Source: Patellaria atrata CBS 101060 (Eukaryota). Taken from it: a stretch of 64,000 nucleotides of DNA. The position numbers and the translations under genes were made by a program. This document shows positions 1 through 64,000 of this stretch, one piece after another; position 1 is the stretch's first letter; the number at the start of each line of letters is the position of its first letter. Location of the stretch: contig MU006096.1 of the NCBI GenBank assembly GCA_010093705.1, positions 1,262,004-1,326,003 on the forward strand. The letters are read 5' to 3'. The notes beneath the pieces are model-generated. The model was not told the origin of the DNA. It did no database searches and was given only the letters and a program-made list of their open reading frames with translations.

Positions 1-818
1 ACGACAAGCTCGCATAGCGTAGTCAATCTGAAGTTCACTAGGATTTCCCTAGGATTTGTTGTGGGGAAGAATGGTACGACTTCCTATGGGACAGATCCTG
101 CGAATCCCTGGGGCAAGATGCGCCATGCCTTTTGGCCGCGTTGCAAGGTGGAGGGTAGCATTATCACGCAAGCCGGAGACGTAGACATGACCGGGCGGGG
201 TTTCTTCGTTCATGCTCTGCAAGGCATGAAGCCACATCACGCAGGTAAGGATCTACTTATTATCGCATTGTCACTTCACCTCTGATTAGCTATCACTAGC
301 TGCTCGTTGGGATTTTGCGAATTTCCAGTCACCCAACTACTCCGCGTTCCAGATGTCTTTCACTACTCCACCCTCATACGGGTCGACCGTCGTCAATGTT
401 GGGGGTCTTGCAATCGATGACGAGATTGTATTTGCTGGGGCAAGAAATTCAGCAACGCACCTAAAAGTCAAGAGCGATGCGGACAACGATTGGCCTGAAC
501 CGACCGCAGCTAAATATGTCTGGGACGGGAAGACGAAAGATGGCAAGGACGTTCACCTCGAGCTTGCGGGCAACCTGGGCGAAAGAGTGGATCGGGTCGA
601 TGTCATGGCTGAAGTCCCTGGTTTCATCAAAGCCATCGTAGCAAGTGCTGCAGGTACCAAGCCCTACGTATATCAGGTATGTCAATTTAGAACACTTGAG
701 AGAACGGCATTAACCATCTTCACAGTTTGCTTCTAAGCTCACTCTATCTGTCAAAATTGGAGAAGAAGTGAAAGAAGAAGATGGTCTACTCTTCGCTGAG
801 GCTACCTTCATCTCTTAA
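1..818 (+). CDS. SVF1: Survival factor 1 (Svf1 family), 5'-partial; exons <1-244, 300-676, 726-818
   Basis: Open frame from base 1 (..[42 protein letters not shown]). GT-AG introns 245-299 and 677-725 join it to [39 protein letters not shown] and to ..FAEATFIS* (TAA 816-818). Motifs recognised as Svf1. Confidence 0.9.
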
Positions 819-1308
819 GTCCGTCAGTCTACGCTCACTACGCATGATCAAGTCATCGTATCACTCTGCAGGGCAGAGTAGATTCGATATCCTATAATAC
901 CTCTCATAGTTTGGACACGCAACTTCTGGCCGGCTGATGGGCTTGTTCCCTCTCTATGAATGCATGATAGAGATGTAAATAGTTACGATTGTGGGAGATG
1001 ATAGATCACAATTGACGTTTGGATACCTACAATTCTACGTCCGTACTCGTACCTATGCTCAACCTAAGTAGTCTTTGACGTATCACTTTCTGTGCCTCTC
1101 ACGTGCAACCGCGTTAAGTGAATATTTTAATATACAGGTTTTTATCTGCCGTGTCCGTTTACACAAGTAGTTTTAAAACCTCACCTCTTGCCTCTTTCCT
1201 CTCACCTTTCTCAATTCTCGTTTTGCTTCAACTTTAATTCCCCCGTACATCCAGCTGTAAGCCATATAGCTCAAAATCGTCGCTCCATCACGTGCCCACG
1301 CACCCCCC

Positions 1309-1344
1309 ACGCGTTCGAGCCCAAATCCTACCCCGCGCACGCGT
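1309..1344. promoter_or_regulatory. Two MluI cell-cycle-box-like (ACGCGT) motifs upstream of the H4 variant
   Basis: ACGCGT at 1309-1314 and 1339-1344, about 170-200 bp upstream of ATG 1513. They could fall in a 5'-UTR exon instead. Confidence 0.35.
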
Positions 1345-1512
1345 CCGCCGCACTCATCCGCTCCGAAAACGCACTTAGCGCAGCCTCGTAAGTCTACCTA
1401 AACAAAACATCTGCCATCGAATTTCTACCTCCCTTCATCCCATCTGTTCTTGCTCCTAGCAATTGTTTATCGTTTGTTTACCTTTGGTTTTCTGTTCTGA
1501 GGAGTAAGAATC

Positions 1513-2465
1513 ATGGCTAAATTGGCGGACCGCCAGTCTGTGGTTTCGCCGATGGGTCCGGGGATTGCGAGATACGGGCCCCGTGGCGCTGGGTTGGGGT
1601 CGGGGGGGAAGGGGAAGAAGGGGTTTAAACGGCATAGGTGAGTATATGATATATCTGGTTTGAGATGAATAAAGTTTTGATTGAGGGGGGAGATGTGGTG
1701 ATGGGGAGTGAGATGGGAATGTAGAAGCTGATCTGATGGATTCTAGGAAGATTCTGAGAGATACGATTGATGGCGTCACTCGTGGCAATATCAGGTGAGT
1801 CTACGTTGTGAAGGTTTGCATTTTTAGGTTTACTGATTGAGATGAATAGGCGTATGGCGAGGCGCGGTGGGGTTAAGCGTATCTCAGGAGCTATCTACTC
1901 TGATGTTCGCAGTGTGTTGAAAAGTCGTGAGTCGTTTCCTTGATATTGTAATTTTGGAACTGGATGTACTAACATTGAGGAGGTCTCGAGCTTGTATGAT
2001 ACACTAGGTCTGAACTGGGTATGGATGAGCTAAGTTGGAGTGTAGATTCTTAGGGACATCGTTACGGTTGTTGGTGAGTTGGATAAAAAAAACAATTGAA
2101 ACAGAAAAGCAGAATGTATTTCGAGCACCGGCTAATGATCGATGTTGCAGAACAGTACGGACGCCGAACCATCACTGTTGCGGATGTAAGTTACCTGTCC
2201 TTCCGCTTTGAAAGCGTGATATCTTTTACATATGCTAACTGGTTCTGCCAGGTTGTTTTTGCCCTTCGCCGTGTAAGTAACATGATCTGCAGTCTATTGG
2301 TCGATCCCCTAAGCTAATTCATTCCTCTACGAAAGCTTGGTCAAACCATATATGTGAGTTCGAATCGTGTGTATCCTTCGCTGCACTTGCTGATGATGGC
2401 AGGGTTTCGGAAATGCAACCACTGGTGCGGGTAACCGCTCCACTGAACGCCCACCGGGCCTCTGA
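1513..2465 (+). CDS. Divergent histone H4 variant (hH4v/H4E-like), 141 aa; exons 1513-1637, 1747-1794, 1850-1926, 1983-1993, 2046-2073, 2151-2185, 2252-2272, 2336-2353, 2403-2465
   Basis: Eight GT-AG introns give a 426-nt in-frame CDS: [141 protein letters not shown]. It aligns without gaps to canonical H4 residues 16-102. Possible additional 5'-UTR intron 1388-1459. Confidence 0.88.
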
Positions 2466-2867
2466 CCGCGCTTGCGAAAAAATTGATGTCTACATTAACA
2501 GTACCGTGGGCAAACTACATGTGTTGTTTCGAATCGACACTCTAAGCATATGTCATGAACGTCAGTCTTGTCTCAAGGCAGTTTTAAGCACGATGCTTGA
2601 TATGTTATCCTAGAGAGATACCCGGTGTTCAGGAGTCATGGATCCGTCATTGAAGTCTGATTGGGAAGGGTCAGACGGTGGCCGAACAGCTTTCGAATTT
2701 AATGTATAGATGAATTCTGGAATTTCTGCGCATCCCATGTTCATGTTCAGAGTTAAAACTAGTTCCGTAGCCACGAATTCACACAAGTCTAATTTCTATC
2801 ATAACGTCCCAAATCAAAAATCACTCTCACACTAACCGACCCCCCTCCTCCCTTTCTTCCCCACCCC

Positions 2868-3975
2868 TTAAACCTTCCCCCCAACGTCCCCAACATACTC
2901 ATACCCCCTATACCCCTCATGCTCCAGCGCCCTACTAACCCCCATCCTCCCCCTTGACGTCCTAAGCGGGCCCCTCGTCGCATCCACCAGCGGCCTCATC
3001 CACCGCTTCTCCGTTCCGTCCGAGGTAGCGGACTTGGTCACGATCGGCACCCGACACCCGCCCAGCAGCGTCGGCGACGAGTTCGCGTAGATGGTCTCCC
3101 AGCGCTGCGCCGGCACGTGGTAGATCTCGTGCCAGATGCTGATGTGCGGGTGCGAGGCGATGGTGCGGTTCCACCAGTCCCAGCCGGCGCGGTGGGTCGG
3201 GCCGTGGGCGAATTTATGGAGGCCTCTGTTGGGGGGGGGTTGGTTTAGTGCGATGATGGGGGATGAGGGGTGAATGGGAATAAGGTACTTACTCGGCGTT
3301 CTTGAAATAACAGACTTGCAGGATCTCGTTGCCGGTGGGTCGCTCGTTCGCGGTCCATTCTGTTATTCCGAGCATGCCGTACGTGTCGAATTCGTGTTCG
3401 AGCTCTTTGCTCATCCTGTTGAAGTAGGTGCCGATTTCTTGGACGCCAGGCCCAATGATGCCGAGGGGGCTGGATGGGTGGAGTGTGAGGTTAGTGTTTG
3501 GGTGTGGGATAGGGGTTTTTCAGGCGTAGAGAAAAAAGAGGTTATGCTATACGTACTGGTTGATACGTGTTCCGATCAATAGGACACAGATCTCCTCTCT
3601 CGAAGCCTGGGCGCCGAAATCACCGTTCTCGTCGGGCAGTTGAGCGGAGAATTTGGTGAGGATTACGTCTTTCATCATGGGATTGGATTTCCATCCAGCG
3701 GCTTGGAGGAAGGCGTCAGCGGTTCGATAGAAGAGGAGGAAACCTGCTGGGAGGAATGCTAGGCGGCCGAAGAGGAGATAGGCCAGGCCTTGGAAACAAG
3801 CTCCCAGCGCAAGCCATGACGAGATCGTAAGTTGATCGCGAAAGGTGTTTAGGTCGTTCACGCTGAAATTGAAAGGAGGGAGCCAGCCAGACTTGGTCCT
3901 GAACGATTCCCAGCGTTGAGTGTTGTGACGTTTGTCCTGGGGTGCTGAGGCTTGGAGGGGTTTGAAGGCACTCAT
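2868..3975 (-). CDS. DUF4188 / Af470-like putative monooxygenase; exons 3975-3557, 3469-3293, 3225-2868
   Basis: Spliced product MSAFKP..RDQLTISSWLALGACFQ..EICVLLIGTRIN-HPLGIIGPGVQEIG..VCYFKNAE-GLHKFAHGPTHRAGWDWWN..HPHISIWHEIYHVPAQRWETIYANSSPTLLG; introns 3556-3470 and 3292-3226 are GT-AG. Confidence 0.8.
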
Positions 3976-5047
3976 GTCTATTTCACGATCAATGGATGTT
4001 ATACTTTGTGGGACATGAGACAAACTGGTGGTTATTATCTCAGTTGAATATGTGTTGAGAAGACCAGTGCGTGTATGAGCATGGTGGGACAAATCTAATA
4101 TATATCCTTCTACTGGCAATCTGGTTACATCTAGTCTTAGAATCCAAACTAAATCCTTTCTTTAAGGGCGTAAGGAATTGGCTGGCTTGGAAGTTGGAAA
4201 GTTATGTGCAGTGTAGTACATGATTTTGATTAGGCGCCCAACTTCATGCTTGGAGATCTGCTGTACTGTACAGCCTTCACAGCTCATACGGCCGAGTACA
4301 AGGTAGCTGGAGGGATTCGGGACCGCTTCCACAGCTTCCGTGCCTCGGTATTGCATCCATGTTACATTCAGAGATTTAGTCATTTGGATGAAACTTTTCA
4401 TAGTCTCAAATCCATCACTTCGCAAGTATATCCTAAAACAAGGTCGTGATCTCATCGCTTGAACAGAATCAAGAGATATCTATGAGGTGATTGATGTTAG
4501 AACTAGCTCGCTTTTGATCCTTAGTTCCTTCATAGTTCTGCTTCTAGCATTAATTTGTCCTAGGAGGACTTTTCTCCCAACAAATTTAGGAAATCCTCCA
4601 TAAGATGCTATAGAATCCTTTGGAGCTTCAACTGCACACGTTGATGTGAGTATGTAAACTATGGTTTCAATTTTATCCTACCAGACTCCTTCTTTCTAAG
4701 TATACTGTTAGAACACGAGAACAACTGACGGAAGGTATTCTCAATTGTACAAGTAGAACTATCGCTCTATTACCTGGAAAGGGAGCCACAACCTACAAGC
4801 GAACAATACCCCGTATAAAAGGATCTTTTTTCATAAAGTCTACTGGAGGAAATCCTGATTTTGAAGACTCTTTCTTAACGCTCTTATGAATCTCGTATAA
4901 AGTTCAAACAGTCATTCTTTATCTTCCAAAATACAACGACGGAAATTGATCATCAATATGATTTTCAGCAGATTTACTTCGCTTGCATATATCCCCAAAA
5001 TCAACCCAAAGAGAGGAAATGTCCGTCCACCGAAGTCTTTCAGCTAG

Positions 5048-5670
5048 ATGGACTTGCCGACTGCGATCCGTCTCGAGGTCTTCCATCATCTTTTGGAAAG
5101 CATAGACACCGGTTTTTATTATACTGCCTACTCCTCGACTCCTCACAGGCCCTTGAAGGAAAACGAAAGGGATCACGGCATGCTTCTTGTCAATCATCAA
5201 CTAAGCACGGAATATCTTGAAGTAATATACTCGCACGCGAAAGTTCGTTTTTTACTTTACTTCAACCGCCGGATACCTCGAGCCTAATCTTTGGCAAATC
5301 CCTCCACTAGCCCTCTTAGCCCTTCGTCATTGTAAGCTCCTCATTGACTGGCACGGTCCGGAAGACGGGACAGAACGAAACATATGGCTCATAACTGGGC
5401 CCTCAAAGATATTTGATCGCGTGAAGGCGTTTTTGCTAGAGATGAAACATCTCGAACAGATCTACATTCTCTGGCATACTTATGACGCGCGCTACGGAAC
5501 GCCTGGATTACCTATTCTTAGAGATCCGAAGCCGATAAAGTAGGTGACGTTGCCTACAATTCGAAAGTTACTGGGAGCTTGCAAAGCATATTGCAAGAAC
5601 ATAACACGCCGAGGAAAATCACGTTGACAGTTGACACAGAACGCGTCACGATGTCGGGACATTCTTGACA
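5048..5670 (+). pseudogene. Probable frameshifted gene with F-box-like N-terminus
   Basis: Starts MDLPTAIRLEVFHHLL (F-box-like LP.EIR..I pattern). Protein-like reading continues in a shifted frame after about 5275 (YLEPNLWQIPPLALLALRHCKLLIDW..FDRVKAFLLEMKHLEQIYILWH) and again after about 5540. No clear introns explain the shifts. Confidence 0.4.
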
Positions 5671-6651
5671 CTGGAAGGATGCTCAACGTCTTGACTTCTC
5701 TGAATACTAAAAAGCACGTTAATTGAGTTGTTAAGGTAACAGCATCTATCTATACTCCTTCCTTCTAGGAGACTGTTTTAAGGATCGCATGCTCAGTGAA
5801 AATGCTGGTTGAAAGGGAAATAAATATCCATCATCCAATCATCAATCAATCGCATCGACAAAATCAACCAACTCTCCGCAGATATCTATCATCGATCGAC
5901 TCTAAAAAGAAAGGGCTAATAAATAAATAAATGCTAGAAGGATTTCAAAACCCAAATAAGATTGAAAAATAAAAACAGTTCCCCCCGCCGAAACGAAGGT
6001 ACTCTGTCTATATCGAACTTAGGTTGACAGTAAGGTAGCGGCACTACAGGTGGACGAGGCACTTGCTTACTCAGCTACATCCTCACCAGGTTCGATGAAA
6101 ATAAGATTGGTTGTTAGTGCCTATAACTTACAACTTTAGCTAGCACGTGGTTTCCGCGTTGGGTAGGTGCGCCCGATATCAGATGAGATATGTACCTCCC
6201 TTACGCAATTGATTTATTATAATGAACTAACTATATCTATCTATAGAACACGCCGACTACCTCGTTCAACCAATACCTCATGAAGTTCAAGACCACGGCA
6301 AATATCAAACAAGAATCAAAGCAATCCAGGAGAAGTTCAATGTTAATGATATATTTGTCTCAAACTAGATAGTGAAGCCCAGATATACATACACTTGTCA
6401 TAACAGTCGCTGAATAGCGGAACGCTTTTGGATAATTTTCATCAAGCGTGAATGAAGAGAAAGCATATTTTCAACAGATCATAATAAGAAGGAAACAGAT
6501 ATACAAATGATTCAGAAGAGATGGGGAACAAGCACTATGTCAAAACCAAACCAGGAGGCACAAACTATAATTAGGGATGGATATAAGGAAGAACACACAT
6601 GCGATCTAGAGGAAGTTATAAGACTTTAACTAATATAACCTAACAAAAACC

Positions 6652-7689
6652 ATGAACCATAATAACATCGCTCATGAGCCATATAGGGGTATCTTCCGAG
6701 ATTTCCAACAGGCTAAGAACGAAGCACCAATATTCCAACCGCGCTGGAAGCCCCCTCTTTCTCCCTTTGACGATACAACCTTTCCTTTTACCGCAGAGAG
6801 CTATAATAACTGTGTGAAACTCCTCTACAACGCAATGATCAACATCGAAAGGGTAGCCGAACACCCAGACGACAACGCACACAAACGCTGGACCAACCCC
6901 CGATTCTACGACAATAAAGACATCGAAGCCATGGCGCATGAACTGGTGAGTCTGACCATCCAGCTCCACAACACGGGCGCACAGGTTCCCGAACACATGG
7001 ACCGTACCAGCCCGACCTCCGCGTGCCGGTCCTGGGACTTCGGAACTAGACTCCAGAAGTTGGCGAAACTGCTGGAGCAGCGGAAACGGTCGTGCGAGGA
7101 GATTATGGCGAGGCAGAAACTGTGGAAGAATATCATCGACCCCGATGCCTGTGCGCAGACTGCGAGGTCGAATAAGAAGACCAATGCGGTCAAGGGGACG
7201 CAGCTGAAGTATTTCCGACAACTCGAGAGGGAAGGCCGGTTGCCGGGTGGTGCACCTATTCAGGTTTTGAGCCAAGGGCCTACTTTTGATGATCGGGAGA
7301 CACCTCGGAGTTTGGTTTCTGCACACGGGACGGATGTGTACCAGGTCGATATCTCCCATGACTTTGAACACCTTGCTCGGGGGCATTATCAGGTTCCTCA
7401 GCAGAAAATCGGGACAGTGAACGCACATAGTGTAGGTCAAGGATACGTTCTTCCTCCATCGGGCCAGAATCTACTCTTTAGTGAGAGATTCCGTGGAGCT
7501 CAAAGGCCGCTTCCATCCGATCAAACGGCCGTTCAGGATGGAACATTCTGGACTACGTTTCCAGATGTACATGGATCGATGCTGGCTGGCTCGAATTCAA
7601 CTATGTTAGAGGATGGTTCAGCTTTACTTGCGCCGGCTATGGGGAACTCTGATTTCAATGGATACCCCCAAACGTTCAAAGGATCCTAG
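6652..7689 (+). CDS. Hypothetical protein, 345 aa, single exon
   Basis: Long ATG-initiated ORF preceded by an A-rich context and a TATA-like TATAA; helical-looking core (..RLQKLAKLLEQRKRSCEEIM..IIDPDACAQTARSNKKTN..) and low-complexity C-terminus. No named family recognised. Confidence 0.7.
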   Translation: MNHNNIAHEPYRGIFRDFQQAKNEAPIFQPRWKPPLSPFDDTTFPFTAESYNNCVKLLYNAMINIERVAEHPDDNAHKRWTNPRFYDNKDIEAMAHELVSLTIQLHNTGAQVPEHMDRTSPTSACRSWDFGTRLQKLAKLLEQRKRSCEEIMARQKLWKNIIDPDACAQTARSNKKTNAVKGTQLKYFRQLEREGRLPGGAPIQVLSQGPTFDDRETPRSLVSAHGTDVYQVDISHDFEHLARGHYQVPQQKIGTVNAHSVGQGYVLPPSGQNLLFSERFRGAQRPLPSDQTAVQDGTFWTTFPDVHGSMLAGSNSTMLEDGSALLAPAMGNSDFNGYPQTFKGS

Positions 7690-8059
7690 AAGGATATGGT
7701 TATGATATTGAGAGAGTCTATCTATCGGAACTATAGGTCTTGAGTGTAGGAAAACTATAGTTAGGGAATATTGCCATGCTTATGAATGAAATAAATAGCA
7801 TTGAGGTCTGTGATTATTGTCACTGACATGTTTGTGGTCAGCTTTAGCGGAAAGAGGCGAGGGGCGGGGAGAAGTGCCAAGGAGGAGCATCTCCGCCCCA
7901 TGCTCACCTTATCGATAACCCACCTATCGTTACATCAGATTTCTAATCAGCGATGCCGCTCTCCCTTTCCTTTATGAATATTGAATTTACGCTTTGCTCG
8001 ATCTCCCATTGCACATATCCTTCGTGACGATAGTATTCCTGATCCACACACCCTCAAGA

Positions 8060-9141
8060 ATGTCTCCCTCTCTCGAAGAACCAACCCAAGTCGAGCTAAA
8101 CGCACCTCTCAAATCCGCACCCAAACTCGTCGCTCCCGAACCAGGTAACCTACCCCTCCCCTCCCCTATTTCCACTCCAAATGCCCCTAACATACACTCC
8201 CAGAACACTGTCCCGGCCCCGAATCTAACCAAGCTGGCAAATCCGACGCCTGCGCCGGCTGCCCCAACCAACAAATCTGCGCCACCGCACCCAAGGGTCC
8301 CGACCCAGACATCCCGCTCATAACCGCGCGTCTCTCAGGGGTAAAACACAAGATCCTCGTGCTCTCGGGAAAAGGCGGGGTGGGCAAATCGACGTTCTCG
8401 AGCATGCTCGCGCACGGGTTCGCCAGCTCGGGGGAGAAGATGGTCGGGCTCATGGACACGGACATCTGCGGGCCGAGCATACCCAAGATGATGGGCGTGG
8501 AGGAGGAGACGATCCATGTGTCAGCCGACGGGTGGAGTCCCGTGTGGGTGGCGGATAATCTGGGAGTGATGAGCGTGCAGTTCATGCTGCCGAATCGGGA
8601 CGATGCGGTTATCTGGCGTGGTCCGAAGAAGAATGGGTTGATTAAGACGTTTTTGAAGGATGTGGAGTGGGGTGAGCTGGACTTCTTGGTCGTGGATACG
8701 CCGCCTGGGACGTCGGATGAGCATCTTAGCGTCAATAGCTTTTTGAAGGAGGCAGGGGTTGATGGTGCGGTGTTGGTTACGACGCCGCAGGAGGTCAGCT
8801 TGCTGGATGTGCGGAAGGAGGTTGATTTTTGTAAGAAGGCGGGGATTAGGATACTGGGCGTTGTGGAAAATATGTCAGGCTTCGTGTGTCCGAAATGTAC
8901 GCACGAGAGTCAGATATTTAGGGCTACGACGGGCGGTGCGAGGAAGTTGGCGGATGAGTATGATGTTCCGTTTCTTGGAGCTGTGCCGCTGGATCCTAGG
9001 ATTGGCATGGCGTGTGATTATGGCGAGAGCTTTTTGGATAATTTTCCGGATAGTCCGGCGTGTAAGGCGTTAAAGGGGGTGGTGAGAAGAGTAGGTGAGG
9101 AGATAGGGTTGGGACGTCATGAGCTCTTGGGTGAGGACTGA
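8060..9141 (+). CDS. NBP35: Cytosolic Fe-S cluster assembly factor NBP35; exons 8060-8144, 8204-9141
   Basis: N-terminal Cys motif [26 protein letters not shown], deviant P-loop [31 protein letters not shown]; intron 8145-8203. Confidence 0.95.
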
Positions 9142-9710
9142 AGGATTGGTTTCTATGGCGAAACATTTCTGCATTTTCTTGGAGCGATGCATGGAATGGC
9201 GTTTGGGAACTTAAGAAAAATCGTTCCAATTACACATGTAACAGAGTTGGAGTGTGGGGCGCAAAGGGGTATTTAGGTTTATGATCTCTATATGAGTCCA
9301 TATAATGCAGAAGAATTTGACATCGTCTTCTATGTCCCAGCCTGCAATTTATGGCTCAATTAAAAGAAAAACCCCTAATCGGCGAATCTTCATATTGAGA
9401 TGCACTACTCTGCTGAGTACTCCTCTTAAACGTGGGTTCTCTCCATATCTGGACTATAGTTTCTTCTGAATAATCTTAGTGTCAAAAGAAATGACTAGAG
9501 AGTTTTTGGGAGAACAAGTTATCCGGAACGTATCCGCACCGTAATATGGCCACTACAGATTGTCATCTCAATTAGTTAGGATTTTGAAGATGTAAAGCAA
9601 ACAGATTCTGCTCTCGTGTTTTTTTAGAGCTTGACCTTGGAAATGTGCATACAAGTCTCAGCTATAACTTTGAACGGTCCGTATGATGAATGAGAATTGT
9701 GAGAAGTTTC

Positions 9711-10391
9711 TCATCCGGCAAAATGGGAGTCAACATGATGTGCGACGGCTGCTTCATCTCCTTGGAATGAGCACATGGGGCAAGTGACAGTATCTAAACC
9801 TTGGGTTTGAGCGACCGTGGGCTCCGGGTTACCACTTGCCGCTCTGGACTGGTCCTTATTCCTACGTTTTTTCTGTTTCGGAGCCTTGATGTACTCTACT
9901 AGGCTATGACTGGGCTCTGCAGGAGGATTGTAGGTGTGTTCCGATTCTCTAACATCCCCGTACTTCCAAACGGTCTCGTATCTCCTCGTAGGTAACTCTC
10001 GTTGAGTACTATGACCCAGGGCTTCTCCATTTCTTCCAAGAGAGTTAGCATCTCCCGAGCCATTCCTGGCCTCTTCCTCGCTCGCCATCCTCTGTACTCT
10101 GCCTACGCGGCCATCTTGCAATCGTACCTTTATACCTCTCGGATGGTTTCCGCTAGTGAGGACTTCAGCTATTGTTCCTTGGACCTGTCGTCCTGTTGGC
10201 TGGTCGACTTTGAGGACGATGGAGACGTGCGCGCCGGAGACGACTTGTTGGATTGTGGGTAGGATTTGAGGATAACCCGGACGGTTGAAGTAAGGTCTTC
10301 CTCCTCTTGGTGAGCCGCGATAGCCTCGATAACCCTGACCGCGTCCCCGAGTGAATGATACTGTCTCGTGGTTACGTCCAACATTCCTCAT
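9711..10391 (-). CDS. YwbE/DUF2196-family protein with RG-rich N-terminus and C-terminal zinc finger
   Basis: First ATG at 10391. Core VSIVLKVDQPTGRQVQGTIAEVLTSGNHPRGIKVRLQDGRVGRVQ matches the YwbE pattern; C-terminal CPMC..HVDSHF. Confidence 0.8.
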   Translation of the reverse strand: MRNVGRNHETVSFTRGRGQGYRGYRGSPRGGRPYFNRPGYPQILPTIQQVVSGAHVSIVLKVDQPTGRQVQGTIAEVLTSGNHPRGIKVRLQDGRVGRVQRMASEEEARNGSGDANSLGRNGEALGHSTQRELPTRRYETVWKYGDVRESEHTYNPPAEPSHSLVEYIKAPKQKKRRNKDQSRAASGNPEPTVAQTQGLDTVTCPMCSFQGDEAAVAHHVDSHFAG

Positions 10392-11214
10392 TGTGTCGGT
10401 CTTGCTATGGCTTGTATCCTCGAATTTTATGACAGTAAGAAGGGGGACTAAGTTAAAAGTAAGGTAATGACTCCTTAACCCCAAGGTAACTTTAAGGTAT
10501 TAAATCAGGGTCAAATCGTGTATGCCAAGGCCCTGTTTGTACTACAACAAACTCTCAATTAACCTCATTAAATCCTTAAATCTCAAAGTCAGCAGTTCTG
10601 AGGTCAAATGCCCTACTAACAAGAGTAAATGAAGCTATTACTTTTACTCTAATAGGTCCACGTCGAGGACTAGGGCTACAAGAGATATGAGGCACTGCAG
10701 GGGCATGCTGGGGTCACTTTGGTGGGCACTTTGGGGCGGGGATCTTTTACCGTGACAGATTCGAAAACATATAGTAAGTAGGGGATCGATCACTACTAAA
10801 ATCGCCATAGATACAAGGGCCAAGGAGGATCGAGTTGTCGACCAAAAAAATCTACAGATATGACTGAAGAGCGTTGAACTTCAATCCAATTCCCCTTTTA
10901 TATAAGAGCTGAGATTCAAAAGACAATCATGGCCCCCAAGTGTTGTTCAAGCAAGCCTGACTCTGGATGGCCGCGGAGGAGTTCAACTAGCCGTCAGTAA
11001 TACTACATGAGAGCAACGAAGAGCAAGGCTGAAGATGCCGCAGCCTCCTCATTGACCTCCCATCAGATACGCGGCTAGCTGCTCTCGCCTCCTCACTCTC
11101 TAGAAACTTGAATGTTTAATCTACAATAGCTATGCATAGCTACCTACGCCTTTTGTAATCTATCGATAGAGCACTCAATAGCTATGCCTTTCAGGCTCTC
11201 TCAGAGTTGTAGTG

Positions 11215-14200
11215 ATGTCTTCCACGCAGCCTGGTTACAGACAACCGTCTGAGCTTCTCGAACCTTTCTCTGAACAAACAGATACGAGCATAGAGCGGTC
11301 GTATGATGATGTTGATGTGCAACAGATTGCTACTCTCCTACAGCATATCAACCTCGCATGGAGCAGAGTCCCTCGAACATATATAGTCCTGCGCAAGATA
11401 AACCGCCTCGATACTCTTGCAGACCTCATCGCCTTTGGATTTACCGACTATAGCATACCAATTACTCCGAGATCTTTACCAAGACCCCTTGATATTACAC
11501 TACGAGGTGAGTTCGAGCGCGCCCAACCATGCGTATTAACGCAGTTGTTCAATCTGGAAAGGGGAGTCCATGGGTCACATGTACACTTCCCACCAGATGC
11601 TGCCATACCGCTTCTTCACCAAGGAACTCTTGGTACGGGAGGTTATGGGGTGGTCGATAAAGTCCAAAGTCTGATAAGCTACAAAACATACGCAAGGAAA
11701 CAAGTACCCCGGAAGTTCATTATAGCACCAAAGGGAAAAAAAGCTCTGCAATTGTTGGAAAACGAAACCGAAGTCATCAAGGGTTTAAACCATCACCATA
11801 TTGTCAGTTTCATCGACAGCTACACTGACTCTGATTTCTTTGCCCTTATCATGTCTCCTGTGGGGAGATGGATTTAGCGGCTTATATGGAGATGGATGAT
11901 ACCAAGCTTCCTACTAAGAAAGCAACAATACGGACATTCTTCGGTTGCCTTGCAAAAGGTCTGGAATATCTTCACATGTGTGGCGTTCGCCATAAGGATA
12001 TTAAACCTCGCAATATTCTTGTCCACGAATCTCGCATTTTGTTGACAGATTTTGGACTCTCGAGGGTCGCAGGCGAGACTGGAAACAATACAACAAGTGG
12101 ACCCACCATTATGACCCGTCGCTATTGTGCACCAGAAGTTGGACAATATACCAGTAGGAACCTATCAAGTGATATTTGGTCTCTCGGTTGTGTCTACCTA
12201 GAACTATTAGGACAACTGGTCGGCTGGGAGTCAAAGTTCATTGAATCATTTCTGCAAAGCAATGGGAACCACGAAACCGCCTTTTGGGCAAACAATTCTG
12301 CCACAGAACAGATCATTGAAAACCTAGATAAGTGCTGCTCGTCATTGGATAAAGAGTCTCTGGAATGCACGAGAGCAATGCTCAGTACGAGGGCTAAAGA
12401 TCGACCGGACATATATCAAACTGTCAATATGATTACTGGAATCAACACAGCAGCTGGTGGACTATCTCCATTCATCGGTATATGTTGTGTAGCACGCATT
12501 AACTTGTCCGAATCTGTCGAGATGGCTCAGCTACGACTTCTTGAGCAGACACCAATAGACACGCCCCTAAGTCCTAACGAACAGTCATATATTCTACAAG
12601 AATCAAGTACAAAATCTTCAAGGACCAACATTACCCCTGATTCACAGCATAATTCTCCTCAAGTACCACGAACCCGGCAACATAAAAGTGGTAGCAATTT
12701 AACATCGAGCAGACTCGAAGTGAGTCGTAATGCCGTCCCTTGGCTTCATAAAAGGGATATCGATAACCGTCGTGCTTAGGACGAAGTAGAGAAAAGCAAG
12801 GGTCTCTTCCTTGGTGTCGCCTATGCTCATTTCTCTGTCGTTGAGTATTCCTTATATGAAGGAGCGGACATCAACTACAAGACTACTTTGAAATATTATT
12901 CCACCGAAGACGAGAAAGTCTCCGTTGATCTAACCGGTACTGCAATACTCCTAGCTGACATTAATGGACATTCATCCATGGTTTAATTTCTCCTAGAACA
13001 TGGTGCTGATATAAGTAAGGATGCAAATATCCTCTTCTACGCAGCTTCGACTGGCAAAGAAATTTTTAGTCTGCTTATAGCACCTAATGGTGCTAATATC
13101 GATTATGTGGATACCACCGGCCGAGGACTCTTACACCATACCATCATCAACGGTAATTCAAATATGATCGGCATCCTACTTGATCATGTTGGTCCAGGAA
13201 TCAACCTTCGAGATTCTAATGGTGACACGCGTTTACATTATGCTGCAAGGGCAGGGCAAACAGACATAGCCGCAGGATTGGTGATGAGTCCGAGCATCGA
13301 CCCTGATATGATGAATTCGAATTATGCGACTCCCTTGTTGTTTGCTTGCTCTGGGGGCTACGTGGACATAGTCCGCCTATTACTTGCAAGAGATGATGTG
13401 GATGCTCTTTCAGTATGTGGTCCTGATAAAGACGAAACTCCGATATCTGCAGCGATTTATGGCGGTCACACAGTTGTCGTGGATGCACTAATTAAACATC
13501 ACTTAACAATCGGTACGAAAATCTTCTCCGTGCACCTGGGTTTCCTGAGGATATTCTTGAAAGCAGTCTCTCAATGCTCATCCAAGGCTGTCATTGAGCT
13601 TCTGTTAGAGCAAGGGTTAATCACTGCAAATTTAAACTTACGTGAGTTCGAAAACGACCTCTCAAGTTCTGAAGGATTGGTAGATTATTGGACATTGTTC
13701 TCGAACGCTTTATCCAAAAATTTCAAAGACGTTGTCGACCTTTTACTTCAGCAGCAAAATCGTCCATAACTTACTTGGGGCAAGTCTGGAAACATTATCA
13801 AGATCATTGACATGGGACTCTTCGCTAGGATCACTGAAATGGACCTTCGCCAAACCTCGTACAATGAACAAGGAATGTCGTGGGTGAAAATACTGGTCAA
13901 TATACTCATCGTAAGGAATTGGCACTATATCTCAGCTTAAGGCGTTACTCAATCACGAAGGGTTTCACCAGTCTTCTCTCAAATTCCCTGGCCGGCTGCT
14001 AGACGTTTCCTTCACCCTAGGAAACGCGGTCCTTGTGCATTTGCTCCTTCAAATGCATTTTGAAGAAGTCGATTTGCTCTATTCTAAATATAAGAATGAC
14101 CAATTGCTAACATGGTTTACAGAAGTCAATTCGCTGTTGTTAGTACTCAAGGATATTCCAACTGCAACACAATTTACCGAGCTCGTCTTTATAAAATACA

Positions 14201-15528
14201 GGAATAGTCTATCACCAGAAATCCTAGGTAGCATTGCGGGTATTACGAGAGTTAAGCTGGATGGAGCAACTGAAGATGTAACACCATTGTCAATTTTGAA
14301 ACTCGCAGTTGCTCGTCAATTTACCCCTCTAGCTCGACTGGCCTTCTCGCGGTTTTGGGATAATATCGCTTCTCGAACTGAGATGATATGCTTTTTGATT
14401 CTCTGTCTTGACTCTGGCCGAGACAGATTCTGCAAGTCCTTACTCCGTACAGTGCACTTTTCGACGCAAGACTATGATACGCGACAAATTCTCTACAAAG
14501 TATTCGCCAGGGGAAACGCGCAAAGTATAAACTCTCTAATCGATTGTATAGATACCGATTTCTGTAATCTAAGGCCCGAAAGGCCGCCATTTCGCAACGT
14601 CATAGGCATCCTAAGTTCTAGGGGCTTGAGTGAAGGTGTACTCAAAGTCGTACAAATGGATGGCGTCGATCTCAACCTTGCATTTAGTTGTATCCGAATG
14701 ATGGATAGTTCAGTTACTCTTTTGAATTTCTTTATAAGACATAAAACCTTTGATGTCAACAGCCTTGACTCTACACAAACATCTATGCTAGAATACGCCG
14801 TATTCAAAGACAATGTCCAGCTTGCGCAGAGCCTGTTGTCTAGGCCAGAGATCAATGTAAATACCGTCCTGGGATATAACGAAACTCCACTTTCTATTGC
14901 GGTGTCTGGTGGTTTCGGCGATATGATCAAGATTCTACTCTCAAGAGAAGATTTGGAAATTGATGCACACGATAGACGACGTAGCTTGTTGAAGTTAGCA
15001 ATAGACGCAGACCGTGCTGACATCGTGGAATCACTGATTCGTCGCCAAGACCTGGATATCAACAGAAATATTTCAGGATTTCCTGTGCTCCTATACGCTA
15101 TACAAGCACGGCGACCATTGGACGAGCAGCGGGAGATCGTATCTACCCTCTTGTCCAGGCGGGATCCAGACGTTAATAGACTCCGAAAGTACAGAGGAAA
15201 TACTCCAGAACATGTGCTCTGCACTGCAATTCGGCGTGGCGGATCTGACAGGATCCTTCGTCTACTTCTCGAAAGATCCGACATAGACGTTAACTTTTAG
15301 GATGCAGATGGGCGTACCGCTCTCTGGCACGCTGCATTTGTCGGAAATTGTGCTTGTGTCAAGGCTCTCCTCCGTTCAACACACCGTGTTCAAACCAATA
15401 TAGCAGGATCTTTCGAGAATACATACGAGACCCCTTTGAGTATTGCGCGAAAGATGGACCACCGTAATGTAGTAAAGCTCTTGAAAATCCTGACCGAACC
15501 CCGGAAGCTCACCTATTTGGCGATATAG
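11215..15528 (+). pseudogene. Disrupted Ser/Thr protein kinase plus ankyrin-repeat gene
   Basis: Kinase motifs LGTGGYGVV, YARK, HKDIKPRN, DFG, YCAPE, DIWSLGC followed by many ankyrin repeats (GDTRLHYAARAG, TPLLFACSGG, ETPLSIAVSGG, GRTALWHAAFVG). Broken by frameshifts near 11865 and 13915 and in-frame stops TAG 12777, TAA 12984, TAA 13767, TAG 15298. Confidence 0.85.
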
Positions 15529-16980
15529 ATGATTCAAATACACTAAGTCTAAATCGGAATTACCAACTATCAGCGGAGATAGCTGAGGATGAAAGGAGCC
15601 GCTGAAGTCCTCCTCTCCCCGAGTTGACGAGCAAACCTTCACGGCCAAGAGAACATTCTGAACGTTTGAGGATAATGGAGTATCCTGTTCACAGTAAAAC
15701 TACGGTAGAAAGTCCACACTCGAGAAAGCGTCTTGCCAATCGGAGATCGGAAACGGAACGCTCGCGCTCAAAAGACCGTTCTACTTTATTTCGCCCATTC
15801 TCAAGCCTCTACGCTCATAGACGTAGAACAATCGCAGGGAATAGCTTTATAAGTCAGGGCAGCTCTACGGCAAGCGATAGAGGCGAATGAGGATGTCGCT
15901 GGGTGTGGGAACGGTCGACCTTTTGAACAAGCAAACACAGCGCCGCTACGCTCAGAGAACAATCGATCATTCTCTAACGGTCGCAGTTTAATCTTATCGG
16001 TTATAGTAGACTTCCTGTCGGTTATCGTAGAATTGCCGTGCGAGTACTGGTGTTCCATCAAGTTCGGCGCCGTATGAGATTTCACCTTCCCTTCTAAGAC
16101 TTCTAAGTCAAGAGATCACTTGCTCTTGAACTAATAGAGGAGAATATTTATCCTTTACTATACTGCTACTACCTACGTATGGATAAAAAATGCTTCAGTA
16201 ATCCTCCTCACATGACTTCTTAAAGACTAAATGCATCTAGTGTTTCCTGACCGAAATTAGGTTGACCTCACCTTATCTACAAAAAGGGATAGAACTACAG
16301 ATGACTTCACGTAGTAGACAATCTGATATCTGGGCTGAAAGACCGAGATTTCCCCCTCACAATAGCGGCAAGAGGGGGGATTATATATATCATTGTTGAG
16401 TGTTGATATAAAAAGATGGTAGAGGAATTAAAGGGGATTTTAAGCGAGAAGGTGCGGAATATCCGTTTCATCGTGGCGCTTCCTCCTCGTGATAGGCCCA
16501 GAGTGTTTCTGATTTTACCTTGGCACATATTCAGCCTCGTGCATGTTTTGAACAACTTTACTCAGAGCAGATCGAGTACCCAAGCATTTTACAATCTTCA
16601 AGGATTATGATGATCATCCGGAAATTTGGGAGGTTATGTAGTCCTGAATATGAAAGAGCGGGAAGAAACGTGCGTCGTGTTGACGCCAACATCTGTACTG
16701 TACCGCCCTGCAATATCACTACTCGCAGGTCATGTAATGTTTATAAACAGAGAATATTGACCCACAATAGACTATCCCTACTTTTCCTAACCTTCTGCTC
16801 CTGCTCTTCTCGTTGATCTAAGATTCTTTTCTTTCCTACCGCTGTCATTCATTCAGCCCTAGCGGCCTCTACATTCACTTTGACATTGATACCTTAGCAA
16901 TTGTTATCTTAAGGGACTGTGTCTCAAACTTATATCATCGTCACTCTTAAATACATTTCTACACGTCTAAATCCCTGAAC

Positions 16981-18440
16981 ATGGACTTCCTAAAGAAGAG
17001 TACTGCTCTATGGGCTCTCGCCACAGTTCCGATTATCCACGCTCACACGCTTTTCACCAACTTTTTCGTCGATGGAGTTGGTCAAGTATGTGCCCATCCC
17101 GATTATCACACCCAATCCTAATCACCTAAACCAGGGCAATGGCACCTGTATCCGCATGAACGACAATCCCTCCCAAGCCAGCTTCCCTATCCCCAACATC
17201 GAAAGCAACGACATGGCCTGCGGTACTCCCCTCCCCTTCTTTTCCAATTCTCCCACATACTTACCCTTCGAGGCATCCACGGCATGCACGGCGTCTCCCG
17301 CGTCTGCCCCATCCCCGCTGGCTCCCTCCTAACCTTTGAATTCCGCTCCTGGGCCGCCGACCGCACGAAACCGCGCCTCGACTCCTCCCACAAGGGCCCC
17401 TGCGCCGTCTACATGAAAAAAGTCTCCTCCGCGGTCTCCGACACCGCGACCGGCGCCGGCTGGTTCAAGATCTGGGATCAGGGCTTCGACGCCGCGAGCG
17501 GGAAATGGTGCACGGAGACCCTCATCGCGAACGGCGGATTACTGTCCGTCAACATCCCCCAAGGGGTGCAGAGAGGTTATTATCTGCTGAGACCGGAGTT
17601 GCTGGCCCTGCATAATGCGGGGAATCGCGACCCGCAGTTTTACGTCGGCTGTGCGCAGGTGTTTGTGGAGGGTGGTGGGGATATGGTGCCTGTGGATATG
17701 GTCAGCATACCGGGATATGTGACGTACGGCGAGCCGGCCGTCGCGTTCAATATCTGGAAGCAACCCATGGACCTGCCCTACCCGATTCCGGGGCCGCGGG
17801 TCGCGAGGTTCGAGCACGCCGGTGCCGTCGCGAACACGGTCCAGGACGAGGGGCTCCGGCCTGACGGCTGTATCATGGAGAACGGGAATTGGTGCGGGTT
17901 CGAGGTCGACGATTATAGCGATGAAGCGGGATGTTGGGCCGTATGTCTTCCCACCTACATCAAATCCGACATCGCGAGACTGATCTTATGTAGGCGGGCG
18001 AACAGTGCTGGGACCAGAACCAGGACTGCTGGGATTCCGCGCCCCCAACCGGCGGGCGCGGCTGTGAGCTCTGGGCCCAGAAGTGCAAGGCGCTGAATGC
18101 GGCGTGCAAGGCGCGGAATTTCAACGGGCCGCCGAATAGGGGGAGGTATTTGACGCCCGAGAGGGAGACGATCGCGCCGCCGGTGCCGAGGGCGACGGGT
18201 GGAGGGAGTGAGGTGTTTCCGTCTGAAAGATCGGGTCTGGCTTCGGTCTCGGTTTCACGGGGGTATCAAGGTCCTGATCCCGTGGCTACCGCTGGACCTA
18301 CTTCTGCGGGATATACTCACGAGATCTCGGAGCTTGCGCCTGAGGCGACGAGGGCGCCGGTTAGGGTTGTGACGGTGTATGAGACGGATGTTGAGACGGA
18401 CTGGGTGACCGTTACGGTTCGGAGGGGCCTGCGTGCTTGA
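16981..18440 (+). CDS. AA9 (GH61) lytic polysaccharide monooxygenase with Cys-rich C-terminal module; exons 16981-17085, 17135-17222, 17273-17940, 17994-18440
   Basis: Signal peptide ending IIHA followed by His1 (HTLFTNFFVDG); SSHKGP, LLRPELLALHNA and PQFYVGCAQ motifs; three GT-AG introns keep the frame. Confidence 0.9.
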
Positions 18441-18697
18441 AAAGAAAGCAGAGCAAAGGACATGGGTAGGAGTGATTAAAAGCGGAATGTTCTCATTTTT
18501 CGAGGGGCTGAGGTTGAACCTTCCTTGGATATTGATGTGCAAGCGACTTTAATTGAAGATGTAAATATTCGATTCTTTTTACATTTACATGGAGTGACAA
18601 CCGAACTACATAGACGCCCTCTACACCTTTGGTTCGGGTATCGTTACATTCATGCGCGTCACACTCGATATTCCGGGCACAGCTCGCCAGGGGATTT

Positions 18698-20948
18698 CTA
18701 ACACCGTTCGAAAACCCTGTACAGCCCCTTCAAATCAGCCACCTCCACGACCCCTTTCAGTAAACCCTTGGTAGCAACCAGTCTGGCCTTCAAGGCGGGA
18801 AATATAACGTTCTCCAAAGCCCGCAAAACGTGCTTCCGTCGCGCCGCTAACTCTCCGTGCTCTTCAGCGTCTTCCTCACCTTGCATTTGCCCAAGGACGG
18901 ATTCAGGTGGAAGCGGTTCGGGGACATAAAACGCGGCTAGCTCGACGAGGAAGGTGTGAAAGCATTCCTTCTCGCTCGACCAATTCACCTTCGGGCCCAA
19001 CCTCAGCAGAAACTGTGGGAGTTTAGCAAGAGAAGGCGTATACCCCTTCATCATCAACGGAATACTAAGCAGCTCCCCTTCCTCTGAGATTTCCAGCGCA
19101 AAGTATTCCTCCAACATGTTCCGTCTGCCCATAAGCTGATCCCTCACCAACGTCACGACCTCATCCCAATCGAGAGCATCCTCGCCAGTCACAGCCTTCT
19201 CCTGCTCCGCGGCTACGGTTAATAGTTCGGTGAGATTCAGCACCGGGTTGAACCTGATGCTGCCGAAATTGCCAAAATCGGTGAGCCCGAGCTGGTAGAA
19301 GTACTCGTTGCACAGCATGCCGTAGTCGACAAGGTACAGCTTGACGCCGCCCTGGATCGCGGCGATGCGCTTGCGGGCGTCGACGATGCCGACGAAGGTG
19401 TGGCTGGCGAAGACGTCGGTGAGGGCGGAGTGCATTTCATCGCGCACGGCGGCGCGGAGTTCTCTGATCGTGGTGAGGCGGCAGGATACGTGTTCTTTGT
19501 CGGAGTACTCGTATTCGATGTCTTTGAGGGGTTGGGACTCTTCGCCATTGGCTTCGTTGGAGGGACGAGTGGTGGGTGGGAGCATGGAGGTGATTTTTCG
19601 AACCCGGGAATCGGTTCGCACCAAGGCGTTTTCGTACGGTCTTTGGGAGTTTGATTTCTGGGTTGTGGATTTTTGAGTGGTTCTGGGGTCTCTTTGTGGA
19701 GTCGAGGGCTGCGAGTCTTTGGAGGGAGTCAAAGGTATTGTTGGTATACTGACACCGGGGAGTAGGCTTTGCGTTAGGAATGTCCGGCTTGTATCTACTT
19801 TGGTTAAGCCCCCACGTATCTCGTCACAGATAGTCTCGATGATCTCGTCTTCATTCAAGAAGTTAACTTCCCTCTTTGTAGGATGGACATTGACATCCAC
19901 ACGTTGGGGGTCAATCTCTAAACTCAGGTATATAAAAGGATGGCCACCTTTGGGGAGGAATATCGTGTAGATTTGTTCGAATGCTTTCTTGATAGCCGAC
20001 GACTCCACCGAACGATGATTGATAAACAGGAGAAGAGTAGTTCTCTTCACGCTATAATTTGCGTTACTCACCCAACCCGAAGCAGTGAAGCCCCAACGGT
20101 CACTTGAAACCTTGACCTCAACCAGTTCATTTGCAACGGAACTTCCATGAATTTGACGGATTCTATCGATAGTAGAGGCATTAACTGGTACGAAGATCCC
20201 CATTGACGAGTCTCCCTGTTTCTTGCAGGAAAATGCAACTCCTTCGCAATGGACAGCGTATCGGCCGACCATATCCAATATCTTAGCATATTCTTCGCTA
20301 CCAGATCGGAATGCACGTCTTCGAGTAGGTATGTTATAAAAGAGATCCTCAACCGTGATTCGAGTGCCTATTTGGCCTGCCGCTGGTTTCGGATCCGCAC
20401 TCTGGCCAGGTTTGGCCGGTACCAGCTTGCCATCCGCATATTGAGCTTTGTATGCACAACTTGACTCCTTGGTCCTAGTTATGATACTCAAGTGAGCAAT
20501 ATGGCTGATGCTGGCAAGAGCTTCGCCCCTGAAGCCATACGTAGCGATAGAAGTTAGATCTTCGAACGCTTTCAACTTAGATGTTGTGAAACGCTCGCAG
20601 AGAATCGGAAGGTCATCTCGCTGCAATTTCAACATTAGTGCTCTCTTATTTCCTCATTCATGGTGTCCTAGCTCTTACGTTGATCCCATGTCCATTATCA
20701 CTGATCTGCAGAAGCTTTAGCCCGCCGTCTTTCGCAATGATTTCAAGAGATGTAGATCCAGCATCCACGGAATTTTCCAAAAGCTCTTTGAGAGCATGAA
20801 CAGGTGCAACTATTATCTCTCCCGCTGCAATCTTGTTCACCACATCTTGGGACAGAGCTCTTATTCGCCCAAGAGCATCAGTCTGGGTTGGTGTCTTCTT
20901 AATCTTTGAGGAATCCGGTGATGGATTCAACTCCATTTCGTTCCCCAT
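18698..20948 (-). CDS. MLH1: DNA mismatch repair protein MLH1; exons 20948-20679, 20620-18698
   Basis: [49 protein letters not shown] and the C-terminal YRVFERC signature; intron 20678-20621. Confidence 0.97.
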
Positions 20949-21030
20949 TATTGGTTTAGTATACCATCAGTAAAGGGCTATTGATATCGATCACTGTCGA
21001 AGTGCAACCTCGGGAAAATCTCGACGTTGA

Positions 21031-21091
21031 ACGCGTCCTCGCGTTGGGAAACTTTCATCTCCACCCGCACTCACGTGCTGATAAGCTTATC
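21031..21091. promoter_or_regulatory. Compact bidirectional promoter elements between MLH1 and the radical SAM gene
   Basis: ACGCGT 21031-21036 and TCGCGT 21039-21044 (MCB-like), CACGTG 21072-21077, palindromic GATAAGCTTATC 21080-21091, all within about 170 bp between divergent start codons. Confidence 0.45.
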
Positions 21092-21120
21092 GCTCTGCAT
21101 GATGTCAACCTTCCAATTCA

Positions 21121-22386
21121 ATGTCAACCTCAACTTCTCTCTGGATAACCTCCAAAGAACCGCGCAATGCCACAATTACGATGCGCAGACTCCCGCTTGT
21201 ACTTGCGAAAAGATCAACCTCAAGGAGATCTCCCACACATTACCCCCTGAATTCGCCGTACTCCCGTCGCAACCTAAGACTCGCTCCACCTTTCCTCCTA
21301 GATGATTATACACCTCGGTATCAACTTCTCTCATCAGTTGATGCCGCGAAGAAGCGCTCTTTATCCTATGCGCATCTGCGGAACTGTAATCTATGCCCAC
21401 GACTATGCGGTGTAAACCGATATGAGAAGACGGGTGTCTGTCTCATCGGGGCAGAGACTGTAAAGGTCAACACAATTGCCCCGCATTTTGGAGAAGGTTA
21501 GTACAAAGACTACGGCAGGAGTCCAATTTCGAAGAATGAGAAGTAACATGATGTGTTCTCAGAACCATGCATCCAAGGCCACAATGGCAGCGGCGCTGTC
21601 TTCTTCTCCGGCTGCAACCTGCGCTGCGTTTTCTGCCAAAATCATGACATTGCACACCAGCGCAATGGCTTCGATCTCACGCCCGAGCAACTAGCAGAAT
21701 GGTTCATTAAGCTTCAAGAAGTCGGTATGGTTCATAATATCAATCTCGTTACGCCGGAACATGTGGTACCGCAGTGTGCATTGGCGATATTGCATGCAAG
21801 AGACTTGGGGCTTAAAATACCAATCATATACAACACATCTAGTTTTGATAGCTTGGAGAGCATCAAGCTGATGGACGGGCTAGTAGATATCTATTTGCCG
21901 GATTTTAAAGTTTGGAGGGATAGCACGTCGAAGAGGCTTTTGAAAGCTGATAGGTATGCGGAGATTGCGATGGAGAGTATCAAGGCTATGCATGACCAGG
22001 TCGGTGATGCTTGTTTCACACCTGATGGCATCATCAGAAAGGGCGTGTTAGTCAGGCATCTTGTGATGCCAGGAAAGGAAAATGAAGGTCAGGAGATTGT
22101 TAAGTGGCTTGCTGAGAATGTGTCAAAGGACATTATGGTGCATATCATGGAGCAATACTTCCCGAGAGCTCATGTGGGAAAGAAGGCAAGTAGGTCAAGA
22201 AATGTAGATACCGTGGTTGATCCTGGCGGCGTTGAAGCGTCGAAAAAAGAAAAAGAAAAGGTCAAGTATGAAGATATCAACCGCGCGGTAACAATGGGTG
22301 AGGTTTCATCTGTCCGGGAAGCTGCCGCAAAAGCTGGATTGTGGAGGTTTGTAGAGGCTGCTGAACATGGTGGCTTTAACATTTGA
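21121..22386 (+). CDS. Radical SAM protein, PflX-like (pyruvate formate-lyase activating enzyme-like); exons 21121-21496, 21563-22386
   Basis: CNLCPRLCGVNR..GVC, HFGEEPCIQG, CxxxCxxC motif GCNLRCVFCQN, NINLVTPEH, VDIYLPDFK, VRHLVMPG; intron 21497-21562. The start could be ATG 21121 or 21181. Confidence 0.88.
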
Positions 22387-22694
22387 GGCTGTTGGTTACT
22401 CTTTCAGGGACCTTCCTATCGTAAGGGTAAATTCAATCCAATAACATGGTTTCTTCCCCGCAATAGATATATTGCAAAATGCTCACTTTTTGATCTCATA
22501 GTAGAGGAAGCTTCAATAACATGGGTACCTGTACGGCGACCGGGCACTGTCTGAATTTTTGTTGTCCACAAATAGTCAAACGACCTCGTAACAATCACAT
22601 CGTAGATCGAGACTTTTCCAACCAATAACTCCGCGTTCGTAGCAGTGATTCCGTCCAAACAAACCGAATCATCTTCACATCTCTTTTCACGGCC

Positions 22695-23745
22695 TTACAC
22701 ATCAGTCATCGTCTCATCGCGGATGATTCCAGCAGGAATTCTGCCCTCGTTTAACTCCTTTTCAAGCCTGGCTATCTCATCCAAGCTCTTCGCATTCTTG
22801 ATCCGTTCCTGTACTCGCTTCTTCTCCTCATCTGTAAGTTGCACGCGATATGACTTGCCGGAGGAAATGCCGTTCTCGGACGGGACGTCGAATGTGCGGG
22901 ACTTGATGCCCATGATCTAAAACCGTCAATACAAACAGCTTCGGAGATGGAAAATAGCAACCTTTGCGGCTAGTGAAGTGGGAGCATCTTTTGTCCCAAA
23001 TAGCTCCTTCGCTTTTTTCTTCTCAGAATCTTTCACCTTCTGAAAGTCTAGGAATCGTACGGAAGGGCATCTCCATAGGACCCAGTATCTATAGTTCTAA
23101 TCTTCTTTAATATAGCAACTCATCATTTTCCTTCCGAGAGATACATTTTACATACCTCTCGCGCCGTGACCGGGTTTTCGAGCAGCACCAGGTGTGTGAG
23201 CTTGGGGAATCCAGCAAGTACATCAAGATCGGCAAGTTCGGATAACTGATTGTGCTGCAACACAAGTGTGGCCAGGTTCGGTATTGACTGCTTAAGCGAG
23301 GGATGTATGCTCGCAATGCGGTTGCGGGCGAGGAGAAGAGTCTGGAGACGGGGACTGAGGGGGAAGTTGGTGAGGACGCTAATGTCATTGTCGGTGAGAT
23401 CTATGCTATCCTGGGCCTGAATCGCGAGTTTGTCGATCAGTATCTCGGACATCCACTATATTGGAAACGTAAGGTAAGACATACACCAGCAACACCTAGA
23501 TTCTCGATAGCGGTGATCTTGTGTCCTGTAGTGGGGCAAAGTTTGATATCAATTGAGCTCTTTCATCAAAGTGTAGTATCTGTTCTTCTTAGGCGTACCT
23601 CGGAGATCTAACTGACGTTCGTGAAGTGGATCAATATAGCTACGCGACGCAGGTGATTAGTAGATGTTATAGAATCAGGCATAAGCTGAAGGTGGGCTGC
23701 ATGGTACCTCAAGGAGCTTTGGATGAGCTCCGGTGTGAGTCTCAT
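22695..23745 (-). CDS. LEA1: U2 snRNP protein A' (LRR); exons 23745-23708, 23639-23599, 23525-23485, 23416-23156, 23096-22962, 22916-22695
   Basis: MRLTPELIQSSL-SYIDPLHERQLDLRG-HKITAIENLGVAG-AQDSIDLTDNDI..LLENPV..-NYRYWVLWRCPSVRFLDFQKVK..IKNAKSLDEIARLEKELNEG; five GT-AG introns. Confidence 0.93.
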
Positions 23746-24091
23746 TGTGGAATTTGAATATCCTTTCAAAGAGTAAGACGGATGTTGGTATAATTCGGCT
23801 CGATATCGGCCCTATTCGAGTTCAGGATAGCACTCAGTAGTGGATGTGAGGCTAGTGGAGTTGGTGATGGGAGTTTAGGTTCGCTTGATGGGGTATCAAA
23901 TTTCGCCAAGACGGCCAAATTCTGATGTTTTGAAAAGGAGGGACCACGCGACCCAACTTTTTTAAAAAAAATTCCTCCCCTAAGGTACCTCCCCCCTGGC
24001 TCCTACCACCGCAACCACCAGAAGCTACACCCGCTTCACCGTCTCCACGTATCTGAATATCCTCAACCTCGGGAATAAACAGGGTAAGATC

Positions 24092-24808
24092 ATGCAGGGT
24101 GGGCCATTCTACGCTGTGCATGCTCGGGTCTGTGAGTATCTGTTTGTCAAGCCACAGCGATCCGAGTTTAAGGTTAACTTAACCCACAGAATGTCTCGCA
24201 TGTCACGCATATCCCAACCCCTTTTCGTAGGTTTCTATCCGAGCCACGAGGTGGAAGAGCTCGTTGTCGACAACGACCCTCTTCGGATGGACCTACCTCA
24301 ACATCAATTACGTGCATATCGTGTCTACCAGCCTTACCCGCTACATGGGACAAATGGGCTGCCAAATGCTTATTTCTCCTTGCGCAGGGCTATAAATTGT
24401 AATCCAAACGTTATTGGCTTATGCACCCCTTCCGGATCTCCCCTTTTCCGTCGCTCATTTCCACACTTAGTTGAACGACCCTCTATTTGTAACCTGCCTG
24501 CTAGGCTGATTGTACAGATGAGCACTATACTGGGGTTGCGTATGACTTCCCATAGCGTTCATTTGCAATTTGTAGAAAACCCTCTTTTATCCGAAAAGGG
24601 CATGTTTCGGGTGAATACCGTTCGAAAGCATGTTCATTACTTATCATTGAATGTGGAGTTATTTCGTTCCCTATTAGATGGCTTTCTTTGTGCCCTCATC
24701 TGTACCTGTTCAATACATTCGAGCAGGAAGATTTTTGTCAAAGATAAACGGTCTTGCCCTTTTGAAACTGTAAACAGCGGCATAGACAAGAAAATATTTG
24801 GTATATGA
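24092..24808 (+). CDS. Orphan 238-codon ORF, coding status uncertain
   Basis: ATG-initiated stop-free ORF divergent from LEA1; no recognisable motif; contains an intron-like GTGAGT...TTAAC...CAG segment. Confidence 0.2.
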   Translation: MQGGPFYAVHARVCEYLFVKPQRSEFKVNLTHRMSRMSRISQPLFVGFYPSHEVEELVVDNDPLRMDLPQHQLRAYRVYQPYPLHGTNGLPNAYFSLRRAINCNPNVIGLCTPSGSPLFRRSFPHLVERPSICNLPARLIVQMSTILGLRMTSHSVHLQFVENPLLSEKGMFRVNTVRKHVHYLSLNVELFRSLLDGFLCALICTCSIHSSRKIFVKDKRSCPFETVNSGIDKKIFGI

Positions 24809-26599
24809 TCCCGCAGTCTACATAGTGAGGTTATCATTACTTCCCAGGACAGAAGAACTATCAGATGTTGTCATTGATAAGGTGAGAAGAGAGACGAGTT
24901 TCTGCCAGTCATCAAAGAGAATGATAATTGTTCGAATTCTTTCAGTTTATTGTAATTATTCTACCCCTGATATCTGCTCCTTTACAGCTCCGCGAAGAAC
25001 ATCACAGTAGGTAAGGTACATTACAAGAGTTTTCATTTCACGTTCAATTTCGGTCTAGTTGAGAAAGCAATTGCCTTCAGGAAACATAAGAGCTTTGTCA
25101 CAGATTGAGTATAGAATAAAATAATCAGTTGTGCTAGTCGTATATTCGATCTATAATTCTTTATAGGTGCGTTCTGGGCTATATGTTCTCTTTAACAGGA
25201 GAGGAAATGCTTTGTCAAGACGGCAAAGATAATCAAAGTCATGATTTGTCACTTACAGATCGTCCTCTCAATCGTTCTATAGTCTAGATAAAGCATTGTA
25301 CTGTATTGAGGTGGTTTCCGCGTGAGCAATGTCGCATCTGATCATCCGATCCGTTGATACTACCCACCCCTTGTGGTTCAATATATTCGAACTACTGGAT
25401 GCAATACCAATACCACGGGAAGAATGATCAATGAGAATATATTTGAAACAAGGCATTCTGGTAGTGTACCTTATTCCTTAAGATCCCACGTGGTCCGTAC
25501 AAGCAAGGTGAGGTGCTTCTACAAGCCCCTTCGGCACGAGCCATAGCTAAATTCAGCCTTATAGGGCTCTCCGGGACGGGCCGAGACCGTTGCCGTTGCA
25601 AGCTGTTGACAAAGGACCCGCGACAGAGGAAGTCATGAGCGGGAGGGAGAGAGCACCCGATATCACACACGGAAGCAGCATTGCTGCCGATGTATGCGCG
25701 GTTGCAGCAGATATCCGACTCGGTGCAACACCCGACAATGCACTCCATCGAAGATCTACTTGCGGTGGACAATCCAGGTATGTTGCCACCACCGCTCCGC
25801 CCGGCATCTCGATCAAAAGTATTGACTAACAACAATATCCTACCTTACCAATGCCATCAATCATAGCAATCCTGCGAACAATCAGCGGTTATCGCTGCAC
25901 GCGCGGGTCCGCTGGATGCGGCTAGTGGCGGGCTTGGGGGTAACTCCAGCCACTCACAACCCTCACCGGGAGAAACGGAATTTCACCAGCTTGGAAGCGG
26001 CTGAGGGAAGGAATGGAGGGGGAGGGGGAGGGGTGTCACCTGCTTCTATTGTGCTAATCTCCCTGCATGCACATGTGCAGTTTTACCCGAAGGTTGTCGT
26101 TTCAACAACGCCTGCACTTTCTGCATGATGCGCACTCTGTGGGTTGCGTTAAGCGAGGCAACCCGGAAACAGTTAACGTCCTGGTATCGGGTCGTGGGGT
26201 GTCTGTGGGTACGGGGAATATGGAGTATAGTGTCTAAATTTACCTGCCTAAACTATCACTCTTGTCGTAGGCACTATCGGATCGAACAACGTCGCATCGT
26301 ATAAACTTCCCCAGCTGATTCTAACAAACTCGTTGCACGACATTCGGTAGGTTTTAAAACTGGTACGCCGTGCAATACTCTGCAGTCGTTCAACCTATCC
26401 ATATGCTCGCATACTTGAAGGCGTGGAAACGGAAACACGAGACTCGTTTCTTCACGTAGAAACTCAAAATGAATAGAATTCTGCACCGAGAAACACCGAA
26501 GCGCCTTCTATATGCTTCATATCAGAAAGGAATCCCTTCGTGGGCTTCATAGGCAAAAAACAAAGAGGGTATAGCTCCCCGTATACTCTACCCTATCTC

Positions 26600-28150
26600 C
26601 ATCCATGTTGATAGGGGAGGTGTGGATCCGGACGACCTCAGCAGGCCATTTACTGGGAGATTGGAGTTTTCAATGTAATGAAATCCGATCGTGACATTGA
26701 CGGAAGCACAGTACCAGGGCGGGGGTGATATTTGCCGACGTGGCTCGCCGGGAAGACCGATCATCAGACAAAAGAGAAACCATGCTTGACTTTGTGGCAT
26801 CTACACCCTCGCATAAACTCGCAAGACCTGAGAGGGGCGGAAGCTCGTCGGTGACGTAGGTTAAATTGCAGCTGCTCAACCGACTCACAAGTCTATGTCA
26901 TGGAGAACTGATGAGTCGGATCAGATCGGCCCGAGCGATAATGCCGATATTCAACATTGTCGATCATGACATTGCGGCTGGTTTACTCTGAATGAAGTCC
27001 TTCAGGTTTCGCTTCTGTCGCATTCAGCGTCAAGAATTCACAAGAAACGGTCTCCTTGGTGAAACAGATGATCCTAGTGACCCGTCCAACCGCGCTCGTA
27101 TAAGGCATTTGCAGGACGTGAGGATGAATGTAGACTGTATCACTTGAAATCTGATCTTATGACTGGAAACAGGCATGACGTGGTGGGATACCTCAAGCCA
27201 GGCCTATTCAGGAACAAATTCTCTTGGCTACTAGAAGCTCCGACGACGCCGATGGTGCAGAATGAATATTCGTAGTATTGAGTCATCAACGTGGCCTCTC
27301 TACCCTAGGCATCTCTACAGATCCACCCAGGGTTTTAGGTTGAAGTATACATATCGAATCGACGGTACTTTGAGCTCTCTCGTCAGAATGATGGCATGTT
27401 GGGATTTTTTGGGGAAAGCTCGTCAAGGTGTCTGCAATCGTAGACGTGCCTCTGGATCGACGTGCGTTCACTACATCTCGAATATTGCCCCAGCAATAAC
27501 TGAGAGTCATGTACTGAGCTGTATCACGTGCCTCGTACGTAATATCAGCGGAGTGTACGAACCTTGTGCCTAATATTTCTTGGACCAACAGCAATTAGAT
27601 GGGTGGGCAAAGTGTCGACGATTCGTGGTGGAAGACATCTATGAACAATCATCATGACCTCGAACACTCTGAATCCATGCTCTTGCGATTGTGGCGAACG
27701 AAACGACACCCTGGTTAGAATCGGTCGGACTTGAATCTGCATGGTTAGTTTGGGGCGAAAGCTGTGATCATGTTAAGACGGCATGAAGAGATACAAACGA
27801 GTCCAGTGAATATTAGTGGAAATCCACTGAGTCGCCACTGTCCAGATAAGCCCATAGTGGACAGCTGGCTGCGGCGTGTAACATCCCCCAACCCGCACGG
27901 CTAGAGCTTTACTTGACCTTCAAAGGTTGAACGTGTTGGTGGAATGAAGCAGGAAAGTGTACGATGTGACATTGTGGATAGTGTTTGTCGAAGTATGCAG
28001 CACAGGTCACATCCACCGCGGCTGAAAGTTCGAAAGCAGGAGAGTTGGCGTGGTGATCGATGATTGAGGCAGATAAGTTCCTTTCCGGTGTCCGTGCCAG
28101 GTCTGCTGTGATACTTGCACAGTTTGGCACATATGGATGCCTCTTTCAAC
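26600..28150 (-). pseudogene. Degenerate HET (heterokaryon incompatibility) domain gene
   Basis: Collinear HET-type motifs in shifting frames: GCDLCCIL, LPTHLIAVG, YMTLSYCWG (27513-27487), VDSICILQ, MTQYYEYSFCTIG, LYERGW, RIICFTKE, LTYVTDELPPLSGLA; many stops and frameshifts. Boundaries approximate. Confidence 0.8.
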
Positions 28151-31100
28151 GCTCGCCAGAGACATTGTTTATGATAAAAACTAAAGCTTTTACATTCCGC
28201 TAGTTGTGAGTAGGAATCCCAAGCTCGTAGATGAAGGAGTGTAGAGTCAGCTCTAAACCCTTGGAAGATAGGAGATCTATTCTGAAGTGCATAGGTTTCA
28301 TACTACTTCACATGTCGGGGAGGCGACGTTGAACGGAGTTGACTGGCTCTAGCTGAATATTGCTAGATCGAACTCGGATCAGACGATCGATCTCTCCAGG
28401 TTTCCAAAATCCTGCAGGCTTCTTGATATATTTTTCGAAGACATTTGAGCGACTTGATAAAGAGAAATTTACCTTCTTGATCAACACCTAGTCTACAGTA
28501 TCCCAAATATAACGTCCCTTATTCTTCTTTGTGTTTAATGTCAATGGTAGATTTCTCAACAACTACCTTATAGCTCATGTTGAAGATGTTTTTTTTGAAG
28601 TTAGCTGATTATCGACGATCGGTGGTACGTCCGTTTCGTTTTGTCCCCCCCTGGTGCTTGCGATGCCGGCTATTTGACGTCAGACGGAACTCGTCTTCTT
28701 GCGGTCCGTCGAGCCTTTTTCATGTCTAAGATAAGGGAGAGCCCAGTAATGAGCCCATGAAGCGTACTTACCTCTACTATCTATGTATGGTACAGTACCT
28801 ATACTCTTACCGTAAAGTTGAGTCGGAGACAAGGCCCAGCTACATGTAGGTGACTTATTCCCTAGGTCTTTCATATTGCCGTATGAAAGGTCTTTTATGC
28901 GCCCGCATGAGAGTTACTGTGCAGAAAGATAGTTGTAGTAATAATAACATAATAGGTAGGTGTGCTGCATTTTCGGTTTTTCGATTTGCCGAAACTGCGA
29001 TGTGGGAACATGTGGTGAAGTTGACAAGTTGGGCAGCATAAGCGAGGGCCAGAGCTTGGACCCCGCCTGAAAAGCGCCCTTGCCGATAAAGGTAATTGTC
29101 GATACCTCGGGGTAAGTGTAAGTAAGTCGAGGACCCTAAGTCCCCAATTCCCTTAATCCCAACGCGTTCTGTTTCTATTCTTCTGGAGGAATAGCCGGTA
29201 GGGTTATTGTAAGCAGGGTCCTAATGCGAATTCCCACATTTCCACGATAAAATCCTCCTAGATTTGTGGTATCCATGCCCCCTCAACTCGATGTGTCCTG
29301 TGCACTCAAGGCCCCCTTGGGCTATCCTGCCACCACTCCTCCTTAGGGTCTTCCACCCTCATATCGATAGCTATCCGTTGATCGGCCGCCTTGCGCACAC
29401 CTCTCACACATCTCACATCGAAGGGTCTACATCGTGGATTCGAAGGGTCCAAGGTCCTTGATCCCTATCGAGGGTCCTTTTTTTTTTTTTTTCCAATTGA
29501 TAGATATCATTGGTGAACTTTTCGTTTTGATCGATCTGGAAGCATCAGAAGGAGCATACTCGGCTGCAGAGCTGTGCTGGATAGCTATGGGTTAATCACA
29601 TCTGCGCCAAAAGTGCAATTGATAACGATAGTTCTATCCCACAAACCCTCATTCCTTCCCTCCTTTGCAGCTGTCTTTCCGCTCCTCCCAAACGGCCCCC
29701 GATCGATCAATGATCATTCCCGCTTCCTCTCAAACACGGTGAAAGGGAAGATCTAACAACGGAATCAACTTGGAAAATATCGATCTTTCGATCATTCGAT
29801 CCGACCATTCTGGTTGGAGAAATCGGAAGCGAAGACGTTTCGGCTTCCCCAGCATCCCTTACCCAGGGCCACGCAGCGCACGCACTCTGAAGAGGCAGCA
29901 GTCTCGCAAAATAGCAAGCAACCCGGTCTTTGCTCTGTACCGCTGTACGGCTTGTACGGCTTGTAAGGAGCTATGCTGGACATGGGGATTGATGATTGCT
30001 GGGAAGGATTTGGGGGGAAGGGTTCTTGTCTTTGCCTGTCTTTGCTCGACACGGCTACAGTACGGCTAAGGAACAGCTAAGGAAGATCAGGGTTATACCG
30101 TAGTTCAGGGTAAACAGCTGGTGGACTTTAGTTTACTTAAGACGCACTTACAGAGCGCACTACTGCGCAGATGCGTTTAAAGTGCGTTTCCTGCAGAAGA
30201 ATGCCTACCTTACGCTGCCTACCTATGCCCTTCTATTGCCCTACACACTTTGCGATTATTCCTACCGCCCACTACCGGTCCACTACTGCAGTTTTACTGC
30301 AGTTTGTGGGGACAAGGGGAGCAATGAATGGGAGAAAACAGACCACAGGGCACATCGTGCTAGACTTGCCCTCCGCTGATTTTCACGCTTTGGGATACCT
30401 CAACAGGTCTTTAACACTCCGTTTATCGTCGTCATCAGGTAACCCGCCACGTCTAAAATGGTACAAGCAGGCACCGTAGCTCTTGACACCGCTGTTACAA
30501 GCCTCTTACTAGCGTTTCGACCACAGTGCCTTCGTGTCGGTGACAATATACACCAGCATACAATCACCGTAGATGGTAGATGGTCAATTTTCCCCGCTGC
30601 CGCCGGAAAGCAGCCAACCCAAACCCAACACACTCGAACACACAAACCGAAAAAGAGATATATATCAGCCATGTTTTGCCTCCCCCTCTGCCGTGAATTC
30701 ACTTTGCATCGTAAAGCGGGAACTCGCCTTCAGACTAATACCTTTACTGGGTTGACGTCTGACTCTTCCGTCTTCCCCCCTCCCAATCCTCCACTAGAAC
30801 TACTCCACCTGACTACCTCGACGGTATCGACATATCGTTTGCTCGTTGCAGCTGGTCTCCATCAAATCGGGCCCCACTCCCACGACGATAATACACAACT
30901 AGTTTTAATTGCTAGCTTCCGGCTGCGCCAAGGAAGTAAATCGTCTGCTATCTTTGATCTTTCGGCCAGTCCTACGGTCTTGTGACATATTCGCTCCAAG
31001 AAAAACAAAGACTCGTCACCACAATCAAACCCCTTCATACATTCGCTGGGAACGAGAATCCGCCAACCGCATTTAATCGAACACCGCGCCTCTCTGCGAA

Positions 31101-31649
31101 CACTGCAGCATCACAAATCAGTATCATTGATCACTGACCTGTACGAGCCGCATCGAGCACATCCAATTCACACGGATCGCCCGATTCTACACAAACCGTT
31201 TATCCAACTTCTTCCAACTTCTTCCCCCCCGCCATCTATCGGCTTTATACATCAGTCTTACACCTTGATGTCGGTTGACCTGCGCCAAGAATTCACATAT
31301 CTTCGTTACCCGTCTCGAGTTGAATCATTCTCGAGATACCAACTTTCGATAAGACCTCGCAAAAGGAAATTTAGTAATTGGACCTGTCCTTCATTGCTTG
31401 CAAGAACTGTTTGTCTACCCTGTTCACCATTTGGAAAAAAAAACATCCAGCTAAGAGTCTATAGTGTCTGAGCAACCTCGATAGTTCTACTCTTCTTCCA
31501 GTACAACCATCTACTCTAGGCGATTGTGCCTCTCCTTGAATAACAGCTATCACGCTGGCTTGCTATCTGACGATCCGCATAAACAAACGATACGGCCGCT
31601 CCCATAGTAATTTAAGTAGTAATAATAGACTAAGTAAAAAGTCGAAATC

Positions 31650-32523
31650 ATGGAGAAAGCAATTGCTACCGCCACGATTGCAATTGTCGAAGACAAACCA
31701 ACCATGCCTCCCAGCATGTCTCCTTACCCTCCCAATGTGGATGATGAGATCCGCGTTGTTGGGCTAAACGAGTACAAGGAGGCTGCTAGGAGCTTGGCCG
31801 AAGCTTTCGCGGTTGACGACACTTGCCGCTACTTCCTCGATACACCCGATCGTGCCCACTGGACCGAGCAGCAGAAATGGGAACTTCATGTCGCAATTCT
31901 AGAGTACATAACGTATTCCCATATTCTGAAGGGCTTGGTTACCACTGTTGGGCCAAATTATGGTGCAGTCGCTCTTTGGTAAGTGAGACCTAAAAAATTT
32001 CCCAATTGGGAAGTTATAGCAGACCTGAGACATATCAGCTAACAGCCATTCAAGGATGCCACCAAATACAACCAATGACGATTGGCTTACACTTTTGCGC
32101 TCTGGTCTCTGGCGTCTTCAATATAAGCTCTCCGCAGAGGGCAAGAAGCGCTTCTTCCAGGAGTTCCTTCCGCTCCTGCACGACACTAAGCATGCCGCTC
32201 TCGGCGCACGCGAAGACGACGCGTGGTACCTGGTCTACATCGGAACCCGCCCACAGTCGCGCGGCCGCGGCTACGCGCGCAAGCTCATCGAGCAAATCAC
32301 CGCTCAAGCGGATAAGGAGGGCCGTCCCTGCTACCTCGAGAGCAGCAACGCGATCAACCCGAAGATCTATCGCAAGATGGGCTTCCAAGAGGTGCGCCGC
32401 ATCCACCTGCAGCGCGCGGAGCGCAACATCTGCCTCGACATCATGATCAGGGAGCCAGGAGCCGGGCCCCAGCCTGAACCGGAGAAGCCGGAACAGCTAG
32501 AGATCTCGGTCATGGCCACGTGA
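31650..32523 (+). CDS. GNAT-family N-acetyltransferase; exons 31650-31978, 32055-32523
   Basis: AARSLAEAF, VALW-MPP, WYLVYIGTRPQSRGRGYARKLI (acetyl-CoA motif A), CYLESSN..NPKIYRKMGF; intron 31979-32054. Confidence 0.9.
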
Positions 32524-33363
32524 TTACACATGATCACACTTTTCAGAGGGTCGAGGCCTAGGCGGTGAACCAGAGCAAGAAAGTTTGGAAAGGCACGGGT
32601 TGTACGATGGCTTTGATTAGTCGACATACCTCCGATGCATGAGTACGGCTGCTGCTGCTACACCGCTTGATCCGTGCGCGGATAGAGGGAGACATATGTG
32701 AATGTCACGATTATGACCTTAGTAATTTTTACGAGGGACGGAATTGATGATGGGTGAATATGGAAACTGGGATCTTCAAAATCCAGTTGTTTACTGCTTT
32801 GTAATGCCTCGTCTGAGATGAGCTATTTTGGTCTTCGTGTCCATTATATTTTGGGTCGGGCTGTTTGCTGCTGAATATTTTTTTTTTATCGTCTCTTACG
32901 CTGCCGATCTTGATGATTGATTGCAGTTCAAAATTATCTGCATTTAGGGTTTATGACGGTTTACAAAAATTACTTTACGAGCATTAGTTAGACGATTGAA
33001 ATGAGTTATGACTTTCTTCTTTTTGCAAAAACTTGGGAATTTTTCGTGTGTGTGTGTATGTTCCTGTAACTCTGTGGGGTATATTATCATGCATCATTTT
33101 GCTTTGATGTGGCTGCAGAAACTCAATTGCTTACTCTCTTTTTTCGGAAACGATTAGCAAGGGTGATCCTAGACATTGATATGCTGCTGCAAACACTTGA
33201 TCGATCGCCGATTGTCGAGCTGATAATATGATATCTTATGATGTATTGGTTACAAGTGACTCTACGCCGATGACAGTCTACTCCCTCAATGTTAATAGGA
33301 TACCCCTCACTCGGAATTACCGTTCGTTAGTATCTGCATATGAATTATCTCACCGACCTTCAG

Positions 33364-34325
<962 letters not shown>

Positions 34326-35545
34326 AGCGAAACTATTCTATAGAGATATGAGAGGAACTGAGGAAGACGCGACAGTGAAGGAGGTGGTGTTGAGAATTTA
34401 TTAGAAGGGACTTGTGTTGAAAGCGGGAGGGGATCTGCAGGGACTGAGGAAACCTGGTCAAAGCTCGGACTTTAAAACCGAACCACGATTTTGATATCGT
34501 CTGTATTCAGTTTGCTTCGGAATTCTTGTTCATATGTGTAAAGACGAGAAGGTCTAATGGAAGCCTTCGGGTCTCACCTAATGATCACAATGGATGAGAA
34601 CTACCGTTTAGCTGGTTGTGTGTCACTGAGGCAACCTGACCAAAATAGCCGTACTACAACTGAACTATTTGTATCTCCTGATGATGAAGATATGAAACTG
34701 TCCCTGAGTGACCTGTGCCAATCGTTCATTGTCTACACGATTGAACTAGTTTCTTGGTAAATGCACTTCAGCTAGGAGAGAGCTCACATCGGGATATCGA
34801 TAGTCAGTTCGGACTGATAGTCAGCATCCATGCCGTATCATATCACTTAAATGGTGGAATGCTACAGAACTTTTACTTCGCACGGTGAGGTGTATAGAAC
34901 GCGAACATGCTGTCAAGATGTTCGTCTCTCCTGTCAGATGCCGTACGATAATGGAGTCAGACTGTTGGTTCCTCGTGCAACCACAAATTCGCCCTTCTCC
35001 GTTACCGCCCCAGTTTCACCTTCATCTGAAAGGACGATCAGATTGAATTAGCTAAAACCTTTGTGAGAATATACCTGACTGCTATCGCTGCCGGTATCTT
35101 ATAGACAATCTAACATAATAGAGGACAGAGCTAGGGAACTACCAGTCCCAATCATGATAAATGAAGTTATTGAGAAGACTAGACAAACCATTCCTATGGG
35201 CGAACATCTTGTAGCGGCAATTGAGCAATCGTCATTTTATATTGGAACTGTGTTGTGGTTGTGATAAGGTATGAGGTTGGCGGGCAGAACCTGAAGTATT
35301 ATGCAGGAGAAGGACGGAGATCACACCGAAATTTAACCGGCAAGTTAGCAACCCCGAGCGGGACGTGTCTACGCGACTTTAAGATTATTGAGTGAACGGA
35401 CATTTGCAAAACACTGAAAACAACATACACGGGAACGATTCCAAGCCGCAACTGAACGCCCGATCCTCCTATCATCCGGTTATTGACATCTTCCTCTCCG
35501 GCTAGGCCACATGTCTTTCCTATCGATCTTGCGATAAATCAACAC

Positions 35546-38500
35546 ATGGAGGGCCCGCTGCTCTCCCCAGGGGCGAACGGGGTCCAGTCCCCAAACCCTC
35601 CAACGCCTACTATAGATCCTCAGTTAATTGTGGATCATCTAATAGGAGTTTTACATGTAACATTTGGAGCGTCAGAGCAAGACTTACAAGCTCCCGGAAG
35701 CTTGTTGTCGAAATCGAGACTCCCAGATACACTACAACGGTGCACCCGATTTGCGTTAGAGACACAACCAGCCTTGTACATACAGAAGGACGTCGTGGAG
35801 ACAAATGGAACTGTGACTTCTGGGGATGGAGCAGGTAATCATCCGGATTTGCGGTTCCCTTAACATTTGCTTACTATTATTTAGTTAACGCTCCTCATTT
35901 TTCATATACCCTCTCTTCGGAGCTCTCTTACTCGCCGACTTGCATAGCTACCTTGGTTATATTTAAAGTCACGCCGACTATCGATCCCTCCCTTCCAATC
36001 ACCTCGCAAGTACATGTTATCAATCTTCCTGGAATTAGTGCCGCAAGCACTTCTTCGGCTCAGATTCCTGGTGCTTCGCCTTCTGCGCTTATACATTCAC
36101 TCCTTCGTTTGGCTATCTCACCATATTTTGACGCATATACTAGAAATCAAGATGGGACACAGACAGGATGGTCGAAAGGGGACGTGGATGCGCGAACGGG
36201 GATCCCAAGTACTAAGAAGAAGATTGCGGAGCTCGAACTAAGTCTTCTTCATCTGCAGCAGAACATTGAGATACCGGAACTCTCCCTATCAATGCATCCT
36301 GTGATCCAATCTGCACTTGATGCTGCTGAGGCCCGCGGAGTGAGACCTTCGACGGATTTAATCCCAGCAGAATTACTAGCGGATAGTACTTTTCTGAACA
36401 ATCTTCAGTCCACGGTTAACAACTGGATCAAGTCTATCCAAACAATTACGAAGACGAGTCGGGATCCCTCAACTGGTACAGCAACCCAAGAGATCAACTT
36501 CTGGCTATCAATGGAATCTGCTTTGGAATCAATAGAAGCACAGCTACGTAGTGATGGAGTCCAACTGACTATGGAGGTGCTCCGACATGCTAAGCGTTTC
36601 CAAGCTACTGTCAGTTTTAGCGCTGACACTGGCCTAAAAGAGACTACGGACCTTGTCCAGAAGTATAATCAGCTTATGCGAGACTTCCCCTTGGATGACC
36701 TTCTTTCCGCTACATCTTTGCAGAAAATACTAGAGGCGATTGTCCAGATATTTGCCCACCTGAACAAGAAGCTCCGTATCTGTCCCTATCCCGTTCGTCG
36801 GGCGCTTCTACTTGTCGAGGCCATCTCCGGAGACCTGGATGCGCAGCTACATAAACTCCTACACGGAAGGTCTTTAATGCACCTCGACTATCAAGAATTC
36901 GAGTCGATAATGGTAATTGCGGACCGTATATGGCAGACTTGGGAGGATAATGTCAAAGAATTTACTACCGTGGCACGTGAGGCAATTCGGCGAAGAAACG
37001 AAAAACTTATCCCTATTAAGATTACTGCGCGTCACCTTCAAACTAGAAACCGTCTTTCTTACGTAAGGACTTTCCGAGCTAACCATGAGCAACTTCAGCA
37101 TACTATCATCAACGTTCTTGGGGCGGAATCTGCGCCTAGAGATTCTAAGGATGCAGCAAATGGTGGTGGTCCTATTGTAATAGAAGAGATTGGCGATGTA
37201 GATGCTGTAGAGGAAGTTGCGCAAGCTTATACGGCCCTTAAAGATGTTGATATTCTTGATGTCTCGCCTGAGGGTACTCGGATATGGGCTCAAGCAGAGG
37301 AGACTTATAATGAACGAACATCCAGAGTTGAAAATTCAATCATCGCTCGACTACGGGATCGTTTGGCGACTGCCAAAGCCGCGAACGAGATGTTTCGCGT
37401 CTTTTCTAAATTCAACGCCCTCTTTGTGAGGCCAAAGATCAGAAGCGCTATCGCCGAATACCAAGTACAGTTGATTGACAGCGTTAAGAATGATATATCT
37501 GGGCTCCACGAGAGATTCAAGCAACAATATGGCCACTCAGAGGCACATGCCATGGCTCAGTTACGGGACCTGCCTCCAGTGTCTGGCGCAATCATTTGGG
37601 TTAGACAAATTGAGCGACAACTTGATGCTTACATGGGAAAGGTGGAAGATGTCTTGGGTAGGGACTGGATTCTACACGCCGAAGGTCAGAAACTCCAAAA
37701 TGAAAGTAACATGTTTCGAAAGAAATTACAAACAAGGCCGATTTACGATGCTTGGTTGCAAGAAGTTGCGAGGAGAAATCTTTCCATCGCGGGACGACTA
37801 TTTGCTATTAATCGTAACCGTGCTGCAGGCAATTCCTTGGAACTCAATGTTAACTTTGATCCTCAGATTATTGCATTATTCAAGGAAGTAAGGAATCTCC
37901 TTTGGTTAGGCTACCAAGTCCCACATGCGGTCAACAATGTCTCGAAAGAAGCAAAACGTGTATATCCTTATGCGGTCAGTCTCATGGAAAGTGTACGGAC
38001 TTATGCGCAGACTATCCGGAATATCGATGAGATGGGTGCGGTTTCAATTCTCCTCAACGGGTATCGCAACGATGTCCAGACCTTGGTGACCAAAGGCGTC
38101 CCTTTAAAATGGGAGTCCTTTGTGCATGCTTATGACCTGCATATTAGACAGGCACCTTATTCTGGGGCAACAGAATCTGCCGTTACGGCCACCAGGACGG
38201 AGAGTAGACATGTCCAATTCGTTCGCGAGTTTGCTTCTGCAGTTTCAATTCTGCAGTCCAAGGTGGATAAACTTGCTGGAATCCACCAGACAGTTGAGCA
38301 TGCACTCAAGAACTTGGAGAGCTGCGCTTATAAGACTGAAATCTTTCGTCACGAACTAGTCAGTATTCAAGCCGCCATGGATAACCTAAATCTCGAAAAC
38401 TTTGTCAACTTGACATATTGGGTTTCCCATATCAATTCTAGGGTCGAGCAGATACTTCTCGTGCGCTTGAGACGTGCTGTTTCCGAATGGATAGACGCAT

Positions 38501-41500
38501 TCCAATCATTCGAGGATAATGCACAAGATAATTATAATAACTCGATCGAGCAGCGAGGCGACGTATCACCCAAGGAGGTACCTCCGTTGAAATATCTCAC
38601 TCATGTGATGACCATGCGTAATCAGGTCATTTTTCTCGACCCACCGCTTGAGTTTGCTCGTGCAAGCTGGCTTGAACAACTGCAACTCTGGCTAGGCGTT
38701 ATTTGTAATCTGGAAAAGATACAGGCGTCTCGCTATGAAATGCGGTTGGACGTAGCTCGGGAATTTAAGACTTCACGATTTTCAGACTTACCGAAACTCT
38801 GCACGGAACCATTATCCAAGGTATATGCCGCGGTTGAGAGTAGGATCACGGATGTTACTGAATACGTAGACAAATGGTTGCAGTTCCAATCATTATGGGA
38901 TCTACAATCCGAACAAGTCTACGAGGCTCTAGGCGAAGATCTTTCCAAATGGCTGCAATTATTACTCGATATCCGAAAGACTAGGGCAACATTTGACACG
39001 TCGGAAGTCAGCAGAAGTTTTGGTTATGTTACAATTGACTATGAACAGGTCCAAGACAAGGTTAATGCCAAGTACGATCAATGGCAGCACGATATAATGG
39101 TGAAGTTTGCCAGTCGCCTGGGTACTACTATGGCGGATAGATTGGGTGAGATCGAAAAAGCACGGAAAGATTTGGAATCTCAAACGCTGGAAAGTACGGA
39201 AACCACTCAAGCCGTAACTTTCATCACCAGGATCCAACAATATCATCGAAAGGAAAAGGCTTGGGCTCCTGAAATCGAAACATTCCGTCAAGGCCAAGCC
39301 ACTTTATACCGTCAACGATATCAATTCCCTCCGGAATGGATAGACATAGATCAGATCGCTAACGAGTGGGATGCATTTTCCGACATTTTGGCTCGGAAGT
39401 CAAAAACTTTCCAAGACCAGAAGGATGCATTGTCCGCCAAGATTCTTGCTGAAGACAAGCTTGTGAATCAAAAAATTGCTGAAATTGTAACCCTTTGGCA
39501 GGAGGAGAAACCCGTAGCCGGAACCATACCACCGGGAGAAGCGACAGCGACTCTGCAGTCCTTCGACACCCGCCTATCATATTTGCGTGATGAAGCTAGC
39601 GAAGTCTCAAAAGCTAAGGAGGCACTCGATCTCCCAGCTTCTGCAGAAAATATCCTATCCAGTTTATTAGAGGAAGTTCAAGACTTCAAGTCTGTGTGGG
39701 CAGCATTAGCGACCGTATGGAACAGTGTCAACGAACTTCGGGAAAGTCTGTGGACGACTATACAACCTCGAAAGCTACGCCAGTCTCTTGATAATCTCAT
39801 TAAGCTGACAAAAGAGATGCCAAGTCGTATGCGCCAATATGCGGCTTTCGAACATGCACAAAAGGTTCTCCGTGACTTACTAAAAGTTAATCCCATTCTA
39901 TCAGACCTCCGTTCCGAAGCGGTTCGCGAACGTCACTGGGCTAAGATATTCAAAGCGCTGAGACCTTCGAAGAGGTATTCTCAGCTATCCATGACTCTTG
40001 GAGACGTTTGGGATCTCCAGTTAGGCCCTAGTGAAGCCGTAATTCGAGATGTCATTACTCAGGCTCAAGGTGAAATGGCTCTAGAGGAGTTTTTACGTCA
40101 AGTTCGGGACACCTGGCAAAATTACGCTCTGGAGCTTGTCAATTATCAGCAGAAGTGCAGACTCATACGAGGCTGGGACGATCTTTTCGCAAAATGCAGC
40201 GAAAACTTGAACTCCTTACAAGCGATGAGACACTCACCTTACTATCGGGAATTTGAGGAGGATGCTTCGTCATGGGAAGAAAAGCTGAACCGTGTGCATG
40301 TGCTCTTCGACGTCTGGATTGACGTGCAAAGGCAATGGGTCTATCTCGAAGGAGTGTTCACAGGCAACGCTGATATAAAACATTTACTTCCGAATGAATC
40401 TCAACGATTCAACAACATCAATGCCGAGTTTATGACCGTCATGAAGAAAGTGTCGAAGTCCCCTTTCGTCTTGGATGTTCTTGCAATTTCTGGTGTGCAG
40501 AAGAGCTTAGAACGTCTTGCGGACAATCTTAATAAGATTCAAAAGGCCCTGGGCGAGTATCTCGAACGGGAGAGAGTCTCATTTCCACGCTTTTACTTCG
40601 TCGGTGATGAGGACCTATTGGAAATCATCGGTAATAGTAATGATACAGGACGCATCGCCAAACATCTTAGAAAGATGTTCGCTGGTTTATCAGGCTTGAG
40701 AACTGACGATAACTCATTAATCACCGGTTTCACTTCCAAGGAGGGAGAACTAGTTCAGTTGAAAAAGGAGGTCTCCCTGATCAAGACCCCTAAAATCAAC
40801 GAGTGGCTCGCTGCTCTTGAACACAGTATGAAGAATACCCTGGCGGAATTGCTGTCGGAAGCAGTAATGGAGTTCACGGATATCTTTAGCGCCGAATCTT
40901 TAGATGCCGACGCCTTTGGCTTCTATATCAAGAATTTCCCCGCTCAAATTGTTGTTTTAGCGACCCAGGTATGCTGGACATCGAAAGTAGATGAAACTCT
41001 GCAACACGGAGGCTCTGCCTTACAAATCCTTCTAAAGAAAGAAAAGGATATACTTCGCCTTCTCGCTAGTGCGGTTTTGGGGGATTTGGATCCTCTCCAT
41101 AGGAAAAAGTGTGAACATTTGATCACAGAGTTTGTTCATCAACGAGGTGTGATTGAAGAGCTTATCAGCGTCGGTGCTGACACTGCAAATCATTACCGAT
41201 GGCTCAAACACATGAGATATGTTTACACTCGAGAGGGCGATCCCCTTGCTCGTCTCAAGGTGAAGATGGCCAACGCTAGCCTTGATTACGGATTCGAATA
41301 TCTAGGAGTCCCAGAACGGCTTGTCCGCACACCTCTAACGGACAGATGTTTCCTTACTCTAACACAAGCCTTATGTCAGCGACTCGGTGGATCACCTTAC
41401 GGACCTGCCGGTACTGGAAAGACAGAATCGGTAAAAGCACTAGGTCTCCAGCTGGGTCGATTCACCCTTGTCTTCTGTTGTGACGACACTTTCGATTTCC

Positions 41501-44500
41501 AAGCAATGGGACGTATCTTCTTGGGTATCTGTCAGGTTGGAGCTTGGGGTTGTTTCGACGAGTTCAACCGTCTTGAAGAGCGCATCCTTTCAGCCGTCTC
41601 GCAACAAGTGCAAAATATCCAGCTGGGGCTTAGGAAAGGAGCAATTGATCCAAAGGCTCAAATTGATCTTATTGGGCGAACCCTACGCGTGGATCCCAAC
41701 ACTGGCATCTTCATTACCATGAATCCCGGATACGCAGGTAGATCCAACTTGCCGGACAATCTGAAGAAATTATTCCGAAGCGTTGCAATGTCCAAACCAG
41801 ACAAGGAGCTAATTGCAGAAGTCATGCTCTATTCCCAAGGTTTCACCCGCGCGAAAGAAATCTCGAAGCAGATCGTACCGTTTTTCGACGAGTGCTCCAA
41901 GAATCTCTCGAGCCAAGCTCATTACGATTTCGGATTGCGTGCGCTCAAGAGCGTTTTAGTTAGCTCTGGAGGTCTCAAACGCGCTCGACTTGTTGTTACC
42001 AACGATGGCATTTCGGATGAGGATATTCTGGAGCCTCAGATCATGGTTCAAAGCTTACGCGAGACTGTGGCACCCAAGCTCATTCGCAGCGATGTTGATC
42101 TCATGCAGGAGATTGAAAAACGTTCATTCCCTGGAGTCGAATATATCCCAGCTCCATTAGAAGCATTGCAGAAGGCCATTCGCGAGGTTGCAGCGGAAGA
42201 CAGACTTGTGGTCAATGATGTTTGGATGACTAAAGCTCTGCAATTATACCAGATACAAAAACTTCATCACGGTGTAATGATGGTCGGTTCCTCTGGTTCT
42301 GGCAAGTCGGCTACTTGGAAGACCTTACTCAAGGCGCTTCAGCGGACAGAGCAAGTAGAAGGCGTATCTCATGTCATTGATCCAAAAGTAATGTCTAAGG
42401 AAAGCTTATACGGTAACCTGGACAGTACTACGAGAGAGTGGACTGATGGGCTGTTCACTAGCATTTTGCGCAAAATCGTTGACAATTTGCGTGGAGAGGA
42501 TTCAAAACGTCACTGGATTGTGTTTGACGGCGATGTTGACCCAGAATGGGTAGAAAACTTGAATAGTGTCTTAGATGACAACAAGTTGCTGACTCTTCCG
42601 AATGGTGAACGACTAAATCTTCCGTCTAACGTTCGCATAATGTTCGAAGTCGAAACATTGAGATATGCTACCCCTGCCACGGTCAGTCGTTGTGGTATGG
42701 TTTGGTTTAGCGATGATACTGTCAGCACCGGTATGATGATTACACATTATCTGGAGGGTCTCAGAAATGCAGCTCTCGGGGATCTCGAAGATGAAGCCAC
42801 TGCTCCAGGACAGCAACCGCAAGATGTATTATTAGCACAACAGAAGATGGCCAATATTCTCCAGGCCCGTCTTGCGGAGAGCGATTTTATTGAGAGTGGT
42901 CTTACTGAGGCTCGGAAGTACCACCATATTATGGATTTCACCGCCATTCGTGCCCTCAATACTTTGTTCTCTCTCCTTAACAAAGCTTGCAGAAACGTCA
43001 TTGAATATGACATTCAACATCCCGACTTTCGCCTCGACGATGACGTTATTGAATCATATCTCACGAAGAAGTTACTCCTTGGATTAGCTTGGTCTTTCAC
43101 TGGAGATTGCCCCCTCGTCGAGCGGAAAGCATTTGGGGACGCTGTTGCGAGTTTCACAGCAGTAGAATTACCATCACTCAGTGAGACTGCGTCTCTTATC
43201 GATTATGATGTTTCCCTACCTCATGCAAATTGGATCCTTTGGACATCTCAAGTTCCTAAGATTGAGATCAACACTCATTCAGTCACCCAAACCGACGTTG
43301 TTATTCCTACCCTTGACACTGTCCGTCATGAAGATGTGCTGTATTCTTGGTTGGCTGAGCACAAACCTCTACTCCTCTGTGGTCCCCCAGGTTCCGGAAA
43401 GACAATGACCCTCTTCAGCGCTCTACGTAAGAACTCAGAGATGGACGTTGTCGGGTTGAACTTCTCTAGTGCAACAACCCCTGATCTCATCATTAAGACT
43501 TTCGAACAATATTGTGAATATCGTAAAACTATGAATGGCGTCCAACTTGCGCCTACGCAGATCGGCCGCTGGCTCGTTATTTTTTGTGACGAAATCAACT
43601 TGCCCGCTCCAGATAAATACGGCACTCAGCGAGTAATTTCGTTTCTTCGGCAGCTTGTTGAACAGAACGGGTTTTGGAGAACTACAGACAAGACATGGGT
43701 TACCTTGGACCGTATCCAATTTGTTGGTGCTTGTAATCCTCCAACTGATGCAGGCCGTACTCCCATGGGCCTACGATTTTTAAGACACGCTCCATTGATC
43801 ATGGTAGACTATCCTGGCGAACTTTCTCTTCTACAGATCTACGGAACATTCAACGATGCTATTCTCAAAATCATTCCTTCACTCCGCGGATACTCAGATT
43901 CTCTTACCAAGGCAATGGTTCAGCTGTACTCAGAATCCCAGCGACAATTTACTCCCGATATACAACCGCATTACGTATATTCACCAAGAGAGCTCACCAG
44001 ATGGGTAAGGGGTATCTACGAAGCGATCCGGCCGCTCGAAGACCTTTCTATGGAAGGCCTTGTAAGAATTTGGGCGCATGAGGCTCTGCGACTCTTCCAG
44101 GATAGGCTAATTGATGAGGATGAGCGTAAATGGACAGAAGATAGTGTGCATCGGATCGCTCTAGAGCACTTTCCAATCCTAGCGGACGATAAATCAAAGG
44201 AAGAGAAGGCACTTGGAGCCCCAATTCTTTTCTCTAACTGGTTGTCAAAGAACTACGTTTCGGTAGAACGCGAACAGCTCCGCGAATTTGTCAAAGCTCG
44301 ACTTAAGACCTTCTGCGAAGAAGAAGTTGATGTTCCTCTGATCCTTTTCAATGATGTCCTGGAGCATGTTCTCCGGATAGATCGCGTCTTCCGTCAACCA
44401 CAGGGCCATCTTATTCTTATTGGTGTCAGTGGAAGTGGCAAAACAACTTTGTCTCGATTTGTCGCTTGGATGAACGGATTGAAGGTGTATCAGATAAAGG

Positions 44501-47500
44501 TTCATGGGAAGTACTCAGCTGAAGATTTCGATGATGACCTTCGAAACGTCCTTCGGAGATGTGGTTGCAAGGGTGAAAAGATCTGCTTCATTATGGATGA
44601 ATCTAACGTCCTAGACTCCGGTTTCTTGGAGCGCATGAACACACTATTAGCAAACGCCGAGGTTCCTGGTCTCTTCGAAGGTGATGAGTTCGCATCTCTC
44701 ATGACCGCATGCAGAGAAGGCGCGCAGCGTCAAGGTCTCATACTTGACTCGCAAGAAGAGTTATACAAGTGGTTCACGCAACAAATTGTCAAGAACTTAC
44801 ACGTCGTCTTTACTATGAATCCACCAGAAGAGGGACTGTCGTCAAAAGCTGCTACTAGTCCTGCCTTGTTCAACAGATGTGTCCTCAACTGGTTCGGAGA
44901 TTGGTCCGATCAAGCTCTTTTCCAAGTTGGCTCTGAGTTGACTCAATCAATTGACCTTGACCGGGTAAACTACTCCGCACCAGACAGCATACCGGTTCTT
45001 TACAGAGATTTAGCTCTTCCTCCATCTCATCGTGAGGCTGTAGTCAACGCTATGGTGTACATTCATTACTCACTCCAGAGAGTAAATACCCGGTTGCAAA
45101 AGCAGCAGAACAAGGTTACTTATCTAACACCTCGCCATTTCCTCGATTTTGTCGCACAGTACGTCAAGCTATACAATGAGAAACGAGAAGATCTCGAAGA
45201 GCAGCAACGCCACTTAAACGTCGGTTTGGAGAAATTACGTGAGACTGTTGATAAAGTGCGAGATCTGCGTAAGAGCCTTTCGGAAAAACAAGTCCAATTG
45301 GAAAAGAAAGATACTCAAGCCAACGAAAAGCTCCAGAGAATGATCGCTGATCAAAGGGAAGCCGAGCAACGGAAAACCACGTCACTTGAGATCAAGGTTG
45401 CGTTAGAGAAACAGGAGAAGGAGGTAGCAACACGGAAAGAGATTGTGTTGAGTGATCTGGCTATGGCTGAACCAGCAGTTGAAGAGGCGAGAGAGAGTGT
45501 CAGTAAGATCAAGCGGCAGCATTTGACTGAAGTGCGTTCCATGCAAAATCCACCAGCAGGTGTAAAACTCGCCCTTGAATCAGTCTGCACATTACTTGGA
45601 CACAAAGCAACGGATTGGAGAAGCATCATGGCAATTATCCGCAAGGACGATTTCATTGCGAGCATCGTCAATTATGATAACGAGAAGCAGATGACCAAGG
45701 TTCATCGGACTAAGATGCGGAACGAATTTCTATCCAAGGAAGACTTCACATACGAGCGAGTGAACCGGGCGAGTAAAGCTTGCGGTCCGTTAGTACAATG
45801 GGTTGAAGCGCAAGTCAATTATTCAGAGATTTTAGATCGCGTCGGGCCACTCCGGGAAGAAGTTGAGCAGCTAGAAGAACAGGCATTAGAAACGAAAGCA
45901 GAAGCACAAGCGATTGAGAACACGATTCGAGATCTGGAAAGCAGTATTGAACGATACAGAGCCGAATATGCGGACCTTATCAGCGAAACCCAGGCTATTA
46001 AATCAGAAATGGCCCGTGTTCAGTTCAAGGTTGATCGAAGTGTACGCCTTCTGGACAGTCTATCATCGGAGAGGACTCGATGGGAGGAAAGTAGCAAATC
46101 ATTCGAAACTCAAATCAACACAATTGTCGGGGATGTTCTAGTAGCTGCGGCTTTCATAGCGTATTCAGGTTATTATGATCAACAATACCGCAAGAATATG
46201 ATGGAGGACTGGCTACATCAACTGTCGCAATCAGGTATTAGCTACAAACCGCTTAACCCTGTGACTGAGTATCTGTCCACCGCCGACGAGAGAATCGGAT
46301 GGCAGGAAAACTCATTACCTGTGGATGATCTATGCACAGAGAACGCGATCATCCTAAAACGCTTCAACAGATACCCTTTGATCATTGATCCATCTGGTAG
46401 AGTTACGGAATTCTTGCAGAACGAATGCAAAGAGCGTAAACTCACCGTCACAAGTTTCCTGGACGATTCCTTTACCAAACAATTAGAAAGCTCTCTTCGC
46501 TTCGGGAATCCAATTCTCATTCAGGATGCAGAGCATCTTGATCCCATCTTGAACCACGTATTAAATAAAGAATACCAGAAGACTGGAGGACGTGTTCTTA
46601 TTCAACTAGGCAAGCAGGAAATCGACTTCTCGCCATCATTCAAACTTTTCCTTTCCACAAGAGATCCTTCCGCAATGTTTGCACCAGATGTGTGCAGTAG
46701 GACCACCTTTGTCAATTTCACCGTCACACAGAGCAGTCTACAGACACAGTCCTTAAATGATGTCTTAAAATCAGAGCGTCCCGACGTGGATGAAAGACGC
46801 TCCAATCTCATCAAGATGCAAGGCGAATTTAGCGTACATCTTCGTCAATTGGAGAAACGCCTTCTCCGTGCTCTCAACGAATCCCATGGCAACATCCTCG
46901 ATGATGACCATGTTATTGAGACACTTGAGACCTTGAAACGAGAAGCTGCCGACATCACCGCAAAGGTTGCGGAAACTGAGGGTGTCATGACAGAAGTGGA
47001 CAATATTACACAACAGTACATGGTGGTTGCTAGATCATGTTCTGCCATTTTCGCAGTTCTCGAACAGTTGCATCATTTGAACCACTTCTATCAATTCTCA
47101 CTTCAATACTTCGTGGACATTTTTCAGACGGTACTTCGAATTGCGAAGAAGTCATCAGCCGAATCTAGCCACAATGTTCGTATCGACCTTATCCTGAAGG
47201 AGTTGTTCCTAAACGCCTATTATCGCACCTCATTGTCATTGTTACAAAAAGATCGGGTCACACTAGCAATGCTTTTAGCACAGGCTGCACCCTACAATAT
47301 GGACAAAGGATTGATAGATGTTGTCCTTGATAAAGATCTAGAAGGTGTAGACGTCTCAACGGAGCCCGAACGAAGGGAGGAAGCCATGGCCCGGGCATCA
47401 AAACATCGACTGTTTAAGAATGAAATCTCAAAGATATCTGCCGATGTTTGGGATAGGTTTTTCACGGAGGAGTTTGCAGAGAACTTCGTCCCAGCTATCT

Positions 47501-48714
47501 GGCCAGTGGAGATTCGACCTCTCGACCAAGGACTTCTCTCCCTAATTCTCGTCAAGCTCTTCCGTGTCGATCGTTTCGTCCCAGCAGCCGAAATATTTGT
47601 TACTGAAGTCTTCGGGAAAGGTCTCTTTGATGCTAGCGGTGATCTAGGCGATATCGTCAAACAGGTTACCGCCGGTACTCCAGTGGCGCTCAGCTCTAGC
47701 CCCGGTTTTGATGCAAGTTACAAAGTGGATAATCTCGTTGAGCGTACCCATGCTAATTGTACGAACATTGCAATGGGTTCAAACGAAGGTGTTGCCAGTG
47801 CCGACAAAGCAATTAATCACGCTGCGGCTACTGGGTCCTGGGTACTTGTCAAGAACGTCCATTTGGCACCTACATGGCTCCAGAGCTTGGAGAAACGCAT
47901 TGATTCTCTCAAACCCCATCCCGATTTTCGATTGTTCCTTTCCATGGAGTCTAGCCCGAAAATTCCCGTCAACCTCCTCCGTGCTTCTCGCGTACTAATG
48001 TACGAACAACCAGCTGGTATCCGCGCCAACATGAAAGACTCCCTTACATCCATGGCGACTCGTGCAAGTAAGGAACCGGTCGAGCGAGCAAGAGTGTACC
48101 TTTTGCTTTCTTTCCTCCACGCAGTTGTTCAAGAACGACTTCGGTATGCACCAAACCTAGGATGGAAGGGCTTTTGGGAATTTAATGATAGCGATGTAAG
48201 TAACGCACTCAAACTGATTCTCCAGCCTCGATGTTTAGTAGACTAACAATCTCTATAGTACGAATGCTGCACTAACATTATTGACACCTGGATTGAGTCT
48301 GTTTCCGCCGGCCGCACAAACGTTGCCCCACGCAATCTTCCCTGGTCTATGATCCGTCTCCTCGTTACCGAAATGTACGGCGGCAAAATCGATGATGCTG
48401 AAGACTTCGCTACCCTTGGGACACTCGTCGAGCAGTTTCTCACTCCCGCCGCATTCGAAGAGGGTCATCAGATAGTGCAGGACGCGCAACAGGGACCTCT
48501 AATCTTACCAGGTGGAATCAGCATTAAGGACTTCTTGCAATGGGTCAATCAATTGCCGGAAAGAGAACCACCGGTATACTTGGGCTTACCGGCAAACGCA
48601 GAGAAGTTGTTGCTTGTAGGACAGGCTAGAGAGATGGTGGGAAATCTCGGTACTGTTATGGGAATGTTGGATGAGGGGGATCAAGTCATGGCTCAGGCGG
48701 AAGAAGTAGCGTAA
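35546..48714 (+). CDS. DYN1: Cytoplasmic dynein heavy chain (about 4351 aa); exons 35546-35834, 35885-48195, 48259-48714
   Basis: Four P-loops [42 protein letters not shown]; coiled-coil stalk. Introns 35835-35884 and 48196-48258 give 13056 nt in frame. Equivalent to nudA/ro-1. Confidence 0.98.
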
Positions 48715-50344
48715 TAGTAGATGGGACCGAAGGAGTTGTAGGGATAGTCGAAGGATATCCGTTCATAAGAAGCGAAGGTCTCATTTGTGCTACTTAGGGA
48801 AAATTCTCTTTTCCCTCCTCTCTTTTGTATTAGGTTTGAGAGCTTAGCGTTGCATGTTGCCACGGCGCAGGTGGATGGGCACGGTTTATTGTCATACTGG
48901 AATGGGGGGCAGGGCGACTCAGATTGTTTTCATTCTCTGGTTTTTCTCATATACCCCAGAGCAAGTTGGAGTTCCGTATTTCGAGCGGGTTGGAATTCTT
49001 GACACTGAAATTGTTTCTTTCGCTTTTTAAGGCTATGTAGTTAAATTGTGTATAAATTATAGTTCTAATTGAGATATTTTCTCAGATATTAGTTATACTG
49101 AAGTTCTTTTGAGTGGCAAACGCCAAAGCAGAGGAGATCACCGTCAAGATCCAGGTTGCTGGGAAAGCTGCACATTAATATATCTGTTTATTTTGTGGGT
49201 TCAAGATCCGGTAGACTCGTGGTTTAGATGAATTTTAATCAATCTATAAGTGCACGGCCGATGTTATCGTCTCTTGGCAACAAGGCACGGTGTAGTCTTC
49301 AAAACTTTAAAACGACCAGAACAAGCACATACACCCTCCATCGAGTCCTTTCATAGTATAAAGGAGCATTTAACAACCTGATTCACCGATATGTTTCGCC
49401 TGGGACCTTCAGAGCTAGATTCACGCTTTGCGCGATATATTTTACATTGTTGAAGGTTAGCTCTATCATCGCCCTTGTCGGGGCTAGCATCCATCTGGCC
49501 AAGGTACGCTTGCTGTACACATCGCAGCCATGCTATCACGATAGACTCTACTTTTTCCCTTTATGTTATTACGGCGATGTTAGGGGTCTTTTCCAATCGT
49601 AAGTGTACGGTGAAAAGTGCGCTCACCAGTGACGGGGTCTGTGGAGAGGTGGTAAGATAAAGCAGCAAGCTCTCTCTATTATTGGTTGTCTCAATTCATG
49701 ATCCTTATGCTACCTGTCGTTCTCAGCTAATGGAGGTTACTAAGATGAGCTATAGGTTATCTGGCCATATGCACTTGTAAGCTAAGATGGCATCAGACGA
49801 GCTGATACCAAGACGTGCAAGCTTAAAGTATTTCTTTTCCGTCCTTTCCACATTTCTATGGTCTCTTCAGTCCATGTCTTTTCTCTCAGCGGCACTGTTT
49901 ACAAATCATCTTTATTCGGAAAAGGTTTCAATGATCAAAATCAAAACATCACTCGGGAAAGGATGATTGTTATTAGCGAAAGCTAAAGCGAAAGCGAAAG
50001 CATAATTCCTCTGAACATCCAAATTCTCTCATCGTCGACGTAGGTGCTTACACAATCATATTGTTCTATTGAAAGCTAGAGACTTCCCCGAAATGCCCAC
50101 AAGTCTACTACTCCCTCAACTATGACAACGTCAAGAGGTCCCTATGGTATCAAAATCTGATGATATGATTGAAAGAAAATGCTGAAGTATATGATCACAG
50201 AACAAATGAACAGTATCAATCCACAACTAGAGCTCCTATTATTCCATCGAGCCGTAAAGTCTCTGCACCGTTATCCCTCAAAGTGTACTCGGTAGCCCAG
50301 ACGCCGGAACCACCTGGAATGCCGAAAAGGAGAAGTCCTCGAAC

Positions 50345-50637
50345 TTATGCCTCCCAAGATCTGATCTCGGCATATCGTCGTTGGTTCAAAGGAGGTGTGA
50401 CCTCAGCACCTGAAAAGATATAAGATTAGTCATGGGTAAGGTCTCCAGAGTTCCAATCGACATACTCGTAGTATTCTTGCATTCAAGGCAACCACCGCAA
50501 ACTTCATCCATCTTGCAACTCCAGCAGACAAATGCGGCCTGGGGACAGCCGCTGATACAACCGCAAGAGTGGGTATTGGCAGCAGATGCAACGAGGCCCA
50601 TGGCCAGGGCGATAAGAACAGAGGCGGAGAACTTCAT
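50345..50637 (-). CDS. Small secreted cysteine-rich protein, 78 aa; exons 50637-50466, 50409-50345
   Basis: Signal peptide MKFSASVLIALAMGLVASA, 8-Cys core HSCGCISGCPQAAFVCWSCKMDEVCGGCLEC, intron GTATGT..CTAAT..CAG (50465-50410), then SAEVTPPLNQRRYAEIRSWEA*. Confidence 0.75.
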
Positions 50638-53569
50638 TTTCGAAGATATTTGAGAGTGAGTGAGGAAGCACGAGATAAGATGATATTAGATTCGTTGGAA
50701 AGATTGTGCAGAGAGCTTGAGATGGTGAGGTATTCTGGAGAACGTACAAGCAATTCTTCAGCTAACAAAGCCGCATTTTATAGTCGATGGAAACACATAG
50801 GAGACTCGAATTCCAGTATGCTCAAGGCTCCCAGCAAGACTATCCGTTGCACCCATAGTCTGGAACCATTCCCAGACCTGTGGTACAAGGGGCGGAGGAT
50901 CCGTACAGAGAGAGTCATCAGCTCGTATCCAATCCTTGATATGTTCATTATCGAATCATCATTGAGAACAAACATGCACTTACGTCCCGCGGGAGGATTT
51001 CCGGGGTATATCAGAACAAAATAAGACAATGATTACCAGGGCCGGTACCGGCGTGAAGGTTCTGCCTCCTTCTTATTCTGGTAGTTCGCTGTCATGGTCC
51101 AGTTAAAATTGTTAGAGCATATCCCCTAACTGAAAAACCATCATCAACTTTTCAGGAGCATCCGGCAAGAATCCTAATCCAACATATCTGTGTTGCCGGA
51201 ATGGATGTGGTTCGTTGGGTTCATGGGGACCATGGCGCGTTTCCCAATCGGGTAGCGAGATCGGCAATCGGTAGGTCAGATTTTCATTTAAGTTAATCTA
51301 TTCTGCTGCGCAAGTGTCGGCAACACGCTTTTTAGTTTTTATTTGCGCACTTTGGTGCTTACTACCCCTTCGTGCCCTTCTTTACCAGTCCGCCCTGTCT
51401 ATCCTGAAGCAAGCGATTGAAGGACGGTGTATAAAAAATCGAAGGAACTAATCCCACGGGATCTATGATCGGCTATAGCATTCCCACATTGCCGCGGTCG
51501 GCGCACTAAATATGGGATGTACGAAGACCTTGTCGTAAAACTAGCTGTTTTGTTAAGGTCTTGAGAGAAATGTATAGCCTGCTGTAGCGGAATACAGGTC
51601 CGGAACAGTCAACCCCGCGAGCTGTTTCAAACTACAATGTGTCACCGCAGAGTATCATAGGCTCGCCTCGCTCAAGTCATTGCCGAAGACGATATCAGCT
51701 GGACAACCTTTCCAGACGGTTCAAGGCCAATCTCAGACAGACGTAAGTCGAGGCCACGAGATCTACCTTCTTGGAATCATTTGAGTGACCGAAATCAGCC
51801 GAAAGGGCTGTCTTCTCTTGTGCTAATTCCGTTGGAGATAACCTGCCGATGTACTTCGCCACATCTCGTGGGGTCACTACCTTGGATTGACTGCATTCTT
51901 ATGTGGAAATGAAGATAGGCGAATAGGGTGATGTGGTAATGGGTATTCCAAATGTCGGTTGGTTACCGAGAGGAAGTCGGCAAACATGGAATATCACAAA
52001 GCATGGGATCCATAAGTAAAAGTTACAACAGCATAAAGACTGAAAGAGAGATGATGCCGAAATAAGGCAGGCAACCAGGAACAGAATGAACTGGCTATAT
52101 TAGTACTACAAACGTCGTTGGAAGATGAGGTGAGAAAATGCTCCTTTAAGAATTTCAAATTCCCCTCGCCAAGTTCATGAGTTCGGTAGCGAGCATTTCA
52201 TTATATTAATGGATCCGCTGTGAGCATACACCTTTTACAGCTATTTTCATTTTCATCAGGATTCATACAATTTCCCTATGTAGTTCCGCTAATCATTATG
52301 AAACATTGACAGACAAGAAGATGACTACTCCTAGTCGTAACTCACTAGACATCGATAATAAGCAAGCTAATTATGGAATACCATAACACAATGGCAGCAA
52401 CATTCAGAATGCAATACAACCCTACCCGAAATAACATGTAGCCTTACCCGGTCGCCAAGCGCGAACGCGACCGCGACCGCTGCGGACCGCAACAATAGCT
52501 CCTTTAAGGGAACTCTCCCTCTCCGACCCCAAGCACCCTACAACGAACCCCGCAATTCAAGAACGTAGTATAGGTCACATTTCCACGAACAGCGACCTTC
52601 CTTTCCGGACGTCAGCTCACCTCCGTCTTTGAGATATTTGTGTACAGGAGCCTGGAGGAAGGATAGGCGCTGCGCTAACGTGGTCGGCGCGGACTTGAAG
52701 TGTTATTGCGCAGTTACGGTAGTAATGTACTATGCATAGAAATATTGACGGAGACGGAGAGGAAGAAATATCTGCTGTAACAATTTCCCCAGCATAAGCG
52801 TTTTGTCACCGTGAAGGAAGCATTCGATAGCAATGTGCTACGGTCAGAAGCCAACGGAGACATCGAAGAACGAATATCAGCCGTACGAAGAGGATAAGTA
52901 TGATCTCAAATCAATATATGACCGTTAGTCCACTTTGGTCGCGTATCAAATCGTACAATTCGAAATGGGCGCATCTCAGGTGCAAGAAGAGCCGTACAAG
53001 TAACCGCTCGTGTCTAGTTCAAAAGTACAGGCAATATACCGAAGGAGTAGAATGTGGAAAGCGTGCACTTTAACCTCCAATTGAAAATTCACTGAAATGC
53101 TCCCCCCGTACGAGACTTGATATATGCTCAAAGCCAATGTAAAGGTTACGAGACGGGAGCGAAGTATGCCGCGTAGGAAAAAGAGGAGGCCTGTATGAAT
53201 AGAGACATCGGGTATCTACGTGTTTGTATAATGTCAGTGTAAACATATTGCTAGGCTCTAGTAACGTAGTATAACCCATAAGAGCAATATACTGAACCGT
53301 CAATAAATATGTCCAGAATACTCATATGCCCTATACAACTCTAGACAATAAGCTGGAAATTTACGGCAAAGAAGGACGGCGCTGAGGACTTGTCCACGAA
53401 AGCGCGGGGAGGATATTGGTTGTATTATACCAACACTATCAGTATGGCTCGTAGTCCATAAAAAGGATTATTCAGAGTCAGGAGCGTCCGGGAGGGAACT
53501 GTGTATTATATCGAAATGTAGAGATGGCTTTGGTAGAGTAGACAGCACTTTAAGATACTGGCTCTATAT

Positions 53570-55100
53570 AGGTAAGGTAGGTAGTAGAAAATGCCTTGGG
53601 AGTTATCTTAGACGGGAGTATATAGCTATAGATAAGTTTATAGTATTATTATATCTCTACTACTCTCCCCTTTTCTACTCTACTCTCCCCTTTACTACTC
53701 TCCCCTTTACTCTCCCCTTTACTACTCTCCCCTTTACTACTCTTCCCTTTACTACTCTCCCCTTTACTATTCTTTCCTTTACTACTCTCTTCTCCGCTAC
53801 TCTCTTCTCCGCTACTCTCTTCTCCGCTACNNNNNNNNNNNNNNNNNNNNNNNNNNNNNNNNNNNNNNNNNNNNNNNNNNNNNNNNNNNNNNNNNNNNNN
53901 NNNNNNNNNNNNNNNNNNNNNNNNNNNNNNCTACTCTCTTCTCCGCTACTCTCTTCTCCGCTACTCTCTTCTCCGCTACCCTTCTTTCTACTACTCTCCC
54001 TTCCCTTACTCTCCCTTTCTATTATTTTCCCCTCTACTTCTCTCCTCTCCGCTACTCTTACTACTCTCCGCTACTCCCTACTAATCTTTACTACTCTCCG
54101 CTACTCTCCGCTACTCTTAGCTACTTTTCGTTATTCTCCTCTCTATTCTTCTCTTAGTTTTTCTAGTTTAAGGTAAGGTCTATATAGTAAGGATAGAGTA
54201 AGAGTAGAGGAGAGGAGAGGAGAGTAGAGGAGAGGAGAGTAGAGGAGAGGAAAGTAGAGAAGGAAAGAGTAGAGAAGGGTAGTATAAGGGTAGCGTAAGG
54301 GTAGCGTAAAGGTAGCATAAGGGTAGCGTGAGGGTAATATAAGGGTAGCGTAAAGGTAGTACTTTATCCTTTAACCTCTTCTACTCTACTCTATCCCTTA
54401 CTACCCTACTATCCTACTACCTTACTACCCTACTACCCCTATCTTACTACCCCTATCCCTAAGGGTAGTACTTTATCCTTTACCATCTTTATCATGAACT
54501 CGACGTGACTAGAGCGCGCTGGTGATCGAAGTCATGATATTATAGTATTGAGTGATCTCCTATCTACTGCTACTGGGGGTTTTTAATATACATGATACTA
54601 GTAGTAGCACCTGCCACTGCTGGGCTCCAGCGCCTACCTACTCTATGTACCTCTCTCTATCCTACTCGTGCCTTCTCGTGTCCCCTACTGGTCGTGATCG
54701 TGAAGGAGCTCTGGCGCCTACCTACTGACGAGGGTAAAGTAAGAGAAAGTAGAGTAGGAGAAAGTAGAGTAGGAGAAAGTAGAGTAGGAGAAAGTAGAGT
54801 AGGAGAAAGTAGAGTAAGAGAAAGTAGAGTAGGAGCGAGTAAAGTAGGAGAGGATAGTATAGAAGAGGAGAGTGTAGAAGGAGATAGAATACTTTACTAC
54901 CTTATTATTTACCTCACTACTCTCCTACTCTTATCTTACTACCCTCCTCCCCTTCTTGCCTCTCCTCCTCTTATACCCCCCCTACTCTTCCCCCGCTTCT
55001 ACTATCCTCCTACTCTTATCTTACTACCCTCCTACTATTCTTACTACCTTCCTACCCTCACATTACCGGCCCCCCCGGCTATCCCCATATCCACTCCCGC
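53570..55100. repeat. TpA-rich degenerate tandem-repeat block, possibly a RIP-eroded repeat or transposon relic
   Basis: Units CTACTCTCCCCTTTA and CTACTCTCTTCTCCG (15 nt, on both sides of the gap), AGGGTAGCGTA (11 nt, about 54287-54358), AGAGTAGGAGAAAGT (15 nt, about 54736-54835); duplicated GGTAGTACTTTATCCTTTA; visibly high TpA and low CpA/TpG. Confidence 0.8.
53831..53930. other. Assembly gap (100 N)
   Basis: Run of N flanked on both sides by the same 15-nt repeat unit. Confidence 0.99.
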
Positions 55101-55579
55101 TATACCAACCGACCATATCCCTCTCCAGTCCGAACAGTAAGGATCCAACAACCCATCCAGTTCTACTTTTACGAAGAGGGAAGTATAGGGCTGTTCTCAC
55201 ACTGGGACTCGGGTGTCTTTCTCTGGTGTATTTACTGTGTATTGCATGTAACAGGCTAGAGCCTAGTGGTATGAGCGCGCCCTGCATCCGAAGATCAGCC
55301 AGTAATATTTTCCTCAAACCTGCCTTCAGACTCTTCTCTTCTTCTTTATCTTGATTGTAGATAGCATCTGGACTAGATAGTTGGAACACAATTACTAGAG
55401 GCCGCTCACATTGCACTTCTATAGAAATAGCGTGGTTGTCTACGGGGCTCAGAGTGCGCGGGATAGCCGAAAACGTGGTGATATTTACGCTATCGGAGAA
55501 GTAAGGTTAGAGAGAAAAAAGTCGTGGTGGAATACGACGCAGAGTTGAAATAGAAAAGGAAGGGTGAGGAAGGGGGAAG

Positions 55580-56479
55580 NNNNNNNNNNNNNNNNNNNNN
55601 NNNNNNNNNNNNNNNNNNNNNNNNNNNNNNNNNNNNNNNNNNNNNNNNNNNNNNNNNNNNNNNNNNNNNNNNNNNNNNNNNNNNNNNNNNNNNNNNNNNN
55701 NNNNNNNNNNNNNNNNNNNNNNNNNNNNNNNNNNNNNNNNNNNNNNNNNNNNNNNNNNNNNNNNNNNNNNNNNNNNNNNNNNNNNNNNNNNNNNNNNNNN
55801 NNNNNNNNNNNNNNNNNNNNNNNNNNNNNNNNNNNNNNNNNNNNNNNNNNNNNNNNNNNNNNNNNNNNNNNNNNNNNNNNNNNNNNNNNNNNNNNNNNNN
55901 NNNNNNNNNNNNNNNNNNNNNNNNNNNNNNNNNNNNNNNNNNNNNNNNNNNNNNNNNNNNNNNNNNNNNNNNNNNNNNNNNNNNNNNNNNNNNNNNNNNN
56001 NNNNNNNNNNNNNNNNNNNNNNNNNNNNNNNNNNNNNNNNNNNNNNNNNNNNNNNNNNNNNNNNNNNNNNNNNNNNNNNNNNNNNNNNNNNNNNNNNNNN
56101 NNNNNNNNNNNNNNNNNNNNNNNNNNNNNNNNNNNNNNNNNNNNNNNNNNNNNNNNNNNNNNNNNNNNNNNNNNNNNNNNNNNNNNNNNNNNNNNNNNNN
56201 NNNNNNNNNNNNNNNNNNNNNNNNNNNNNNNNNNNNNNNNNNNNNNNNNNNNNNNNNNNNNNNNNNNNNNNNNNNNNNNNNNNNNNNNNNNNNNNNNNNN
56301 NNNNNNNNNNNNNNNNNNNNNNNNNNNNNNNNNNNNNNNNNNNNNNNNNNNNNNNNNNNNNNNNNNNNNNNNNNNNNNNNNNNNNNNNNNNNNNNNNNNN
56401 NNNNNNNNNNNNNNNNNNNNNNNNNNNNNNNNNNNNNNNNNNNNNNNNNNNNNNNNNNNNNNNNNNNNNNNNNNNNNNN
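55580..56479. other. Assembly gap (900 N)
   Basis: Run of N. Confidence 0.99.
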
Positions 56480-57663
56480 TGTTCAAGTATAATTCTTTGG
56501 CAGTTGGTGACTTGCCTAAACCACCCCCGAGAAAATGAGCATATATGCATGGCTGTATTGAGGCTCTGGCACCAACTTTTCTCGACTCCAGTCAGTACTA
56601 AGTTCCTGGGGAGAGGGGGAGGCAGAAGAAAAGAGGGGAAAGGAGGGTTTAAATAGAGCTCGATAAAGGTATAGTCATACGGAAAATCACCTGGCTATGC
56701 TTATCAATCAACTCTAAATGTCCAACATGACGTATTATCTCAGGTGGTTACAATGCAGCAGTCGTTACTCATAAGGATTGTGAAACGTAAGGTACGCCGG
56801 CTGGAAAGATCGAAAGGGGAAATGGGATTCTGTACAGGAAGGACAAATCGTACAACAGTAGTAAAGAAGTAAGAAAAGGGCAAAAGGTTCGAAGGTGGGT
56901 TAGACGGGATACTAAAAGCTGGGGGAAAGTGGATAGGAGAAGGAGTACGAAGAAGTCCTATACAGGGAAGGAGAGTGCCAATATCTAATTGGAGGGAAGA
57001 GTCGGAAGGCAAAGAAAAAAGGGGTAATCTATATATAATATAAACACCGAGCTTAGGGAGGGGAAATGATATTCAGAGAGGCAAAAACCGAGTCGGATAT
57101 ATAGGAAAAGGTAACCTGAGAAGGAGAAACAAGACCAAAATCACTTTTTTAGAGTGCACCGGAAAATACGGAAAGTTGATTGATTATCTACGCTATGCTA
57201 TGGTTTTCTATAGTACAATAAAGTTCGGCTTAATTCATTAGCTGTAAAGCTCCAGCTGAGGGTATCGATCTATGGGCATTACTCATCACCGACGTGCGCA
57301 TCGTAAGGGTCATAATGTACAGAATGCGCCAGAAAGGTCAAAGAGAAAAGACAAAAATGAGATGAAAAGAAAGAAATTGGGATAATGTACAGGTCGGGGA
57401 AGCATAAATACATTAGAGGGAGGACAAAAAGTGGGCAAAGGAGTAAGTATCATACAAGGAAAAAAGAAAAGGAGAAAAAGAAAGGCAATAAGCGTGCCAA
57501 ATGTGTACAAGGAAGGGGGGAGAAAAAAAATGAAAACGGGCGAAACCAGAACCAATATGCCAAAGCGCCAGGAAGATGCAGAAGACCAAAAACACGAAAC
57601 GTCCCAAAGCGCCCAAGCTATGCGGATTGTACGGAAACCGCTACTTAAACTAAGATACTGGTG

Positions 57664-60374
57664 CTATGCACCGTCTTTTGACTCTTTATGGAAGTAATCA
57701 AACTCCCCTTTAAACCCTCCATTTAGGAGGATGGCAGCCAACTGCCTTCTCCCCTCCCATGGCATACTCTTTGGATCAAAGGCAAGATCGTACCCTGCTA
57801 CCCGGCCGATTCCGTTGAAGCACGTAAATACTCCACAGTCACTCATATTTGCCTGTTGCCGGCTCTGTTTAACGACTTCAAACCAATCGCCCTCATCGTA
57901 CAAGGAACCCAGTTCCATCTTCAACCAATTGTGGATGTGTTTGAATGTCGTATCGCCGTCCAGATGCAGGGAACAAAGGAATTCGATGACCTTGGATTTG
58001 GGTGAGACGATTACCAACTGCCAATGGCCTCCAGGATTTAGAGGAATTAATATTTGCTCACATTGAAGCAGTTTCTCCTTGTCGATACGGGCACGTTTAG
58101 ACCAACGTGCGACCGCCTCCGGACCTCTCTTGGATACGGTGTTGTAGAAGTTGGTGTTAAAGGCATGGTAGGGTGGTACGGCCTTCGAGTCAGACTTGTT
58201 GTACCCTTCCCTTTCGTTGGCGGCGGTGACAAGCCGGTCGAACAACATGTTCACAATCTCATCGTTGAGCCAAGGTAGAGCGCCCGAACCCTGATTGCTG
58301 GGTACGAGCGTGGCAAAGTCCCTCCTCAGGAGTGTCGAGCCGGAACCGGTTGTGACTTCCGCATTCATGTTCGTTATGTCCATGACTGCATCGATCTTAT
58401 CTTCCCATGCTTCAGGAAGATCCTTGACAAGATCCGATACTCGATTTTCATACGCGATTGCCAGCTCATTGATCGCTTTGGTCGTTTCTTGCTCTTCCAA
58501 TTGCCTGGCAGCTTTCTCTGCCCGTTCTCGCGCCTCTTCTGCCGCCTTTAACTTTTGTTCTTCTTCCTCCTTGCATTTACGTGCTTCTTCTTTCTCTTGA
58601 AGTTTGCGTTCCGCATCTTTTTTGACTTTGCGCTCCTTCTCCTCTTCGGCCGCCTTTTCCTCCGCTTCTTTCCTCGCACGTTCTTCCTCTATGGCCTTGT
58701 CCTCCGCCGCATGTCTCGCGATCTCTGCATCTATAGCCTTGTTCTTCGCTATAAATGCTTCACTGGGTTCGAAGTCGAGTCGAGTCAAACCTTCGGTGAG
58801 CAGATCGGTGAGACTTTGGTTGATCTTCCTCTGTGCCTTCCTCTCGGCCTCTGAGAAGATTTTCCTCTTTGGCAACGGTGACTGTTCATTGAGCTTGTCA
58901 AAACGACGAGGTGGCGTCTGATCGACCATACTATTATCCAAGTCGTCCTCATTCACATTTCCATCATGACCAAGGCCTACGGTGGGACGAATTTTCTGGA
59001 ACTTTTCCGGAATTTGATTGATCGCCAATCCTGGACAGAAGAGCTTTTCTTTGGTAAGCCCGCTAAGGGCATGTTGATGTGGATATGGTTGACGAACACC
59101 GATAAAGTTGTCATTGAATGCGACGTTTTTCTTCACTTTCTGGGGTGGGGCATCGGGAAGTTCCGACATATCCTCACAGATTGGGTGCTCACAATCTGAA
59201 TCATCACAATCTGGATCATCACAAACTGGGCGCTCACGATCTGGGACCTTGGTTTCGAAGAGAAAATCTTTCGGAAAATTGAAGGCCCTTCTAAGCCGAG
59301 CCATTCTCTCTTCTCGTGACATCTTAGAACTATTCAGAGGCCATTCGGGATATTCCCGGGTTGCTGTTGGATTCGATTGTTGTGATTGAGGTGTGGGCGG
59401 AGTATATGAAGCGACAGCTTGAATTGACGGAGGTAGTGATTCACAATCTTGCATGATCATTTCAGAGAATGTGCGAGTTGGTTTTCGCATCTGACTTTGT
59501 GGCTGCGGTGCGATTCGAGCGCTTGGACCAACGGCTCGAAGCAGGTGTCGACCTTTCACTGGAAGCCCAGATTCGGGTTTGACTAACCCTTCTCTGATCA
59601 AGTCTTCATTTGTCAATCGACCTCTGTTCTCCTCCCGATATTTCGCGAATAGAGTGTCATATCTATCCATCCTGCTTTCATCACTTTCGTCTTCGCGCCA
59701 TCCAATATGTTGCTCTGATTGAGTCGAATGTTGTGCAGATTCTTTGATCTGACACGGAGTAGAGGTGAGGAATGATAGTGAGAATGGTGAAAATGGAGAG
59801 GAGAGTATGTTGAGGATAGGCGATGTGAATGAGGAGAGATTTAGTCCATTCGAATGAAAGAGACGTGAGTTTTGACGTGGAGTTCGAGGACCTTGGTTGA
59901 TGGTATCGTGATTGCCCGGTATGCTAAGCCAACCACCTGGCATACGCTTAAACCCATTCGTCCGGGCGTATGATTCTTGCATTTCTACGATCCGTCTCTT
60001 TCCCGTTGTAATATCCGTGATGTGACCGATGTGAATAGGCGTGAAGTAGCGTTGGGTAAATCGTCTAGGAATGTCCCCTAGGCTAGACGCCATCCAGCCA
60101 AGGATACGTAGGACTCCCTGGAGGGTGGGGAATTTGATCGAGGTTGTGAATGCGTACTTTAATACGGAAAAAGGTGTGGGTTCGACGGTGGGTTCGAACT
60201 GTTGTGGAAGTATTAACTAACGAACCTCAATGGTGGCAGGTGGGCAGGTAACAATACCTCCATAGGCGAATCTGATACATCAGGCATCAAGGTACCTCCA
60301 CCTGAGGTTTGCAACGCGAGATTGTTCAACGCGCCCGACATGAAAGGTGGACGGTTCAATGCGCCTGACATCAT
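57664..60374 (-). CDS. ULP1: Ulp1-like SUMO protease (peptidase C48); exons 60374-60258, 60198-57664
   Basis: C-terminal WLNDEIVN, FNTNFY, ARWSKR, PLNPGGHW, QQANMSDCGVF; central coiled coil. The ORF extends upstream of 60093 to a CAG acceptor; intron 60257-60199 joins exon MMSGALNRPPFMSGALNN.. The 5' end is less certain. Confidence 0.85.
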
Positions 60375-61903
60375 ACTGTCCTCTGCGGCATGTTGAGGGG
60401 AATGATGGTCCCGACTGTAAGTATTGAAGTTGCGTTTGACAGAGGACCATCTTGTTTGGAAAGGCTATTGGGTTATTTTGTAAGTCGTTGGTTACGTTCA
60501 GGGTTGCGCCAAAGAAGTTCACTTACAGTTGTCGGCTTGATTTCCGACTGCACTAGGAATATTTGCCGATTCAACGGCTTATGTGGATGCGCCTGCATTT
60601 TGCTCATAAACGACAATCAGGATGCAGATGCTTTGATGTAAGTGGAAAGATTACACCATGCAAGAAGGTGCTGCAGCGAGGTTGTTGTTGTTATTGTTTT
60701 GTTGATTTGCAAAAAGAGGCATGAAATGTGGAGAAGGAAAGAGCAAGAGTGAGAGAGAGCTTCAAGTGTAAGCTGCAAGCTTGGATGATCTGCGACTAGC
60801 TTCTCTCGCTTGAGGCTTGGCATAGCTGGCATATATCCACCACCGCCCACCCGTTTCCCTAACCTAAGGTACGATCCCCACGATCCCCCTACCGCGGCAC
60901 AGACCAAGACACTTTTACTGCAAGGCACCCGGCAACTTCTTGCACATCAAACGTGGACCTGGGAATACAAAACACGAAACACTTGAGCCTCATTCTCATC
61001 TACATGTACCGTACTACTAGATCAACCCTTATTAGCTTCCACATACTCCATACATTTCGCTATGTTCCCTTCTACCATAACTTATAGCAGAGAAGCATCA
61101 CCGCACTGAGAATTCCAACTAGTCAACACCATAATCAATACCATAAATTGCTCTCTGATGGATAATTGAATAATCGAACAAAGGGAGTTTACTGTTACAA
61201 AACCCCTAACAATAGCCTGCATCCATGGGAACGATCTGACATTATTATTGAGGTGACTGCGGGGTATCTTTTTATAACAGTAATCGATCATACCTTACGG
61301 TAATTCAGAACCTCCACTTAGTAACCTTACCCTGCAGTATTGAGCTGGTTTGGTACCGTACCGTATCCGATTAACTTTTCGTAAATTCAGGTCGCTGCGA
61401 TGAAGGTTCTATTTTGAGCTGTACATTTAGTGTCTAAGTACTTTGGATCGCTTCTATAAGAATATCAGTGTTGGAATTGTTATGGTGCAATTACTAAGGT
61501 ATTGTCCCACGTAATACTTGTATATTATCTTAAGTTGCATGGACGAGGGCTACTATTGTACCTTTTTATAGAACAATAGCTAGGAGACTAGGTTGCACCG
61601 GACCTGCTATGTATGGTCTTCTTATTGAAGCTGGCATCTAAAAGGGTACAATGAATACCCAACAGTCGGCTTTTTCGATCAAGGTTCAGGCTCAGATAAA
61701 AGCCAATCAAGCTGAAATCATACATTTGCTGCATCTTATAGAGTTAAGGGATAGAAACGCTTAGAAGAAAGAATACTACATTTGTACAGATTGCGACTTG
61801 GAAACATCCGCTCCTGTCTATTGAATTGGCCGCCGCATTCCATTACCCCCGTAACATAGCCCTATGAACACAACTGGTGCAAAAGAAACTTGCTAAGAGT
61901 AAT

Positions 61904-62870
61904 CTACCCAATGACCAGTTTGCCTTCCTCGGGGAAATCGTACTCCGGGACTTCCAAGTTCAAAGGAGCAGGACCTTTCCGTATGCGTCCGGAGATATCG
62001 TAATGTGAACCGTGGCACGGGCAGAACCAACCTCCAAAATCACCAGCTTCACCAATTGGTACACAACCTAAGTGTGTGCAGACACCTTGTAAAATTTTAG
62101 TAACTACCATAACACAGGTCGGGGGGGGGGGGGGGTTCGCGAATATCCAGAGGTGAAATTTGACATACCCAACATGATAAGCCACTCAGGTTGCTTCACG
62201 CGGTCAGAATCAGGTTCTGGATCTCTTAAAGCTTCCCATTTAGTATCTTCCGCCTCTTTGATCTCATCTTCAGTGCGGTGCCTGATGAAGACAGGTTTGC
62301 CACGCCATTTAACAATAATCTGAGTATATACATTAGCATCAGTACGGCAAATCGTACAATGACAATGCAACGACGCTTACGTTCTTGCCCTCAGGAATTG
62401 CTGAGAGATCGATTTCAACCTTGGCTTGAGCAAGAACATCCGCAGAAGCTGACATGTTGACAAGGAAATCTATATTAGTCATGTCAGCAAAAGAGCTTCT
62501 CAATACTTCGTTCCAACATCTCTACTGGGGACATCTAGCATATTCAATGGATGAATGCTATCCAAAGTTTCCACGTACCTTGGACGGTGTTCTTCGCTCC
62601 TAGTGCTGAAACCGCTCCCATCGTTCCTACTAAGAAGTATTGGAAGACTTTGCCACTGGCCTCACCACCCCTATGTTTGTATTTTGCGAAGCTTGGAATT
62701 TTGGTTGTATTCTGAGAGCTGCCGACACCCTTGAACGGGCTGTCAAAGGAGGATGAAGCGGTCGCATCAGCCAGCGATCGGGACTGGATGGCCATGCATC
62801 GTAGGGGGGCCAATTGAGCCCGGCTGCAGTTGCGGAGCAACGTGCCGGACTTAGAGGCGATGGCAGACAT
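61904..62870 (-). CDS. RIP1: Cytochrome bc1 Rieske iron-sulfur subunit, 237 aa; exons 62870-62579, 62469-62381, 62319-62169, 62085-61904
   Basis: Mitochondrial presequence, [46 protein letters not shown] and CPCHGSHYD Rieske boxes; three introns give 714 nt in frame. Confidence 0.97.
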
Positions 62871-62965
62871 ATTAAGGGAGGTTGTAGATGGTGATGGCGG
62901 AGGTATTGGTATGGTGTCGTCGATGAGGTTTTTCCGCCGATGTTGAAGTTGCGTTCGTTCTTGAC

Positions 62966-62985
62966 ATCGGACGAGCGCTGATTGG
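62966..62985 (-). promoter_or_regulatory. Bipartite CCAAT-binding complex/HapX-type site (CCAAT-N12-GAT)
   Basis: Minus strand reads CCAAT cagcgctcgtcc GAT, matching CSAAT-N12-RWT, about 100 bp upstream of the RIP1 ATG. Confidence 0.6.
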
Positions 62986-63296
62986 CTCGTCGGTAAGGAG
63001 CTCTGCCCTTTAGATATTTCTCACCAAAACGTCAGTCCCTCCCTCCTGTCATCCTTTGAATCCAGAATAGGACACCGTCTACCTCGCTACTTTAAGCTAT
63101 CAGCAGGCAGACGCGCCTCTTTTTCAACACTTAGCTTGAAGATGATTATTGGCTTCATTCAGCGAGGTTGCCAAGGCGCTTTGTCACCGCTGTTGAGGTT
63201 GTCATGCGAGCCCGGTTCGATGGGACAAACTCTTATATCATTGACAGACTACACTTGAGAGCTCAGTTTCGCAGAACACATACCCGCATTATTCCG

Positions 63297-64000
63297 ATGC
63301 CTAAACGGCCGCTGCCGGACGATATAAAGGAGACTGGCTCCACGAACCCTCCCCAGATTCGCACTGCAAGAATCAAGACGCATAAATCGACCGAGGATTT
63401 GAACTTAGACACGACTACGAAAAAGCAACAGACCCTTCATACCTTCTTCAAAGGGAAACAACGACAAAGCGACCTTGAGACCGCTAATGAGCCTACAATG
63501 ACACCTACTGCAACTATGGCAGCCAACAACACCTTCAACCCAAAAGCTGCTCAACCGTCGACGCTAACAACCAAGGCTACTAATTCTTCCTCCAAGGTTA
63601 TCATCGTTGAAAAGACCGGCGACATCTTTGATGCTCCACCCAATAGCGTGATCATCCACGCTTGTAATTGCAAGGGCCACTGGGGTGCAGGAATTGCCGC
63701 AGCGTTCAAGTCTCACTACCCAGAAGCTCATAAAATTCATGCCAGTTACTGCACCCATTGCCCTGACAAGCTTGCTCCTATTGGCACAGCGCAACTCATC
63801 CCTCCTGTTGATGGTGAGGCCAACAATATCAAACATTATGTCGGCTGTCTCTATACCAGCACGTACTATGGACGCAAAAAGGACTCACCTAGCAAGATAT
63901 TGGAAAACACCGGTCCAGCAATGGAACATTTATTGGAGTTGATTGAGAATGCGAAGCAAAAAGTCGAAGTTGGTGAGGTGAGGATGTGCAAGATCAACTC
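63297..64000 (+). CDS. POA1: POA1-like macrodomain ADP-ribose 1''-phosphate phosphatase, 3'-partial
   Basis: Open frame from ATG 63297 to the window end: ..EKTGDIFDAPPNSVIIHACNCKGHWGAGIAAAFKSHYP..GTAQLIPP..VGCLYTS..YGRKKDSPSKILENT..RMCKIN. Absent from the ORF track because no stop lies in the window. Confidence 0.85.
   Translation, partial: MPKRPLPDDIKETGSTNPPQIRTARIKTHKSTEDLNLDTTTKKQQTLHTFFKGKQRQSDLETANEPTMTPTATMAANNTFNPKAAQPSTLTTKATNSSSKVIIVEKTGDIFDAPPNSVIIHACNCKGHWGAGIAAAFKSHYPEAHKIHASYCTHCPDKLAPIGTAQLIPPVDGEANNIKHYVGCLYTSTYYGRKKDSPSKILENTGPAMEHLLELIENAKQKVEVGEVRMCKIN

Follow-up and report, generated by a model that had tools for sequence, protein, structure and literature searches.

The locus considered here lies on the plus strand at positions 1513-2465 of a 64-kb stretch of Patellaria atrata DNA (the window, by which we mean the whole of the sequence analysed), and it raises the question of what a histone H4-like sequence that is highly divergent and broken up into nine small exons might be: a real gene or a decaying copy, a new kind of histone or a member of a family already described, a specialised variant or simply the H4 of this fungus. 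Answering it depends on the integrity of the gene model, the resemblance of the predicted protein to canonical H4 and to its closest relatives, the intron pattern, and the genomic neighbourhood.

Gene model and splice signals

Rebuilding the gene from the raw sequence gave nine joined exons with a frame of 426 nt, encoding 141 amino acids plus the stop codon and containing no internal stop; the nine-exon model with eight GT-AG introns and a 141-aa product put forward in the initial annotation is thus borne out by its coordinates. Exon 1 (1513-1637, 125 nt) carries the start codon, the divergent N-terminal tail and the KRH(R) basic patch, the ATG at 1513 being the first in frame after a stop codon at 1498-1500. 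It is separated by intron 1 (109 nt, phase 2) from exon 2 (1747-1794, 48 nt), which in turn is separated by intron 2 (55 nt, phase 2) from exon 3 (1850-1926, 77 nt). Intron 3 (56 nt, phase 1) leads to exon 4, a micro-exon of only 11 nt (1983-1993) with which the gap-free register to H4 is preserved, and intron 4 (52 nt, phase 0) leads to exon 5 (2046-2073, 28 nt). Intron 5 (77 nt, phase 1) interrupts codon 97, corresponding to H4 position 74, and is followed by exon 6 (2151-2185, 35 nt). The last three introns, of 66, 63 and 49 nt, are all phase 0 and set apart exon 7 (2252-2272, 21 nt), exon 8 (2336-2353, 18 nt) and exon 9 (2403-2465, 63 nt including the stop codon), the latter encoding the end of the H4 fold together with a C-terminal extension of 16 residues. 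All of these exons and introns are on the plus strand.

The splice signals are regular. All eight introns, with lengths of 49-109 nt, start with GT and end with AG, and the 5' sites read GTGAGT in five cases, GTAAGT in two and GTATGA in one. A branch-point-like YTRAY motif, with its A positioned 9-18 nt before the 3' site, was present in seven of the eight introns; in intron 4 no YTRAY was found by pattern, and only a CTAAG could be seen by eye. The G+C content of the introns ranges from 0.36 to 0.51, against 0.55 in the coding sequence. Retention would shift the frame for six of the eight introns, and for five of these six a stop codon would follow within 1-9 codons; with intron 8 retained a further 27 codons would be read before a stop at codon 148 of 158. 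Intron 7 (63 nt) would keep the frame if retained but would introduce a stop, while intron 6 (66 nt) stays open and would be read through in frame. As far as can be judged from its sequence, the locus is a real and intact nine-exon gene, the splicing of which is predicted.

Some further details of the splice sites should be mentioned. An alternative in-frame micro-exon of 11 nt at 2008-2018 was considered and rejected, as it would be followed by an intron of 27 nt (2019-2045) and gives a poorer fit at H4 positions 62-64. This segment is situated within intron 4 and is followed by GTATGG, so that it resembles the real micro-exon with its donor, of which it may be a small duplication; its use in splicing is unlikely because of the shortness of the intron that would follow. 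Intron 3 ends in a tandem GAG-GAG acceptor (1977-1982), and splicing at the first AG would lengthen the protein by one residue. At 18-19 nt into the last exon, where an extra 3' intron has been published for some classes, there is no GT.

Similarity to canonical H4 and to the H4E/H4v family

The predicted protein was aligned to the first 103 residues of a canonical-type H4 (P0010) as reference. Residues 16-102 of H4 could be placed in a gap-free register, as had been claimed, with 53 of the 87 positions identical and 34 different. The protein is longer than canonical H4 at both ends, with 22 extra residues at the N-terminus and 16 residues beyond position 102, again in agreement with the longer N-tail and C-terminal extension reported at the outset. 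The lysines K16, K20, K44 and K59 are retained, and the changes K31R, F61R, Y72V, H75Q, K77G, K79R, Y88F and K91R are present, so that all four kept lysines and all eight substitutions listed in the initial annotation can be found in the alignment. In addition, the protein differs from canonical H4 in having G32 and L93 (Q93L), and K5 and K8 are lost. Overall it contains 8 lysines and 21 arginines compared to 11 and 14 in canonical H4, with which it shares the histone fold, the KRHRK basic patch, a 10-residue segment and the YGFG end; it differs from canonical H4 at F61, Y72 and Q93, in having longer tails and in its intron pattern.

Searches with parts of the protein gave a consistent picture. 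The read-through of exon 3 alone matched histone H4 chains in the PDB with an E value of 4.4e-8 and the joined protein matched its best relative, P0077, with an E value of 1.2e-42, which together put the likeness to H4 beyond chance. Pfam searches with exon 1 and with the exon-3 read-through, pieces that are too short for this purpose, returned no family at E 0.01. A word-index protein search found no protein identical to exon 1, which is weak evidence that the gene is hidden, as the initial annotation had called it; a search of this kind with the exon-3 read-through gave no match either, and this is again weak evidence.

Positions 72, 75, 88 and 91 belong to what we take to be the part of H4 that faces H2B in nucleosome structures. 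The changes at 72 and 88 are common to most of the variant relatives described below, while positions 75 and 91 vary among them. The suggestion that the protein forms unstable nucleosomes, or contacts H2A-H2B in an altered way, is speculative.

Relatives were collected by searching the 30-residue stretch of exon 3 against a library of 1.84 billion proteins, which gave 95 matches at E <= 0.001, and by then comparing these matches locally with the joined protein. The best match, P0077, is a protein of 139 aa with 64% identity over 102 residues. By their source names P0077 comes from Lineolata rhizophorae, P0052 from Thelotrema lepadinum and P0037 from Monosporascus, all of which are Pezizomycotina. 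In a maximum-likelihood tree of 28 rows, from which P0006 and P0093 were left out as chimeric or truncated and which was composed without the AN12228 protein of Aspergillus nidulans and the NCU04338 protein of Neurospora crassa, the P. atrata protein formed a clade with P0077, P0047 and P0058 with a support of 96/92. A profile built from six variant relatives returned mostly canonical or doubled H4s, with nothing useful among the 120 matches listed (7919 of 8000 candidates scored).

The substitutions follow a pattern that is shared with these relatives. At positions where canonical H4 is near-invariant the P. atrata protein has G32, R61, V72 and L93, and among the variant relatives R61 is found in seven of eight, a leucine, methionine or isoleucine at position 93 in seven of seven, a valine, leucine or isoleucine at position 72 in five of five, and G32 in four of five; L66 (seven of seven) and D53 (seven of eight) are likewise characteristic. 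It should be noted that the variant relatives were selected for the residues they carry and on the strength of three organism names, so that this grouping is partly circular. As a control we used 80 loci kept from a metagenome scan with P0058, all of which are intronless and of canonical type; these have P32 in 80 of 80, F61 in 80 of 80, Y72 in 79 of 80 and Q93 in 76 of 78. Conservation of the fold and of the residues typical of the family extends to relatives from three classes, and variability within the family is greatest in the tails.

The closest described proteins are H4E of A. nidulans, encoded by hheA (AN12228; GenBank MW026189), and H4v of N. crassa (NCU04338), which are one and the same variant and occur in most Pezizomycotina (Flipphi et al., 2024; PMC10878826). 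According to the same paper the H4E gene is built differently from canonical H4 genes: intron i1 (phase 2) comes first, i2 (phase 1) separates exons of 29-32 and 16 nt, i3 (phase 2) precedes an exon of 88 nt, and four phase-0 introns, i4 to i7, bound exons of 63, 18 and 21 nt. The modelled introns of P. atrata have the phases 2, 2, 1, 0, 1, 0, 0 and 0, and the exons between the positions of the published introns add up to 48, 88, 63, 21 and 18 nt. Intron 1 thus matches i1, intron 2 matches i3, intron 4 matches i4, and introns 6, 7 and 8 match i5, i6 and i7, respectively, whereas i2 is missing, exon 2 being equal to the published exons 2 and 3 (32 + 16 nt) without the intervening intron. The two phase-1 introns, 3 and 5, are extra with respect to the published structure: intron 3 splits the 88-nt exon into 77 nt and the 11-nt micro-exon, and intron 5 splits the 63-nt exon into 28 and 35 nt. 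A figure legend of Flipphi et al. (2024) gives 60, 18 and 21 nt for the exons that measure 63, 21 and 18 nt here, while the text of that paper gives 63 nt.

Set against the published description of A. nidulans H4E, on which this comparison is based, the P. atrata gene shares the H4 fold, longer and divergent tails, fewer lysines and an intron-rich gene, with i1 and i3 in phase 2, four phase-0 introns, exons of 63, 21 and 18 nt and the location between svf1 and nudA. It differs in lacking a five-residue insertion, the Eurotiomycete-specific intron (a 45/18 split) and i2, in having the extra introns which produce the micro-exon and the 28/35 split, and in having kept K16. Compared to N. crassa H4v, as described in the available text of a recent preprint (10.64898/2026.08.11.744009), the identity to canonical H4 is around 61-62% and gap-free in both proteins, the N-terminal extension is of 22 residues in P. 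atrata against 25 in N. crassa, and the C-terminal extension is of 16 residues against a unique part of 35 residues. The H4V of trypanosomes, the H4G of hominids and the H4.V of rice are also H4 paralogues with specialised roles, in unrelated lineages.

Eight of the nine variant relatives are mis-predicted in public collections, with retained introns, skipped exons and false starts, and P0077 alone looks whole; the database model of A. nidulans H4E is likewise reported to be mis-predicted (Flipphi et al., 2024). In seven of the nine (P0023, P0058, P0026, P0213, P0083, P0052 and P0047) a head, tail, insert or deletion falls at, or within a few residues of, an intron modelled in P. atrata. In P0052 precisely the 16 residues encoded by exon 2 are missing. 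In P0026, P0213 and P0083 the break comes after the last codon of exon 4. The first residue of P0047 corresponds to the codon interrupted by intron 1, and that of P0058 to the next codon; P0058 and P0023 both read V-S beyond the final tyrosine of exon 8, in the way that a read-through GT donor would. P0037 lacks 21 residues, which is the length of exons 5 and 6 together (63 nt); the gap set by the aligner lies two residues off the boundaries, and the exact fit to them is a re-reading by eye only. P0023 carries an insert of 23 residues which the aligner placed three residues beyond the codon of intron 5 and which, when read by eye, is located at that codon and begins as a read-through GTGAGT would. 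P0077 shows no break at the modelled intron positions.

The intron of the 28/35 split appears to be common to at least one other fungus, the exact place of the insert having been set by eye, and this intron is therefore not private to the P. atrata genome. We regard it as rather doubtful that the two phase-1 introns, those of the 77/11 and 28/35 splits, are both gains of the P. atrata lineage that go beyond the introns described in the available text of Flipphi et al. (2024).

The svf1-nudA neighbourhood and the identity of the gene

In Eurotiomycetes and Dothideomycetes hheA is located between svf1 and nudA (Flipphi et al., 2024; PMC10878826). Directly upstream of the P. atrata gene and on the same strand lies the 3' part of an svf1 orthologue (290-736, plus strand), identified by a match to Svf1_C (PF17187, E 1.6e-52). 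The dynein heavy chain gene that is the nudA orthologue was found on the plus strand at 35839-48246, as an open frame of 4135 codons the first 1054 residues of which match DHC_N1 with an E value of 6.9e-133; it is situated around 33 kb downstream of the H4 variant gene with about a dozen genes in between. The gene is thus at the published syntenic place, although nudA is not adjacent to it.

The immediate downstream neighbour is convergent and encodes an af470-like monooxygenase domain in a frame on the minus strand (2868-3362; PF13826, E 2.9e-19). A second frame on that strand (3547-4161) matched no Pfam family and was taken to be part of the same af470-like gene (2868-4161). Further on, the region 6634-24808 holds genes for a NUBPL/ParA-type P-loop NTPase, a DUF2196 protein, a protein kinase, ankyrin-repeat proteins, an AA9 lytic polysaccharide monooxygenase, Mlh1 and a radical SAM protein, which makes the svf1-nudA interval much wider than a three-gene block. 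Towards the end of the window there are two runs of N, at 53831-53930 (100 nt) and 55580-56479 (900 nt), presumably assembly gaps; the long open reading frames across 55485-56694 were dismissed as artefacts of these N runs.

Upstream of the gene two ACGCGT hexamers, 30 nt apart, are found at 1309-1344, which is 170-205 nt before the ATG, and these are possible promoter elements. In yeasts ACGCGT serves as the MluI cell-cycle box, and the pair might be a hint of G1/S control of the H4 variant gene. The hexamer occurs eight times in the window against 8.2 occurrences expected by chance, two of the eight being those at 1309-1344. Two CACGTG motifs are present further upstream (1100-1105 and 1290-1295).

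Because of the intact frame, the intron phases and exon sizes, the synteny, the clade in the tree and the shared residues, we consider the locus to be, with high probability, the P. atrata orthologue of hheA (H4E) and h4v (H4v). The interpretation given in the initial annotation, that the protein is a divergent H4 variant akin to hH4v/H4E, is accordingly supported by gene structure, synteny, tree clade and signature residues alike, and the gene adds another member to a family already described, with no claim to being a novel type of histone.

Proposed function, alternatives and significance

The description of this family as functionally uncharacterised, with which the analysis had started, is outdated, given that the preprint (10.64898/2026.08.11.744009) reports deposition of Neurospora H4v by SAD-6/ATRX. 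In that work H4v is 62% identical to H4 with no gaps, is found in MNase-resistant nucleosomes and associates in a complex with H3 and ASF1; deposition of H4v, which serves silencing, strictly requires the ATRX orthologue SAD-6. The P. atrata gene is predicted to encode a replacement-type H4 that retains the histone fold and the basic patch and has family-specific changes in helices 2 and 3. If it works as in Neurospora and Aspergillus, this protein would pair with H3, the H3-H4v dimer would be held by the chaperone ASF1, and the ATRX orthologue SAD-6 would put the variant into nucleosomes at perturbed or repetitive chromatin. Once deposited it would be needed for local H3K9me3 and small-RNA silencing, and it would be no substitute for canonical H4 in growth. 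We lean slightly towards this model of H3/ASF1/SAD-6-dependent silencing for the P. atrata gene, and hold it with less confidence than the identity of the gene because the C-terminal extension is shorter and because the model derives from one preprint on one species.

The alternative to be taken most seriously accepts that the gene is a true H4E/H4v orthologue and holds that its role is other than SAD-6/ATRX-dependent silencing, the protein being either a condition-specific nucleosome component or one with little function. This would fit A. nidulans, in which neither deletion nor overexpression of hheA had a phenotype and expression of hheA went up under nitrogen starvation at 37 C, while the protein was nuclear, interacted with H3 and was unable to replace H4.1 (Flipphi et al., 2024; PMC10878826). 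The shorter C-terminal extension relative to the unique part of the Neurospora protein points in the same direction, as does the variability of the tails throughout the family. A shared role is, on the other hand, what the conservation of the fold and of the family residues across three classes would fit, and the preprint describes H4v as broadly conserved and tied to a conserved remodeler. A role of this other sort is a real possibility for P. atrata, though clearly a lesser one than the silencing model.

Two further explanations concern the status of the locus itself. A silent or decaying copy, the frame of which is intact by chance or through recent origin, could draw on the fact that intron 6 stays in frame if retained; yet the locus has consensus 5' sites and AG 3' sites at all eight introns, a branch-point motif in seven of them and a full-length frame without a stop, its substitutions follow the pattern of the family and are not random, and it sits at a conserved syntenic place, so that a pseudogene is very improbable. 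Even less probable, to the point of being hardly credible, is that this is the main or only H4 of P. atrata and merely a very divergent one. There is no second H4-like sequence in the 64-kb window, in which tblastn of the joined protein found its own locus only below E 1, which speaks for such an explanation; the window is, however, a small share of a fungal genome. Canonical H4 is near-invariant, as seen from the P32 and F61 common to all of the metagenome control loci, and fungi with H4E are reported to have two canonical H4 genes as well, which H4E cannot replace (Flipphi et al., 2024; preprint 10.64898/2026.08.11.744009). We thus retain the reading of the locus as an intact H4E/H4v orthologue, for which the Neurospora silencing model is the slightly favoured function.

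As to what the finding contributes, the family has already been described in print together with the structure and synteny of its gene and, by now, a function, and one more H4E/H4v orthologue placed at the conserved svf1-nudA neighbourhood adds little that is new. The pair of extra phase-1 introns, including the 11-nt micro-exon, is possibly the sole new detail; if these introns are truly undocumented, they would offer a compact example of ongoing intron gain in a histone of retrogene origin. Skipping of the micro-exon, or use of the tandem GAG-GAG acceptor, could yield regulated unproductive isoforms or isoforms with one additional residue. Reading of the raw sequence recovered a nine-exon gene with a micro-exon of 11 nt in a family that is often mis-predicted. 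While no new question is opened by it, correctly modelled orthologues of this kind are useful for comparing which residues and tails matter, because the preprint (10.64898/2026.08.11.744009) ties the family to ATRX-type genome defence in fungi without H3.3.
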